Shown: in pieces, positions 1 to 44,603 of the stretch
How positions within the stretch are numbered: the first letter of the stretch is position 1
How the letters are laid out: each line of letters opens with the position of its first letter
NCBI GenBank assembly: GCA_014728245.1
Contig: WJLY01000282.1
Location: forward strand, 1-44,603
Direction: 5' to 3'
DNA: 44,603 nucleotides
Origin: Candidatus Effluviviaceae Genus IV sp.
GTDB taxonomy: Bacteria > Joyebacterota > Joyebacteria > Joyebacterales > Joyebacteraceae
Made by a program: the position numbers and the translations under genes
The notes under the pieces: generated by a model
Database searches by the model: none
What the model saw: only the letters and a program-made list of their open reading frames with translations
Told to the model about the DNA's origin: nothing

Positions 1-324
1 GTCCTCTCTGTACCTGTCGACCACGGTGCCGCGCCAGAGCGGGACGCCGGCTATGTGCGCGCCCCTTGCAAGCGCGTGGCTGCCCGTCGGCGACGTCCAC
101 AGCACGAAGATGGCCGCGAGGAGGGCCTTCACGCCGATCGCCGACCACCCGCTGTGCACGAGAACGCCGACCAGGATCAGGCACGTCCCCAGCGTCACGC
201 ACTTGGTCGCCGCCTGGAGCCTGTTGTACACGTCGGGAAGGCGGATCAGGCCGATCGCTCCGACGATGTCGAAGAAGACCCCGATCGATATGAGTATGTA
301 CGGTGCGATTCCGCCGCTATTCAT
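1..324 (-). CDS. mrpG: Mrp/Mnh cation:proton antiporter subunit G (3' end runs off the window)
   Basis: Absent from the ORF track because it has no in-window stop. My translation from ATG at 322-324 (minus) reads MNSGGIAPYILISIGVFFDIVGAIGLIRLPDVYNRLQAATKCVTLGTC, a typical MnhG/PhaG N-terminus. The start overlaps the mrpF stop by 8 nt. Confidence 0.8.
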   Translation of the reverse strand, partial: MNSGGIAPYILISIGVFFDIVGAIGLIRLPDVYNRLQAATKCVTLGTCLILVGVLVHSGWSAIGVKALLAAIFVLWTSPTGSHALARGAHIAGVPLWRGTVVDRYRED

Positions 325-571
325 CGAACCCCCTCCCCTCCAGGTACTTCGCCAGAGCGAGCGTTCCGATGAAGGCCAGAAGCGCCCATGCGATCGCCAC
401 GTTGAGGTAGTAGTCCTTGCCGGTAATGACGCCGAAGACCCCGCATATCCCGACCACCATCACGCCGATCGTGTCGATCGCTACCGCCCTGTCGGGGGCC
501 GTCGGCCCCCGCGCCACCCGGAAGAGGCAGATGAATGTCCCGATAATCAGGAGCAGAAGGAACGTCTGCAT
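317..571 (-). CDS. mrpF: Mrp/Mnh antiporter subunit F
   Basis: 84-aa hydrophobic protein (MQTFLLLLIIGTF...AIDTIGVMVV...) of MnhF size and pattern. ATGA start/stop overlap with mrpE. Confidence 0.85.
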   Translation of the reverse strand: MQTFLLLLIIGTFICLFRVARGPTAPDRAVAIDTIGVMVVGICGVFGVITGKDYYLNVAIAWALLAFIGTLALAKYLEGRGFDE

Positions 572-1074
572 CAGTCGAAAACCCTCCTCAAGGTGTACTC
601 GAATCGCCCCGCTATGTCCCGGGTTATGGCCTCGGTGTCTCCGAGGTTCTCGTGGACGTTGATCCAGTGCACGTAGAGCCAGTCGTCGATGATGTCGACC
701 GTGAGCGTGCCCGGCGTAAGCGTGATCGAATTGGCGAGGAACGTCTTGGCCTCGTCAGTCTCGAGTGACGTCTTGACCTTGACGATGCCCGGCCGTATCG
801 GCATGTTCGGGTGGATCACGCGGTACAGCACGTCGAAGTTGGCGACCACGATCCAGAACGACAACGACACCAGGTGGACGAGCGCCCAGAACCACCGCAC
901 CGGGCTGAAGAGCCGTCCTATTCGCTTCGGCAGAAGGCCGGACAGGAGGAACGCGAAGATGACCGCGATGATCGCGCCGACGATCACGCCCTGCGCGTCC
1001 AGTGACCAGGTCAGAAGCAGCCACAGGACGAAGATGATAATGAGATCGAGGAGTCTCCGTTTCAATCGTTCCAT
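571..1074 (-). CDS. mrpE: Mrp/Mnh antiporter subunit E
   Basis: 167 aa with an N-terminal two-TM region followed by an MnhE-like soluble part (TLTPGTLTVDI...). SD GGTGGAGAG lies upstream of the ATG at 1072-1074. Confidence 0.8.
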   Translation of the reverse strand: MERLKRRLLDLIIIFVLWLLLTWSLDAQGVIVGAIIAVIFAFLLSGLLPKRIGRLFSPVRWFWALVHLVSLSFWIVVANFDVLYRVIHPNMPIRPGIVKVKTSLETDEAKTFLANSITLTPGTLTVDIIDDWLYVHWINVHENLGDTEAITRDIAGRFEYTLRRVFD

Positions 1075-1090
1075 CGCTGCTCTCCACCCC

Positions 1091-2635
1091 CTAACCGAGG
1101 ACCAGCTTCACGTATTCAGCGCTATTCAGGAGAACGTCTCTCGCGGGCCCGAGCATTCTCTCCCCGATGGCGGGCTGCGTCACTGCGAGAATACCGAACC
1201 CTACGCACACGACGGCCAGTAGCACGAGCGGTACGTACATCGCCGGGGACACCTCTCTGGCCTGCTCGACGCTACGCCCGACGTCTCCGAAGAGGACCGA
1301 CTTCTGTACCTTCACGTAGTAAACGAGCGTTACGAAGGCCATCGCTATCGCCACGGCGCCGATGCCGAAATGGCCCGCTCTAACCACGGCCACGATGATG
1401 ATGAGCTTGCTCCAGAACCCGCTGAAGGGCGGGACGCCGGCGATGGAGAGCGCGGCGAGGTTCGTCGTCGTCGCCGTTATCGGCATGCGCTCCTTGAGCC
1501 CGCCAAGCAGTTTCATGTCGCGCGTGCCGGTGGCCGACTGGATGGCTCCCGATGAGAGGAAGAGAAGCGACTTGAACGCCGCGTGGTTCACCAGATGGAA
1601 GAGCCCGCCGAAGATAGCCAGCGCGGCGAGCGTCGTCGATTCGCCCGTCGCGAGCACCCTCGCGCCCACGCCGAGCCCGAGCGTCACGTAGCCGATCTGA
1701 CCGATCGAGCTGTAGGCGAGGAGCCTCTTCAGGTCCCACTGGCCGACGGCGGCCAGCCCGCCCACGACTATGGAGAGAACCGAGAAGCCGATCATCGAGT
1801 TCGCGATGATGACCGACCCGGGCGAGGTGGCCGCGAACCCGAAGACGTTGAAGAAGACCCTGCATATCGCGTAGACGCCGAGGCTCTTGATGACCACGCC
1901 CGAGAGCATCGCCGAGATCGGCGCGGGCGCCGACGGGTGCGCGTCCGGCAGCCAGGCGTGGAACGGCACGAGCGCCGCCTTGAGCGAGAAGCCCATGAGG
2001 AAGAGCGCGGCGGCCAGCAGCAGAGCAGGGTTCATCTCGGTCCCGGCCCACTCGGCCGCGATCGTCCTCGACACGTCGGCCATGTTAAGCGAGCCGGTCA
2101 CCGCGTAGACGGTGCCCACGGCGAATAGGATCATCACCGAGGCCACGCTTCCCAGGATCAGGTACTTGAAGCCCGCCTCCAGCTCGTCGGCCTCGACTCC
2201 GAAAGCCACGAGCGCGTAGGACGCGACCGAGGCGATCTCGAGGAAGACGAACAGGTTGAAGAGGTCGCCCGACAGCACCACACCGTTCATCCCCGCCACC
2301 ATGAGCATGAAGAGCCCGTAGTATTTCGGAAGCCCGGTGTACTCCCGCATGTACTTGAGAGAGAAGATGATGCAGAGGAGGCCGATTACGTTGACGGCCA
2401 CCAGAAGGAGAACCGAGAGCCCGTCGGCGACGATCGCGATGCCCTTGGGCGCCGCCCAGCCGCCCATGTGGTGCACGACCGCGGGCGCGCCGATCGAAGC
2501 CAGCGCCATCACCGAGAGCGCCACCATGCTCAATGTCGACAGGACCTCTCCGCTCTTCTTCCACCAGAACCCGATCATCGGGATCAGGAACGCTGCACCG
2601 AGCGGGATCGCTACAAACAGAGGCACAAGGTTCAT
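1091..2635 (-). CDS. mrpD: Mrp subunit D / NuoN-NuoM family proton-conducting membrane subunit
   Basis: 514-aa polytopic protein with the NuoL/M/N-type core (AAL..MGFSLKAALVPFHAWLPDAH, FHLVNHAAFKSLLFL). Confidence 0.9.
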   Translation of the reverse strand: MNLVPLFVAIPLGAAFLIPMIGFWWKKSGEVLSTLSMVALSVMALASIGAPAVVHHMGGWAAPKGIAIVADGLSVLLLVAVNVIGLLCIIFSLKYMREYTGLPKYYGLFMLMVAGMNGVVLSGDLFNLFVFLEIASVASYALVAFGVEADELEAGFKYLILGSVASVMILFAVGTVYAVTGSLNMADVSRTIAAEWAGTEMNPALLLAAALFLMGFSLKAALVPFHAWLPDAHPSAPAPISAMLSGVVIKSLGVYAICRVFFNVFGFAATSPGSVIIANSMIGFSVLSIVVGGLAAVGQWDLKRLLAYSSIGQIGYVTLGLGVGARVLATGESTTLAALAIFGGLFHLVNHAAFKSLLFLSSGAIQSATGTRDMKLLGGLKERMPITATTTNLAALSIAGVPPFSGFWSKLIIIVAVVRAGHFGIGAVAIAMAFVTLVYYVKVQKSVLFGDVGRSVEQAREVSPAMYVPLVLLAVVCVGFGILAVTQPAIGERMLGPARDVLLNSAEYVKLVLG

Positions 2636-2638
2636 CGG

Positions 2639-2986
2639 CTATCCCCTCAGCTTGCTGATATGTGACATGTCGAAGGTCCCGTGCTTCTCGTAGAGCCTTA
2701 TGCACATCGACACCATGAGCGCCAGAACCCCGAGCCCGATCACGATCGACGTGAGCACGAGGGCCTGCGGCAGCGGGTCGACGAACCGCTCGAGTGCGGT
2801 CTCCCCCATCCCGGGCTCGACGATCGGCGCGACGCCTCCCGTCTTGTAGCCCACGATTATCAGATAGAGGTTGACGGCATATTCCATGATCACGATGCCG
2901 ATCACCTTCTTGACGATGTTCTTCTTCGCAACGAGGCAGTAGAGCCCCATCGTGAGCAGAACCACGCACAGGAAATAGACCGTCAT
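2639..2986 (-). CDS. mrpC: Mrp subunit C / NuoK-like
   Basis: 115-aa three-TM protein (MTVYFLCVVLLTMGLYCLVAKKNIVKKVIG...) typical of MnhC. ATGA overlap with the upstream gene. Confidence 0.85.
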   Translation of the reverse strand: MTVYFLCVVLLTMGLYCLVAKKNIVKKVIGIVIMEYAVNLYLIIVGYKTGGVAPIVEPGMGETALERFVDPLPQALVLTSIVIGLGVLALMVSMCIRLYEKHGTFDMSHISKLRG

Positions 2987-3438
2987 GATAGCTCATCCTC
3001 GATCATGGACCTGAAGGAACGTCTGCGGAAGACCGCCAGCGCCGCGAAGACGATGAAGAGCGACGTGCCGACCTTGAAAGCGATGGCTATGTTCGCCGGG
3101 AGTATCATGCCGGAACTTAAGAGCCGGAACTGATCGCCCCGTCCGAACACGTTCAGGAAGAAATACCCCCCCGCGAGCCCGATCCAACCGATGAGCAGGA
3201 AGGCGAGCGCCCCCGCCGAATCGAGGACGTGCCCCATCCTCTCCCCTAGCCGCGAGAAGGCCACCTCCTTGCCGTGCCCCAGCATGAGCAGGATGAACGC
3301 GCACGCGACTATGACGCCTCCGGCGAACCCTCCCCCCGGTGTCAGGTGCCCGTAGAGGACGATGTACGCGCCGAAGATGACGATGAAGGCCACGACGAAA
3401 TCGGTGATGGTCTTGACGATGACTGTCAGTCCCTTCAT
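2983..3438 (-). CDS. mrpB: Mrp subunit B (MnhB domain)
   Basis: 151-aa membrane protein with the MnhB-like motif (GHLTPGGGFAGGVI). ATGA overlap on both sides. Confidence 0.8.
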   Translation of the reverse strand: MKGLTVIVKTITDFVVAFIVIFGAYIVLYGHLTPGGGFAGGVIVACAFILLMLGHGKEVAFSRLGERMGHVLDSAGALAFLLIGWIGLAGGYFFLNVFGRGDQFRLLSSGMILPANIAIAFKVGTSLFIVFAALAVFRRRSFRSMIEDELS

Positions 3439-3995
3439 GCGGGCACCACCTCCTCCTTCTTCGCGACCTTGCCGTCCTTGCGGAGGATCGCGAGGGCCCC
3501 GAGTATCGAGCCGAAGAGAACCGTCGCCTCCCCCAGCGTGTCGTAGGCCCTGTAGTCCAGGATCACCGACGTCACGATGTTGGCCGCGTGCGTCTCAGGA
3601 AGCCCCCTCATCACGTACACCCTGGACACGTTCATCAGCGGCTCGCCGAACTCCGGGAAGCCGCGGCTGCCGAAGATCATCGCCCCGAAGCCGAGGATCA
3701 GGCCGAAGAAGATGAGCGACACGATCACGGCCAGGGTGTCCCGGTGCAGCTCCACCGCCGTGTTGTCGAGGAGGATCGTCCCTCGGATCAGGATGATCAG
3801 CACGAGAATCTCGACCACGAGCTGAGTGATCGCTATGTCGGGCGCGCCCAGGAACAGGAAGGCGACCGACAGCGCGAACCCCACCGCGCTGACCGAGATA
3901 ACGGCCGACAGGAGGTTCCTGGTCTCGATGGCCACGATCGAACCGATGACCATGAAGACCAGAAGCGTGTACAACTGAGGGGTGATGTTTTCCAT
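3435..3995 (-). CDS. DUF4040 / MrpA C-terminal-like membrane subunit
   Basis: 186 aa. It resembles the C-terminal extension of MrpA and the MbhD/E-like subunits (LSAVISVSAVGFALSVAFLFLGAPDIAITQLVVE). Its position between the NuoL-like gene and mrpB fits a split MrpA. Confidence 0.75.
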   Translation of the reverse strand: MENITPQLYTLLVFMVIGSIVAIETRNLLSAVISVSAVGFALSVAFLFLGAPDIAITQLVVEILVLIILIRGTILLDNTAVELHRDTLAVIVSLIFFGLILGFGAMIFGSRGFPEFGEPLMNVSRVYVMRGLPETHAANIVTSVILDYRAYDTLGEATVLFGSILGALAILRKDGKVAKKEEVVPA

Positions 3996-4065
3996 CTAGC
4001 GTCTCCCGCCTGTTGCCAGCTCTATTCCGAAAAAGCGAAAGTCGGCGTCCGAACAGCGGTTGCCT

Positions 4066-5958
4066 CTATTGCATGTTCACAAGCTGCCTCAAAAGCGTGC
4101 TCAGAAGCGCGAACACCACGACGCCGAGGCCTATGACGGCCCACGACAGATACGTGGAGAGCACTCCGTTGTGAAGCATCCGGATGCCCTGGACGATGCC
4201 GTTGCCTATTCTGCCGCCGATCTCATATACGTCGAACACGCGTTGCTCCGCGTTCGCGAAGAGCCCCGACAGGCCCCTGGTCTCCCTGATCGTGTTGTAG
4301 AACCCGGTTCCCGAAACGTGCATCGAGTCGAGATTCGTGGGGGGCCTGGTGCCGCCTATGAACACTCGGCCGGTGCGCATCTTCGACATCTTCGCCGCCA
4401 GGAAGAGCAGGAAGCCGACGGCCAGGCCCAGCAGAATGAGGCCCGTGGCGATACTCGGGCTGAACGAGCCTATGCCCAGCTCGATGCCGCCCGAGGCCGA
4501 CGTCCCGACGGCCCCGTGGACGACCGGATTGATGAAGCGCTCGAGCGGGAAGACCGCGTAGACGCCGAACACGACGCACAGAAGAGCCAGGACGATCATC
4601 GGGACCTGCATGGCCCAGGGCACCTCGCGAACGTGCGAGAGCTTGCTGGGAAGCTGGCCCAGGAAGCCGGAGTAGAGCACCTTCACGAACGAAGCCAGCG
4701 TCAGCGCGCTCCCGAAGAAGGCCGCCACGAGGAAGATCCAGTAGGACGCCACGCCCCTCGAGCCCAGCTCGACGAGCCCCGAGTAGACCATCCACTTCGA
4801 GACGAAGCCGTTCAGCGGCGGCACGCCGGAGATCGACAGCGCGAAGACGGCCGTCGCGATGAAGGTGACCGGCATCGCCCTCGCCAGGCCTCCGAGGTTC
4901 TTGATCTCCGTCGTACCGGCCTGCTTCTCCAGAGATCCCGCGGAGAGGAACAGGCCGGACTTGTATATCGCGTTGTTCAGCATGTGGAAGAGGCCGCCGG
5001 CGATCGCTATCGGTATGCCGGTGCCTATGCCCAGGATCATATAGCCGACCTGGCTGACGGCGTGGTACGAGAGCAACACCTTCAGGTCGTGCTGAACGAG
5101 CGCCATGAGAACGGCGCCAATGATCGTGACGGCTCCTATGATCATGAGGAGGAGCATGATCCCCTGGCCGACACTGAAGAGGTCGAGGCTGATCCTGGCC
5201 AGGAGGTAGATGCCCAGAAGCTTGTCTATCGCCGCGGGCAAGAGCGCCATGACCGGCGTCGGCGCGCCCTTGGCGGCGGCGGGAATCCACGTGTGGAACG
5301 GCATCGCGCCGGCCTTCGTGATGGCGCCGACCATGAGAAGTATGTAGATCCATGTCGTCATACCGTCGCCGACGAATATCGAGAGCTCGTCCATGCTGAC
5401 GGTGCCGAACCGCGCCCAGATCATGGCCACGCCTATGAAGAGCGCCGCGTCGGAGAGCCCCAGCATGACGAAGCTCTTCGCCGCCCCCTCTGAGGCGTCG
5501 AGCTTCTTCAGGCCGGTGTTGACGTACACGTACAGTATGGCGGTCAGGGCCTCCCAGAAGAGCAGGAGGATGACGAGGCTGTTGGCGAGCGCCGCGCCGA
5601 TGCTGGCGGCCACCGTCCAGAGCATGAACGCATAGAAGCGGCGGCCGTCGTGCTCCCGCGAAAGCCAGGAAATGGAGTAGAGCCCCACACCGAACCCGAA
5701 GAGCGCGACGAAGACGACGATGAACGCGCTGAACTGGGTGAGCATGAGATCGAACTGGATCGTCAGGTCACCCAGCGTGCCCCAGTCCTTCACGTACGAA
5801 AGCGGCCACTGGCCGAACAGGCGGAACGCGGCCACGAGAGTCCACGCGAGCGCTATCAGGCTCACCGCCTCCCTGACTCCCCTGACCCTTCTGGGGATCA
5901 GAAGGCAGAGGCCGCCGGCCACGGCCGGCACAACTATCGGTACGAGCAACTGTGGCAT
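4066..5958 (-). CDS. NuoL/HycC/MrpA-N family antiporter-like membrane subunit
   Basis: 630-aa polytopic protein with the NuoL-family core (GAITKAGAMPFHTWIPAAAKGAPTPV, FHMLNNAIYKSGLFLSAG). Strong SD GGGGGAGAAAGAG precedes the ATG. Confidence 0.9.
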   Translation of the reverse strand: MPQLLVPIVVPAVAGGLCLLIPRRVRGVREAVSLIALAWTLVAAFRLFGQWPLSYVKDWGTLGDLTIQFDLMLTQFSAFIVVFVALFGFGVGLYSISWLSREHDGRRFYAFMLWTVAASIGAALANSLVILLLFWEALTAILYVYVNTGLKKLDASEGAAKSFVMLGLSDAALFIGVAMIWARFGTVSMDELSIFVGDGMTTWIYILLMVGAITKAGAMPFHTWIPAAAKGAPTPVMALLPAAIDKLLGIYLLARISLDLFSVGQGIMLLLMIIGAVTIIGAVLMALVQHDLKVLLSYHAVSQVGYMILGIGTGIPIAIAGGLFHMLNNAIYKSGLFLSAGSLEKQAGTTEIKNLGGLARAMPVTFIATAVFALSISGVPPLNGFVSKWMVYSGLVELGSRGVASYWIFLVAAFFGSALTLASFVKVLYSGFLGQLPSKLSHVREVPWAMQVPMIVLALLCVVFGVYAVFPLERFINPVVHGAVGTSASGGIELGIGSFSPSIATGLILLGLAVGFLLFLAAKMSKMRTGRVFIGGTRPPTNLDSMHVSGTGFYNTIRETRGLSGLFANAEQRVFDVYEIGGRIGNGIVQGIRMLHNGVLSTYLSWAVIGLGVVVFALLSTLLRQLVNMQ

Positions 5959-5997
5959 CTCTTTCTCCCCCGCGGACTAGGAGCGAAAGCTCCCCAT

Positions 5998-7170
5998 TCA
6001 GGAGCCTTTCCTGAGCTCTTCGGTCTTCGCGTGTGACAGGGCGATAAGGTCCTTGGACCCGAGCGCCCGGCGGCCGTCGGGCCCGAGCACGGCCATCCGC
6101 TCCGTGCAGCTGTAGCACGGGTCGATGATGGCGAAGATCAGCACGGCGTCCGAGATCGACTCGCCCTTCACGCGCGGCCTGTACGACGGAATGTTGTTGA
6201 ACGTCGGCGCCCTCATCTTGTGGCGCTCCGGCATGTTGGTGCCGTTCGATCTTATGAAGTGGAAGCACTCGCCTCGCGGCGCCTCGACGTGCCCTACGCC
6301 CTCGCCCCGCGGTATCTCGCGGACCTCGTTCGCGATGGGCCCGCCGGGCAGCCTCTCGATGCACTGCTTGATGATCTTGACCGACTCCAGCATCTCCAGA
6401 AGCCGCACCGCCGCGACGGCGAGGCAATCGCCCTCGGGCCGAACGATCACGTCCCAGTCGACCTCCGAGTAGGCCCCGTAGGGCTCGTCGCGCCGCACGT
6501 CGATGTCGAAGCCCGATCCTCTCGCCGTCGGACCGAGCGTCCCGTAGCGGATCGCGTCCTCCTTCGTGAGGAGTCCGACGCCCTTCAGCCGTCCCAGGAT
6601 GACCGGATCGTCGAGGATCGCGTGGAGCAGCATCTCGGTCTGCGCCGCGAACTCGTCCATCCGCTTCAGGACGACGGGCCAGACCTCGTCGGCCACGTCG
6701 CGTCTGACGCCCCCCGGACGATACCACGCGTAGTGGTTGCGGTTGCCGGTGATCGCCTCGAGACTGTCGAGCACCGGCTCGCGGTACTTCCAGCCCCACA
6801 TGAATACCGTCCAGTACCCGAGGATGTGCCCCCCGAGGCCGACCCACAGCATGTGGCTGTGGAGCCGCTCGAGCTCGTGGACGATCGTCCGGAGGTACCG
6901 GGCGCGGTCGGTCGGGCCGATCCCGGCGATGTCCTCCATCGCGCGGCATGCGGCCCAGCTGTGCGAGGCGGAGCAGATGCCGCAGATCCGCTCCACCAGG
7001 AAGCAGTCCTGGTCGTAGGTCTTTTCCTGCGCCAGAAGCTCCATGCCTCTGTGGATGCGGCCGAGATCTATGTCAGCATCCTCGACGGTCTCGCCGTCGA
7101 CGTACAGCGAGATGTACTCCGGTTCCTCGAGGACGGGATGGAAAGGTCCGATCGGTATGAGCGTGCTCAT
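5998..7170 (-). CDS. group-4 (energy-converting) [NiFe]-hydrogenase large subunit, NuoD family
   Basis: 390 aa. The N-terminal Ni-Fe ligand motif RICGICSASH is verified in DNA at 6961-6990. The C-terminal motif DPCYSCTER is verified at 6097-6123 and is followed by a 32-aa tail. Confidence 0.9.
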   Translation of the reverse strand: MSTLIPIGPFHPVLEEPEYISLYVDGETVEDADIDLGRIHRGMELLAQEKTYDQDCFLVERICGICSASHSWAACRAMEDIAGIGPTDRARYLRTIVHELERLHSHMLWVGLGGHILGYWTVFMWGWKYREPVLDSLEAITGNRNHYAWYRPGGVRRDVADEVWPVVLKRMDEFAAQTEMLLHAILDDPVILGRLKGVGLLTKEDAIRYGTLGPTARGSGFDIDVRRDEPYGAYSEVDWDVIVRPEGDCLAVAAVRLLEMLESVKIIKQCIERLPGGPIANEVREIPRGEGVGHVEAPRGECFHFIRSNGTNMPERHKMRAPTFNNIPSYRPRVKGESISDAVLIFAIIDPCYSCTERMAVLGPDGRRALGSKDLIALSHAKTEELRKGS

Positions 7171-7599
7171 CTACTCATCCCTCCTCATGGCGTGGAAGTC
7201 GGCGGGCCGGTCGTGCGACGAGAGCAGTTTCCTCGGATCCGGATGGTCGATGAACTCCACTCCGAGAAAGTCGAAGATCTCCCGCTCGATGAAGTCGGCC
7301 GCCGGGTAGTACTTGGTCAGGGACTCGATCTTCGGGAACGGCTTGTCGAGCGTCGTCCTGATGTTGACCACCGTGCCGTCCCGGTCGATGCAGAAGTGGT
7401 ACAGAAGCTCCACGCCGGTGCTCCTGTCGCTCCCCGTCGCCGTCGCCAGCCTCCCGCCCGCCTCTTCATACATATGTCTCGTTACGGGGATCCAGTCGTC
7501 GTTCGAGACGGTGACGTACGCCCTCCTGTCGGTCCGCTCGACGATGTCGACCCTGTCCCCGAACTTGGCCTTCAGTTCCTGCAGAACTTGCTTACTCAT
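7171..7599 (-). CDS. NuoC/MbhK-like hydrogenase subunit
   Basis: NuoC-type C-terminus (ADFIEREIFDFLGVEFIDHPDPRKLL). I chose the internal ATG (MSKQVLQELKAKFG) because it follows SD GGGAGA and avoids overlap with the upstream gene. The track ORF extends to 7665. Confidence 0.85.
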   Translation of the reverse strand: MSKQVLQELKAKFGDRVDIVERTDRRAYVTVSNDDWIPVTRHMYEEAGGRLATATGSDRSTGVELLYHFCIDRDGTVVNIRTTLDKPFPKIESLTKYYPAADFIEREIFDFLGVEFIDHPDPRKLLSSHDRPADFHAMRRDE

Positions 7600-7651
7600 T
7601 ACCCCGTCTCTCCCGTTCCACGGAGCGGCGCCCTGCCGCGCGAATCCACCC

Positions 7652-8065
7652 CTATAGCTTCCCAATGAGCTTGACGATGCCGTCTATTATGGCCTCGGGC
7701 CTCGGGGGACAACCGGGAATGTAGGCGTCGACCGGTATGTGCTTGTCGACCGGCCCGGCGAAGTTGTAGCCGTCCTTGAAGATCCCGCCGGTCAGCGCGC
7801 ACGCGCCCAGCGCCACGACGGCCACAGGCCTTGGAGCCTGCTCGTACGCCTCCAGCAGCTGAGGCACGACCTTGCGCGTAACGATTCCCGAAACCAGGAG
7901 CACGTCCGCGTGCTTGACGCTCCCGACGAGCTTGATGCCGAACCGCTCCACGTCGAATCGAGGACACAGGCAGTCCAGAACCTCGATGTCGCAGTTGTTG
8001 CAGGCCCCCGCGTTCAGGTGGAAGACCCACAGCGACTTCTTGAATCCCCATTTCGTTGCGCCCAT
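7652..8065 (-). CDS. NuoB/HycG/MbhJ-like hydrogenase small subunit ([4Fe-4S] N2-type)
   Basis: 137 aa with GACNNCDIE ... ALGACALTGG ... IPGCPPRPEAI, the Cys pattern of group-4 small subunits. Confidence 0.9.
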   Translation of the reverse strand: MGATKWGFKKSLWVFHLNAGACNNCDIEVLDCLCPRFDVERFGIKLVGSVKHADVLLVSGIVTRKVVPQLLEAYEQAPRPVAVVALGACALTGGIFKDGYNFAGPVDKHIPVDAYIPGCPPRPEAIIDGIVKLIGKL

Positions 8066-8116
8066 TCGTCCCTCACTCCGTTCGGTCCGGAACCCTGCGC
8101 CCGCCGGCGCCCGCTC

Positions 8117-9055
8117 TTACAGCCCGGCCAGCGCCAGGATGATCCCGATGATCGCGAGCACCGTGACGGGTCCCCAGAAGAACCGCACCGCCTGGTCTAT
8201 TCTCACCCTCGGATTGGTGTTCTTGATGAGTATGGCGATGGTCACGATCAAGACGTACTTGACGATCGTATAGAGTAGGCCCCACCCGGTGAACTGAAGC
8301 CCTCCCCAGAAGAGCGTTATGAAGAGGACGGGAAGCGTGAACAGCATCATCGCCTGCGTCAGCTTCACGACTCCCAGTATGGGCCCCGAGTACTCCATGT
8401 GCGTCCCGTCCATCAGCTCGGTCTCCGCTTCCGGGATGTCGAACGGCGGGTACGTGAGCTTCGCCTGCATGCAGAGGACCGCAACGATGAAGGCGATTAT
8501 GCAGGACGGATGGCCGAGAAGGACGCCGTTCGCCGCCTGGTGCTCAAGTATGGCCTCGAGCTTCAGCGACATCGGCGACACCTTGGACACGGCCGTGAAG
8601 ATCGCGATGACGAACGGAAGCTCGTATGCCAGGATGAGCTTCATCTCGCGGGAGGCGCCCACGCTGGCCAGCGGGTTGGATGAAGCCGAGGCGCCGATGA
8701 TCATCCCGATCGAGGGTATGGTGAGAAGGTAGATGACCGCGATCAGGTCCCCGACGAAGCCTACTCCCTGCATGTTGGCCAGCCATAGCATCATCGACAC
8801 CACCGTCACCGCGGCCAGGCCGGCCATCGGCGCCAGCAGGAACCCCGTCCTCTTGGCGCCCTCGGGAATCACGATCTCCTTGCCCAAGAGCTTCAGGATG
8901 TCGGCGAAAGGCTGGTACCACGGAGGGCCCACGCGCCACTGGACCCTGGCGGACACCTTCCTGTCCACCCAGGTCGTGAGCAGCCCGACGACCGCGGTGA
9001 ACAGGAGCCCGGGGAATATCAGGAAGTAGATAAACATGTTCAGTGTCGATGCCAT
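8117..9055 (-). CDS. NuoH/HycD/MbhM-like membrane subunit
   Basis: 312-aa polytopic protein with a NuoH-like N-terminal part (VDRKVSARVQWRVGPPWYQPFADILKLLGKE). Confidence 0.9.
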   Translation of the reverse strand: MASTLNMFIYFLIFPGLLFTAVVGLLTTWVDRKVSARVQWRVGPPWYQPFADILKLLGKEIVIPEGAKRTGFLLAPMAGLAAVTVVSMMLWLANMQGVGFVGDLIAVIYLLTIPSIGMIIGASASSNPLASVGASREMKLILAYELPFVIAIFTAVSKVSPMSLKLEAILEHQAANGVLLGHPSCIIAFIVAVLCMQAKLTYPPFDIPEAETELMDGTHMEYSGPILGVVKLTQAMMLFTLPVLFITLFWGGLQFTGWGLLYTIVKYVLIVTIAILIKNTNPRVRIDQAVRFFWGPVTVLAIIGIILALAGL

Positions 9056-9104
9056 CCTGTTACCTCTCCATTGGAGTCCGTTCCGCGTGCGCAGAAGCGT
9101 GAGT

Positions 9105-9587
9105 CTAGCGCTTGCGGCGCACGGTCTTCTCCACGGTGCGGGCGCCCCTCATGGGCTTCCCCTGCTGGTCTTCGATGTCGCTTATGTCCTCGAACGTGCG
9201 AGCGCCCGACACGCAAGTCCCCGCGCACATCGTGTCCTTCCCCTCAAGCGTCCGGAAGTAGCAGAGGTCGCACTTGGGGTACGTGTGGCGCGTGTTGACG
9301 AGGTCTATGGCGCCGAAAGGACAGGCCTGGGCGCACGAGGTGCACGCGCTGCACTTCAGGTTGCTCCTTATCACCAGCCCGTCGTCCCGCCTCTTGATCG
9401 CCTCCTGAGGACACGCCGCCTCACAGAGCGCCTGCTCGCAGTGCCGGCAGTTCATTTGCAGAACGGTGTTCGTCAGGACCGTCGACGCCTCCAGATAGTC
9501 CTGCTGGTTATGCGAGTAGAAGCAGGCGGCGATACAGCTCCTGCAACTGATGCAGCGTCCGTAGTCGAGGATGTTTCTCTTGTTCAT
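9105..9587 (-). CDS. HycB-like polyferredoxin (four Cys-cluster motifs)
   Basis: 160 aa with four Cys groups: CISCRSCIAAC, CRHCEQALCEAACP, CSACTSCAQACP and CDLC...CAGTC. SD GGGGGAG precedes the ATG. Confidence 0.85.
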   Translation of the reverse strand: MNKRNILDYGRCISCRSCIAACFYSHNQQDYLEASTVLTNTVLQMNCRHCEQALCEAACPQEAIKRRDDGLVIRSNLKCSACTSCAQACPFGAIDLVNTRHTYPKCDLCYFRTLEGKDTMCAGTCVSGARTFEDISDIEDQQGKPMRGARTVEKTVRRKR

Positions 9588-9644
9588 CCAGCTCCCCCGG
9601 AGTTGCTCGTCGCGGGCGGCGCCCCGGCGGCCGCCGCCTGAGTG

Positions 9645-11336
9645 CTAGCCTTCTGTAGTTACCTTCGCTCCCCTCGAGGACACGTCGAACCATCTGGTCT
9701 CCGGGTTCGGTGTCCACGTGAGAAGCCCTCGCGCGTCCGGCACGAAACTGGGTATCGCCACCAGCATGCCGGGCATCCTGTCGGTCACTGTCGCGAGGAT
9801 CTTCGTCTCTCCGCGGTCCGTGCCGACGGTGACGCTCGCGCCCTGTTCGATGTCGAGGCTCTCGGCGGCCTCCTCCCCGACCCATATCTCGCAGTAGGGG
9901 GACTGCTGCTGCGCGAAGGCCATTCGTCCGGTTATCGTGCCGTCCCACCTGTGCATCGGGTTCGTCTTCTCGACGAGCGTCACGCCCTCGGCGCCCGAGG
10001 CGCCGGCCAGCCTCTTGAGCTCCGCGTCGACGTCGATCTCGAGCGGCGGATGCTCCGCCGCGGGTTCCCGGGTCGCGAGGTTGGCGCCGAGCTCCCGGGC
10101 GATGGCGCCCAGCATCTCCGAGACCGGCGTGGCGTCGCCCTGCGGGTCCTTCAGCGGCTCGATATTGGTCGTGATGGAAAGCGACGCGGAGTAGCTGCCG
10201 ACGAACTCGGTCCAGACCGACTGCGGAAGCCCGACGTCGCTGTGCTTGGTCGTGTCGTTCTCGAATATCGACGACGCGGCTAGAAGCTCCAGCCCCTCGA
10301 GCGTCTCGGCCGAGACCGCGCCCGGGTATAGCTGCACGAGATCGGGGCCGAAAACCAAAAGCCCCTTGATCTTCCCGGCCGCCACGTCCTTGAGCATCCC
10401 GGGCAACGTCCTTCCGGACCCTATCCTCCTGAAGGCGCCGATGGCGTTCCCGCCCCGGAAGAAGGGCGCGTACTTCCCGCCCACGGCCGCGGCCAGCGCC
10501 GATGCGAGCTTGCCCGTGAGATACCCGGCAGCCGAATCGCCCAGTCTCGATGACACGAGCACGACGACCTTCTCGTGCTCCTTGATGTTCCTGGCGATGC
10601 TCGAGAGCTCGGCCTCCGGCATGCCGGCCGCCTCCGCGGCTTCCGAAACGGAGATCGCGGGGGCGCCCTTCGCGTTCAGCGCCGAAAGAATGCCGGCCAG
10701 GACGACCGGCTCGGCGCCGGGCGCCGTCGCGATGTGCCTGTCGGCGAACCAATCGGTGTTCGTGCGGAACGGGTTCACCGTGTAGATCCGGTTCGAGCGC
10801 GATCTGTGGCGGGCCTCTATGATCCGCTTCGCCAGACACGGGTGCCCCCAGAAGACGTCACCTATCATCACGAAGCAGTCGGCGTCGTCGAGATCCTCCG
10901 GTGTCGCGTCGCCGGCCCCTCCGCCCATGAGCTGAGGCAGGTCGTTGCCGTCGTAAGCGACGGCCACGTTCCTGGTGCCGAGCGCGTCCGCGGCGAAGGC
11001 CGCGACCGCGTCGTAGTCCTCGTTCGAAAGCTCCGTGCCGACGACTACGCCGATGGCGTCACCGCCCGCACCCTCCTTCAGTTCGGAGATCTTGCCCGCG
11101 GTCCTGTTCACGCCGCTCGCCCACGTCACCCTGCGCCTGTTCACCGTGGCAGCGATGAACCTCCTGGGATGCTGGAGCAATTCTATGTTGTAGTGACCTC
11201 GGACGCAGAGCGATCCGAGATTCTGCCTGGCGTCCTTGTCGAGATCGATCCTCACGGGGACGCCCGCGTCCATCTCCATGCCGTATCCGCACTGGAGAGA
11301 GCAGAAGAGACACGACGCCTTCTTTATCTCTGGCAT
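9645..11336 (-). CDS. molybdopterin-oxidoreductase (MopB) family protein, formate-dehydrogenase-like but short and apparently lacking the Sec/Cys-His active-site pair
   Basis: 563 aa. N-terminal CX2CX3C...C [4Fe-4S] motif (CLFCSLQC...CVRG). MopB core (DADCFVMIGDVFWGHP). C-terminal beta-barrel-like end (ASVTVGTDRGETKILATVTDRMPGMLVAIP). Confidence 0.8.
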   Translation of the reverse strand: MPEIKKASCLFCSLQCGYGMEMDAGVPVRIDLDKDARQNLGSLCVRGHYNIELLQHPRRFIAATVNRRRVTWASGVNRTAGKISELKEGAGGDAIGVVVGTELSNEDYDAVAAFAADALGTRNVAVAYDGNDLPQLMGGGAGDATPEDLDDADCFVMIGDVFWGHPCLAKRIIEARHRSRSNRIYTVNPFRTNTDWFADRHIATAPGAEPVVLAGILSALNAKGAPAISVSEAAEAAGMPEAELSSIARNIKEHEKVVVLVSSRLGDSAAGYLTGKLASALAAAVGGKYAPFFRGGNAIGAFRRIGSGRTLPGMLKDVAAGKIKGLLVFGPDLVQLYPGAVSAETLEGLELLAASSIFENDTTKHSDVGLPQSVWTEFVGSYSASLSITTNIEPLKDPQGDATPVSEMLGAIARELGANLATREPAAEHPPLEIDVDAELKRLAGASGAEGVTLVEKTNPMHRWDGTITGRMAFAQQQSPYCEIWVGEEAAESLDIEQGASVTVGTDRGETKILATVTDRMPGMLVAIPSFVPDARGLLTWTPNPETRWFDVSSRGAKVTTEG

Positions 11337-11409
11337 GTCGGCTAACCTCTCGCGCGAGACAGGACCGGAACGGACCTCAGACCCCTCGGCCCGCTCCCCC
11401 AGTCACTGA

Positions 11410-12255
11410 CTAGAACGGATCTTCGAACTTCTCGATCTGCTTCGCGGTCATGACGGGACCGTCCATACAGACGAAGTACTCCCCCAGCATGCAGTGGCCG
11501 CACTTGCCAAGACCGCAGCTCATGTTGCGCTCCATCGAAAGATAGATATTGGAGGGGTCGAAGCCCTTCTCCAGGAGAACCATGTTCACGAACTTGAGCA
11601 TGATGGGCGGCCCGCACGCGCAGGCCACCGCGTTCTCGGCGGTGAACGGCAGCTTGTCGACGTCGACCGTGGTCAGAAGCGGCAGATCGTCCAGGAGCAC
11701 CGTCACGACGCCGACCTTCCCGCTCCATTCCGGATGCGGCTCGTCGATCGTCAGGAGCACCTCGGTGTTCTTCTTCTTTTCCCACACCGGGAGCAGGTCC
11801 CTGTAGACGATGTCGTCCGGCGTTCTCGCGCCGTACCGGATCGAGACCTTCTTGTACTTGTCTATGTCGTCGAAGAGGGCGAGGATGAGAGAGCGCAGAG
11901 GCGCCAGGCCGACGCCGCCGCCGACTATGAGGATCTCCTTCCCCTCGAAGTCCTTCATGTTGTAGCCGTTGCCGTAAGGGCCGCGGATCCCCACGGTGTC
12001 GCCCACCTTCATCTGCTCGAGGGCCTCCGTCACCATGCCGACCCGCATAATCGTGATCTCGAGCGTGTCCTTCACGTTGGGATTCGAAGACGGTGTGAAG
12101 GGCGCCTCCCCTACTCCGGGGACGGTAAGCTCGACGAACTGGCCCGCCTCGAACGTCACCGGCTCCTTGGGCCGGAACCGGTACGTCGTGATGTTCGGAG
12201 TCTCCTTCTTTATGTCCTCGATCACGCTCTCGATAGGCCTGTACAGGTTCTTCAT
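11410..12255 (-). CDS. FAD/NAD(P)-binding [2Fe-2S] oxidoreductase subunit (HydG / AsrB / PyrK family)
   Basis: Starts at MKNLYRPIESV, with an ATGA overlap on the upstream stop. Dinucleotide-binding ILIVGGGVGLAPL. C-terminal CGLGKCGHCMLGEYFVCMDGP [2Fe-2S] motif. The track ORF start at 12333 is rejected. Confidence 0.85.
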   Translation of the reverse strand: MKNLYRPIESVIEDIKKETPNITTYRFRPKEPVTFEAGQFVELTVPGVGEAPFTPSSNPNVKDTLEITIMRVGMVTEALEQMKVGDTVGIRGPYGNGYNMKDFEGKEILIVGGGVGLAPLRSLILALFDDIDKYKKVSIRYGARTPDDIVYRDLLPVWEKKKNTEVLLTIDEPHPEWSGKVGVVTVLLDDLPLLTTVDVDKLPFTAENAVACACGPPIMLKFVNMVLLEKGFDPSNIYLSMERNMSCGLGKCGHCMLGEYFVCMDGPVMTAKQIEKFEDPF

Positions 12256-13328
12256 GCTTCCGCCTTCTCCGTGGTGAGAACGTGCCTCATCGCTTCGCGC
12301 ATGTCTATCCGGCCCATGCATACGTCTATGCATCTCCCGCAGCCGGTGCAGGTTACGAGTCCGTACCTGTCGCGCGTGTACTCGAACTTGCAGCGCAGCC
12401 TGTGCTCAAGCCGCTGGGGCAGCTCGGGGCGGGCGTTGCCTCCGCCGCCTGTTCTCGCGTATCCGATCGACAGGCAGGTGTCCCAGTTCCTCGTCCGCTC
12501 GTACGCGCCGTCGGACTGCTGGTCGACCAGAAGGAAGCACGTGCACGTCGGGCAGCACCGATTGCACGCCGAGCACGCCACGCAGTTCTGCGTCGCGTAG
12601 GCCCACGCCTCCTTCGTGCCCTCGAGATCAAGCTTGTCGTAGGAACTCTCTATCTCGTCAAAGAACTCCGCGTTCTGCCGGTCGATCGCCTCGGTCACCG
12701 ACCTCCGCCGCTTGTCGCGCGCCTCCAGGTGCTCGGGCAACGCGTCCGTCACGAGGTCGTCATTCCCAGACATCAGTTTCTCGCCCTTCTCCGAGCCGAC
12801 GGTCAGGATGTAGCCGCCGTCGATGGGCGATACGTTGAGGTCGAAGCCCTCGGTCGGCCAGGGTTGGCCGCCGACCTTCGTGCAGAAGCACGTCTCCTTC
12901 GCGAAGGAGCAATCGACCGACACGATGAAGAGGTTCTTCCTCTTCTCGACGATGAACGGATCGTCATACTCCTCGGTGAAGTGCTCGGTGCTCCAGTAGA
13001 CCTTGTCGAACTTCCGGAGGCCCCTGAGGTCGCAGCTCCTGGGGCCGACGATCACCGTCTCCGGCGCCTCGACGTCGGCATCGGATTCTCCCGACGGGTA
13101 CTTCGCGACGACCTCTCTGGGGTAGAAGATGAAGGACTTCGGGTTGGTGGCCAGCGCCGCGCCCTCCAGGGTCATGTTCTCGGGAACCTCGTCGCCGACC
13201 TGCTCGTAATCCGGCGTCTCCTCGTGGTTCATGATGTCGAACTTGGCCGGAACGTAGACCCTGTGGTCCTTCGCCCACCGTCCGATCAGCTTCAAGAGGT
13301 TCTCTCGTCCGATGAAGACTTCTCTCAT
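12252..13328 (-). CDS. Fe-S subunit of the HydB (sulfhydrogenase beta) / AsrA family
   Basis: Starts at MREVFIGRENLL, with SD GAGAGGA 8 nt upstream. Cys clusters CVACSACNRCCPTCTCF and CTGCGRCIDVC. First gene of the operon. Confidence 0.8.
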   Translation of the reverse strand: MREVFIGRENLLKLIGRWAKDHRVYVPAKFDIMNHEETPDYEQVGDEVPENMTLEGAALATNPKSFIFYPREVVAKYPSGESDADVEAPETVIVGPRSCDLRGLRKFDKVYWSTEHFTEEYDDPFIVEKRKNLFIVSVDCSFAKETCFCTKVGGQPWPTEGFDLNVSPIDGGYILTVGSEKGEKLMSGNDDLVTDALPEHLEARDKRRRSVTEAIDRQNAEFFDEIESSYDKLDLEGTKEAWAYATQNCVACSACNRCCPTCTCFLLVDQQSDGAYERTRNWDTCLSIGYARTGGGGNARPELPQRLEHRLRCKFEYTRDRYGLVTCTGCGRCIDVCMGRIDMREAMRHVLTTEKAEA

Positions 13329-13570
13329 CGTGGCTGTCCTCTCAGTCGTGTTGACATGGCGCTGAAACGTCCCCCCCCGGCCACCGCTCCGCAACCGCCC
13401 GTTCAGGAGCAGGCGCCCGCGCCGGGCCTATTGCGCGCGAACCCCGCACCGTTCCCCAATCTCTGAGGAGCGGACCCGGGGTCAGGCCTTCTGCCGCGCT
13501 GGGTTCTAAAGGCGTCCCGCCCAGGCCTGCAAGTAACACTCAGCTCCTTCACTGATTGCCCTCGCGGGTC

Positions 13571-13612
13571 GAACGAAACCCCGACCCCCGGAAGATGGCA
13601 CCGGGTCGGGGA
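13571..13612 (-). terminator. putative rho-independent terminator downstream of hflK
   Basis: On the minus strand: CCCCGACCCGG-loop-CCGGGGGTCGGGG followed by TTTCGTT. It lies about 80 nt after the hflK stop and before the hydrogenase operon. Confidence 0.5.
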
Positions 13613-13692
13613 TTATGATCCGTAAGAGTCTATCGCCGGGACGGCGGCCGCGTCAAGCCAAAACCCGGGTTCACGGGCCGGTAGAGCGCGCG

Positions 13693-14745
13693 TCACTCGT
13701 TCGGAGTCAGGAACCTGAGGTCGAGCGTGCTGTCGCCTTCCCTGGGATCGAGCACGTACTTGCGTACGTTCTCCAGCACCTTCTCGAGCGCCTCGAGATA
13801 GAGACGCTCCCTGGTCGCCGTGGGGGCGTTCCGGTACTCGGCGAACACTGCCGTGAACCTGGCCGCCTCGCCCTCCGCCCGGGCGACCTTCTCGGAACCG
13901 TAGCCCTCCGCGGACTCAACGAGACCGGCCGCCTCGCCGCGGGCCGTCGGGACGACCCGGTTAAGATACCCCTCGGCTTCCTGCACGATCCTGTTGCGAT
14001 CCTCGCGCGCGCTCGCCACCTCGCGAAAGGCGTCCGCGACCTCGCGGGGAGGATTGGTCTCCTGAAGGTGCGCCGCCACTATCTCTATCCCCGCGCCGTA
14101 GCGATCGAGCACGCGCTGCGCGCGTTCCTTGACAGTCGTCGCGATCTCAACCCTAGCTGTCGTCAGGACGTCCTCGACCGGCATCGTCCCGACCTTCTCC
14201 GTCAGGACCGACTCGCCCACCTTCCTCACCAGCCAGTGAGGTTCCTCGCATGCGAACAGGAAGTCCGTCGGGGACTTGACGACATACTGGATCAGAAGCT
14301 GGATCTCCATGATATTCTCGTCGCCCGTCACGAACTGAGCCTCGCGGGCCTCTGGGCTGATCCCGCGGAGCCGGTCGACGATCTTGTACCCCACGCTCAT
14401 CCTCTTGATCGAGGTCACCTGCGGCGTGTCGACCGCATCGACAGGCCACGGGATGCGGTAGTGGATCCCCGGCGCGACCGATTCCCGGACGACGCGGCCG
14501 AACCTGCGCACCACTCCGCGCTCGTCCGGCTGTACGACGTAGATGCCCGAGAGGAGGTACATCGCGACGACCGCCAGCGCCGCGAGCCTGGAGATGCCAC
14601 GGAGCCTTCGGAGTCCCTCCGACATGTCGGACTTGACCGACGTCGTCGCGGCCCTGCGGCTCCTCGACTCATCGTCGCGGCGGACGGGCTCTTCGCCTTC
14701 GGGACCCGCGTCCGGGTCGCTGTTTCTGCGCTCGGGCTCTTCCAC
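13693..14745 (-). CDS. hflK: HflK-type SPFH/band-7 protein
   Basis: 350 aa (GTG start in the track; a later ATG is possible). Single TM then an SPFH domain (GIYVVQPDERGVVRRFGR...FVTGDENIMEIQLLIQY...ARGEAAG...AEGEAARF). Confidence 0.85.
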   Translation of the reverse strand: MEEPERRNSDPDAGPEGEEPVRRDDESRSRRAATTSVKSDMSEGLRRLRGISRLAALAVVAMYLLSGIYVVQPDERGVVRRFGRVVRESVAPGIHYRIPWPVDAVDTPQVTSIKRMSVGYKIVDRLRGISPEAREAQFVTGDENIMEIQLLIQYVVKSPTDFLFACEEPHWLVRKVGESVLTEKVGTMPVEDVLTTARVEIATTVKERAQRVLDRYGAGIEIVAAHLQETNPPREVADAFREVASAREDRNRIVQEAEGYLNRVVPTARGEAAGLVESAEGYGSEKVARAEGEAARFTAVFAEYRNAPTATRERLYLEALEKVLENVRKYVLDPREGDSTLDLRFLTPNE

Positions 14746-14750
14746 CTGGG

Positions 14751-15632
14751 CTAACGTTCCTTCCTGTTCAGGAGATCCAGAAGGTCCGAGTCGGACGAGA
14801 GGATCACCGTCGTCTTCTCGTCGAGGAACTTGCCGTAGGATTCCAGTTTGCGCGTGAACTCGTAGAAGTCCGGGTCCGCGCTGAAGGCCTCCGCGTAGAC
14901 CTTCGCCGCCTCCGCGTCCCCGCGACCTCGGATCGTCTCGGCCTCGCGGTAGGCCTCCGCCAGGATCTCCTGGCGCTCCCTGTCCGCCTCGGCCCTGATC
15001 CTGATCGCCTCCTCCTCGCCCTCCGACCTGTAGCGCATAGCGATCCTGCTTCGCTCGGCCCTCATCCTGTCGAACACGCTCTGCTTGTTCTGCTCAGGAA
15101 AGGCCAGTCGCTTCATCCGGACCTCGGATATGTCTATCCCGAAACTGGCGCTCGCTGTCGCGCTGCACCCGGCGGTCACCGTGTCCATGATCGCCGCGAT
15201 CTTCATCTGCTCTGGATCGACCGAGATCAAGGCGTGCAGGGGGTAGCGGCCGAGGGCGGCGCCGACCTCCGAGGCCACTATATCGGCCATCCTGACCTCG
15301 GCGCCGGCGCGGTCGGTCACGGTCTCCAGGAAGCGTCTCGGGTCCTGGATCTTCCACGCCACGAACGTGTCGGCGACGATGTTCTTCTTGTCGTTCGTCA
15401 GAAACTCGGTGGGCTTGGGATCGTAGACAAGGAGCCTCTTGTCGAAGAACCTCGCCGCCTGCACGGGCTGCGGCATCTTCCAGTGCAGCCCGGCTTCCTC
15501 CACCACCCTGACCGGATCCCCGAACTGAGTGACGATGGCCAGCCGCGTCTCGTCGACGACGAACAGCGACGTCCTCGCCACGAGAAGCGCCACCACTATC
15601 ACAGCCACAACGTAGAACCAGCGTTTATCCAT
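14751..15632 (-). CDS. hflC: HflC
   Basis: 293 aa, collinear with E. coli HflC as I recall it (SLFVVDETRLAIVTQFG...RMRAERSRIAMRYRSEGEEEA...GDAEAAKVYAEAFSADPDFYEF). Confidence 0.9.
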   Translation of the reverse strand: MDKRWFYVVAVIVVALLVARTSLFVVDETRLAIVTQFGDPVRVVEEAGLHWKMPQPVQAARFFDKRLLVYDPKPTEFLTNDKKNIVADTFVAWKIQDPRRFLETVTDRAGAEVRMADIVASEVGAALGRYPLHALISVDPEQMKIAAIMDTVTAGCSATASASFGIDISEVRMKRLAFPEQNKQSVFDRMRAERSRIAMRYRSEGEEEAIRIRAEADRERQEILAEAYREAETIRGRGDAEAAKVYAEAFSADPDFYEFTRKLESYGKFLDEKTTVILSSDSDLLDLLNRKER

Positions 15633-15692
15633 AGTATGTCTCCGAAATCCCGGCCGCGCCGCGCCCCTTACGGGCAGGGCGTCCCGCGACCG

Positions 15693-17420
15693 CTACTCCA
15701 TCTCCGCGGCGGTCCCGAGAGATTTGTCTATCATGCGGATGTCGTACCCGCGAAGATCGACGTCGGTCGTTACCACGAACTTCTTGAGGTCGCGAAGCAG
15801 CGTCTCCATCTTCTCTATGTAGAGGCGCGTCTCGGTTACCTCACGGGCCCGGCGGTACTGGGCCGCGAGCGCCATGAACCTGGCCGAGTCCCCGATCGCG
15901 CGGTCTACTCTCTCGCTCTCGTAGGCCTCGGCCTCTATTACCGTTCGCTTCGCCTCGCCGCGCGCCTTCGGCAGAGTCTGGTTCTTGTAAGCGCGCGCCT
16001 CGTTTATGATCCTGTTCTTGTCCTCGCGGGCGCTGGCGACGTCCCGGAACGACGGCACGACCTCGAGCGGCGGATGGATATCCTGGAGTCTTACGCCCAC
16101 GATCTCGACGCCGGCGTCGGCGAAGTCGATCATCTCCTGAACGCCGCCCGTGAGGACCTGCTCGAGCGAGTCGCGTTTCGCGGTCAGCACATCCTCAAGC
16201 GCAAGCGCACCCACGACCTGTCCCATGACCGTCTCGCCCGCAAGCTTGACGAGCGCCCCCGCGTCCGAGACGTTGAACATGTAGTCGAGAGGCCTCGACA
16301 CCCGATAGAGCACGACCGCGTTCATGTCGACGATATTCTCGTCACCGGTCAGCCGGAGCGCCTCCTCGGGCCGCTTCTCATACGTGCCCGCGGCGTGCCT
16401 GCTCTCCCACAGCGTGGCGTAGAACTCGGCGGCCACCTCGGTCACGGCCCGCGGCTCGTCCCTCGTCTCAAAGCCGATCTCGACCCGCCGGACGAGCGGG
16501 ACGTCGACCACGGTGACCCGGTCCACGGGCCAGGGCGCCTTCAGGTGAACGCCCGGCGCTGTCGGCTCGCCCACGTTCCTGCCCCATCTGCGCACAACGC
16601 CGACGCGGCCCGGCCCCACGAAGTAGAGTCCCGTTAGGAGCCAGAGCGCGACGAGCACGAGGACGCCGGTCGCCGCGAGGGCTCTTCTGCGACGCGGGTC
16701 TCTCAAGGAGGAGACCACGTTCCGGCCCAGCCGGCGCATCCCGGCGCGCTCGAGCCACGACAGCGCCACTCGCGCCGGCGGCCACGAAGACAGGGCCGCG
16801 GCCGACGCGGTCCGCGTCGCCGTGCCCTCGCGAAGGCCCCTGACGGAAGCGAGCACGATCATGAGGCCCGACTCCACGATGAACAGCGCGACGACCGCGG
16901 CCGCGATCCTGTCCAGCTCGATTCCGATGGCGTGTCCCATGAGTCCGACCACGACGGCGCCGGTGGTCCACGTATCGATTCTGGAGTGATGCCCGTCGGC
17001 GATGAGAGAGAGGCTTCGCGTCTCGCGTCCCACGTGGAGCTTGTACTGCGCCGCGTAGTAGGAGACGAGCGCGGCGACGAGGCTGCCGCCGATGGCGACC
17101 GGCAGGTTGGTGATCGCCGCTCCCGCGGCCGCCGATACGCGCTGGAAGATCTCGACCGCCGCCCAGAGTATGAGTCCGCCGACGATGAGCGCCACCGCGT
17201 TCTCGATGAGGGCCAGGTTGCGGCTGTTCTCCCTGCGGGAGATGTGCGCTCCCGCCCATACGACGCTCGAGGCCACGATGTCGGAGCCGGAGTGCCACGC
17301 GTCGGCCAGGAGGGCCAGGCTGCCGGAGAGGGTCGCGAGGAGCACTTTCAACGCCACGAGACCGACGTTGATGCCGACCGATACGAGTGCGGTTCTCTCG
17401 ACTCGATCCAAGCTCGCCAC
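15693..17420 (-). CDS. fusion protein: cation-diffusion-facilitator (CDF) transmembrane domain + HflK-type SPFH domain
   Basis: Residues 1-195 have six predicted TMs with CDF metal-site motifs (LLADAWHSGSD in TM2, IADGHHSRID in TM5). Residues 250-575 have one TM plus an HflK-like SPFH domain (GLYFVGPGRVGVVRRWGR...LTGDENIVDMNAVVLY...ARGEAKR). The start is GTG at 17420, or TTG at 17411 behind AAGAGGTG. Confidence 0.8.
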   Translation of the reverse strand: MASLDRVERTALVSVGINVGLVALKVLLATLSGSLALLADAWHSGSDIVASSVVWAGAHISRRENSRNLALIENAVALIVGGLILWAAVEIFQRVSAAAGAAITNLPVAIGGSLVAALVSYYAAQYKLHVGRETRSLSLIADGHHSRIDTWTTGAVVVGLMGHAIGIELDRIAAAVVALFIVESGLMIVLASVRGLREGTATRTASAAALSSWPPARVALSWLERAGMRRLGRNVVSSLRDPRRRRALAATGVLVLVALWLLTGLYFVGPGRVGVVRRWGRNVGEPTAPGVHLKAPWPVDRVTVVDVPLVRRVEIGFETRDEPRAVTEVAAEFYATLWESRHAAGTYEKRPEEALRLTGDENIVDMNAVVLYRVSRPLDYMFNVSDAGALVKLAGETVMGQVVGALALEDVLTAKRDSLEQVLTGGVQEMIDFADAGVEIVGVRLQDIHPPLEVVPSFRDVASAREDKNRIINEARAYKNQTLPKARGEAKRTVIEAEAYESERVDRAIGDSARFMALAAQYRRAREVTETRLYIEKMETLLRDLKKFVVTTDVDLRGYDIRMIDKSLGTAAEME

Positions 17421-17454
17421 CTCTTGCTTGCCGCCCCTGGAAGACGGTGTTCGT

Positions 17455-19881
<2,427 letters not shown>

Positions 19882-19900
19882 GCTCTCCTACCCGGTAGTT

Positions 19901-22630
<2,730 letters not shown>

Positions 22631-22634
<4 letters not shown>

Positions 22635-23797
22635 TCCCGCACGACCTCTCCCTCGTTGACGTGGTAGCACGCCACGCCCTCTCCCTCACCCGCCCCGGGC
22701 GCCAGCTCCCGCGCCGCCCTCGCCGTCGAGGTCACGAACGCCTGCCCGTGGCGCCCCATGTGCGAAACGAGCGCCGCCCCCCTCTCGTTGTCCAGCTCCG
22801 ACAGCACGTCGTCCAGGAGCACGACGACGCCCCTGCCGTCAGCATCGAGCACCGCGGCCTCCCCCAGCTTGAGGGCTATCGCTGCCGTCCGGTGCTGTCC
22901 CTGTGACCCGAAGGTCCGCAGCAAACGCCCGTCCAGCTTCACCTCGAGATCGTCGCGGTGCGGCCCCACCAGCGTGAAGCCGCGGCGCTTCTCGTCCTCC
23001 AGGCCGTCGCCCAGGGCGCGCGCGAAACGCTCCCGCGCCTCGCCGGGCTCGATCGCCTCCTCCTCCCCCGTCGCTGCCTCCCCAGGTGATCTTCCAGCGT
23101 CTCCGAGAGGGACAGAGCTCCTGTAGGCGAGAGTCAGCGTGTCTCCTCCCGATATCTCGGCGTGAAAGCGCGAGACCTTCTCCGCGAGTCGCGGGATCAT
23201 CGCGGCCCTGCCCGCGATGACGCGTCCGCCGTAGTCCGCCACCTTGCCGGACCACGCCTCGACTACCCTGTCCGACTCCTCGTCGGGCGTCCAGTTCAGG
23301 AGCGCTTCGTTTCTCTGTCTGAGCGCCCGCCTGTAGCAGGAGAGCGCCGCCAGATAGCCCGCGTCGATCTGACACAGCGTCATGTCGACGAGCCTGCGCC
23401 TGGCGTCCGGCCCGCCCTTGGTTATCCACGTGTCCTCCGGGCAGAACCACGCCACGCGCAGGTGACCCACGAGATCGGAGAGCCTGGCCAAAGGCTCGCC
23501 GTCGAGAGACACCTCCTTGCCCGCGCCGCGTCTGTACCTGAGCACGATCGTCCGGGCGCCGCCGTCGCTCTCGATGACGTCTCCCCCGACCCCGAATCCC
23601 GCATCCCCCCAGCGCGCGACCTCCGCGTCGCTCGCGCTCCGCAGCGACCGCGCCACCGCAAGATAGGAGATCGCTTCGAGAACGCTCGTCTTGCCGGATC
23701 CGTTCGGTCCGTACAGGAAGTTCAACCCGTTCTCGAACCCGATCGCCAGACTGCGGTAGTTTCTGAAGCTGGTGAGCCGGAGTTCCCTCAACCACAC
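22631..23797 (-). CDS. recF: DNA replication/repair protein RecF
   Basis: 388 aa with a GTG start. N-terminus LRLTSFRNYRSLAIGFENGLNFLYGPNGSGKTSVLEAISYL carries the Walker A motif. Confidence 0.95.
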
Positions 23798-23840
23798 TGG
23801 GTTCTCTCCACACTGTCTTCCCGGTCCGCCGCCGGGCCGG

Positions 23841-24962
23841 TCAGGAGCTGAGCCTGAGCGGCATCAGAAGACACGTGTACTCCCGGTCTTCTGCCTCCTC
23901 CGCCGCCTTCACGATCGCGGCGCCGACGGGAGAACCGAGGACGAAGAGAACGTCGTCACCCTCGATGTGCTTGAGGACCTCCAGAACGTAGTTGGCGTTG
24001 TATCCCACCTCGAACTTGTCCGAGGTGAAACGGCCGGGAAGCTCCTCCTTCGCCTCGCCTACGTCCGGAGTGGAGACGGAGAGCTGCACCTTGTTCTTGG
24101 CCAGCGTGAGACGAACCTGATGCGTCATAGCGTCGGCCAGAATCGCCACGCGCCGCACCGCCGCGACAAGTTCCTCCCTGTCGACCGAGAGTTCCTTGTC
24201 GTTGTCGGTGGGTATCACCTGTCTGTAGTTCGGGAAGGGTCCCTCCAGAAGGCGCGAGTTGATTGTCGTGCTGCCGATGAAGAACGCGACGTGGTTGTCC
24301 TTGACCGAGAGCTTCACCTCGTCCTCGTCTTCGGACGAGATTGTCCGCACGACCTGCGAGAGCGCCTTCGGCGGCACGATCATCGACTTCCCCGCCAGCG
24401 GCTTGTACTTGCCGCCGACGCGGTACGTCGCCAGCCTGTGTCCGTCCGTAGCCGTCATCCTCATGTCATCGGCCGAGAACTCCCAGTACGCGCCGTTCAG
24501 CGACGGCCTGGTCTCGTCCTTAGACGTGCAGAAGCTGACCTTCTCCACCATCGAGCCCAGCACGGATGCGTCTACCGAGAACGCGCTCGCCGGGTCGCTC
24601 TTGGGCAGAGTCGGGAACTCCTCTGTAGGAATTCCGACGATCTTGAATCTGCTCTTCCCCGAGGTGATCGAGATCTCCTCGCCCTCGGCCGAGACGCTGA
24701 CGGTGTCGGTGCCCAGCTCTCTCACTATCTCGGCGAACCTCTTGGCCGGCAGCGTGACACTCCCCCCCGACTCGACCTCCGAGGCGGCCTTCGTCGTGAC
24801 CGTCATGTCCAGATCGGTGGCCGTAAGGGTGATCGACGCGGACTTCTCCTGCGCCTCCAGAAGGAAGTTGGCCAGAACAGGAAGCGTCGTCTTCGGGGAC
24901 ACGACAGCGAGCACTCTCTGAATCGCCTTCTCCAGTTCGTGCCGGTCGATCGTGAAAGTCAT
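23841..24962 (-). CDS. dnaN: DNA polymerase III beta sliding clamp
   Basis: Starts at MTFTIDRHELEKAIQRVLAVVSPKTTLPVLANFLLEA (ATG 24960-24962). The longer track ORF to 25010 is rejected. Confidence 0.95.
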   Translation of the reverse strand: MTFTIDRHELEKAIQRVLAVVSPKTTLPVLANFLLEAQEKSASITLTATDLDMTVTTKAASEVESGGSVTLPAKRFAEIVRELGTDTVSVSAEGEEISITSGKSRFKIVGIPTEEFPTLPKSDPASAFSVDASVLGSMVEKVSFCTSKDETRPSLNGAYWEFSADDMRMTATDGHRLATYRVGGKYKPLAGKSMIVPPKALSQVVRTISSEDEDEVKLSVKDNHVAFFIGSTTINSRLLEGPFPNYRQVIPTDNDKELSVDREELVAAVRRVAILADAMTHQVRLTLAKNKVQLSVSTPDVGEAKEELPGRFTSDKFEVGYNANYVLEVLKHIEGDDVLFVLGSPVGAAIVKAAEEAEDREYTCLLMPLRLSS

Positions 24963-25163
24963 GGATGAACCTCCCGCGGGAAAACCGCGACACGCCCGCT
25001 CGAGACACACTGCGACGGCTGCAAGGCGCGCCGCCTCAGGCGCTCATTATATGGGGGGCGCCTGCAGGCTGCAAGGCAAATGGGGACCCGAAATCCGACT
25101 CTTAGCGAACGTTGTTCCGAAGGGCGAAGAGCGCGGCGAGCGCGCCCGCCCTTTGCTGTTACC

Positions 25164-25193
25164 TCTATATATATAGATACTCAGTAGTAGTAG
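25164..25193. other. AT-rich candidate DNA-unwinding element
   Basis: tctatatatatagatactcagtagtagtag has only 8 G/C in 30 nt, within an otherwise very GC-rich window. It contains a (TA)n run and a TAG x3 run. Confidence 0.4.
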
Positions 25194-25375
25194 CAGGGGC
25201 TGTGGGTATGTTGACAGCGCGGGCCGTGACGCGAACAACCTGTTGCGGTTCGCGCGCTTGCGTTTCCGCGCGCGATCGTTGTTCTGTGAACAACCGGAGT
25301 GGAAGCCGGGGATATCATCGGCCGCTTTCCACAGCGGCGCGGCGGGCGGCCCGAGGGTGCACTACTCCCCCACAC

Positions 25376-25384
25376 TTATCTACA
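25376..25384 (+). promoter_or_regulatory. DnaA box (TTATCTACA, 1 mismatch to TTATCCACA)
   Basis: Direct reading of the sequence. Confidence 0.5.
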
Positions 25385-25518
25385 GGCTGTTCACGGCTCC
25401 GTGTTGACAGTCGCGTCCGGCCGCCCCGCCGGCGCGGGGGTTCTCGTCCTGCCGCTTTGGCAGGGGCGACGATCGGGTGGTCAAGGAGCTTTTGTCTGAA
25501 ATGGGTCGGGGCGGGTAG

Positions 25519-26871
25519 TCAGCCGGCGCGGAGCACGCGGCGGAGATTCTCAATGTCGCGCTGAACCTGGCCGCCGTCCTCCACGAGACCGGTCACCTTC
25601 CTGTGCGCGTGCAGGACCGTGGTATGGTCGCGGCCGCCGAACTGCTCCCCTATCTGGGCGAGAGACAGGTGCGTGAGTTCGCGCGCCAGGTACATCGCGA
25701 CCTGGCGGGCGAGCGCGATCTGGCTCGCGCGTCCGCGCGCCTTCATCTTCTCTACGGGGACGCCGTACGTTTCGGCAACCGCCTGCTGGATGCGGGCCAC
25801 GGAGATCGGTCCCTTGGGCTTGCCGAGGAACTCGGAGAGCACCTCGCGGGCGAGCTCGACCGTGATCTCGCTGCCGGTGAGACTTGAGAAAGCGAGGAGC
25901 CGGACGAGCGATCCCTCCAGCTCGCGGATATTCGACGTCACGCTATTAGCGACCAAATGTATGACGTCGTTGGGAATCGAAATCCCGTCCAGCTCCGCCT
26001 TCTCGTGGAGTATGGCTATCCTGGTCTCGAGGTCCGGGGGTTGTATGTCGGTGACGAGACCGGATTCGAAACGAGAGACGAGTCGCTCCTCGAGGGTCGA
26101 TATCTGCTTGGGCGGCCGGTCGCTCGTCAGCACGATCTGCTTGTGCGCCAGGTAGAGCGCGTTGAACGTGTGAAAGAACTCCTCCTGCGTGCTCTCCTTG
26201 CCGGCGAGGAACTGCACGTCGTCGATCAGGAGGATGTCCTTGCTTCTGTATTTGTCCCTGAACTCGAGCGTCGTTCCCCGCTGGATCGACGTGATCAGCT
26301 CGTTCATGAACGTCTCGGAGGACACGTAGTAGATCGACAGGCCCGGGCGCTGCTCGCGCACGTAGTTGCCGATCGCCTGCATCAGGTGTGTCTTTCCTAG
26401 CCCGACACCGCCATGGATAAACAGCGGATTATATGTTTCGGCAGGGGCCTCCGCCACCGCCATAGACGCAGCCTGGGCAAAGCGGTTACTTGCTCCGACG
26501 ATGAACGTCGAAAAGGTATACCGCGGGTTGAGTTGGCACTCATCGGCCGCTGCTATGGTCAGGGGCGGAGGTTCCACCCGCCGGGTCGAAACCGGCTCGT
26601 ACTGGTCGGGGCGCCTGTGGGCGACCTGGAACTCGGGCTCGATCGACTCCCCGGCGTGTTCCTCCAGGGCCCTGCAGATCAACCCCTTGTAGTGCTCCTC
26701 CAGCCAATCCGCAAAGAAGCGGTTGGGCACCTGTATCTTAAGCGACTCGTCAGTCAGCTCCAGCCCTCGCGTCGGCTCAAACCAGGTCTGGTAGCTCTGG
26801 CTCTCGGTCTCGTCGCGTATAGTGTCGAGGCATCGGGACCATAGGTCCGAAGCGGTCATTACTGTACGCAT
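25519..26871 (-). CDS. dnaA: chromosomal replication initiator DnaA
   Basis: AAA+ core (FIHGGVGLGKTHLMQAIGNY, LLIDDVQFLAGKESTQEEFFHTFN) and a domain IV helix-turn-helix at the C-terminus (HTTVLHAHRKV). The start is ambiguous among GTG 26880, ATG 26871 and ATG 26859. Confidence 0.95.
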   Translation of the reverse strand: MRTVMTASDLWSRCLDTIRDETESQSYQTWFEPTRGLELTDESLKIQVPNRFFADWLEEHYKGLICRALEEHAGESIEPEFQVAHRRPDQYEPVSTRRVEPPPLTIAAADECQLNPRYTFSTFIVGASNRFAQAASMAVAEAPAETYNPLFIHGGVGLGKTHLMQAIGNYVREQRPGLSIYYVSSETFMNELITSIQRGTTLEFRDKYRSKDILLIDDVQFLAGKESTQEEFFHTFNALYLAHKQIVLTSDRPPKQISTLEERLVSRFESGLVTDIQPPDLETRIAILHEKAELDGISIPNDVIHLVANSVTSNIRELEGSLVRLLAFSSLTGSEITVELAREVLSEFLGKPKGPISVARIQQAVAETYGVPVEKMKARGRASQIALARQVAMYLARELTHLSLAQIGEQFGGRDHTTVLHAHRKVTGLVEDGGQVQRDIENLRRVLRAG

Positions 26872-26872
26872 G

Positions 26873-26881
26873 TTATCCACG
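26873..26881 (+). promoter_or_regulatory. DnaA box TTATCCACg at the dnaA start
   Basis: Perfect 8/9 match, overlapping the possible GTG start codon of dnaA. Confidence 0.6.
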
Positions 26882-26894
26882 GCATGTTAACAAG

Positions 26895-26903
26895 TTATGC
26901 ACA
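26895..26903 (+). promoter_or_regulatory. DnaA box TTATGCACA (1 mismatch)
   Basis: It lies 14 nt beyond the previous box in the dnaA leader. A third related site, AGTGCATAA, is at 27000-27008. Confidence 0.5.
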
Positions 26904-27289
26904 GCGGGAGAAATTCGGCGTATTTCGTCGATATGGGAAGTAGAGGCGAGCAAGAACCCGAACAAGCGAGCTCGCAGTATCTACAATGCCCCTCCCCAAA
27001 GTGCATAACTCGGTAACGTTAGATCTTAAAGTAAGTTAGCGCCCGGTCGTCCGGGTTTGTTGTTGTGGCGTCGGCAGGTTACGTTCTGAGGTGTGCCTCA
27101 AGATGCGAGTACCGGGCTCTTGGTGCGTTCCCGCCTGCGCCCTTATCAACAACCCGTGTGACGGCGGCGAATGCTAACACGGGGCTCGCGCAGGGTGCAA
27201 GAGTTTTTTCGCGTCGCAGGAGACTTTTTTCGGGGGTGGATCGCGAGGGGAGCGAGGGAAGGCCATGTGGCGGGCGGGGGAGAATCGGG

Positions 27290-27318
27290 TTGACACGCAC
27301 GCGGGCGGTGGATATGCT
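27290..27318 (+). promoter_or_regulatory. candidate sigma70-type promoter of rpmH
   Basis: TTGACA (27290-27295), a 17-nt spacer, then TATGCT (27313-27318), about 50 nt upstream of the rpmH ATG. Confidence 0.45.
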
Positions 27319-27366
27319 TAGTGGTTCGTTGCGAGTAAACCTTCGAGTCAGGAATGCAGGGGTAAC

Positions 27367-27504
27367 ATGAAGCGAACATATCAGCCGAAGAAGCGCAAGG
27401 CGAAGAGAAAGCACGGTTTCCTCCGTCGGAGCTCAACTCCCGGGGGAAGGAAGATACTTGCGCGGCGCCGCGCCAAGGGCAGGAAGCGGCTCACAACACG
27501 ATAG
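27367..27504 (+). CDS. rpmH: 50S ribosomal protein L34
   Basis: Too short for the ORF track. My translation is [45 protein letters not shown], followed by TAG. Confidence 0.95.
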
Positions 27505-27512
27505 GTGAGGCC

Positions 27513-27863
27513 TTGGCGCGCGAGAGACTCGGTAGAGACCGCATCATCAGAGACCGGACGGAGATCCGGGAGACGCTGCGAACGGGGAAAGCGGTCAGGA
27601 CCGAGTTCTTCACTCTGCGGTACAGGTTGGGAGACGGCCCGCCGGGCGTGGCGTTCCTGGCGGGGAAGAAGGTCGGCAGGGCGGTCAGGAGAAACCGCGC
27701 GCGGAGGGTCCTTCGAGAAGCGTTCCGGACGAGCCACATCGACGTCCGGGGAGTTGCGGCCCTCATCTTCATCGCGAGAGAGCGGGCGGCCGGCGCGGAC
27801 TACCACGAGGTGAAGAGGTCCGTCGAGGCCGCGCTCCGGGACGCCGCCGACCGCGCAGGTTGA
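27513..27863 (+). CDS. rnpA: RNase P protein component
   Basis: 116 aa with a TTG start. Basic RnpA-like core (GKKVGRAVRRNRARRVLREAFR). Canonical position after rpmH. Confidence 0.85.
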   Translation: MARERLGRDRIIRDRTEIRETLRTGKAVRTEFFTLRYRLGDGPPGVAFLAGKKVGRAVRRNRARRVLREAFRTSHIDVRGVAALIFIARERAAGADYHEVKRSVEAALRDAADRAG

Positions 27864-27909
27864 GTCGGGATGTCTGCCGCATCCGATGCGGCGATAGACA
27901 GCAGGCCAC

Positions 27910-28161
27910 ATGATTCCTCACGAGGATTCCTTCAGGAAGCCCCTGGCGCTGACCGGTGCGCTGGTGTTCGGCGTACGGGTGTACCAGCGCCTGTTCTCTC
28001 CCCTTTTTCCCGCAACCTGCAGATACGTCCCTTCCTGTTCCGAGTACGCCGCACAGGCGTTGTGTAGACACGGTCTCGCGCGTGGAACGTACTACGCGCT
28101 CCGCAGGCTGTTGCGGTGCCACCCCTGGGCCGAGGGCGGAGAAGACCCCGTTCCCCAGTGA
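27910..28161 (+). CDS. yidD: membrane protein insertion efficiency factor YidD
   Basis: 83 aa with the YidD signature YQRLFSPLFPATCRYVPSCSEYAAQAL..HG...G..YALRRLLRCHPW. Confidence 0.9.
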   Translation: MIPHEDSFRKPLALTGALVFGVRVYQRLFSPLFPATCRYVPSCSEYAAQALCRHGLARGTYYALRRLLRCHPWAEGGEDPVPQ

Positions 28162-28212
28162 GGAGCTGAGCCGCCCGGGCTGTAGTCGCGTGCGGGGCGA
28201 CCGGAGGTGTGA

Positions 28213-30087
28213 ATGGACCAGGAGAAACGTCCGATCCTGGCGATCCTGCTGATACTCCTGATCTTCCTCGGGTTCAGCTACTGGAACACCAGGCAGAGAG
28301 AAACGCGGGTTTCGGAGGAGCCCGCCCCGACCGAGGTGACGACCGACGGCCGGTACGATGGAGCGGCCGTCGAGCCTTCGTCCGGGGCTCCGGAGCCCGT
28401 GACGGAAGAGACGGCCGATGCCGAGTCCATGCCGGAGGAAGAAGCGGAGTACACCGGCGACATGGAAGAGCGCGGATTCGTTGACGCCGAATCGCCGCCG
28501 TCGGAGGAGATCACCACGGTGGAGACCTCGCTGTGGACGGCGAAGATCTCCAACCGCGGAGCCACGATCGTCTCGTGGGAGCTCAAGGAGTACGACGACA
28601 CGACAGGCGAGCCGGTCCAGCTCGTGCCGCGGGACGGCGCCGCGCTGAAGACGCTCCTGAACTACGGGGGCCGGCCGATCGACACGTCCGAGCTCATGTT
28701 CGAGGGCCCGGGGGAGACGACGATCGAACCCCGCGGAGAGCAGGGCTTCTCGATGCTGGGGTACAAGGCCGAGACGGCGGACGGGCTCAGGCTGACGAGG
28801 CAGTACACCTTCTATCCGGAGACCTACTCGTTCGAGCTGTACGTTTCAGTGCAGGGGCTGGACGAGCCGGCCGCGCAGCGAGAGGTGGAGATAGGGTGGC
28901 CGGGCGTACACCCGACGGAGGAGAAGGAGGATGAACGGGCCGACCGGGCCTCCGTCGTGATGGTTGACGGCGGTGCGGAGCGTCTTAGTCTCGGCAACCT
29001 GAAGGATGAGGAGCGCGTGATCGCGGGGGACATCTCCTGGGCGACGTCGCAGGCCAAGTACTTCATGGCTGCCGTCATACCCAAGGAGGGTTCTTTCTCA
29101 CGCGTCGTCGCGTACGCCGACACCTCGGGGGAGGCCGCGAGGTTTGAGGCAACGGCGGAGCTGTCGTCGGGCGAGACCGCGCGCGAGTTCTTCATCTACG
29201 CCGGCCCGCAGGACTTCCAGGCCGTGTCCTCGCTCGGAGTGGACCTCGAGGAAGCGGTCTACCTGGGATGGCCGTGGATCAGGCCTCTGTCGGCGCTCAT
29301 GCTGCGCGCGCTCATCTGGGCTTACGGCCTGATTCCCAACTACGGCGTAGTCATCATACTATTTTCCGTCCTCACGAAGCTCTTGTTCTACCGGCTTACC
29401 CACAAGAGCTTCACCGCGATGAAGCGGATGCAGGAGGTCCAGCCCAAGCTCAAGGAGATCCAGGAGAAGTACAAGGACAACCGGGAAGAACTGTCAAAGA
29501 AGCAGATGGAGCTGTACAAGAAGGAAGGAGTCAACCCGCTCGGCAGTTGTCTCCCGATGCTCCTGCAGATGCCCGTTTTCGTCGCCCTCTTCCAGGTGCT
29601 CCGGACGACCATCGAACTCCGGGGCGCTCCCTTCGCGCTGTGGATCACCGATCTGTCGCAGCCCGACACGATCGCCACGGTGGCCGGCTTCTCGATTCAC
29701 ATCCTCCCTCTGCTGATGGGAGTCGGGATGCTGGTTCAGCAGAAGTTCTCGTCAACCGACCCGAGCCAGGCGGCAATGGGCAAGCTCATGCCCATCGTCT
29801 TCACGGTCATCTTCTACAACATCGCCTCGGGTCTCGTTCTCTACTGGTTTGTGAACACCGTGCTCAGCATCGCGCAGCAGTACTACATCCATCACGGACG
29901 GAGTTCCGACAAGGAGAAGTCGCGCGATGAGGCTGCCCCGCAGGGTGTTCCAGCGGCAGGCGACGTGTCATCTTCCACAGAGCCTCCGGAGTTCGCGGAT
30001 GCCGAGGTCGTCGAAGACCGGTCGGAGTCCTCGAAGCGTCCGAAGAAGGGCGGTGGCAGGCGTCGCAAGAAGAAGAGAAGGAAGTGA
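28213..30087 (+). CDS. yidC: membrane protein insertase YidC
   Basis: 624 aa. N-terminal TM, periplasmic domain, conserved 60-kDa insertase core (MKRMQEVQPKLKEIQEKYKDNREELSKKQMELYKKEGVNPLGSCLPMLLQMPVF), basic C-tail. SD GGAGGTG. Confidence 0.95.
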   Translation: MDQEKRPILAILLILLIFLGFSYWNTRQRETRVSEEPAPTEVTTDGRYDGAAVEPSSGAPEPVTEETADAESMPEEEAEYTGDMEERGFVDAESPPSEEITTVETSLWTAKISNRGATIVSWELKEYDDTTGEPVQLVPRDGAALKTLLNYGGRPIDTSELMFEGPGETTIEPRGEQGFSMLGYKAETADGLRLTRQYTFYPETYSFELYVSVQGLDEPAAQREVEIGWPGVHPTEEKEDERADRASVVMVDGGAERLSLGNLKDEERVIAGDISWATSQAKYFMAAVIPKEGSFSRVVAYADTSGEAARFEATAELSSGETAREFFIYAGPQDFQAVSSLGVDLEEAVYLGWPWIRPLSALMLRALIWAYGLIPNYGVVIILFSVLTKLLFYRLTHKSFTAMKRMQEVQPKLKEIQEKYKDNREELSKKQMELYKKEGVNPLGSCLPMLLQMPVFVALFQVLRTTIELRGAPFALWITDLSQPDTIATVAGFSIHILPLLMGVGMLVQQKFSSTDPSQAAMGKLMPIVFTVIFYNIASGLVLYWFVNTVLSIAQQYYIHHGRSSDKEKSRDEAAPQGVPAAGDVSSSTEPPEFADAEVVEDRSESSKRPKKGGGRRRKKKRRK

Positions 30088-30129
30088 CTCTCGACATCTA
30101 CGAAAGAGGGGCAGCCGGGGGATTGCGGG

Positions 30130-30801
30130 ATGAACCAGACGATCGAAACGACCGGCAGAGATGCAACGGAGGCCACAAGGAAGGCACTGAGAAGGCTCGG
30201 CGTCGCCAGGAAGGAAGCCGAGGTAACCGTGCTCGACGAAGGCCGACGTGGGTTCTTGGGGCTCTTCGGTGGGTCGCCCGCGCGGGTCCGCGTGTCGTGC
30301 GACGAATCGACGAGGGTCAGAGCAGAGAAGGTGCTGAGCACCATCCTGCGACTCATGACCTTCAGCAGCCAGCTTCACATCAACGAGGAGAAGAACTCGA
30401 TCCAGATCGGCATCGAGACGGCGGGCGCCGACGGGCTGCTGATCGGCAAGGGCGGCCACACGCTGTCGGCCATCGAGTATCTGCTGAACAGAATGCTTCA
30501 GCGCGAGAACAACAAGAGCACGAGAGTGTCGCTCGACGTCAGCGGATACAAGAGCAAGCGTGAGGACTTCCTTCGCAAGAAGGTCCTGTCGCTGGCCAAG
30601 CAGGTGAAGTCCGCCAAGAAGGAGCTGACCATGGAGCCGCTGGACGCGGCCGACAGACGCGTCGTCCACGCGGTCCTGAAGGCGGATCCGGCGGTCGAGA
30701 CGAAGAGCGTCGGCTCGGGCCGTGTGAAGAGTGTCGTCGTATCGCCGGTCAAGGGCGGCAAGGGCGGCTCGAGGAAGAGGAGGAGGCGCAAGCGCAGCTG
30801 A
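30130..30801 (+). CDS. jag: Jag/KhpB-type RNA-binding protein (Jag_N-KH-R3H)
   Basis: 223 aa with a Jag N-terminal region (ATEATRKALRRLGV...EVTVLDEG), a KH-like GLLIGKGGHTLSAIEYLL and an R3H-like MEPLDAADRRVVHAVL. Follows yidC as usual. Confidence 0.85.
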   Translation: MNQTIETTGRDATEATRKALRRLGVARKEAEVTVLDEGRRGFLGLFGGSPARVRVSCDESTRVRAEKVLSTILRLMTFSSQLHINEEKNSIQIGIETAGADGLLIGKGGHTLSAIEYLLNRMLQRENNKSTRVSLDVSGYKSKREDFLRKKVLSLAKQVKSAKKELTMEPLDAADRRVVHAVLKADPAVETKSVGSGRVKSVVVSPVKGGKGGSRKRRRRKRS

Positions 30802-30832
30802 TGGTGCGCGGAGCGCACATAGAGGAACGAGC

Positions 30833-32215
30833 TTGAGAGAGTCGCCGAACGATACCATCGCGGCGATCTCCACGGTCGCCGGCGCAGGCGCGATCGCGAT
30901 CGTCAGAATATCGGGAGACCAGGCCCTCGGAATCGCAGACGCGATGTTCGAGGGCGTCTCTCTTGTGGACGTGCCGACACACACGGTGCACTACGGAAGC
31001 GTGGTCGACGATCGCGGAAGGCCCGTGGACGAGGTGCTCGCTACGGTCATGCGCGCGCCCGGAACCTACACCACAGAGGACATGGTCGAGTTCGGGTGCC
31101 ACGGCGGCCCGATGCCCGCCCGCGAAGTGCTCGCCGCAGCTCTGAGAGCGGGCGCCAGGCAGGCGCGTCGCGGGGAGTTCACACTGAGGGCGTTCCTGGG
31201 CGGCAGGATAGACCTCGTTCAGGCCGAGGCGGTGGCGGACATTGTGGCGTCGCGGACGAGAAGGGGCCTCGAACTGGCGCTCGGTCAGCTCGAGGGCGGT
31301 CTGTCCGGCGAACTCGATGCGCTTCGCACCGAGCTGCTGGCGTTTCGAGCCGACGTCGAGTCGCTCGTGGATTTCGTGGACGACGACATTGAGCCTGCTA
31401 CGCGGCAGGCGATGGCGGCGACAGGCGCGCGGGCGGGCGAGCGGATAGAGCGACTTCTGGACAGGTGCGACCTCGGCGCGGCGGTCCGCGAGGGCGTCAG
31501 CGTCGCTATCGTGGGGCGGCCGAACGTGGGGAAGTCGAGCCTCATGAACGCGCTCCTTGAGAAGGACCGCGCCATCGTCACCGCACAACCCGGGACCACC
31601 AGGGACGCCGTCGAGGACTTTCTGCACCTGACGGGGATGGCAGTCAGATTGGTCGACACGGCCGGTTGGCGCGTAGGCCGGGATGAGGCGGAGCGAGCCG
31701 GGGTCGAGCGGGCGAAGGCGGCCGCAGCCGGTGCGGATCTCGCCTTGCTGGTCGTTGACGGTTCCGAGGGATACACTGACGAAGACCGGGCGATCGCGGG
31801 AGCGCTGTCCGGCGAACGGACGCTCGTTGCGGTGAACAAGTCGGATCTCGGCTGCGTGCTCCGGGAAGAGCAGCTCGGGCAGCTGCCGGGGGCATCACAG
31901 GGACACGCGCCGCTCAGGGTCTCGGCGCTGACGGGTGACGGCCTGGGCGATCTCAGGGAGGCGCTCGCGCGGACCGCTGCCGGATGCGACCCCTCTGAGA
32001 GCGCGATGGTCACCAACGTACGTCACATAGACGCCCTGAGACGGTGCCGTGAGTCGCTCGCGAGGGCGACGACCCGGGTCGCCGAGGGCGGAGAGGCCGA
32101 GCTGGCGGCGGTCGATCTGGCTGAGGCTACTGAGGCTCTTGGGAGCGTAACGGGCGAGACGACGCCCGAGGATGTCCTTGAACGCATATTCCGCCGTTTC
32201 TGCGTCGGGAAATAG
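30833..32215 (+). CDS. mnmE: tRNA modification GTPase MnmE
   Basis: I chose the TTG start behind SD GAGGAA. N-terminus DTIAAISTVAGAGAIAIVRISG, G-domain GRPNVGKSSLMNAL...DTAG, C-terminal FCVGK. The track ORF start at 30731 overlaps jag and is rejected. Confidence 0.9.
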   Translation: MRESPNDTIAAISTVAGAGAIAIVRISGDQALGIADAMFEGVSLVDVPTHTVHYGSVVDDRGRPVDEVLATVMRAPGTYTTEDMVEFGCHGGPMPAREVLAAALRAGARQARRGEFTLRAFLGGRIDLVQAEAVADIVASRTRRGLELALGQLEGGLSGELDALRTELLAFRADVESLVDFVDDDIEPATRQAMAATGARAGERIERLLDRCDLGAAVREGVSVAIVGRPNVGKSSLMNALLEKDRAIVTAQPGTTRDAVEDFLHLTGMAVRLVDTAGWRVGRDEAERAGVERAKAAAAGADLALLVVDGSEGYTDEDRAIAGALSGERTLVAVNKSDLGCVLREEQLGQLPGASQGHAPLRVSALTGDGLGDLREALARTAAGCDPSESAMVTNVRHIDALRRCRESLARATTRVAEGGEAELAAVDLAEATEALGSVTGETTPEDVLERIFRRFCVGK

Positions 32216-32449
32216 ACGTTCGGGGAGAGGCGCAAGAGGAGCCGGAGAGGCCGAGCGTTGGTCCGGAGCGGGCGCTGCATAAACGCGGCGTGATATGATT
32301 CGTCTCCCTGCGACCACCATGTCGCGCTGCGCGCGCCGGGGAGGTGGAGAGGTGCCTGAAGTCCGCTCTTACCGAGCCGAGGATATGCCGACGCATCCGG
32401 CGGAGCCCTGGCCTGGCTCTGATCGGTAGTGGGGGTCGAAGAGGGCAAG

Positions 32450-34354
32450 ATGATTCGGCAGACACACTTCGACATCCTGGTGGTGGGGGCCGGCCACGCC
32501 GCATGCGAGGCCGCCCTCGCGGCAGCCCGGATGGGCAAGCGTGTGGGAGCGGTTACCATCTCGCTGCGTCACGTGGCCGAGATGGCGTGCAATCCCTCCA
32601 TTGGCGGCCTCGCCAAGGGTCAGCTTGTCCGCGAGATCGACGCACTCGGGGGCGAGATGGGCCGAGCGATCGATGACACCGGGCTCCAGTTCCGGATGCT
32701 CAACACGGGTAAGGGCCTGGCCGTCCGCTCTCCGAGAGCCCAGGCCGACAAGAGCGCCTACCACAGGCGGATGCTCCGGGCGCTGCTGGATGAGGAGCGC
32801 GTGACGCTCATCCGCGGGCGCGTGGAGGCGATCCTGTGCTTTGAAGGTCGCGTCAAGGCGGTTACCTTGTCAGATGGGCGGAGGATAGCAGCTCGAGCCG
32901 TAGTCTTGACAACTGGCACGTTCCTGTGCGGGTTGCTTCACGTGGGAGCGAGAACGCATCGTGGCGGGAGGACCGGCGAACCTGCGGCGCTGGGGCTGTC
33001 GAGCTGCCTCGAGGAGCTGGGTCTGCCGCTCGGGCGGCTGAAGACGGGCACACCTCCAAGACTGCGCAGCGCGACAGTTGACTGGAGCGCCCTCGAGGTG
33101 CAGCAGGGCGATGACCCCCCTTGTCCGTTCTCTCACGGTACGCAATCTCTGGAGATTGACCAAATGCCGTGCCACATTACGTGGACCGGCGAACGGACGC
33201 ACGCGCTCATACGGGAAGCTCTCCCGCGGTCGCCGCTTTTCAACGGCTCTATCGGCGGTATCGGGCCGCGCTACTGCCCATCGATAGAGGACAAGGTCGT
33301 GAGGTTCCCGGAGCGCGGGCGCCACAGAGTGGTCCTCGAGCCGGAGACCAGGGACGGCGAGCTGACATACCCGAACGGCCTTTCGACCAGCCTGCCATTC
33401 GACGTCCAGAGGGATATCATAGCGAGCATTCCCGGACTCGAGCGTGCCGAGATCCTGCAGCCCGGGTACGCCGTGGAGTACGACTACGTGGACCCCAGAG
33501 CGCTCCGCCCATCGCTCGAGGCGAAGTCGGTGAGAGGGCTCTTCCTGGCGGGGCAGATCAACGGTACGTCGGGCTACGAGGAGGCCGCGGCTCAGGGTCT
33601 GATCGCGGGCGCGAATGCTGCGTTGAGCCTGGACGAGAGAGAGCCGCTCGTGTTGGGCCGTGACCAGGCGTACATGGGCGTGCTGGTGGACGACCTTGTG
33701 ACGAAGGGCGTAGACGAGCCCTACCGGATGTTCACGAGCCGCGCCGAGCATCGGCTGGTGCTGCGGCAGGACAACGCGGACACGAGGTTGACGGCGGTCG
33801 GGCATCGATTTGGGCTGGTCGGGGACGAAGCGGCCAGTCGAGCGAGGGAGAAGAGCGCAAGCGTGGACCGGGAGCTGCGCCGTCTGTGCGGAACGACGTT
33901 GCCGCTGGAGGCTACGAACAAGATGCTGCGAAGGCGCGGTGCGAAGCCGCTTGCGCATGCGCAGCCGGCAGACCGTGTACTGGCCAGGCCGGAGGTTAGT
34001 GTCAACGACGTGTACGCGATCGCGGCACCGCCAACGCCGTTGTCATCGAACGTAGTTGACACTGTCGAGGTCGAGGTCAAGTACCGCGGCTACATCGCAC
34101 GCGCGCATGGACTCGCGCGACGCCAGGCGGCTCTGGATGGCCAGAACATCCCGGACTGGGTCGAGTATGAGCGAATCAGGGGACTCTCGACAGAATCAGT
34201 CCAGAAGCTTGCGCGTGTGCGGCCGCGGACCGTGGGACAGGCGGGCCGCATACCCGGCGTAAGCCCCGCCGACATAGGCGTTCTGCTCATACACATGAAG
34301 GCGGCGCAGCGTAGAGAACGTGACGGTCGTCAGCAGTCTGTGTCCAGGAGTTGA
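32450..34354 (+). CDS. mnmG: tRNA uridine 5-carboxymethylaminomethyl modification enzyme MnmG (GidA)
   Basis: Starts at [29 protein letters not shown] (FAD-binding fold). Conserved GidA core ([23 protein letters not shown]). Confidence 0.95.
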
Positions 34355-34986
34355 CATTGGGGGCTGCAGCGGCAGGCATCTCACAGCTGGCCGGCGAGAT
34401 CACGGAGTCGCAGGCCTCGCGGCTCAGTGAGTACGTTCGGCTGGCCAGGAAGCTGGGCTCGCGGTGGAACCTGATGTCGCCGGCCGCTCTGGCAGGCATC
34501 GAGGAACACCTGATCGACTCGGCCGCGCTTCTCCGGGTGCACGATCCGGAGTGCGGCAGCCTGGCGGATCTGGGCAGCGGCGGAGGGCTGCCGGGCGTCG
34601 TGCTCGCAATCCTGCGGCCGCGTTGGCGTGTGACGCTCGTGGATTCGAGGCGCAGCAAGGTCGTGTTTTTGCGGGAGGCTGCGTCGATGCTGGACCTCGG
34701 GAACGCGGAGGTGGTTCACGGGCGAATCGAGGAACTCCAGAAGGGAGCGTTCGACACGGCTGTGTCACGCGCTCTTGGCCCCGTGCGTAAGACTCTTGGG
34801 CCGTCCCTGAAGACTGTCCGCCGGGGAGGCAAGCTGATACTGTACAAGGGGCCGAGCTGGGAGGAAGAACGGGCAGAGGCGGCGGAGGTTGCGGGGGAAT
34901 GGGGGGCCGCGATCGCCGCAGAGGAGCGCGTGAAGCTGCCCGGCCTGAGCAGGGCGACGACCTTTGTGACGTTTGAGCTCGAGTGA
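34351..34986 (+). CDS. rsmG: 16S rRNA (guanine527-N7)-methyltransferase RsmG (GidB)
   Basis: 211 aa with a TTG start overlapping the mnmG stop. SAM motif [17 protein letters not shown]. Confidence 0.85.
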
Positions 34987-35082
34987 GGGACGGCGAAGCG
35001 ATCGCGCGGGGTCCGGGGTTCTCTGAGTCGGTTTGCACTGGTGGACCCTGCGGGAGCCGGCGTTCAGCTCACTCACGCCCGG

Positions 35083-35098
35083 TGTTTCACGTGAAACA
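35083..35098. promoter_or_regulatory. parS site 1 (TGTTTCACGTGAAACA, perfect palindrome)
   Basis: Exact match to the canonical 16-bp ParB-binding parS consensus. Confidence 0.9.
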
Positions 35099-35203
35099 AC
35101 GACGGACAAGCTCAGGTGCACCGTCGTGTTCCAGGTGAAGCGGGATGTTGTTCTTACGTGCGTCCTGCTCTCAGCAAGAAGCCTCGCGAATTGCGCTCTG
35201 GGC

Positions 35204-35219
35204 TGTTTCACGTGAAACA
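35204..35219. promoter_or_regulatory. parS site 2 (TGTTTCACGTGAAACA)
   Basis: Exact consensus match. Confidence 0.9.
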
Positions 35220-35241
35220 GGGTGCCGTGATCTCGCGTGGG

Positions 35242-35257
35242 TGTTTCACGTGAAACA
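35242..35257. promoter_or_regulatory. parS site 3 (TGTTTCACGTGAAACA)
   Basis: Exact consensus match. Confidence 0.9.
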
Positions 35258-35362
35258 GGATGCAGCCGCTTCCGTCTGTGTGCGAGGACGCCAAGTGTGA
35301 CCAAGAGGTACTCCTGCGACAGATCGTCGTCCGGTAAGAAGCGCTTCCGGAACACAGAGTGG

Positions 35363-35378
35363 TGTTTCACGTGAAACA
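35363..35378. promoter_or_regulatory. parS site 4 (TGTTTCACGTGAAACA)
   Basis: Exact consensus match. Confidence 0.9.
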
Positions 35379-35434
35379 GGTATCGCCGTGCTCCGTCCCT
35401 CGGGCCCTGGAAGGCGCGAGAAGGGTCAGCACCA

Positions 35435-35450
35435 CGTTTCACGTGAAACA
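35435..35450. promoter_or_regulatory. parS site 5 (CGTTTCACGTGAAACA, 1 mismatch)
   Basis: 15/16 match to the consensus. Confidence 0.8.
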
Positions 35451-35690
35451 AGAGCATCCTCAATCCCCACACAACGAAGTCACACTTGTCTACCAAGTTG
35501 GCGTCAACGCAATGCACGGACTGTCAACGGCCTATACACAGTCTGTACACGTAGGGTCATTCTCTGCGCGCAACGGGAGATGCGAGCACACCGTTGACAC
35601 AACCGGGTTCACAGCTGCTGGATACGGCCTTGTTCCGCCCGCCTTTTCGCCGCTGAACTCGACGGTTCGCTTGCATCCTCAGAAAAAAGC

Positions 35691-35699
35691 CGTGGATAA
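35691..35699 (-). promoter_or_regulatory. DnaA box (cgtggataa = TTATCCACg on the minus strand)
   Basis: 8/9 match, preceded by an A-tract (agaaaaaag). Confidence 0.5.
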
Positions 35700-35723
35700 C
35701 TCTGCCAATACCCAGCTTTGTGC

Positions 35724-35751
35724 TTGACAGGGCCCAAGCCGATTGTATGCT
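35724..35751 (+). promoter_or_regulatory. candidate sigma70-type promoter of parAB
   Basis: TTGACA (35724-35729), a 16-nt spacer, then TATGCT (35746-35751). These are the same hexamers as the rpmH candidate promoter. It lies about 70 nt upstream of the parA ATG. Confidence 0.4.
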
Positions 35752-35802
35752 TGCGGTCACATTCCCGAGTATGGGGCAGAGCATCGTTTTGTAGCGGCAG
35801 AG

Positions 35803-35811
35803 TTGTCCACA
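35803..35811 (+). promoter_or_regulatory. DnaA box TTGTCCACA (1 mismatch) in the parA leader
   Basis: It lies 12 nt upstream of the parA ATG, downstream of the candidate -10. Confidence 0.45.
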
Positions 35812-35822
35812 GCGAGGTTCTG

Positions 35823-36659
35823 ATGGGTCGTATCATAGCAATCGCCAATCAGAAGGGCGGCGTAGGGAAGACGACGACGGCCGTGAACTTGGCGGCGTGT
35901 ATGGCAGTCGCGGAGAAGCCAACGCTGTTGATCGATATCGATCCCCAGGCCAATGCCAGCAGTGGCATCGGGCTGGCGCGGGAAGACATAAATGCCAGTG
36001 TATACGAAGTTCTGATCGGTGAGGCAGGAGCTAGCGAGGCGATTGTGGCGGGTCCGGACCTGGCTTTCCTGGACGTGCTGCCGTCGCACCAGCGGCTCAT
36101 CGGAGCCGAGATCGAGCTGGTGAACATCATGGCGAGGGAGACGCGGCTGAGACGGGCGCTCGACCCCATGCGCAATGACTACCAGTACGTGATCGTGGAT
36201 TGCCCGCCGTCGCTGGGTCTCCTCACGGTCAACACGCTGACGGCGGCGGACACGGTCATCGTGCCTATACAGTGTGAGTACTACGCGCTCGAGGGGCTCG
36301 GGCAGCTCCTCAACAGCATCAGGCTCGTGCAGAGGAACCTGAATCCGGACCTGCGCATTGAGGGGATTCTCCTGACGATGTATGACGGGCGCCTCAATCT
36401 CGCACGCCAGGTGGCCGAGGAGGCCCGTCGCTACTTCGGTGACAGGGTCTACCGTGCGATGATCCCGAGGAATGTGCGTCTGGGCGAGGCTCCGAGCTTT
36501 GGTCAACCTATAATACTTTACGACATCGCCTCGGCGGGTGCCCAGAGCTACATCGAGCTTGCCAAAGAGATCATGTTCGGTGGAGAGGCGGCGACAGGAG
36601 CGCCGGAGGTGCTGGCGCTGTCTGGCACCGACGAACCGGGACCGGGCGCGCAGGGCTGA
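35823..36659 (+). CDS. parA: chromosome partitioning ATPase ParA (Soj)
   Basis: Starts at MGRIIAIANQKGGVGKTTTAVNLAA (deviant Walker A). The track ORF start at 35718 is rejected. Confidence 0.95.
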   Translation: MGRIIAIANQKGGVGKTTTAVNLAACMAVAEKPTLLIDIDPQANASSGIGLAREDINASVYEVLIGEAGASEAIVAGPDLAFLDVLPSHQRLIGAEIELVNIMARETRLRRALDPMRNDYQYVIVDCPPSLGLLTVNTLTAADTVIVPIQCEYYALEGLGQLLNSIRLVQRNLNPDLRIEGILLTMYDGRLNLARQVAEEARRYFGDRVYRAMIPRNVRLGEAPSFGQPIILYDIASAGAQSYIELAKEIMFGGEAATGAPEVLALSGTDEPGPGAQG

Positions 36660-36745
36660 GCGGGAAGTGAAGCGAGGCGGCGGTCGGGTCTCGTGAGGGA
36701 TGTGGGACGTCGGCTTGGCGCGGCGCGCTTCAGGGAGGGCACCGA

Positions 36746-37624
36746 ATGAACAGGAAGGCGCTGGGCAGGGGCCTGGGAGCGCTGATTCCGGAGGCGCCCG
36801 GGCAGGAAGAAGGAGACGCGGCGCCCGCGGTGCGAGAGCTCTCGGTGGAGTCGATAGAGCGTAACAAGGAACAGCCCCGGACTCGCTTCAGCGACGAGAC
36901 GCTGCGCGAGCTGGCTGAGTCGCTCAAGGCGCACGGTGTAGTGCAGCCGATCGTGGTCAGGCCGCTTCCCACCGGGGGCTACGGTCTGATCGTGGGAGAG
37001 CGGAGGCTTCGGGCGGCGCGCATGGCGGGGTTTCAGACTGTCCCGGCGATCGTGCGGGAGGTCGGCGAAGAGCAGGCGCTCAGCATGGCGCTGGTGGAGA
37101 ACCTGCAGCGGGAGAACCTGAACCCGATTGACGAGGCGCGCGGGTACGAGGCGCTGATGGAGATCACGGGGGGCGGACACGGTGACGTGGCGGCCCGCGT
37201 CGGCAAGGACCGGAGCACCGTGGCGAACATCATCCGCCTGCTGGAGCTGCCTCTCGATGTCCAGGAGATGCTGGCCTCGGGGGACCTATCGGCGGGACAC
37301 GGCCGCGCGCTGCTCGCGGCGGCATCAGGCGAGGAGCAGACGTCGCTGGCGAAGAAGGCCGTTTCCAAAGGGCTGTCGGTCAGGGAGTTGGAGGCGGCGG
37401 CCAGAGGCAAGCGGAAGCGAAGGAAGACGACGCGGCGGACGAAGACGAAGGACCCGGTGCTGAGAGAGTGGGAGGAACGGCTGCAGCGCGTACTCGGCAC
37501 CCAGGTCCGGATCGAGAGAATGGGAAGCGAGGGTACAATACGGATCGAGTACTACTCGGAGGAGGATCTCGAGCGGGTGCTCGAGCTGATATCCGGCGCG
37601 GGGGAGAGAGGAACGACCCCGTAG
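36746..37624 (+). CDS. parB: chromosome partitioning protein ParB (Spo0J)
   Basis: MNRKALGRGLGALIP..., ParB box GERRLRAARMAG, helix-turn-helix region. SD GGGAGGG. Confidence 0.95.
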   Translation: MNRKALGRGLGALIPEAPGQEEGDAAPAVRELSVESIERNKEQPRTRFSDETLRELAESLKAHGVVQPIVVRPLPTGGYGLIVGERRLRAARMAGFQTVPAIVREVGEEQALSMALVENLQRENLNPIDEARGYEALMEITGGGHGDVAARVGKDRSTVANIIRLLELPLDVQEMLASGDLSAGHGRALLAAASGEEQTSLAKKAVSKGLSVRELEAAARGKRKRRKTTRRTKTKDPVLREWEERLQRVLGTQVRIERMGSEGTIRIEYYSEEDLERVLELISGAGERGTTP

Positions 37625-37650
37625 CGTCGGGGCGGAAGTGGTGTTAGATG

Positions 37651-37679
37651 TTGACTCCCGGTAAGGGCTTTGCTATCTT
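37651..37679 (+). promoter_or_regulatory. candidate promoter of the bactofilin gene
   Basis: TTGACT (37651-37656), a 17-nt spacer, then TATCTT (37674-37679). Confidence 0.35.
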
Positions 37680-37750
37680 CTTGCGGTCGCGCGGGGATCC
37701 AGAGGTAGAGCGGCGGAGTCCAGCAGGGACCGGGTAGCGCGGAGGGGCAG

Positions 37751-38182
37751 ATGTTCACTAGGGACGACGAAAGGACTGTCGACGCAGTGAACACGATTAT
37801 CGGTGAAGGCACGCATGTGAAGGGCGACGTGACCGTCGAGGGCAGCATCGAGATCGACGGTGAGTTCGAGGGAGCCATCGACGCGACCGACACGCTCGTC
37901 ATCGGCGAGACCGGTAAGATCGACGGCGACGCCAATGTGGCGAACGCGTCGATCGGCGGCCGCATGTACGGCAACGTCGTGGCGTCGGGCAAGATCGAAC
38001 TCAAGCGCGGTTCTCAGCTTCTGGGCGACATCAAGACTCGAGGACTTGTGATCGAGGATGGCGTCGTGTTCCAGGGGAACTGCCAGATGGGAGACGTCGT
38101 CGAGCCGCCCGAGCGGCGGCAGCAGGAGAGCGCTATCGAGCTCGAGGAAGACGAGCTCGAAGAGGCGGAGGCGTCGTACTAG
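37751..38182 (+). CDS. bactofilin (DUF583) family cytoskeletal protein
   Basis: 143 aa with a repetitive beta-helix pattern (IIGEGTHVKGDVTVEGSIEIDGEFEGAIDATDTLVIGETGKIDGDANVANASIGGRMYGNVVASGKIELKRGSQLLGDIKTRGLVIEDGVVFQGNC) and an acidic tail. SD GGAGGGG. Confidence 0.85.
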   Translation: MFTRDDERTVDAVNTIIGEGTHVKGDVTVEGSIEIDGEFEGAIDATDTLVIGETGKIDGDANVANASIGGRMYGNVVASGKIELKRGSQLLGDIKTRGLVIEDGVVFQGNCQMGDVVEPPERRQQESAIELEEDELEEAEASY

Positions 38183-38227
38183 CGGTGTCTCGCTGCCCCG
38201 GCGCTTCGGTTGTCCCCGGCACGCGAC

Positions 38228-38246
38228 TGTGGACAACTGTGCACAA
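38228..38246 (-). promoter_or_regulatory. tandem DnaA-box-like sites (TGTGGACAA and TGTGCACAA)
   Basis: The reverse complements are TTGTCCACA (1 mismatch) and TTGTGCACA (2 mismatches), separated by 1 nt. Confidence 0.4.
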
Positions 38247-38317
38247 TTGTTGCCTGTCACTCTAACTCCTGACAGCGTAAGTAACTGAGATGATGGGCCG
38301 GCAACGCCCGGGGATGG

Positions 38318-38326
38318 TTATCCACC
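38318..38326 (+). promoter_or_regulatory. DnaA box TTATCCACc
   Basis: 8/9 match, in the spacer upstream of the V-ATPase operon. Confidence 0.45.
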
Positions 38327-38476
38327 GAGATGCGGGCAGTCGGATGGGTCTGTCGTCGGCGTAAGTGCGCTTGAGGCGTGAGATTGGATACCGCCGATAG
38401 CCCGCGGCCGCGTGCCTGCGTCCGCCGCTGCCGGCGCTCGCAGGAATCGCGAGCGGCCGAGGGCCTGTCTCGCTGT

Positions 38477-38812
38477 ATGGCGGGAGGCGAGTTGCTACCT
38501 GACGTGATCGACCGCATTCGCGAGGCGGAGTCGACCGCCGAGGAAGAGGCGCGGCGCGCGCGCGCCGAGGCGCGGCAACTGGTTGCGGAAGCCCGGCAAT
38601 CGTACGAGAGTATGCTCGACGCCATGAGGAAAGAGGTGCGAGCGGCCGAGCGAGAGCTTCTCGACGAAGCGAAGTCGTCTGCCGAGGCCGAGGCGCAGGA
38701 GATAAGGAAGGAGGGCCGCGCGGCGGTCGACGCGGTTAAGGAGAGCGCCGACGACCGGATCGAGGCCGCGATCGGAGTCGTGCTCGATTCGATTTCGGCT
38801 GCGGCATCTTAG
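38477..38812 (+). CDS. V/A-type ATPase peripheral-stalk subunit (G/H-like coiled coil)
   Basis: I chose the internal ATG (MAGGELLPDVIDRIREAESTAEEEARRARAEARQLVAEAR). It is an Ala/Glu/Arg-rich coiled coil and the first gene of the operon. Confidence 0.65.
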   Translation: MAGGELLPDVIDRIREAESTAEEEARRARAEARQLVAEARQSYESMLDAMRKEVRAAERELLDEAKSSAEAEAQEIRKEGRAAVDAVKESADDRIEAAIGVVLDSISAAAS

Positions 38813-38828
38813 GAGGCGTTGGAGACGG

Positions 38829-40826
38829 ATGGCCGTCAGCCGGATGCGGAAAGTACAGATCCTGGCGCACAAGGGCGTCAGGGACCGGGTAGTCACCGCC
38901 CTCCGCGAGGGGGGCGTCCTGCACATTACTGAGCCGCCGGAAGACGTCGCAGGTCCCTCAGGCGACGAGTCGGCCGAGACCCGCGGCCGGCGCACGCGCG
39001 AGCAGAAACTGGCGGCGCAGCTATCCAAGCTCGAGCATCTCCGCACGTACCTCAAGCCGTATGCCCCCAAGAAGAAGCCGCTGGAATCGATGTTCAATCC
39101 GAAGCTTCTTCTTACGAGCGAGCAGCTCCTCGGCATGGACAGCGAATTCGACGTCGACGAGCGGTATCGGGACGTGACGTCCATCGAAGGGGAGATCAGG
39201 AGCGCCGAGGCCGACATAGCGCGGAGAGAGTCGCTGGCCGCGGAGCTGGAGCATTGGGCCGCGCTGGGTATGCCCGTGGAGGATGTCGGCGACACGCGGC
39301 GGGTGAAGGTCCTGCTCGTTCGGACCCAGTCCTCGGAGTTCGATGGTCTGGCGCGGGAGCTGCCGGAGGAGGCGCACGGCGAGGTGATGGAGATCTCCCG
39401 GACCGGGTCGTCTGTCTTCGCCGCGGTCCTCTATCTTAAGGAAGAAGAACAGGCCGCCTCGGCGGTGCTCAAGAGGAGGGGCGCCAGGCAGGTCGACCTT
39501 TCGGGCGCGACCGGCCGCCCCGATGATGCGGCGCGGACGCTCCTCGAAGGGGCCGAGGCCGCGAGGGCCAGGATCGAGGAGTTGAAGGAGCGGGCCCGGA
39601 AGGCGGGCGAGCATTACGATCACGTGCTCGCGCTGCGCGACGAGACGGCTGAACGCCTCGCGAAGACCGAGGTGGAGAGGAGCTTCGCTGCGACGCGCGA
39701 GACGTTCCTGATGGAAGGGTGGCTTCGTTCGCGCGACGAGGAGCCGCTCAGACAGAGGCTCGGGGAGATCGGTGCGGAGATCGACATGAGCGCCCGGGAT
39801 CCCGAACAGGGTGAAGACGTTCCCATAGACCTCAGAAACAACCCGGCGGTGACGCCGTTCGAGTTCGTGACGACCCTGTACGGGAGACCGGTCTACTGGG
39901 AGTTCGACCCGACGCCGCTGCTCGCGCCCTTCTTCGTGCTCTTCTTCGGGCTGTGCGTGAGCGATGCCGGCTACGGGCTGGTGCTCGCGGCGACGACCTT
40001 CTTCTTCATGCGGAAGATGCAACCCGGCGGCGGCCGCAAGCTCATGCAGCTCCTCTTCCTGGGCGGGTTGGCAACGGCCGGCGTCGGCGCCGTCACGGGC
40101 GGCTGGTTCGGCATCGAAGCCGAGCAGCTGCCGCGTTGGCTGGCGGAGATGAGGATCAGCCTGAGCACGGGCGAGCGATTCAACCCTCTCGAGCACCCGA
40201 TGGTCATGCTCGACTTCGTGTTCCTTCTGGGTATCGCGCAGATCTTCACAGGGCTTGCTGTCAAGATGGTCGCCGATTTCCAGGAGCGGCGCTGGGCGGA
40301 CGGGATTTTCGACCAGCTCGTCTGGATAGTCTTCCTCGCCTTCCTCGCGCCGCTTGGCGCCGATTTCATCCTGGGCAAGGATCTCCCGGAGGAGCTGATG
40401 TCGGCCTCGCGGACGGGCGCAATGGTCACCGGCCTCGTCGTCGTGGCCACGGGAGCGAGAAAGAACCGCAATCCGGTGATGAAAGTGCTGGGAGGGGTTC
40501 TCAAGCTCTACGACGTGGTAGGCTATTTCGGAGACGTGCTGTCGTACGCGCGCCTGCTCGCGCTGGGGCTTGCGACCGGCGCGATAGCTATGGCGATAAA
40601 CGGCGTCGCCGAGATGGCGGGCGGCATCCCGGTCGTGGGGGTCGTCGCCATGATCGTCGTCCTGGTGGGAGGCCACGTCTTCAACCTCGCGGTCAACTGC
40701 CTGGGCGGGTTCGTGCACTCGGCGAGGCTCCAGTACCTCGAGTACTTCTCCAAGTTCTTCCAGGGCGGAGGGCGCGAGTTCTCGCCTTTCAGGGACGAGA
40801 GGCGCTATTCCATCGTAAGGGACTGA
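38829..40826 (+). CDS. ntpI: V-type ATPase subunit I (a-subunit, stator/ion channel)
   Basis: 665 aa. N-terminal cytoplasmic domain (MRKVQILAHKG...) and a C-terminal polytopic domain with the conserved SYARLLALGLA (essential Arg) and HVFNL..N.LG.FVHSARLQYLEYF. Confidence 0.92.
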   Translation: MAVSRMRKVQILAHKGVRDRVVTALREGGVLHITEPPEDVAGPSGDESAETRGRRTREQKLAAQLSKLEHLRTYLKPYAPKKKPLESMFNPKLLLTSEQLLGMDSEFDVDERYRDVTSIEGEIRSAEADIARRESLAAELEHWAALGMPVEDVGDTRRVKVLLVRTQSSEFDGLARELPEEAHGEVMEISRTGSSVFAAVLYLKEEEQAASAVLKRRGARQVDLSGATGRPDDAARTLLEGAEAARARIEELKERARKAGEHYDHVLALRDETAERLAKTEVERSFAATRETFLMEGWLRSRDEEPLRQRLGEIGAEIDMSARDPEQGEDVPIDLRNNPAVTPFEFVTTLYGRPVYWEFDPTPLLAPFFVLFFGLCVSDAGYGLVLAATTFFFMRKMQPGGGRKLMQLLFLGGLATAGVGAVTGGWFGIEAEQLPRWLAEMRISLSTGERFNPLEHPMVMLDFVFLLGIAQIFTGLAVKMVADFQERRWADGIFDQLVWIVFLAFLAPLGADFILGKDLPEELMSASRTGAMVTGLVVVATGARKNRNPVMKVLGGVLKLYDVVGYFGDVLSYARLLALGLATGAIAMAINGVAEMAGGIPVVGVVAMIVVLVGGHVFNLAVNCLGGFVHSARLQYLEYFSKFFQGGGREFSPFRDERRYSIVRD

Positions 40827-40872
40827 CACGCGCGGCCGACGCGCGGAGAGAGTGAGCGCGCCGCGCCGATGA

Positions 40873-41382
<510 letters not shown>

Positions 41383-41483
41383 GGGAGGCGGGGCGCGCGG
41401 GCCTTTCAGGGCTTGACGCGCGGGCACGACGACCTTTGCAGCCCCGGCCTCAGGGCCGCGGGCATCACCGGGACAATCGACCT

Positions 41484-42074
41484 ATGGCAGTTGAGGACAT
41501 CCTGAAGCGGATCCGGGCTGACGCCGAGCGCGAGGCGCGAGAGATCCTCGAGCGGGCGCGCCAGGAGGCGGACTCGATATCCGAGGACGCTCGCAACCGG
41601 GTCGAGGGGGAGCGCGAGAAGCTCATGTCCGCGGCTAGGCAGCGCGCCGACGAGGAGCGCAATCGCATCATCACTCTGGCGAAGCTGGAGGCGAGGCGGA
41701 CCGTTCTCTCCGAGAAGCAGCGGCTGATCGACCTCGTCTTCGAGCGGGTGAGAGAACGCGTCGTCTCGATGGAGCGCGGCGAGTACCGGCGGATGATCGC
41801 GGCCTTCCTGAAGGACGCGGCGGCGACCGGCGAGTACGAGGTACTCGTCGATTCCTCCGAGGAGAGGATTGACCAGAGCTTCCTCGACGAGGTCGCCTCG
41901 GAAGTTCCGGGACTCACGCTCCACCTGTCGGAGGAACGGAGGCCGGTCGTTGGGGGGTTCGTGTTGCGAAGCGGCCGCACAGAGACCAACTGCTCGCTCA
42001 AAACGATGCTGCGGGACGCGAGGGAGCGGCTAGAGACCGACGTCGCGGAGAGTCTCTTCGGGCGCGGGGAGTAG
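41484..42074 (+). CDS. ntpE: V-type ATPase subunit E
   Basis: Starts at MAVEDILKRIRADAEREAREILERARQEAD. The track ORF start at 41196 overlaps ntpK in another frame and is rejected. Confidence 0.85.
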   Translation: MAVEDILKRIRADAEREAREILERARQEADSISEDARNRVEGEREKLMSAARQRADEERNRIITLAKLEARRTVLSEKQRLIDLVFERVRERVVSMERGEYRRMIAAFLKDAAATGEYEVLVDSSEERIDQSFLDEVASEVPGLTLHLSEERRPVVGGFVLRSGRTETNCSLKTMLRDARERLETDVAESLFGRGE

Positions 42075-42086
42075 ACAGGGCCTTAA

Positions 42087-43088
42087 ATGTCGGACGACAC
42101 TAAATACGCCTATGCGGTAGCCAGGGTCCGGGGGATGGAGACCCGGCTGTTCACCAGGCAGATCGTCGAGCGGCTCCTCGCGGAATCCGTCGAGGGCGTT
42201 CTCTCGACGCTGGCCGATACGACCTACCAGGAAGCGCTCGCGGATGTGTCGCGACCCGAGGATCTGGAGCGGGGCCTTCTTAAGGCGCTCTCCGACACGT
42301 TCGCCACGCTGGCGGCGATGTCGCCGGAGCCCGAGCTCATCGGCCTCTTCCGCGAGCGGTGGGACTTCCGGAATCTACGCGCGCTGCTGAAGGCGTCGGC
42401 GCTCAAGACGGAGACCGATGAGATCGGCGTGGCTGAGGGGCCGGGCCTCGTCGAGCTTCCCGTGATCGAGAAGGCCGTTCACGAGAAGAGCTACGGAGCT
42501 CTTCCCGACCACATGGCGGAGGCGGCCAGGACAGCCGAGGAGGAGTACCGCGACCTGCCCGAGCTGTGGTGCATCGACCGCGTCATCGACGGGGCGCTCT
42601 GGAGGCGTTCCCTGTCGGTCGCGCGCGAGCACGGGAATATCTTCCTCGAGGACTACTTCAAGACGGAGATCGACCTCCACAATATCAGGACGTTCGTGAG
42701 GGTGAAGGAGGGCGGTGGCGATCCGGAGGCGCTCGACAGGGCCCTGGTGGACGGCGGGACGCTCGAGCGGTCGCGCTTCGCCGCCCTGCTGGACGAGCCG
42801 GTGGACGCTTTCGCGAGATCGATCGAGTACGGTCGCTACGCGCCTCTGGCCGAGGTCCTGCGAGACTGGTCGAGCGAGCGGATGCCCGATCTGGAGCGGG
42901 CGTCCGACGACTTCCTGCTGCGCATGACAGAGCGGGCTTCCACGACCGCGTACGGCATCGAGCCGCTGGTGAGATACATCCTCGTGAAGGAGCTCGAGAT
43001 CAAGCTGGTGCGTACGATCGTCACCGGCAAGCTCGACGCGGTCGACAGGAGTGAGGTGGAAAGCAGGTTGCGCTCGCTGCACGCGTGA
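42087..43088 (+). CDS. ntpC: V-type ATPase subunit C (V0 d-type)
   Basis: 333 aa with N-terminus YAYAVARVRGMETRLF, typical of A/V-type subunit C. Confidence 0.85.
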   Translation: MSDDTKYAYAVARVRGMETRLFTRQIVERLLAESVEGVLSTLADTTYQEALADVSRPEDLERGLLKALSDTFATLAAMSPEPELIGLFRERWDFRNLRALLKASALKTETDEIGVAEGPGLVELPVIEKAVHEKSYGALPDHMAEAARTAEEEYRDLPELWCIDRVIDGALWRRSLSVAREHGNIFLEDYFKTEIDLHNIRTFVRVKEGGGDPEALDRALVDGGTLERSRFAALLDEPVDAFARSIEYGRYAPLAEVLRDWSSERMPDLERASDDFLLRMTERASTTAYGIEPLVRYILVKELEIKLVRTIVTGKLDAVDRSEVESRLRSLHA

Positions 43089-43209
43089 CCCCGGTCGAAG
43101 AGTACGTCCGCCGCGCGTAGCCGTCCCGGTGGATACGGAAGGTCCGCTCCTTATCGCGGGCCTGGCCGAGAGCGCGACCCGGCGTAACTGAGCCCGTTGG
43201 AGGGCGCAT

Positions 43210-43539
43210 TTGCCCGACATTGCTTTCATAGGTGACAGGGACTCCGTCTGGGGGTTCTCCGCGTTCGGGGCCGCCGCCGTGCCCGTGGCCGGCTCCGAGG
43301 AGGCCAGGGCCGCCTTCGACGAGGCGGTGCGCGGCGGGACCTCGGTCATCTTCGTGACCGAGGACGTATACGAGGCCTGCGCGGAGCAGATCGACGCCCT
43401 CAGGAGCGAGACGCTCCCGACCGTGACCGTGCTTCCGGGGGTCACCGGAGCCAGGGGCATAGCGGCGGCTGAGATCCACGAGGCGGTGTCGGCCGCGGTC
43501 GGCGCGGACATATTCGGAGAAGAGTCGGCCGCCGGGTAG
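43210..43539 (+). CDS. ntpF: V-type ATPase subunit F
   Basis: 109 aa with a TTG start behind SD GGAGGG. IAFIGDRDSVWGFSAFG...VIFVTEDVY pattern. Confidence 0.8.
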   Translation: MPDIAFIGDRDSVWGFSAFGAAAVPVAGSEEARAAFDEAVRGGTSVIFVTEDVYEACAEQIDALRSETLPTVTVLPGVTGARGIAAAEIHEAVSAAVGADIFGEESAAG

Positions 43540-43710
43540 GGCCTGCGGACGGGACGGAGTGTGGCAAGGGGTCGACGCGGGGTCGGGCGGGCCGCGGCGT
43601 GACGATCGGCGGCCGGGGTGCCCGGGGCCCGGCGCTCCTGAGAGCTAGCCCTCTCCGGGCGTACGGCGTAAGACGAGAGCCTGACCCAGATCGAGTCACA
43701 GGAGACTTCA

Positions 43711-44603
43711 ATGGCAGAGACGACCGTGAAGGGGACCATTCGCAAGGTGTCCGGCCCGCTGGTCGTGGCCGACGGCATGCGGGAAGCCCGGATGTTCGAT
43801 GTGGTCCTCGTGAGCGACAAGAAGCTCATAGGCGAGATCATCGAGGTCAGGGGCGACCTGGCGTCGATCCAGGTCTACGAGGACACGAGCGGCCTCGGTC
43901 CGGACGAGCCGGTCGTGTCGCAGGGCGAGCCGCTCTCCGTCGAGCTCGGGCCGGGCCTGATCGAGTCGATCTACGATGGCATCCAGCGGCCCCTCGACAA
44001 GATCCGGGAGAAGGCGGGCGACCTCATCCCCCGCGGCATCCACGTTCCGGGGCTCGACCGCGAGAAGAAGTGGGAGTTCGGGGCGACGGCGACCGTCGGC
44101 GACGAACTCGAGGGCGGCGATGCGCTGGGGACCGTGAGGGAGTCCACTCTGGTCGAGCAGAAGATCATGGTGCCGCCGAACGTCTCCGGAGAGCTTCAGG
44201 AGCTTGAGAGCGGAACCTACACCGTCGAGGACGTGATAGGGAAGCTCGAGACCGAGGACGGGCCGTACGAGCTCAGGCTGATGCACCGCTGGCCGGTGCG
44301 CAAGGCGCGGCCGTACCGCGAGCGGCTGAGCCCGGAGGAGCCGCTCGTCACCGGGCAGCGCGTCATCGACGCGTTCTTTCCGATAGCGAAAGGCGGCACC
44401 GCGTGCGTGCCGGGCCCCTTCGGAGCGGGAAAGACCGTCATCCAGCACCAGCTCGCCAAGTGGGCCGACGCCGAGGTCGTCATCTTCATAGGCTGCGGGG
44501 AGCGAGGGAACGAGATGACCGACGTCCTGATGGAGTTCCCCGAGCTTACCGACCCCCGGTCCGGCGAGCCGCTCATGAAGCGGACCGTGCTCGTGGCCAA
44601 CAC
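43711..44603 (+). CDS. ntpA: V-type ATPase catalytic subunit A (5' part, runs off the window)
   Basis: Absent from the track because it has no stop. My translation from the ATG behind SD AGGAGA reads [23 protein letters not shown]...[37 protein letters not shown], which includes the Walker A motif. Confidence 0.93.

Follow-up and report, generated by a model that had tools for sequence, protein, structure and literature searches.

Gene content and layout of the operon

The window, which is the entire 44,603-bp contig of a Candidatus Eisenbacteria MAG, carries on the minus strand of positions 1-13328 a run of 16 co-directional genes that are tightly packed (97% coding) and, the end of mrpG excepted, intact (Table 1). 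Each begins with ATG behind a purine-rich, RBS-like stretch, and the junctions between them range from -8 to +73 nt, including three ATGA overlaps (HydB/HydG, MbhDE/MnhB and MnhB/MnhC), one TGATG overlap and one direct abutment; the gaps among hydG, mopB, hycB and nuoH measure 49-73 nt. An earlier note on this DNA had described about 16 co-directional genes with overlapping or near-abutting ends, which agrees with this layout, and the Pfam and NCBIfam profile searches from which we took the domain content of the window genes returned the same subunits in the same order. The “complete Mrp set” of that note holds in that all Mrp genes are present, but not in full length, as mrpG is cut by the contig end about two codons short of its stop; its homologue in the related locus L001 encodes 110 aa. 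The leader upstream of hydB, a probable promoter region, contains one σ70-like match (13656-13627, 9/12) and gave no match in an Rfam search, and promoter and terminator counts over the whole region did not rise above those of shuffles.

Table 1. Features of the operon and its leader, in the direction of transcription
Feature	Coordinates	Strand	Length	Basis or remark
Leader, probable promoter region, between upstream SPFH gene and hydB	13329..13692	-	364 nt	
HydB/SHI-beta-like Fe-S subunit	12252..13328	-	358 aa	Pfam Fer4_22
HydG/SHI-gamma-like FAD/NAD(P)/[2Fe-2S] subunit	11410..12255	-	281 aa	Pfam FAD_binding_6, NAD_binding_1, DHODB_Fe-S_bind
Short MopB protein, FS0 [4Fe-4S] site, without Sec/Cys-His	9645..11336	-	563 aa	Pfam Molybdop_Fe4S4, Molybdopterin, Molydop_binding
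HycB-like ferredoxin subunit, four Cys motifs (16 Cys)	9105..9587	-	160 aa	Pfam Fer4_11
NuoH/MbhM/HycD-type membrane anchor	8117..9055	-	312 aa	Pfam NADHdh, E 1.4e-66
NuoB-type hydrogenase small subunit	7652..8065	-	137 aa	Pfam Oxidored_q6, E 9e-32
NuoC-type subunit	7171..7599	-	142 aa	Pfam Complex1_30kDa, E 1e-21
[NiFe] large subunit, group 4	5998..7170	-	390 aa	Pfam Complex1_49kDa, NiFeSe_Hases
NuoL/MrpA-N-like antiporter subunit	4066..5958	-	630 aa	Pfam Proton_antipo_M, Proton_antipo_N
MbhD+MbhE (DUF4040) fusion	3435..3995	-	186 aa	Pfam MbhD, MbhE
MnhB-like	2983..3438	-	151 aa	Pfam MnhB
MnhC/NuoK-like	2639..2986	-	115 aa	Pfam Oxidored_q2
MnhD-like second antiporter subunit	1091..2635	-	514 aa	Pfam Proton_antipo_M
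MnhE	571..1074	-	167 aa	Pfam MNHE
MnhF	317..571	-	84 aa	Pfam MrpF_PhaF
MnhG, cut just before stop by contig end	1..324	-	108 codons	Pfam PhaG_MnhG_YufB

The large subunit contains both Ni-binding motifs, RICGICSASH and DPCYSCTER, which are invariant in the alignment, and extends 32 residues past the latter; the CxxC...CxxC ligands of the [NiFe] site are found in all 84 of the relatives' large subunits. Its best PDB matches are MbhL (6cfw_L, E 2.5e-76) and HycE (7z0s_E, E 5e-70), and in a neighbour-joining tree its clade stands separate from both. The four cysteines of the NuoB-type small subunit are 100% conserved (n=79 relatives). NuoB-, NuoC- and NuoH-type partners are accompanied in the window by no NuoI-type gene, the expected position of which lies beyond the contig end. 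The earlier note had read the lack of a NuoI/HycF/MbhN-type subunit as a property of the operon; however, the contig stops within mrpG, and in 58 of the 59 related loci that run on for 7.5 kb or more downstream a gene for a protein of about 200 aa with 2x[4Fe-4S] directly follows mrpG, so that the absence is best taken as an artefact of the contig end. In the PDB this protein matches HycF and MbhN best, and NCBIfam places it nearest to the FHL iron-sulfur subunit. The HycB-like subunit, universal among the related loci, matches HDCR HycB3 (E 4e-18), NrfC and FHL HycB in the PDB, and since HycB-like and HycF-type subunits are both present in the family, an FHL-like wire is indicated.

Proposed electron-input subunits in related loci

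Related large subunits were recovered as about 600 pattern-matching stretches in species-representative genomes of many phyla, and 80 genome loci with shared synteny encode large subunits 54-92% identical to that of the window. The two genes at the head of the operon, which the earlier note had assigned to a sulfhydrogenase-type NAD(P)H module, proved to encode proteins that are homologous along their whole length to SHI beta and gamma, two subunits of P. furiosus sulfhydrogenase 1 (SHI) and the NADPH module of that enzyme according to the role cited for it in PMC13582414. SHI beta is the sole PDB match of the HydB-like protein (9nez_B, E 6.9e-35, residues 1-355), in which 14 cysteines are 100% conserved (n=62 relatives), and SHI gamma matches the HydG-like protein over its full length (9nez_C, E 5.2e-49). 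Among 65 relatives of the latter, the FAD motif GEAPFTPSS is at least 90% conserved, the four cysteines of the [2Fe-2S] site are 100% conserved, and the NAD(P) motifs GGGvGlAPlRsL and CGPPiM are largely conserved (core at least 90%, other residues at least 60%). The NCBIfam scores of the window proteins all lie far under the SHI equivalog cut-offs, and the two genes are also matched by the AsrA and AsrB profiles.

A synteny search, as the earlier note had proposed, linked the beta/gamma pair to this large-subunit clade in all 51 related loci that extend far enough upstream, at the head of the operon, in the same order and on the same strand across many phyla. One locus (L070) contains a complete group-3b sulfhydrogenase operon that adjoins the group-4 operon, and the latter keeps its own beta/gamma paralogues. 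Judging from these sequence comparisons, the locus is an operon for a membrane-bound, presumably ion-pumping [NiFe] hydrogenase with NAD(P)H, not ferredoxin or formate, as its probable electron partner. An ion-translocating group-4 hydrogenase in exchange with NAD(P)(H) had been the working hypothesis from the outset; it is still the best-supported reading, strengthened by the SHI homology, the motif conservation, the 51/51 linkage and the non-canonical MopB subunit.

The architecture is not unique, and the window holds an Eisenbacteria member of a type that occurs widely among uncultured anaerobes and to which genome surveys have already drawn attention. An “enigmatic” group-4 [NiFe] hydrogenase with AsrA/AsrB/CooF/MopB was reported from Saganbacteria RX5A (PMC6349859, Matheus Carnevali et al. 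2019), and an in silico study (PMC13582414, 2026) described group-4b clusters with a Cys/Sec-less Fdh and SHI beta/gamma homologues, a description that a Dehalococcoidia relative with a reduced membrane arm (L054) fits. In a Saganbacteria locus (L087) the gene order is identical to that of the window and the large subunit is 60% identical. The statement that no characterised complex of such composition is known thus stands as far as characterisation goes, but the composition as such had already been described. The clade in which these accessory genes are routine is an uncharacterised one, not the well-characterised subgroup with a known donor that would have refuted the hypothesis of the earlier note. 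Its label varies: the literature on the carrier phyla uses 4g, and PMC13582414 assigns clusters that carry these accessory genes to 4b and finds 4b and 4d paraphyletic and 4g polyphyletic.

MAG studies of “group 4g” routinely assume a ferredoxin-dependent hydrogenase of the MBH type, and the beta/gamma pair would then be a second port. Among solved proteins MbhL is indeed the closest to the large subunit, the Mrp-linked hydrogenases of Omnitrophota and Hydrogenedentota are called ferredoxin-coupled group 4g in MAG papers (a label taken from the carrier phyla), and the NuoI/MbhN-type subunit, the entry point of ferredoxin in MBH, is kept in nearly all loci, with small ferredoxin genes downstream in those of Margulisiibacteriota and Saganbacteria, so that ferredoxin is possible as donor or co-substrate. 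However, HycB covers the HycF subunit of FHL, and with a HycB-like subunit in every related locus here, exposure of the distal NuoI cluster is improbable. Moreover, the SHI beta/gamma module is not known to use ferredoxin, and Pfam and NCBIfam revealed no NfnB- or HydABC-type bifurcating flavin module among the operon genes of the window. On balance, we regard a ferredoxin-dependent enzyme as unlikely.

The MopB subunit

At 563 aa, the MopB protein of the window is shorter than E. coli FdhF (715 aa), and its alignment to FdhF confirms that the catalytic Sec/Cys-His pair is missing, as had been noted before: U140-H141 is replaced by N-D and the stretch contains neither Cys nor His, with the four [4Fe-4S] cysteines kept and Arg333 (FdhF numbering) possibly kept if the alignment shifts by one residue. 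Across the family, Sec/Cys-His is missing in 15 of 15 MopBs, the FS0 cysteines are kept in 14, an Asp occupies the His141 position in 13, and Arg333 is conserved in one MopB clade only. The AF2 model (pLDDT 89) is predicted to adopt the full four-domain MopB fold, with Foldseek TMq values of 0.80-0.85 to Fdh/Nap/FdhH and 0.71 to NuoG. The gene is present in 9 of the 51 loci that reach far enough upstream, the other 42 operons being otherwise unchanged, and its product is the fastest-evolving subunit, with identities below those of all others (22-33% across phyla vs 54-62% for the large subunit); in Margulisiibacteriota and Saganbacteria it is shortened and lacks the Molydop_binding domain. The 16 HycB cysteines are complete in 15/15 loci with MopB, and the cysteines of the first motif are lost in 17 of 55 other loci vs none of the 15 (Fisher p=0.015, the loci not being phylogenetically independent). 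MopB is thus not what defines the input module, and its presence in so few loci, the loss of Sec/Cys-His throughout and the low identity are evidence that it is dispensable or decaying.

It is nevertheless conceivable that MopB is catalytic with a non-Cys ligand, e.g., the conserved Asp, in an enzyme that would couple H2, NAD(P)H and a further substrate. In the Eisenbacteria-type MopB clade the former active-site stretches D129-G130-x-D132 and R294-G-G-N297 are at least 90% conserved, and together with the conserved Asp they could reflect a catalytic role kept with another metal ligand; the four-domain fold of the predicted model and the conserved FS0 cysteines point the same way. So do the AlphaFold3 models of PMC13582414, with a branched Fe-S network whose three ends are the large subunit, SHI-gamma and the Fdh-like protein, from which its authors proposed bifurcation or confurcation with an unknown third substrate. 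Against such an enzyme stand the many loci of the same clade that do without MopB, the shortened forms in two phyla, the fast evolution of the subunit and the restriction of Arg333 to one clade, and we consider it improbable.

Two further readings are less probable again. The first two to four genes might be an independent soluble enzyme, e.g., an AsrAB-like sulfite or sulfur reductase module, and mere neighbours of the hydrogenase, as the AsrA and AsrB matches and the wider gaps from hydG to nuoH could suggest; this is very improbable given that Pfam and NCBIfam found no gene for the siroheme subunit AsrC in the window, that the linkage is universal across phyla in order and strand with no excess of terminators, and that in L070 a dedicated beta/gamma paralogue is maintained although a distinct 3b operon lies next to it. 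A Thermococcus-type Fdh-Mfh-Mnh formate hydrogenlyase (group 4b), the gene order of which resembles MopB - HycB - hydrogenase - Mrp and in which formate oxidation at MopB would drive H2 evolution and Na+ export, is slightly less probable still, since the catalytic pair is lost throughout the family and most clade members have no MopB, even if Fdh-alpha is the best NCBIfam match of the protein (E 2.7e-40, far under the cut-off); nor is a formate transporter encoded among the window genes or the neighbours of L001.

Proposed electron path and comparison with known systems

Returning to the NAD(P)H-linked hydrogenase, we lean towards the view that all these subunits form a single complex, which would act as a reversible NAD(P)H:H+ oxidoreductase (H2:NAD(P)+ oxidoreductase), couple this to ion translocation and have MopB as a vestigial, NuoG-like side branch. 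Gene content, conservation of the cofactor motifs, synteny and the loss of the catalytic residues of MopB are shown, and physical assembly, donor, direction and ion coupling are inferred. The FAD of the HydG-like subunit would oxidise NAD(P)H, and electrons would pass from the [2Fe-2S] cluster of that subunit through the Fe-S clusters of the HydB-like subunit to the HycB-like ferredoxin subunit, and from there via the HycF/NuoI-type subunit, probably encoded just past the contig end, and the proximal cluster of the NuoB-type subunit to the [NiFe] site. Redox turnover could drive H+ or Na+ movement as in MBH and MBS, through the Mrp-derived arm with its two antiporter-like subunits. The Cys/Sec-less MopB may be a decayed formate-dehydrogenase relic that holds one [4Fe-4S] cluster and sits as a side branch on HycB, comparable to the MopB-like domain of NuoG. 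The direction would be set by H2 pressure: at low H2, NAD(P)H would be disposed of as H2, and at high H2, NAD(P)H would be made while ions are pumped. The H2/NAD(P) span amounts to about 18 kJ/mol per 2e- (from standard potentials of -414 and -320 mV), a magnitude similar to the 12 kJ/mol cited for MBH.

It is tempting to speculate, at somewhat less than even confidence, that the clade as a whole consists of ion-pumping NAD(P)H:H+ oxidoreductases, the counterparts of complex I among hydrogenases, which recruited SHI beta/gamma independently of NuoEF and in which the Fdh subunit appears at every stage of decay (full-length Cys-less, truncated, lost, with one HycB cluster going too). If so, the “ferredoxin-coupled” and “formate-coupled” labels of many MAG studies would be mistaken about the donor, and a respiratory complex could allow many uncultured fermenters to re-oxidise NAD(P)H with release of H2 and without electron bifurcation.

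The closest known systems are the Saganbacteria RX5A type (PMC6349859) and the clusters of PMC13582414, the latter likened here by description, which share the AsrA/HydB-like, AsrB/HydG-like and CooF/HycB-like subunits, an unclassifiable MopB, NuoH/B/C/D, the NuoI of the related loci and the antiporter/Mrp genes. Compared with the Saganbacteria type, the MopB of the window is longer and keeps its C-terminal Molydop_binding domain, and an unassigned 225-250-aa protein found in Margulisiibacteriota and Saganbacteria loci is missing. With MBH (group 4d) and MBS of P. furiosus, the operon has in common the MbhL-like large subunit, the Mrp-derived arm (MbhD/E, MnhB-G) and, with the NuoI-type subunit of its relatives, a NuoB/C/D/H/I-type peripheral module. 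MBH, however, consists of 14 subunits with one antiporter-like subunit and no extra peripheral ones and receives ferredoxin electrons at MbhN, whereas the window encodes two antiporter-like (Proton_antipo_M) subunits, as does MBS, and adds the HycB-like, HydB and HydG subunits and MopB, the last present in the clade only sometimes. E. coli FHL (group 4a) and Thermococcus Fdh-Mfh-Mnh share the wire from MopB through HycB, HycF and the small subunit to the large subunit, along with the HycE-like C-terminal extension and the HycI protease, a gene for which occurs in 43 of 59 relatives; here, in contrast, MopB is often missing and has no Sec/Cys-His where it occurs, there is an additional flavoprotein module, and a full Mrp set takes the place of HycC/D. 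SHI itself (group 3b, PDB 9nez) has homologous beta/gamma subunits with all cofactor motifs, but here a membrane-bound group-4 module of the NuoD/NuoB type stands in for the alpha/delta catalytic pair, and a true 3b operon, as in L070, looks different. Finally, complex I (NuoEFG, with the MopB-like domain of NuoG) follows the same concept of a nicotinamide flavoprotein module and a cofactor-less MopB relic on a NuoB/C/D/H/I/L core, although there the flavoprotein is NuoF (FMN) and not the FNR/PyrK-type HydG (FAD), and the acceptor is a quinone pocket instead of the [NiFe] centre.

Gene content of the operon and its truncated end

All 16 genes of the operon lie on the minus strand, with a coding share of 97%, and each starts with ATG preceded by a purine-rich stretch resembling a ribosome-binding site. 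Their junctions range from an 8-nt overlap to a 73-nt gap; three are ATGA overlaps, one is of the TGATG kind and one pair of genes abuts directly. Both Ni-Fe ligand motifs are present in the large subunit (RICGICSASH and DPCYSCTER), the second followed by 32 further residues, an extension of the kind that HycI-type proteases remove; Sec variants of this subunit were not found among 84 loci. Gene lengths agree almost residue for residue with those of an 85%-identical homologous locus, indicating that no gene of the operon is a pseudogene. The operon described in the earlier note is thus real in gene number, domain order and intact lengths, with one exception discussed below. The scan for promoters and terminators gave counts no higher than in shuffled sequence and is therefore uninformative on operon boundaries, and Rfam and tRNA scans across the window returned no matches.

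For comparison with other genomes, a one-genome-per-species scan yielded at least 600 stretches, of which 597 were confirmed relatives; the best 80 of these were taken, and loci were annotated by phmmer with the window proteins as queries. These loci settle the exception, the claimed absence of a NuoI/HycF/MbhN-type 2x[4Fe-4S] subunit, as an artefact of the contig edge. The window, a whole MAG contig, ends about two codons before the mrpG stop, and in the closest well-assembled relative, an Eisenbacteria locus (L001), mrpG is followed by a gene for a 201-aa 2x[4Fe-4S] protein. Among solved structures this protein matches E. coli HycF best (E 6.6e-18), then P. furiosus MbhN (E 1.2e-13), and its top NCBIfam model is the formate-hydrogenlyase iron-sulfur subunit. 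Of the 59 related loci whose sequence reaches 7.5 kb or more downstream from the large subunit, 58 have a HycF-type gene after mrpG, and hycI comes next in 43. The 201-aa protein and 65 relatives also share four more 100%-conserved Cys (CxxC ... CxxC, positions 123, 126, 186 and 189) outside the two [4Fe-4S] motifs, a conservation pattern that points to a possible additional metal site.

The operon is directly preceded by three SPFH/Band-7 paralogues, the first (575 aa) fused to a CDF cation-efflux domain; the trio also precedes the operon in L001. They are followed by the replication-origin neighbourhood, with gyrA, gyrB, recF, dnaN and dnaA on the minus strand, rpmH, rnpA, yidD, yidC, jag, mnmE, mnmG, rsmG, parA and parB on the plus strand, and a GC-skew sign switch at about 24-27 kb, which places the hydrogenase operon about 13 kb from dnaA. 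The gyrB ORF opens with TTG and encodes 816 aa, its ATPase domain not beginning before residue ~211; translation probably starts well downstream of that TTG. The contig closes with a V/A-type ATPase operon encoding subunit I, a double-hairpin c/K subunit of 152 aa, subunit C/AC39 and the start of subunit A. The c/K subunit has TQ...Q...ET(Y) residues, which we take to be the Na+-binding signature of E. hirae NtpK; this putative signature would fit a Na+ economy beside an Mrp-type hydrogenase.

Features of the window and of homologous loci from other genomes (L numbers); operon genes as assigned by Pfam/NCBIfam
Locus	Feature	Position	Strand
Window	Hydrogenase operon	1-13328	-
Window	Gene 1: Fer4_22 protein (HydB-like)		-
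Window	Gene 2: FAD_binding_6/NAD_binding_1/DHODB_Fe-S_bind protein (HydG-like)		-
Window	Gene 3: MopB with Molybdop_Fe4S4, Molybdopterin, Molydop_binding		-
Window	Gene 4: Fer4_11 ferredoxin, four Cys motifs (16 Cys) (HycB-like)		-
Window	Genes 5-7: NuoH-, NuoB-, NuoC-type subunits		-
Window	Gene 8: large subunit, NuoD/NiFeSe_Hases type		-
Window	Gene 9: NuoL/MrpA-like, 630 aa		-
Window	Gene 10: MbhD+MbhE fusion		-
Window	Genes 11-16: MnhB, MnhC, MnhD, MnhE, MnhF, MnhG		-
Window	SPFH/Band-7 trio	13693-17420	
Window	Replication-origin neighbourhood	17455-37624	
Window	gyrB ORF	19901-22351	-
Window	rpmH	27367-27504	+
Window	V/A-type ATPase operon	38829-44603	
L001	HycF/NuoI-type subunit	17367-17972	
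L070	Group-3b sulfhydrogenase operon	410-4958	
L002	Extra protein	7507-8184	
L087	Extra protein	7388-8140	
L002	Ferredoxin, DUF1858, glutaredoxin-like genes	18288-19163	
L087	Ferredoxin, DUF1858, glutaredoxin-like genes	18206-18836	
L003/L004	Genes preceding the operon	400-5300	
L054	Reduced membrane arm	6828-11564	
L013	Insertion	9082-11198	

The HydB/HydG pair and a proposed route of electrons

In the PDB, the first gene product matches only P. furiosus sulfhydrogenase I (SHI) beta (9nez_B, E 6.9e-35, residues 1-355), and the second matches SHI gamma (9nez_C, E 5.2e-49). Conservation of the FAD motif GEAPFTPSS reaches at least 90% among 65 HydG-like relatives, in which all four [2Fe-2S] Cys are invariant and both NAD(P) motifs, GGGvGlAPlRsL and CGPPiM, are for the most part kept (core at least 90%, the rest at least 60%); fourteen Cys are 100% conserved among 62 HydB-like relatives. 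A preference for NADH or NADPH is not discernible from the HydG sequence. All NCBIfam scores of the pair fall far under the SHI, Shy and Asr equivalog cut-offs, which makes the two proteins diverged paralogues of that module rather than orthologues. HydB, HydG and the HycB-like gene occur in conserved order in 51/51 loci with at least 6.5 kb upstream. The locus L070, from a Planctomycetales MAG, has two operons in tandem: one for a complete group-3b sulfhydrogenase (beta, gamma, delta, alpha, protease) and, directly downstream of it, the group-4 operon, which still has its own beta/gamma paralogues. This indicates that the pair belongs specifically to the membrane enzyme.

The simplest interpretation is a wire like that of formate hydrogenlyase whose tip is a nicotinamide-dependent flavoprotein in place of formate dehydrogenase. 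Electrons would pass from HydG (FAD, [2Fe-2S]) through HydB and the HycB-like, HycF-type and NuoB-type subunits to the [NiFe] site, and the wire would be mounted on a membrane arm of Mrp origin that contains two antiporter-like subunits, the number present in MBS. The earlier reading is partly supported: a group-4 Mrp hydrogenase with an NAD(P)H link stays the best-supported interpretation, and the claim of a missing NuoI-type subunit fails. By our calculation from standard potentials, H2 oxidation with NAD(P)+ yields ~18 kJ/mol per 2e-, comparable to the 12 kJ/mol quoted for MBH. At around 10 Pa H2, the H+/H2 couple rises to about -296 mV, at which H2 formation from a reduced NADPH pool would be exergonic, so that the enzyme could run in both directions. 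A competing view makes ferredoxin the donor or co-donor, in keeping with MAG papers in which 'group 4g, ferredoxin-coupled (putative)' is the label for Mrp-linked hydrogenases from Omnitrophota and Hydrogenedentota; we consider it unlikely, albeit the most serious competitor.

MopB and the HycB-like subunit

The window MopB was aligned with E. coli FdhF together with fourteen other members of the family, which represent five phyla or more. All four Cys of the FS0 [4Fe-4S] site are retained in 14 of the 15 MopBs, and Sec/Cys140-His141 is absent from every one: the window protein has N-D at 140-141, in a stretch devoid of Cys and His, and 13 of the 15 have Asp in place of His141. The Eisenbacteria-type clade may retain Arg333, if FRGGN is set against VRGQN with a one-residue alignment shift; outside this clade the residue is not kept. 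An AlphaFold2 model of the window protein (pLDDT 89, pTM 0.91) shows a complete MopB fold. Its TMq is 0.80-0.85 against formate dehydrogenases, Nap and FdhH, at sequence identities of 18-19%, and 0.71 against mycobacterial NuoG. A still-catalytic MopB would accord with this fold; the rarity and low conservation of the subunit make it improbable.

MopB is also the least conserved subunit, with 61-71% identity within the clade (large subunit 81-92%) and 22-33% across phyla (large subunit 54-62%, HydG 48-56%). It occurs in 14 loci in total and in just 9 of the 51 with at least 6.5 kb upstream. On a crude neighbour-joining tree, the lineages with MopB (WOR-3, Eisenbacteria, Anaerolineales, Dehalococcoidia and Margulisiibacteriota) branch deeply and form a paraphyletic assemblage relative to a large crown without MopB, a pattern that fits an ancestral MopB followed by repeated loss. 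In Margulisiibacteriota/Saganbacteria the protein is without Molydop_binding and shorter, mostly 464-518 aa and in L027 379 aa.

The presence of MopB covaries with the HycB-like subunit. All 16 Cys of the latter are kept in the 15 loci with MopB, and 17 of the 55 others lack two or three Cys of the first motif, losses spread over four or more separate clades (Fisher p = 0.015, the loci being phylogenetically non-independent). Identity to the window's HycB is 39-44% in distant loci with MopB and 25-27% in MopB-less ones, at equal large-subunit identity. By analogy with FdhF in formate hydrogenlyase, MopB would dock on HycB via the first-motif cluster, making it a side branch and not a link in the main wire. 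Two further readings can be set aside: a separate AsrAB-like unit is very improbable given the HydB/HydG linkage and the L070 paralogues, and formate hydrogenlyase itself scarcely deserves consideration, MopB being both rare and stripped of its Sec/Cys-His pair.

Distribution and comparison with described systems

The nearest large subunits share 80-97% identity with that of the window; those with a named source come from Eisenbacteria, and Margulisiibacteriota, Omnitrophota and WOR-1/Saganbacteria follow at ~60%. The best 80 of the 597 relatives include Omnitrophota, Planctomycetota (Sedimentisphaerales, Pirellulales, Brocadiia), WOR-3, Fermentibacteria, Hydrogenedentota, Desantisbacteria, Sumerlaeota, Spirochaetota, Atribacterota, Dehalococcoidia and Anaerolineales; Caldithrix abyssi, a candidate cultured carrier, has no group-4 enzyme. 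Individual loci vary. L002 and L087 (Margulisiibacteriota, Saganbacteria) have an extra 225-250-aa protein with no Pfam match between the HycB-like gene and nuoH, and, downstream of hycI-hypA, genes for a DUF1858 protein, a glutaredoxin-like protein and a small ferredoxin, a possible partner of the hydrogenase. Omnitrophota operons (L003/L004) are directly preceded by FTCD_C (cyclohydrolase-type), FolD, MTHFR and pterin-binding genes, which may represent the Wood-Ljungdahl methyl branch and, if so, are consistent with a role in supplying H2-derived NAD(P)H. The Dehalococcoidia locus L054 has a membrane arm reduced to NuoL, a 99-aa MnhC-like protein and MnhD, lacking MbhDE and MnhB/E/F/G, and in L013 a 2.1-kb insertion separates nuoL from mbhDE.

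An 'enigmatic' group-4 hydrogenase was reported from Saganbacteria RX5A, in which Mrp-like subunits and a NuoI homologue accompany a MopB that could not be classified and genes resembling CooF, AsrA and AsrB; Zixibacteria and Omnitrophica had relatives of it, and an Mbh-like role was the authors' guess (Matheus Carnevali et al. 2019, PMC6349859). The Saganbacteria locus L087 has exactly this gene order and belongs to the same clade as the window. According to a September 2026 paper, roughly one in two Fdh subunits encoded by group-4b clusters is without Cys/Sec, and such clusters co-occur with SHI-gamma and SHI-beta homologues; AlphaFold3 models showed an Fe-S network branching three ways, and bifurcation or confurcation with an unknown substrate was proposed (PMC13582414). 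L054 fits the description that this paper gives of clusters of 11-12 genes. Our literature searches found no biochemically characterised NAD(P)H-dependent Mrp-type hydrogenase.

The operon is therefore a further member of a kind known in silico and uncharacterised biochemically; the window itself adds one more member, from a MAG already at NCBI, and no new kind of system. What the present analysis contributes is the near-universal beta/gamma linkage, the co-loss of MopB and the HycB cluster, an account of why the NuoI-type subunit seemed to be missing, and a MopB that is a fast-evolving minority subunit, its catalytic residues, as aligned, lost family-wide with FS0 kept. Should the NAD(P)H link hold, the enzyme would represent an energy-converting hydrogenase of a type new to biochemistry, in an architecture carried by many uncultured anaerobic lineages (Omnitrophota, Planctomycetota, Margulisiibacteriota, Saganbacteria, Eisenbacteria, Fermentibacteria, Hydrogenedentota, WOR-3 and Chloroflexota), for which models of redox balance and of H2 production and consumption would change. 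It would also offer a living parallel to the evolution of complex I, in which a flavoprotein module and a cofactor-less MopB domain joined a hydrogenase-like core.

What the first reader, a model, noticed from the sequence alone, without database searches (positions are those of the whole stretch)
15693..17420. Cation-diffusion-facilitator transmembrane domain fused to an HflK-type SPFH domain
One uninterrupted 575-codon ORF encodes a six-TM CDF core with both metal-site motifs (DAWHSGSD in TM2, DGHHSRID in TM5). It lacks the usual cytoplasmic CDF C-terminal domain. Instead a basic linker, a seventh TM and a full HflK-like SPFH/coiled-coil domain follow. With six TMs plus one, the SPFH domain would face the periplasm, as in HflK. 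HflK/HflC are known to assemble a cage around the Zn-dependent protease FtsH. A metal transporter built into that scaffold is an architecture I have not seen described. It could deliver or remove metal within the FtsH compartment, or place the transporter under HflKC/FtsH quality control.
Basis: partly seen in the sequence, partly recalled or inferred. Interest (0 to 1): 0.65.

Follow-up and report, generated by a model that had tools for sequence, protein, structure and literature searches.

The report
Metal exporter fused to HflK cage subunit
This gene joins a zinc-type metal export pump to a subunit of the HflK/HflC membrane cage, and it belongs to a conserved but undescribed three-gene cassette, found in many bacterial phyla, in which an unrelated metal pump can take the same place.

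Summary
ORF 15693-17420 (-) encodes a six-TM cation-diffusion-facilitator (CDF) core with no cytoplasmic C-terminal domain, an Arg-rich linker, a seventh TM helix and a complete HflK SPFH/coiled-coil body. It is not an assembly artefact. More than 100 protein clusters, at least 185 reference species and about a dozen phyla carry it, and independent metagenome contigs cover the junction without indels. The transport-site residues H43/D47/H145/D149 are invariant. (1) The fusion is always the first gene of a cassette: fusion, then HflC, then a second plain HflK (all 80 loci). (2) A sister family has a P1B heavy-metal ATPase in place of the CDF, fused to the same HflK clade in the same cassette. 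(3) Neighbours recur: a PpiD/PrsA-like foldase, P1B ATPases and two-component systems. My best reading is a metal exporter tethered to an HflK/HflC-type assembly, which localises metal export to an SPFH-bounded membrane domain. Delivery of zinc to the FtsH active site is topologically unlikely, because that site is cytoplasmic. No paper in the searched library describes this architecture, and databases label it simply HflK. I rate it a new variant of known kinds. Its function is inferred, not shown.

The parts
15693..17420 (-). Whole fusion ORF (K1): CDF transmembrane domain + linker + TM7 + HflK SPFH/coiled-coil. 575 codons from GTG 17420; the likely true start is TTG 17411 (572 aa).
16827..17420 (-). 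CDF six-helix transmembrane domain (aa 1-198). Transport site A is H43 (17292-17294), D47 (17280-17282), H145 (16986-16988) and D149 (16974-16976).
   Evidence: PF01545 and TIGR01297. The site residues are invariant in 26 and in about 80 homologs. YiiP/ZnT fold match. ZnT1 H43/D47 align to H43/D47 (weak E-value).
16698..16826 (-). Cytoplasmic Arg-rich linker (aa 199-241) that replaces the CDF C-terminal domain. Its sequence is variable and the model confidence is low.
   Evidence: 10 K+R in this stretch; pLDDT <50 at 202-217; poorly conserved in alignment A1.
16635..16697 (-). Seventh transmembrane helix (aa 242-262), which corresponds to the single membrane anchor of HflK.
   Evidence: AF2 helix 242-262; hydropathy peak at 254-264; aligns to the E. 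coli HflK TM region 80-100.
15696..16634 (-). Periplasmic HflK body (aa 263-575): SPFH1, SPFH2, coiled coil and C-terminal tail.
   Evidence: TIGR01933 211 bits; E. coli HflK 7vhp/7vhq E about 1e-34; Foldseek HflK, QmcA, stomatin, prohibitin and erlin cages.
16359..16481 (-). Subfamily-specific 40-residue insertion (aa 314-354) with invariant W338, H342, Y347 and K349 and near-invariant E339, R341 and G345. It follows R311/R312, which align to the FtsH-contacting R141/E142 of E. coli HflK.
   Evidence: Present in 49 of 80 CDF fusions and in the four ATPase fusions read. Absent from the window's HflK2, from E. coli HflK and from canonical paired HflKs. FtsH contact residues come from PMC13220708.
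14751..15632 (-). hflC (293 aa), second gene of the cassette.
   Evidence: TIGR01932 218 bits, cut-off 134.4. Present directly downstream in every locus with enough flank.
13693..14745 (-). Second, canonical hflK (K2, 350 aa), third gene of the cassette. It starts 5 nt after the hflC stop.
   Evidence: TIGR01933 252 bits. Conserved third position in loci L002-L080, L081-L084 and L089. Forms a separate K2 clade.
13579..13593 (-). Terminator-like hairpin with a T-run about 100 nt after hflK2; possible 3' end of the transcription unit.
   Evidence: Consensus scan only, weak evidence.

Best explanation
The ORF is a genuine, widely conserved chimeric subunit. An N-terminal zinc-type CDF metal/proton antiporter core (six TM helices, HD-HD transport site, no cytoplasmic regulatory/dimerisation domain) is tethered by a cytoplasmic linker to the membrane anchor and periplasmic SPFH/coiled-coil body of an HflK paralog (K1). 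K1 is the first gene of a three-gene cassette, K1-HflC-K2. The three products most likely co-assemble into an HflK/HflC-type ring or cage on the periplasmic face of the inner membrane, with the exporter modules held at its membrane rim. The pump moves a divalent transition metal (most likely Zn2+; Co, Cd, Fe or Mn are not excluded) from the cytoplasm to the periplasmic side, inside or at the edge of the membrane patch bounded by the SPFH assembly. The scaffold takes over the oligomerising role of the lost CDF C-terminal domain and confines export to a defined microdomain. That couples export to whatever the cage organises: membrane and envelope protein quality control or maturation, with or without FtsH. 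SHOWN: identity of both domains, an intact and invariant transport site, 7-TM N-in/C-out topology by prediction, strict cassette conservation, and interchangeability of CDF with a P1B heavy-metal ATPase. INFERRED: co-assembly with HflC and K2, direction and identity of the transported metal, involvement of FtsH, and the physiological purpose.
For: (1) Both domains pass curated thresholds and fold searches. (2) H43, S44, D47, D142, H145 and D149 are unchanged in every homolog that covers them (78-80 of 80), and S146 in 79 of 80, down to about 30% identity across about 12 phyla. This implies selection on metal binding and transport, not only on membrane anchoring. (3) All 80 reference-genome loci keep the same order, fusion-HflC-HflK2, wherever the flank allows. 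C and K2 are often translationally coupled (5-nt gap here, 4-nt overlaps elsewhere). (4) A second large family has a complete P1B heavy-metal ATPase in place of the CDF (TIGR01525 540-587 bits, CPC motif, DKTGT). It is fused to the same K1 clade with the same insertion and sits in the same cassette. In an NJ tree these K1s nest inside the CDF-fused K1 clade, and C and K2 branch in parallel, which indicates a pump swap within one inherited module. Metal export from the cytoplasm is the obvious property the two unrelated pumps share. (5) Recurrent neighbours are a separate P1B ATPase (9 loci), a PpiD/PrsA-like parvulin foldase (25 loci) and two-component systems. On the Aquibium oceanicum plasmid the cassette lies next to a PPIase, a ZntA-like ATPase, PCu(A)C, SCO, DsbB and a thioredoxin-domain protein. 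(6) Topology: 17 against 1 K+R. (7) Precedents from the literature. In P. aeruginosa the Zur-controlled operon PA2439-PA2435 combines three HflK/HflC-family genes with the P1B ATPase HmtA (PMC4542158, PMC8531726, PMC11761036). In M. tuberculosis PacL scaffolds cluster P1B ATPases into 'effluxosomes' (PMC13043812). A human stomatin cage has been solved bound to aquaporin-1 (PDB 9zd2).
Against: There are no experimental data for any member. Co-assembly of K1, HflC and K2 is inferred only from synteny and homology. CDFs work as dimers, but in an alternating K/C ring neighbouring K subunits are separated by an HflC. The CDF modules would therefore have to meet through the roughly 45-residue linker, and that geometry was not modelled. 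Metal specificity cannot be read from the sequence: the best NCBIfam equivalog hits (MamB, MamM, MntE, Cdf31, ZitB) are all far below their cut-offs. The only expression data on a possibly related system (P. aeruginosa) show induction by zinc shortage, and HmtA is described there as an importer. That fits a detoxifying efflux role poorly. In Eisenbacteria the cassette sits directly after gyrB-gyrA with a 34-nt gap and no metal-related neighbours. The short subfamily may represent an independent fusion.
Confidence: 0.6

Rival explanations
1. One reading: the pump serves FtsH. Either it supplies or removes zinc for the FtsH metalloprotease enclosed by the cage, or it is fused to HflK so that FtsH/HflKC can degrade it as a regulated substrate.
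For: The SPFH part is an HflK by a curated model. E. coli HflK is the subunit that binds FtsH (PMC13220708). The R185 equivalent is kept as K392 (R in most homologs). MgtA, cited in that paper as a P-type ATPase, is listed there among known FtsH substrates.
Against: The FtsH zinc site is in the cytoplasm, while the cage lumen is periplasmic and CDF and P1B pumps export from the cytoplasm. No ftsH is linked to the cassette in the window or in 80 loci. The FtsH-contact patch R141/E142 is R/R here and is followed by a 40-residue insertion, so the interface is remodelled. A covalent tether on every copy is an odd way to make a protein a conditional substrate.
Confidence: 0.15
2. The system serves metal acquisition or metal economy under shortage rather than detoxification. 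One option is that the pump runs inward, as reported for P. aeruginosa HmtA. The other is that it exports scarce zinc in a protected way to load envelope or secreted metalloproteins, with the cage acting as a loading chamber next to a PpiD/PrsA-like foldase.
For: The P. aeruginosa hmtA-hflK/C operon is bound by Zur and induced 6-14-fold by zinc shortage. Foldase, DsbB, thioredoxin, PCu(A)C and SCO neighbours are maturation factors rather than resistance pumps. In Eisenbacteria the cassette is in housekeeping-like surroundings.
Against: Homology between the P. aeruginosa genes and this clade was not tested. To my knowledge all characterised CDFs export from the cytoplasm. The Aquibium neighbour is a ZntA-like ATPase with several metal-binding domains on a conjugative plasmid, and I read that as a typical resistance island. 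The maturation-related neighbours are lineage-specific and are absent from the window.
Confidence: 0.15
3. The CDF module is a metal sensor rather than a working pump. Metal binding at site A would change the conformation of the tethered HflK and so gate or remodel the cage.
For: The regulatory C-terminal domain is lost and the site residues are invariant. HflK/C cages are now known to open and close (PMC13220708).
Against: The alternative partner is a full P1B ATPase with intact actuator, phosphorylation (DKTGT) and nucleotide-binding domains. That is costly machinery for sensing alone. The complete six-helix CDF core is conserved, not only the binding site.
Confidence: 0.07
4. Artefact or decay: the fusion results from a frameshift or assembly error joining separate CDF and hflK genes, or the CDF part is a degenerate remnant used only as a membrane anchor.
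For: One long-read contig (L087) has a 218-aa CDF ORF overlapping the HflK ORF by 53 nt.
Against: >100 independent clusters, >=185 species and >=110 of the top 150 clusters at 50% identity have the intact fusion. Independent contigs cover the junction without indels. The transport site is invariant. L087 looks like a frameshifted fusion, not a natural split.
Confidence: 0.02

Closest known systems
E. coli HflK/HflC-FtsH complex (PDB 7vhp, 7vhq, 7wi3, 9cz2, 9paw)
   Same: The C-terminal 310 residues are an HflK by the curated HMM and by fold. They have one membrane anchor followed by periplasmic SPFH1/2 and a coiled coil, and an HflC gene lies directly downstream.
   Different: The short disordered cytoplasmic N-terminus of HflK is replaced by a six-TM metal transporter. 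There are two HflK paralogs per HflC. A 40-residue insertion sits next to the residues that contact FtsH in E. coli. There is no evidence here for FtsH binding.
CDF transporters YiiP/FieF, CzcD/ZitB and mammalian ZnT (SLC30)
   Same: The six-helix transmembrane fold and the TM2 HxxxD plus TM5 HxxxD tetrahedral site are shared. As far as I recall the literature, this HD-HD configuration is typical of zinc-type CDFs.
   Different: The cytoplasmic C-terminal domain is absent. In canonical CDFs it mediates dimerisation and metal sensing. The family does not reach any equivalog cut-off. From memory, CDFs without this domain have been noted in sequence surveys; my literature search on this point returned nothing useful.
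P1B-ATPase-HflK fusion family (e.g. P0183, P0192, P0206, P0225)
   Same: It has the same K1 clade with the same insertion and HPP histidine, the same downstream HflC and K2 genes, and the same 'even number of TM helices plus one' logic.
   Different: The pump is an ATP-driven heavy-metal ATPase (CPC motif, no HMA domain) instead of a proton-coupled CDF. It is found in Armatimonadota, Acidobacteriota and Planctomycetota rather than Eisenbacteria. I found no description of it either.
P. aeruginosa PA2439-PA2435 operon (HflK-family, HflC, HflC-family, PA2436, P1B ATPase HmtA)
   Same: It links three SPFH genes with a heavy-metal P-type ATPase in one operon, and it is the only such system with expression data (Zur-bound promoter, induced by zinc shortage) (PMC4542158, PMC8531726, PMC11761036).
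   Different: The pump and the SPFH proteins are separate polypeptides. HmtA is described as an importer. Sequence relationship to the present clade was not tested, because no PAO1 sequence was available in these tools.
M. tuberculosis PacL/Ctp 'effluxosomes'
   Same: Both involve a membrane scaffold that clusters and stabilises heavy-metal exporters into platforms (PMC9374683, PMC13043812). This is a functional analogy.
   Different: From the paper's abstract, PacL proteins are small, single-pass and cytoplasmically oriented, which suggests they are not SPFH proteins; I did not test this. The association is non-covalent.
Eukaryotic SPFH cages that hold channels or transporters (stomatin with aquaporin-1, PDB 9zd2)
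   Same: An SPFH cage engages a polytopic transport protein in the patch of membrane it encloses.
   Different: The stomatin cage lies on the cytoplasmic face. Its client is a separate protein, not a covalently fused one.

Membership tests
Cation diffusion facilitator (CDF, PF01545 / TIGR01297) | Six-helix transmembrane domain that matches the family profile above the curated threshold | tested here: met
   PF01545 81.6 bits (cut-off 26.6), profile 2-197/198; TIGR01297 89 bits (cut-off 82.35). Foldseek to YiiP, rmsd 2.7-4.4 A over 192-208 residues.
Cation diffusion facilitator (CDF, PF01545 / TIGR01297) | Transport site A: (H/D)xxxD in TM2 and HxxxD in TM5 | tested here: met
   H43xxxD47 and H145xxxD149, unchanged in every one of the 80 aligned sequences that covers them.
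Cation diffusion facilitator (CDF, PF01545 / TIGR01297) | Cytoplasmic C-terminal domain (ZT_dimer fold) that mediates dimerisation and regulation | tested here: not met
   No such Pfam hit at E<=0.01. The TIGR01297 match stops at model position 204 of 285. TM6 is followed by the linker, TM7 and the SPFH domain.
Cation diffusion facilitator (CDF, PF01545 / TIGR01297) | Homodimeric metal/proton antiport activity | not testable with these tools
   Needs reconstitution, or at least multimer modelling; only single-chain prediction was available.
HflK (TIGR01933) | Match to the equivalog model above the trusted cut-off | tested here: met
   211 bits against a cut-off of 159.4, aa 266-552; E. coli HflK E about 1e-34.
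HflK (TIGR01933) | One membrane anchor with the SPFH/coiled-coil body on the periplasmic side | tested here: met
   By prediction only: TM7 at 242-262 preceded by an Arg-rich cytoplasmic linker, and 17 against 1 K+R.
HflK (TIGR01933) | Adjacent, co-oriented hflC partner gene | tested here: met
   hflC at 14751-15632 (TIGR01932 218 bits), conserved in all loci with enough flank.
HflK (TIGR01933) | Binds FtsH through periplasmic contacts (E. coli R141, E142, R185) | tested here: inconclusive
   The equivalents are R311, R312 and K392. The charge of the second residue is reversed and a 40-residue insertion follows. The evolutionary distance is too great to judge.
HflK (TIGR01933) | Forms a 24-mer alternating cage with HflC | not testable with these tools
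   No multimer modelling or biochemistry was available.
P. aeruginosa hmtA-hflK/C (Zur-regulated) cluster | Orthology of the SPFH genes (K1-type insertion, K-C-K order) and a Zur-type operator | not tested

The most novel reading that the evidence does not exclude
The K1-HflC-K2 assemblies are dedicated extracytoplasmic metal-handling compartments. A pump built into the cage wall (a CDF or a P1B ATPase, interchangeably) fills the enclosed periplasmic lumen or membrane patch with a transition metal. Newly exported or membrane proteins could then be metal-loaded, or shielded from the wrong metal, as they fold, in cooperation with PpiD/PrsA-like foldases. That would give an SPFH cage a defined chemical cargo. 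It would be a bacterial counterpart of ZnT-dependent zinc loading in the eukaryotic secretory pathway.
Probability: 0.2. Interest if true: 0.85.

Novelty: new variant of a known kind. Interest (0 to 1): 0.68.

Why it matters
What SPFH cages (HflK/C, stomatin, prohibitin, flotillin, erlin) actually do for the proteins they enclose is an open question. In this family the client is hard-wired to the cage and can be exchanged between two mechanistically unrelated metal exporters. That says the relevant property is metal export at the scaffold. It offers a defined, genetically simple system in which to ask what an SPFH assembly contributes to a transporter. Candidate contributions are oligomerisation in place of the lost CDF cytoplasmic domain, confinement of the exported ion, turnover control, and coupling to envelope protein folding. 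Cultured carriers exist: Aquibium oceanicum B7 (plasmid), Desulfosporosinus spp., Anaerospora hongkongensis DSM 15969 and Blautia/Lachnospiraceae isolates. The finding also gives a rationale for the unexplained Zur-regulated hflK/C-hmtA operon of P. aeruginosa. On the practical side, current annotation ('FtsH protease activity modulator HflK', 'Cu+-exporting ATPase') hides the chimeric nature of hundreds of proteins.

Tried and rejected
(1) Assembly or frameshift artefact: rejected.

(2) Split CDF and hflK genes as a natural 'Rosetta stone' counterpart: only one case was found (L087). It is a long-read contig with a 53-nt ORF overlap, most likely a frameshift. The long tblastn spans turned out to be the neighbouring HflC and K2 genes, not split genes.

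(3) High-scoring unfused HflKs (P0250, P0252): these sit in ordinary hflK-hflC pairs and lack the insertion and the HPP histidine, so they are ordinary HflKs.

(4) A periplasmic histidine cluster (H292, H342, H449) as a metal hand-off site: this could not be tested because model coordinates are not exposed. By secondary-structure position the three residues lie in different subdomains, and the short subfamily lacks H342 and H449. The idea is left open and is weak.

(5) ftsH linkage: none in the window or among conserved neighbours.

(6) Plasmid search for an ATPase-HflK fusion or adjacency: none found. The plasmid search with the CDF fusion gave one useful hit, in Aquibium.

(7) phmmer of the CDF part against PDB sequences: only a weak ZnT1 TM2 match. 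The fold search was needed to confirm the domain.

(8) Literature searches for the fusion and for CDFs without the C-terminal domain: nothing relevant.

(9) Direct comparison with P. aeruginosa PA2437-PA2439: not possible with the available collections.
Full report
OBSERVATION. The minus-strand ORF 15693-17420 (575 codons, GTG) exists as described. Pfam reports PF01545 Cation_efflux over aa 12-196, covering the whole profile, and PF01145 Band_7 over aa 268-478. NCBIfam reports TIGR01297 (CDF) at 89 bits, above its cut-off but covering only model positions 2-204 of 285. It also reports the HflK equivalog TIGR01933 at 211 bits against a cut-off of 159.4. No CDF C-terminal-domain family was detected. 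Both quoted motifs are present. An AlphaFold2 model (mean pLDDT 73.5) shows six TM helices, a low-confidence helical linker, a seventh TM helix at 242-262, SPFH strands and a 70-residue coiled-coil helix. Foldseek matches the C-terminal part to E. coli HflK cage subunits (7vhq_E E=2.6e-16; 9cz2) and the N-terminal part to YiiP, ZnT1/3/7 and SLC30A10 transmembrane domains (rmsd about 3-5 A over about 200 residues). Predicted cytoplasmic loops carry 17 Lys+Arg and periplasmic loops carry 1. This supports N-in, seven TM helices and a periplasmic SPFH domain. The likely true start is TTG 17411, preceded by GAGGTG, where most homologs begin.

NOT AN ARTEFACT. A search of 5.8 billion proteins returned more than 100 clusters at 90% identity with both Pfam domains, 557-608 aa long and 38-75% identical. 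They come from NCBI, JGI, ENA and Logan, and the closest are named Candidatus Eisenbacteria. An exhaustive profile search of 1.84 billion cluster representatives found at least about 110 full-length fusions among the top 150. A scan of one genome per GTDB species found 185 species with a relative. Contigs from three of the four independent metagenome runs (sediment, microbial mat and an unspecified metagenome) cover the domain junction with no indels.

THE TRANSPORTER PART IS UNDER SELECTION. H43, S44, D47, D142, H145, S146 and D149 are invariant in 26 diverse fusions. In 80 aligned sequences (the window plus 79 from reference genomes, down to about 30% identity) they are unchanged wherever the sequence covers them, apart from one S146T. 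H43xxxD47 in TM2 plus H145xxxD149 in TM5 is the tetrahedral site A of CDFs. From established knowledge of the family, the HD-HD version is the one found in zinc-type members (ZnT, CzcD, ZitB). ZnT1 H43/D47 align to the same positions (weak E-value). Metal specificity nevertheless remains open, because every NCBIfam equivalog hit is far below its cut-off.

A CONSERVED THREE-GENE CASSETTE. Downstream on the same strand lie hflC (14751-15632; TIGR01932 218 bits) and a second, canonical hflK (13693-14745; TIGR01933 252 bits). The latter starts 5 nt after the hflC stop. In all 80 reference loci the same order holds wherever the flank is long enough: fusion (K1), HflC, HflK2. By record title the carriers include Eisenbacteria, Zixibacteria, Gemmatimonadota, Desulfobacterota, Myxococcota, Nitrospirota, Actinomycetota, Hydrogenedentota, Omnitrophota, Planctomycetota, Hydrothermota and many Bacillota. 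Cultured carriers include Desulfosporosinus, Anaerospora, Blautia and Lachnospiraceae strains. There are two subfamilies. A long one (49 of 80, including the window) has a 40-residue insertion (aa 314-354; W338, H342, Y347 and K349 invariant) and His449 in 'QDxHPP'. A short one of about 510 aa lacks both. The window's K2, E. coli HflK and ordinary paired HflKs also lack them.

A SECOND PUMP IN THE SAME SLOT. Among the profile hits were proteins of about 1,000 aa that matched only from the linker onward. They are complete P1B heavy-metal ATPases: PF00122 plus PF00702, TIGR01525 540-587 bits against a cut-off of 346, the Cd/Zn-type model scoring above the Cu-type model, a CPC motif, DKTGT, and no HMA domain. 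Each is fused C-terminally to an HflK (TIGR01933 192-236 bits) that carries the same insertion and HPP histidine. Three that I examined, from different sources, are each followed by two Band_7 genes of about 295 and about 310 aa. A dedicated search showed that all 120 listed hits have this architecture. They come from Armatimonadota, Acidobacteriota and Planctomycetota, several on 4-8 Mb contigs, and are variously named 'Cu+-exporting ATPase', 'cadmium-translocating P-type ATPase' or 'HflK'. In a neighbour-joining tree of SPFH domains, HflC, K2 and K1 form separate clades. The ATPase-fused K1s nest within the long CDF-fused K1 clade, and their HflC and K2 partners branch in parallel (crude method). 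The cassette is therefore inherited as a unit, and the pump was exchanged within it.

SURROUNDINGS. In the window the cassette follows dnaA-dnaN-recF-gyrB-gyrA, with a 34-nt gap after gyrA, and precedes Fe-S/flavin/molybdopterin oxidoreductase and complex-I-like genes. No ftsH, foldase or P1B ATPase lies within the 44.6 kb. The gyrA neighbourhood is specific to Eisenbacteria (22 loci). In the short subfamily, 25 loci have an upstream co-oriented protein of about 815 aa with a C-terminal parvulin domain (PpiD/PrsA-like). Nine loci have a separate P1B ATPase, and 17-19 have histidine kinase or response regulator genes. On a conjugative plasmid of Aquibium oceanicum B7 the cassette lies between a two-component system and a PPIase, a ZntA-like ATPase, PCu(A)C, SCO, DsbB and a thioredoxin-domain protein.

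LITERATURE. No paper in the searched library describes a CDF-SPFH or P-type ATPase-SPFH fusion. Three lines of work are relevant. First, in P. aeruginosa the operon PA2439 (HflK family)-PA2438 (HflC)-PA2437 (HflC family)-PA2436-PA2435 (hmtA, a P1B ATPase) is induced 6-14-fold in a znuA mutant. Its promoter is shifted by Zur, and the proteins rise under zinc depletion (PMC4542158, PMC8531726, PMC11761036). I could not test whether these genes belong to the clade described here. Second, M. tuberculosis PacL proteins organise P1B ATPases into 'effluxosomes' (PMC13043812). Third, E. coli HflK alone contacts FtsH, through R141, E142 and R185, and the FtsH zinc peptidase is cytoplasmic (PMC13220708). 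By the alignment these residues correspond to R311, R312 and K392. The K1 insertion starts two residues after R312, so it sits on the surface that touches FtsH in E. coli.

INTERPRETATION. The best-supported reading is a metal exporter tethered to an HflK/HflC-type assembly built from K1, HflC and K2. The domain identities, site conservation, predicted topology, cassette conservation and pump interchangeability are shown. Co-assembly, export direction, the metal, FtsH involvement and the purpose are inferred. Two unrelated machines that share little beyond exporting transition metals from the cytoplasm occupy the same position. This argues that export at the scaffold is the selected property. 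It also argues against a mere anchor, or a sensor that does not transport. The scaffold plausibly replaces the lost CDF cytoplasmic domain as the oligomerising element. Whether the system detoxifies or supplies metal to the envelope is open. The P. aeruginosa data and the foldase/Dsb/SCO neighbours favour supply. I read the Aquibium plasmid context and the ZntA-like neighbours as pointing to resistance instead.

VERDICT. It is a new variant of known kinds (HflK/C cages and CDF/P1B exporters). It is widespread, currently mis-annotated, experimentally untouched and testable in cultured strains. Interest 0.68.

Noticed in passing
window 22631-37624, especially 25376-27151: The window spans the chromosomal replication origin region. 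dnaA (25519-26880), dnaN, recF, gyrB and gyrA lie on the minus strand. yidC, mnmE, mnmG, rsmG, parA and parB lie on the plus strand. The cumulative GC-skew minimum is near 24-25 kb. DnaA-box-like 9-mers are enriched (13 against 1.9 expected), with a cluster at 26873, 26895 and 27143 just upstream of dnaA.
   Followed up: partly
window 19901-22351 (-), repeats at 22153-22277: The gyrB ORF carries an N-terminal extension of about 190 residues that is rich in Lys, Ala and Gly (histone-H1-like), with 18/54-nt tandem repeats. Upstream ORFs of similar size (about 821 aa) recur in 18 related Eisenbacteria loci, so the extension may be conserved. The start codon was not verified.
   Followed up: partly
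L043-L080 (25 loci, e.g. L071:2599-5046); L089:13140-14834: A large protein (about 815 aa; 564 aa in Aquibium) with a C-terminal parvulin PPIase domain (PpiD/PrsA-like) is encoded next to the cassette: immediately upstream and co-oriented in the short-subfamily loci, and downstream in Aquibium. Its N-terminal region of about 600 residues has no family match.
   Followed up: partly
P0183, P0192, P0206, P0225; loci L081-L084: P1B heavy-metal ATPase-HflK fusions of about 1,000 aa form a large family of their own in Armatimonadota, Acidobacteriota and Planctomycetota. They are annotated inconsistently as Cu+-exporting ATPase, cadmium-translocating ATPase or HflK.
   Followed up: yes
P0190 (799 aa): A CDF-HflK fusion with an extra multi-TM N-terminal region of about 280 residues that has no family match.
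   Followed up: no
window 1091-11336 and 38829-43088: There are complex-I/Mrp-like antiporter subunits, a NiFe-hydrogenase-like/49-kDa subunit and a molybdopterin oxidoreductase on the left. On the right are V/A-type ATPase subunits (I, E, C/AC39).
   Followed up: no
L087:2824-4591: A long-read metagenome contig has the CDF part (218 aa) and the HflK part (387 aa) in separate ORFs that overlap by 53 nt, followed by the usual two Band_7 genes. It is probably a frameshifted fusion, either a sequencing error or a pseudogene.
   Followed up: partly
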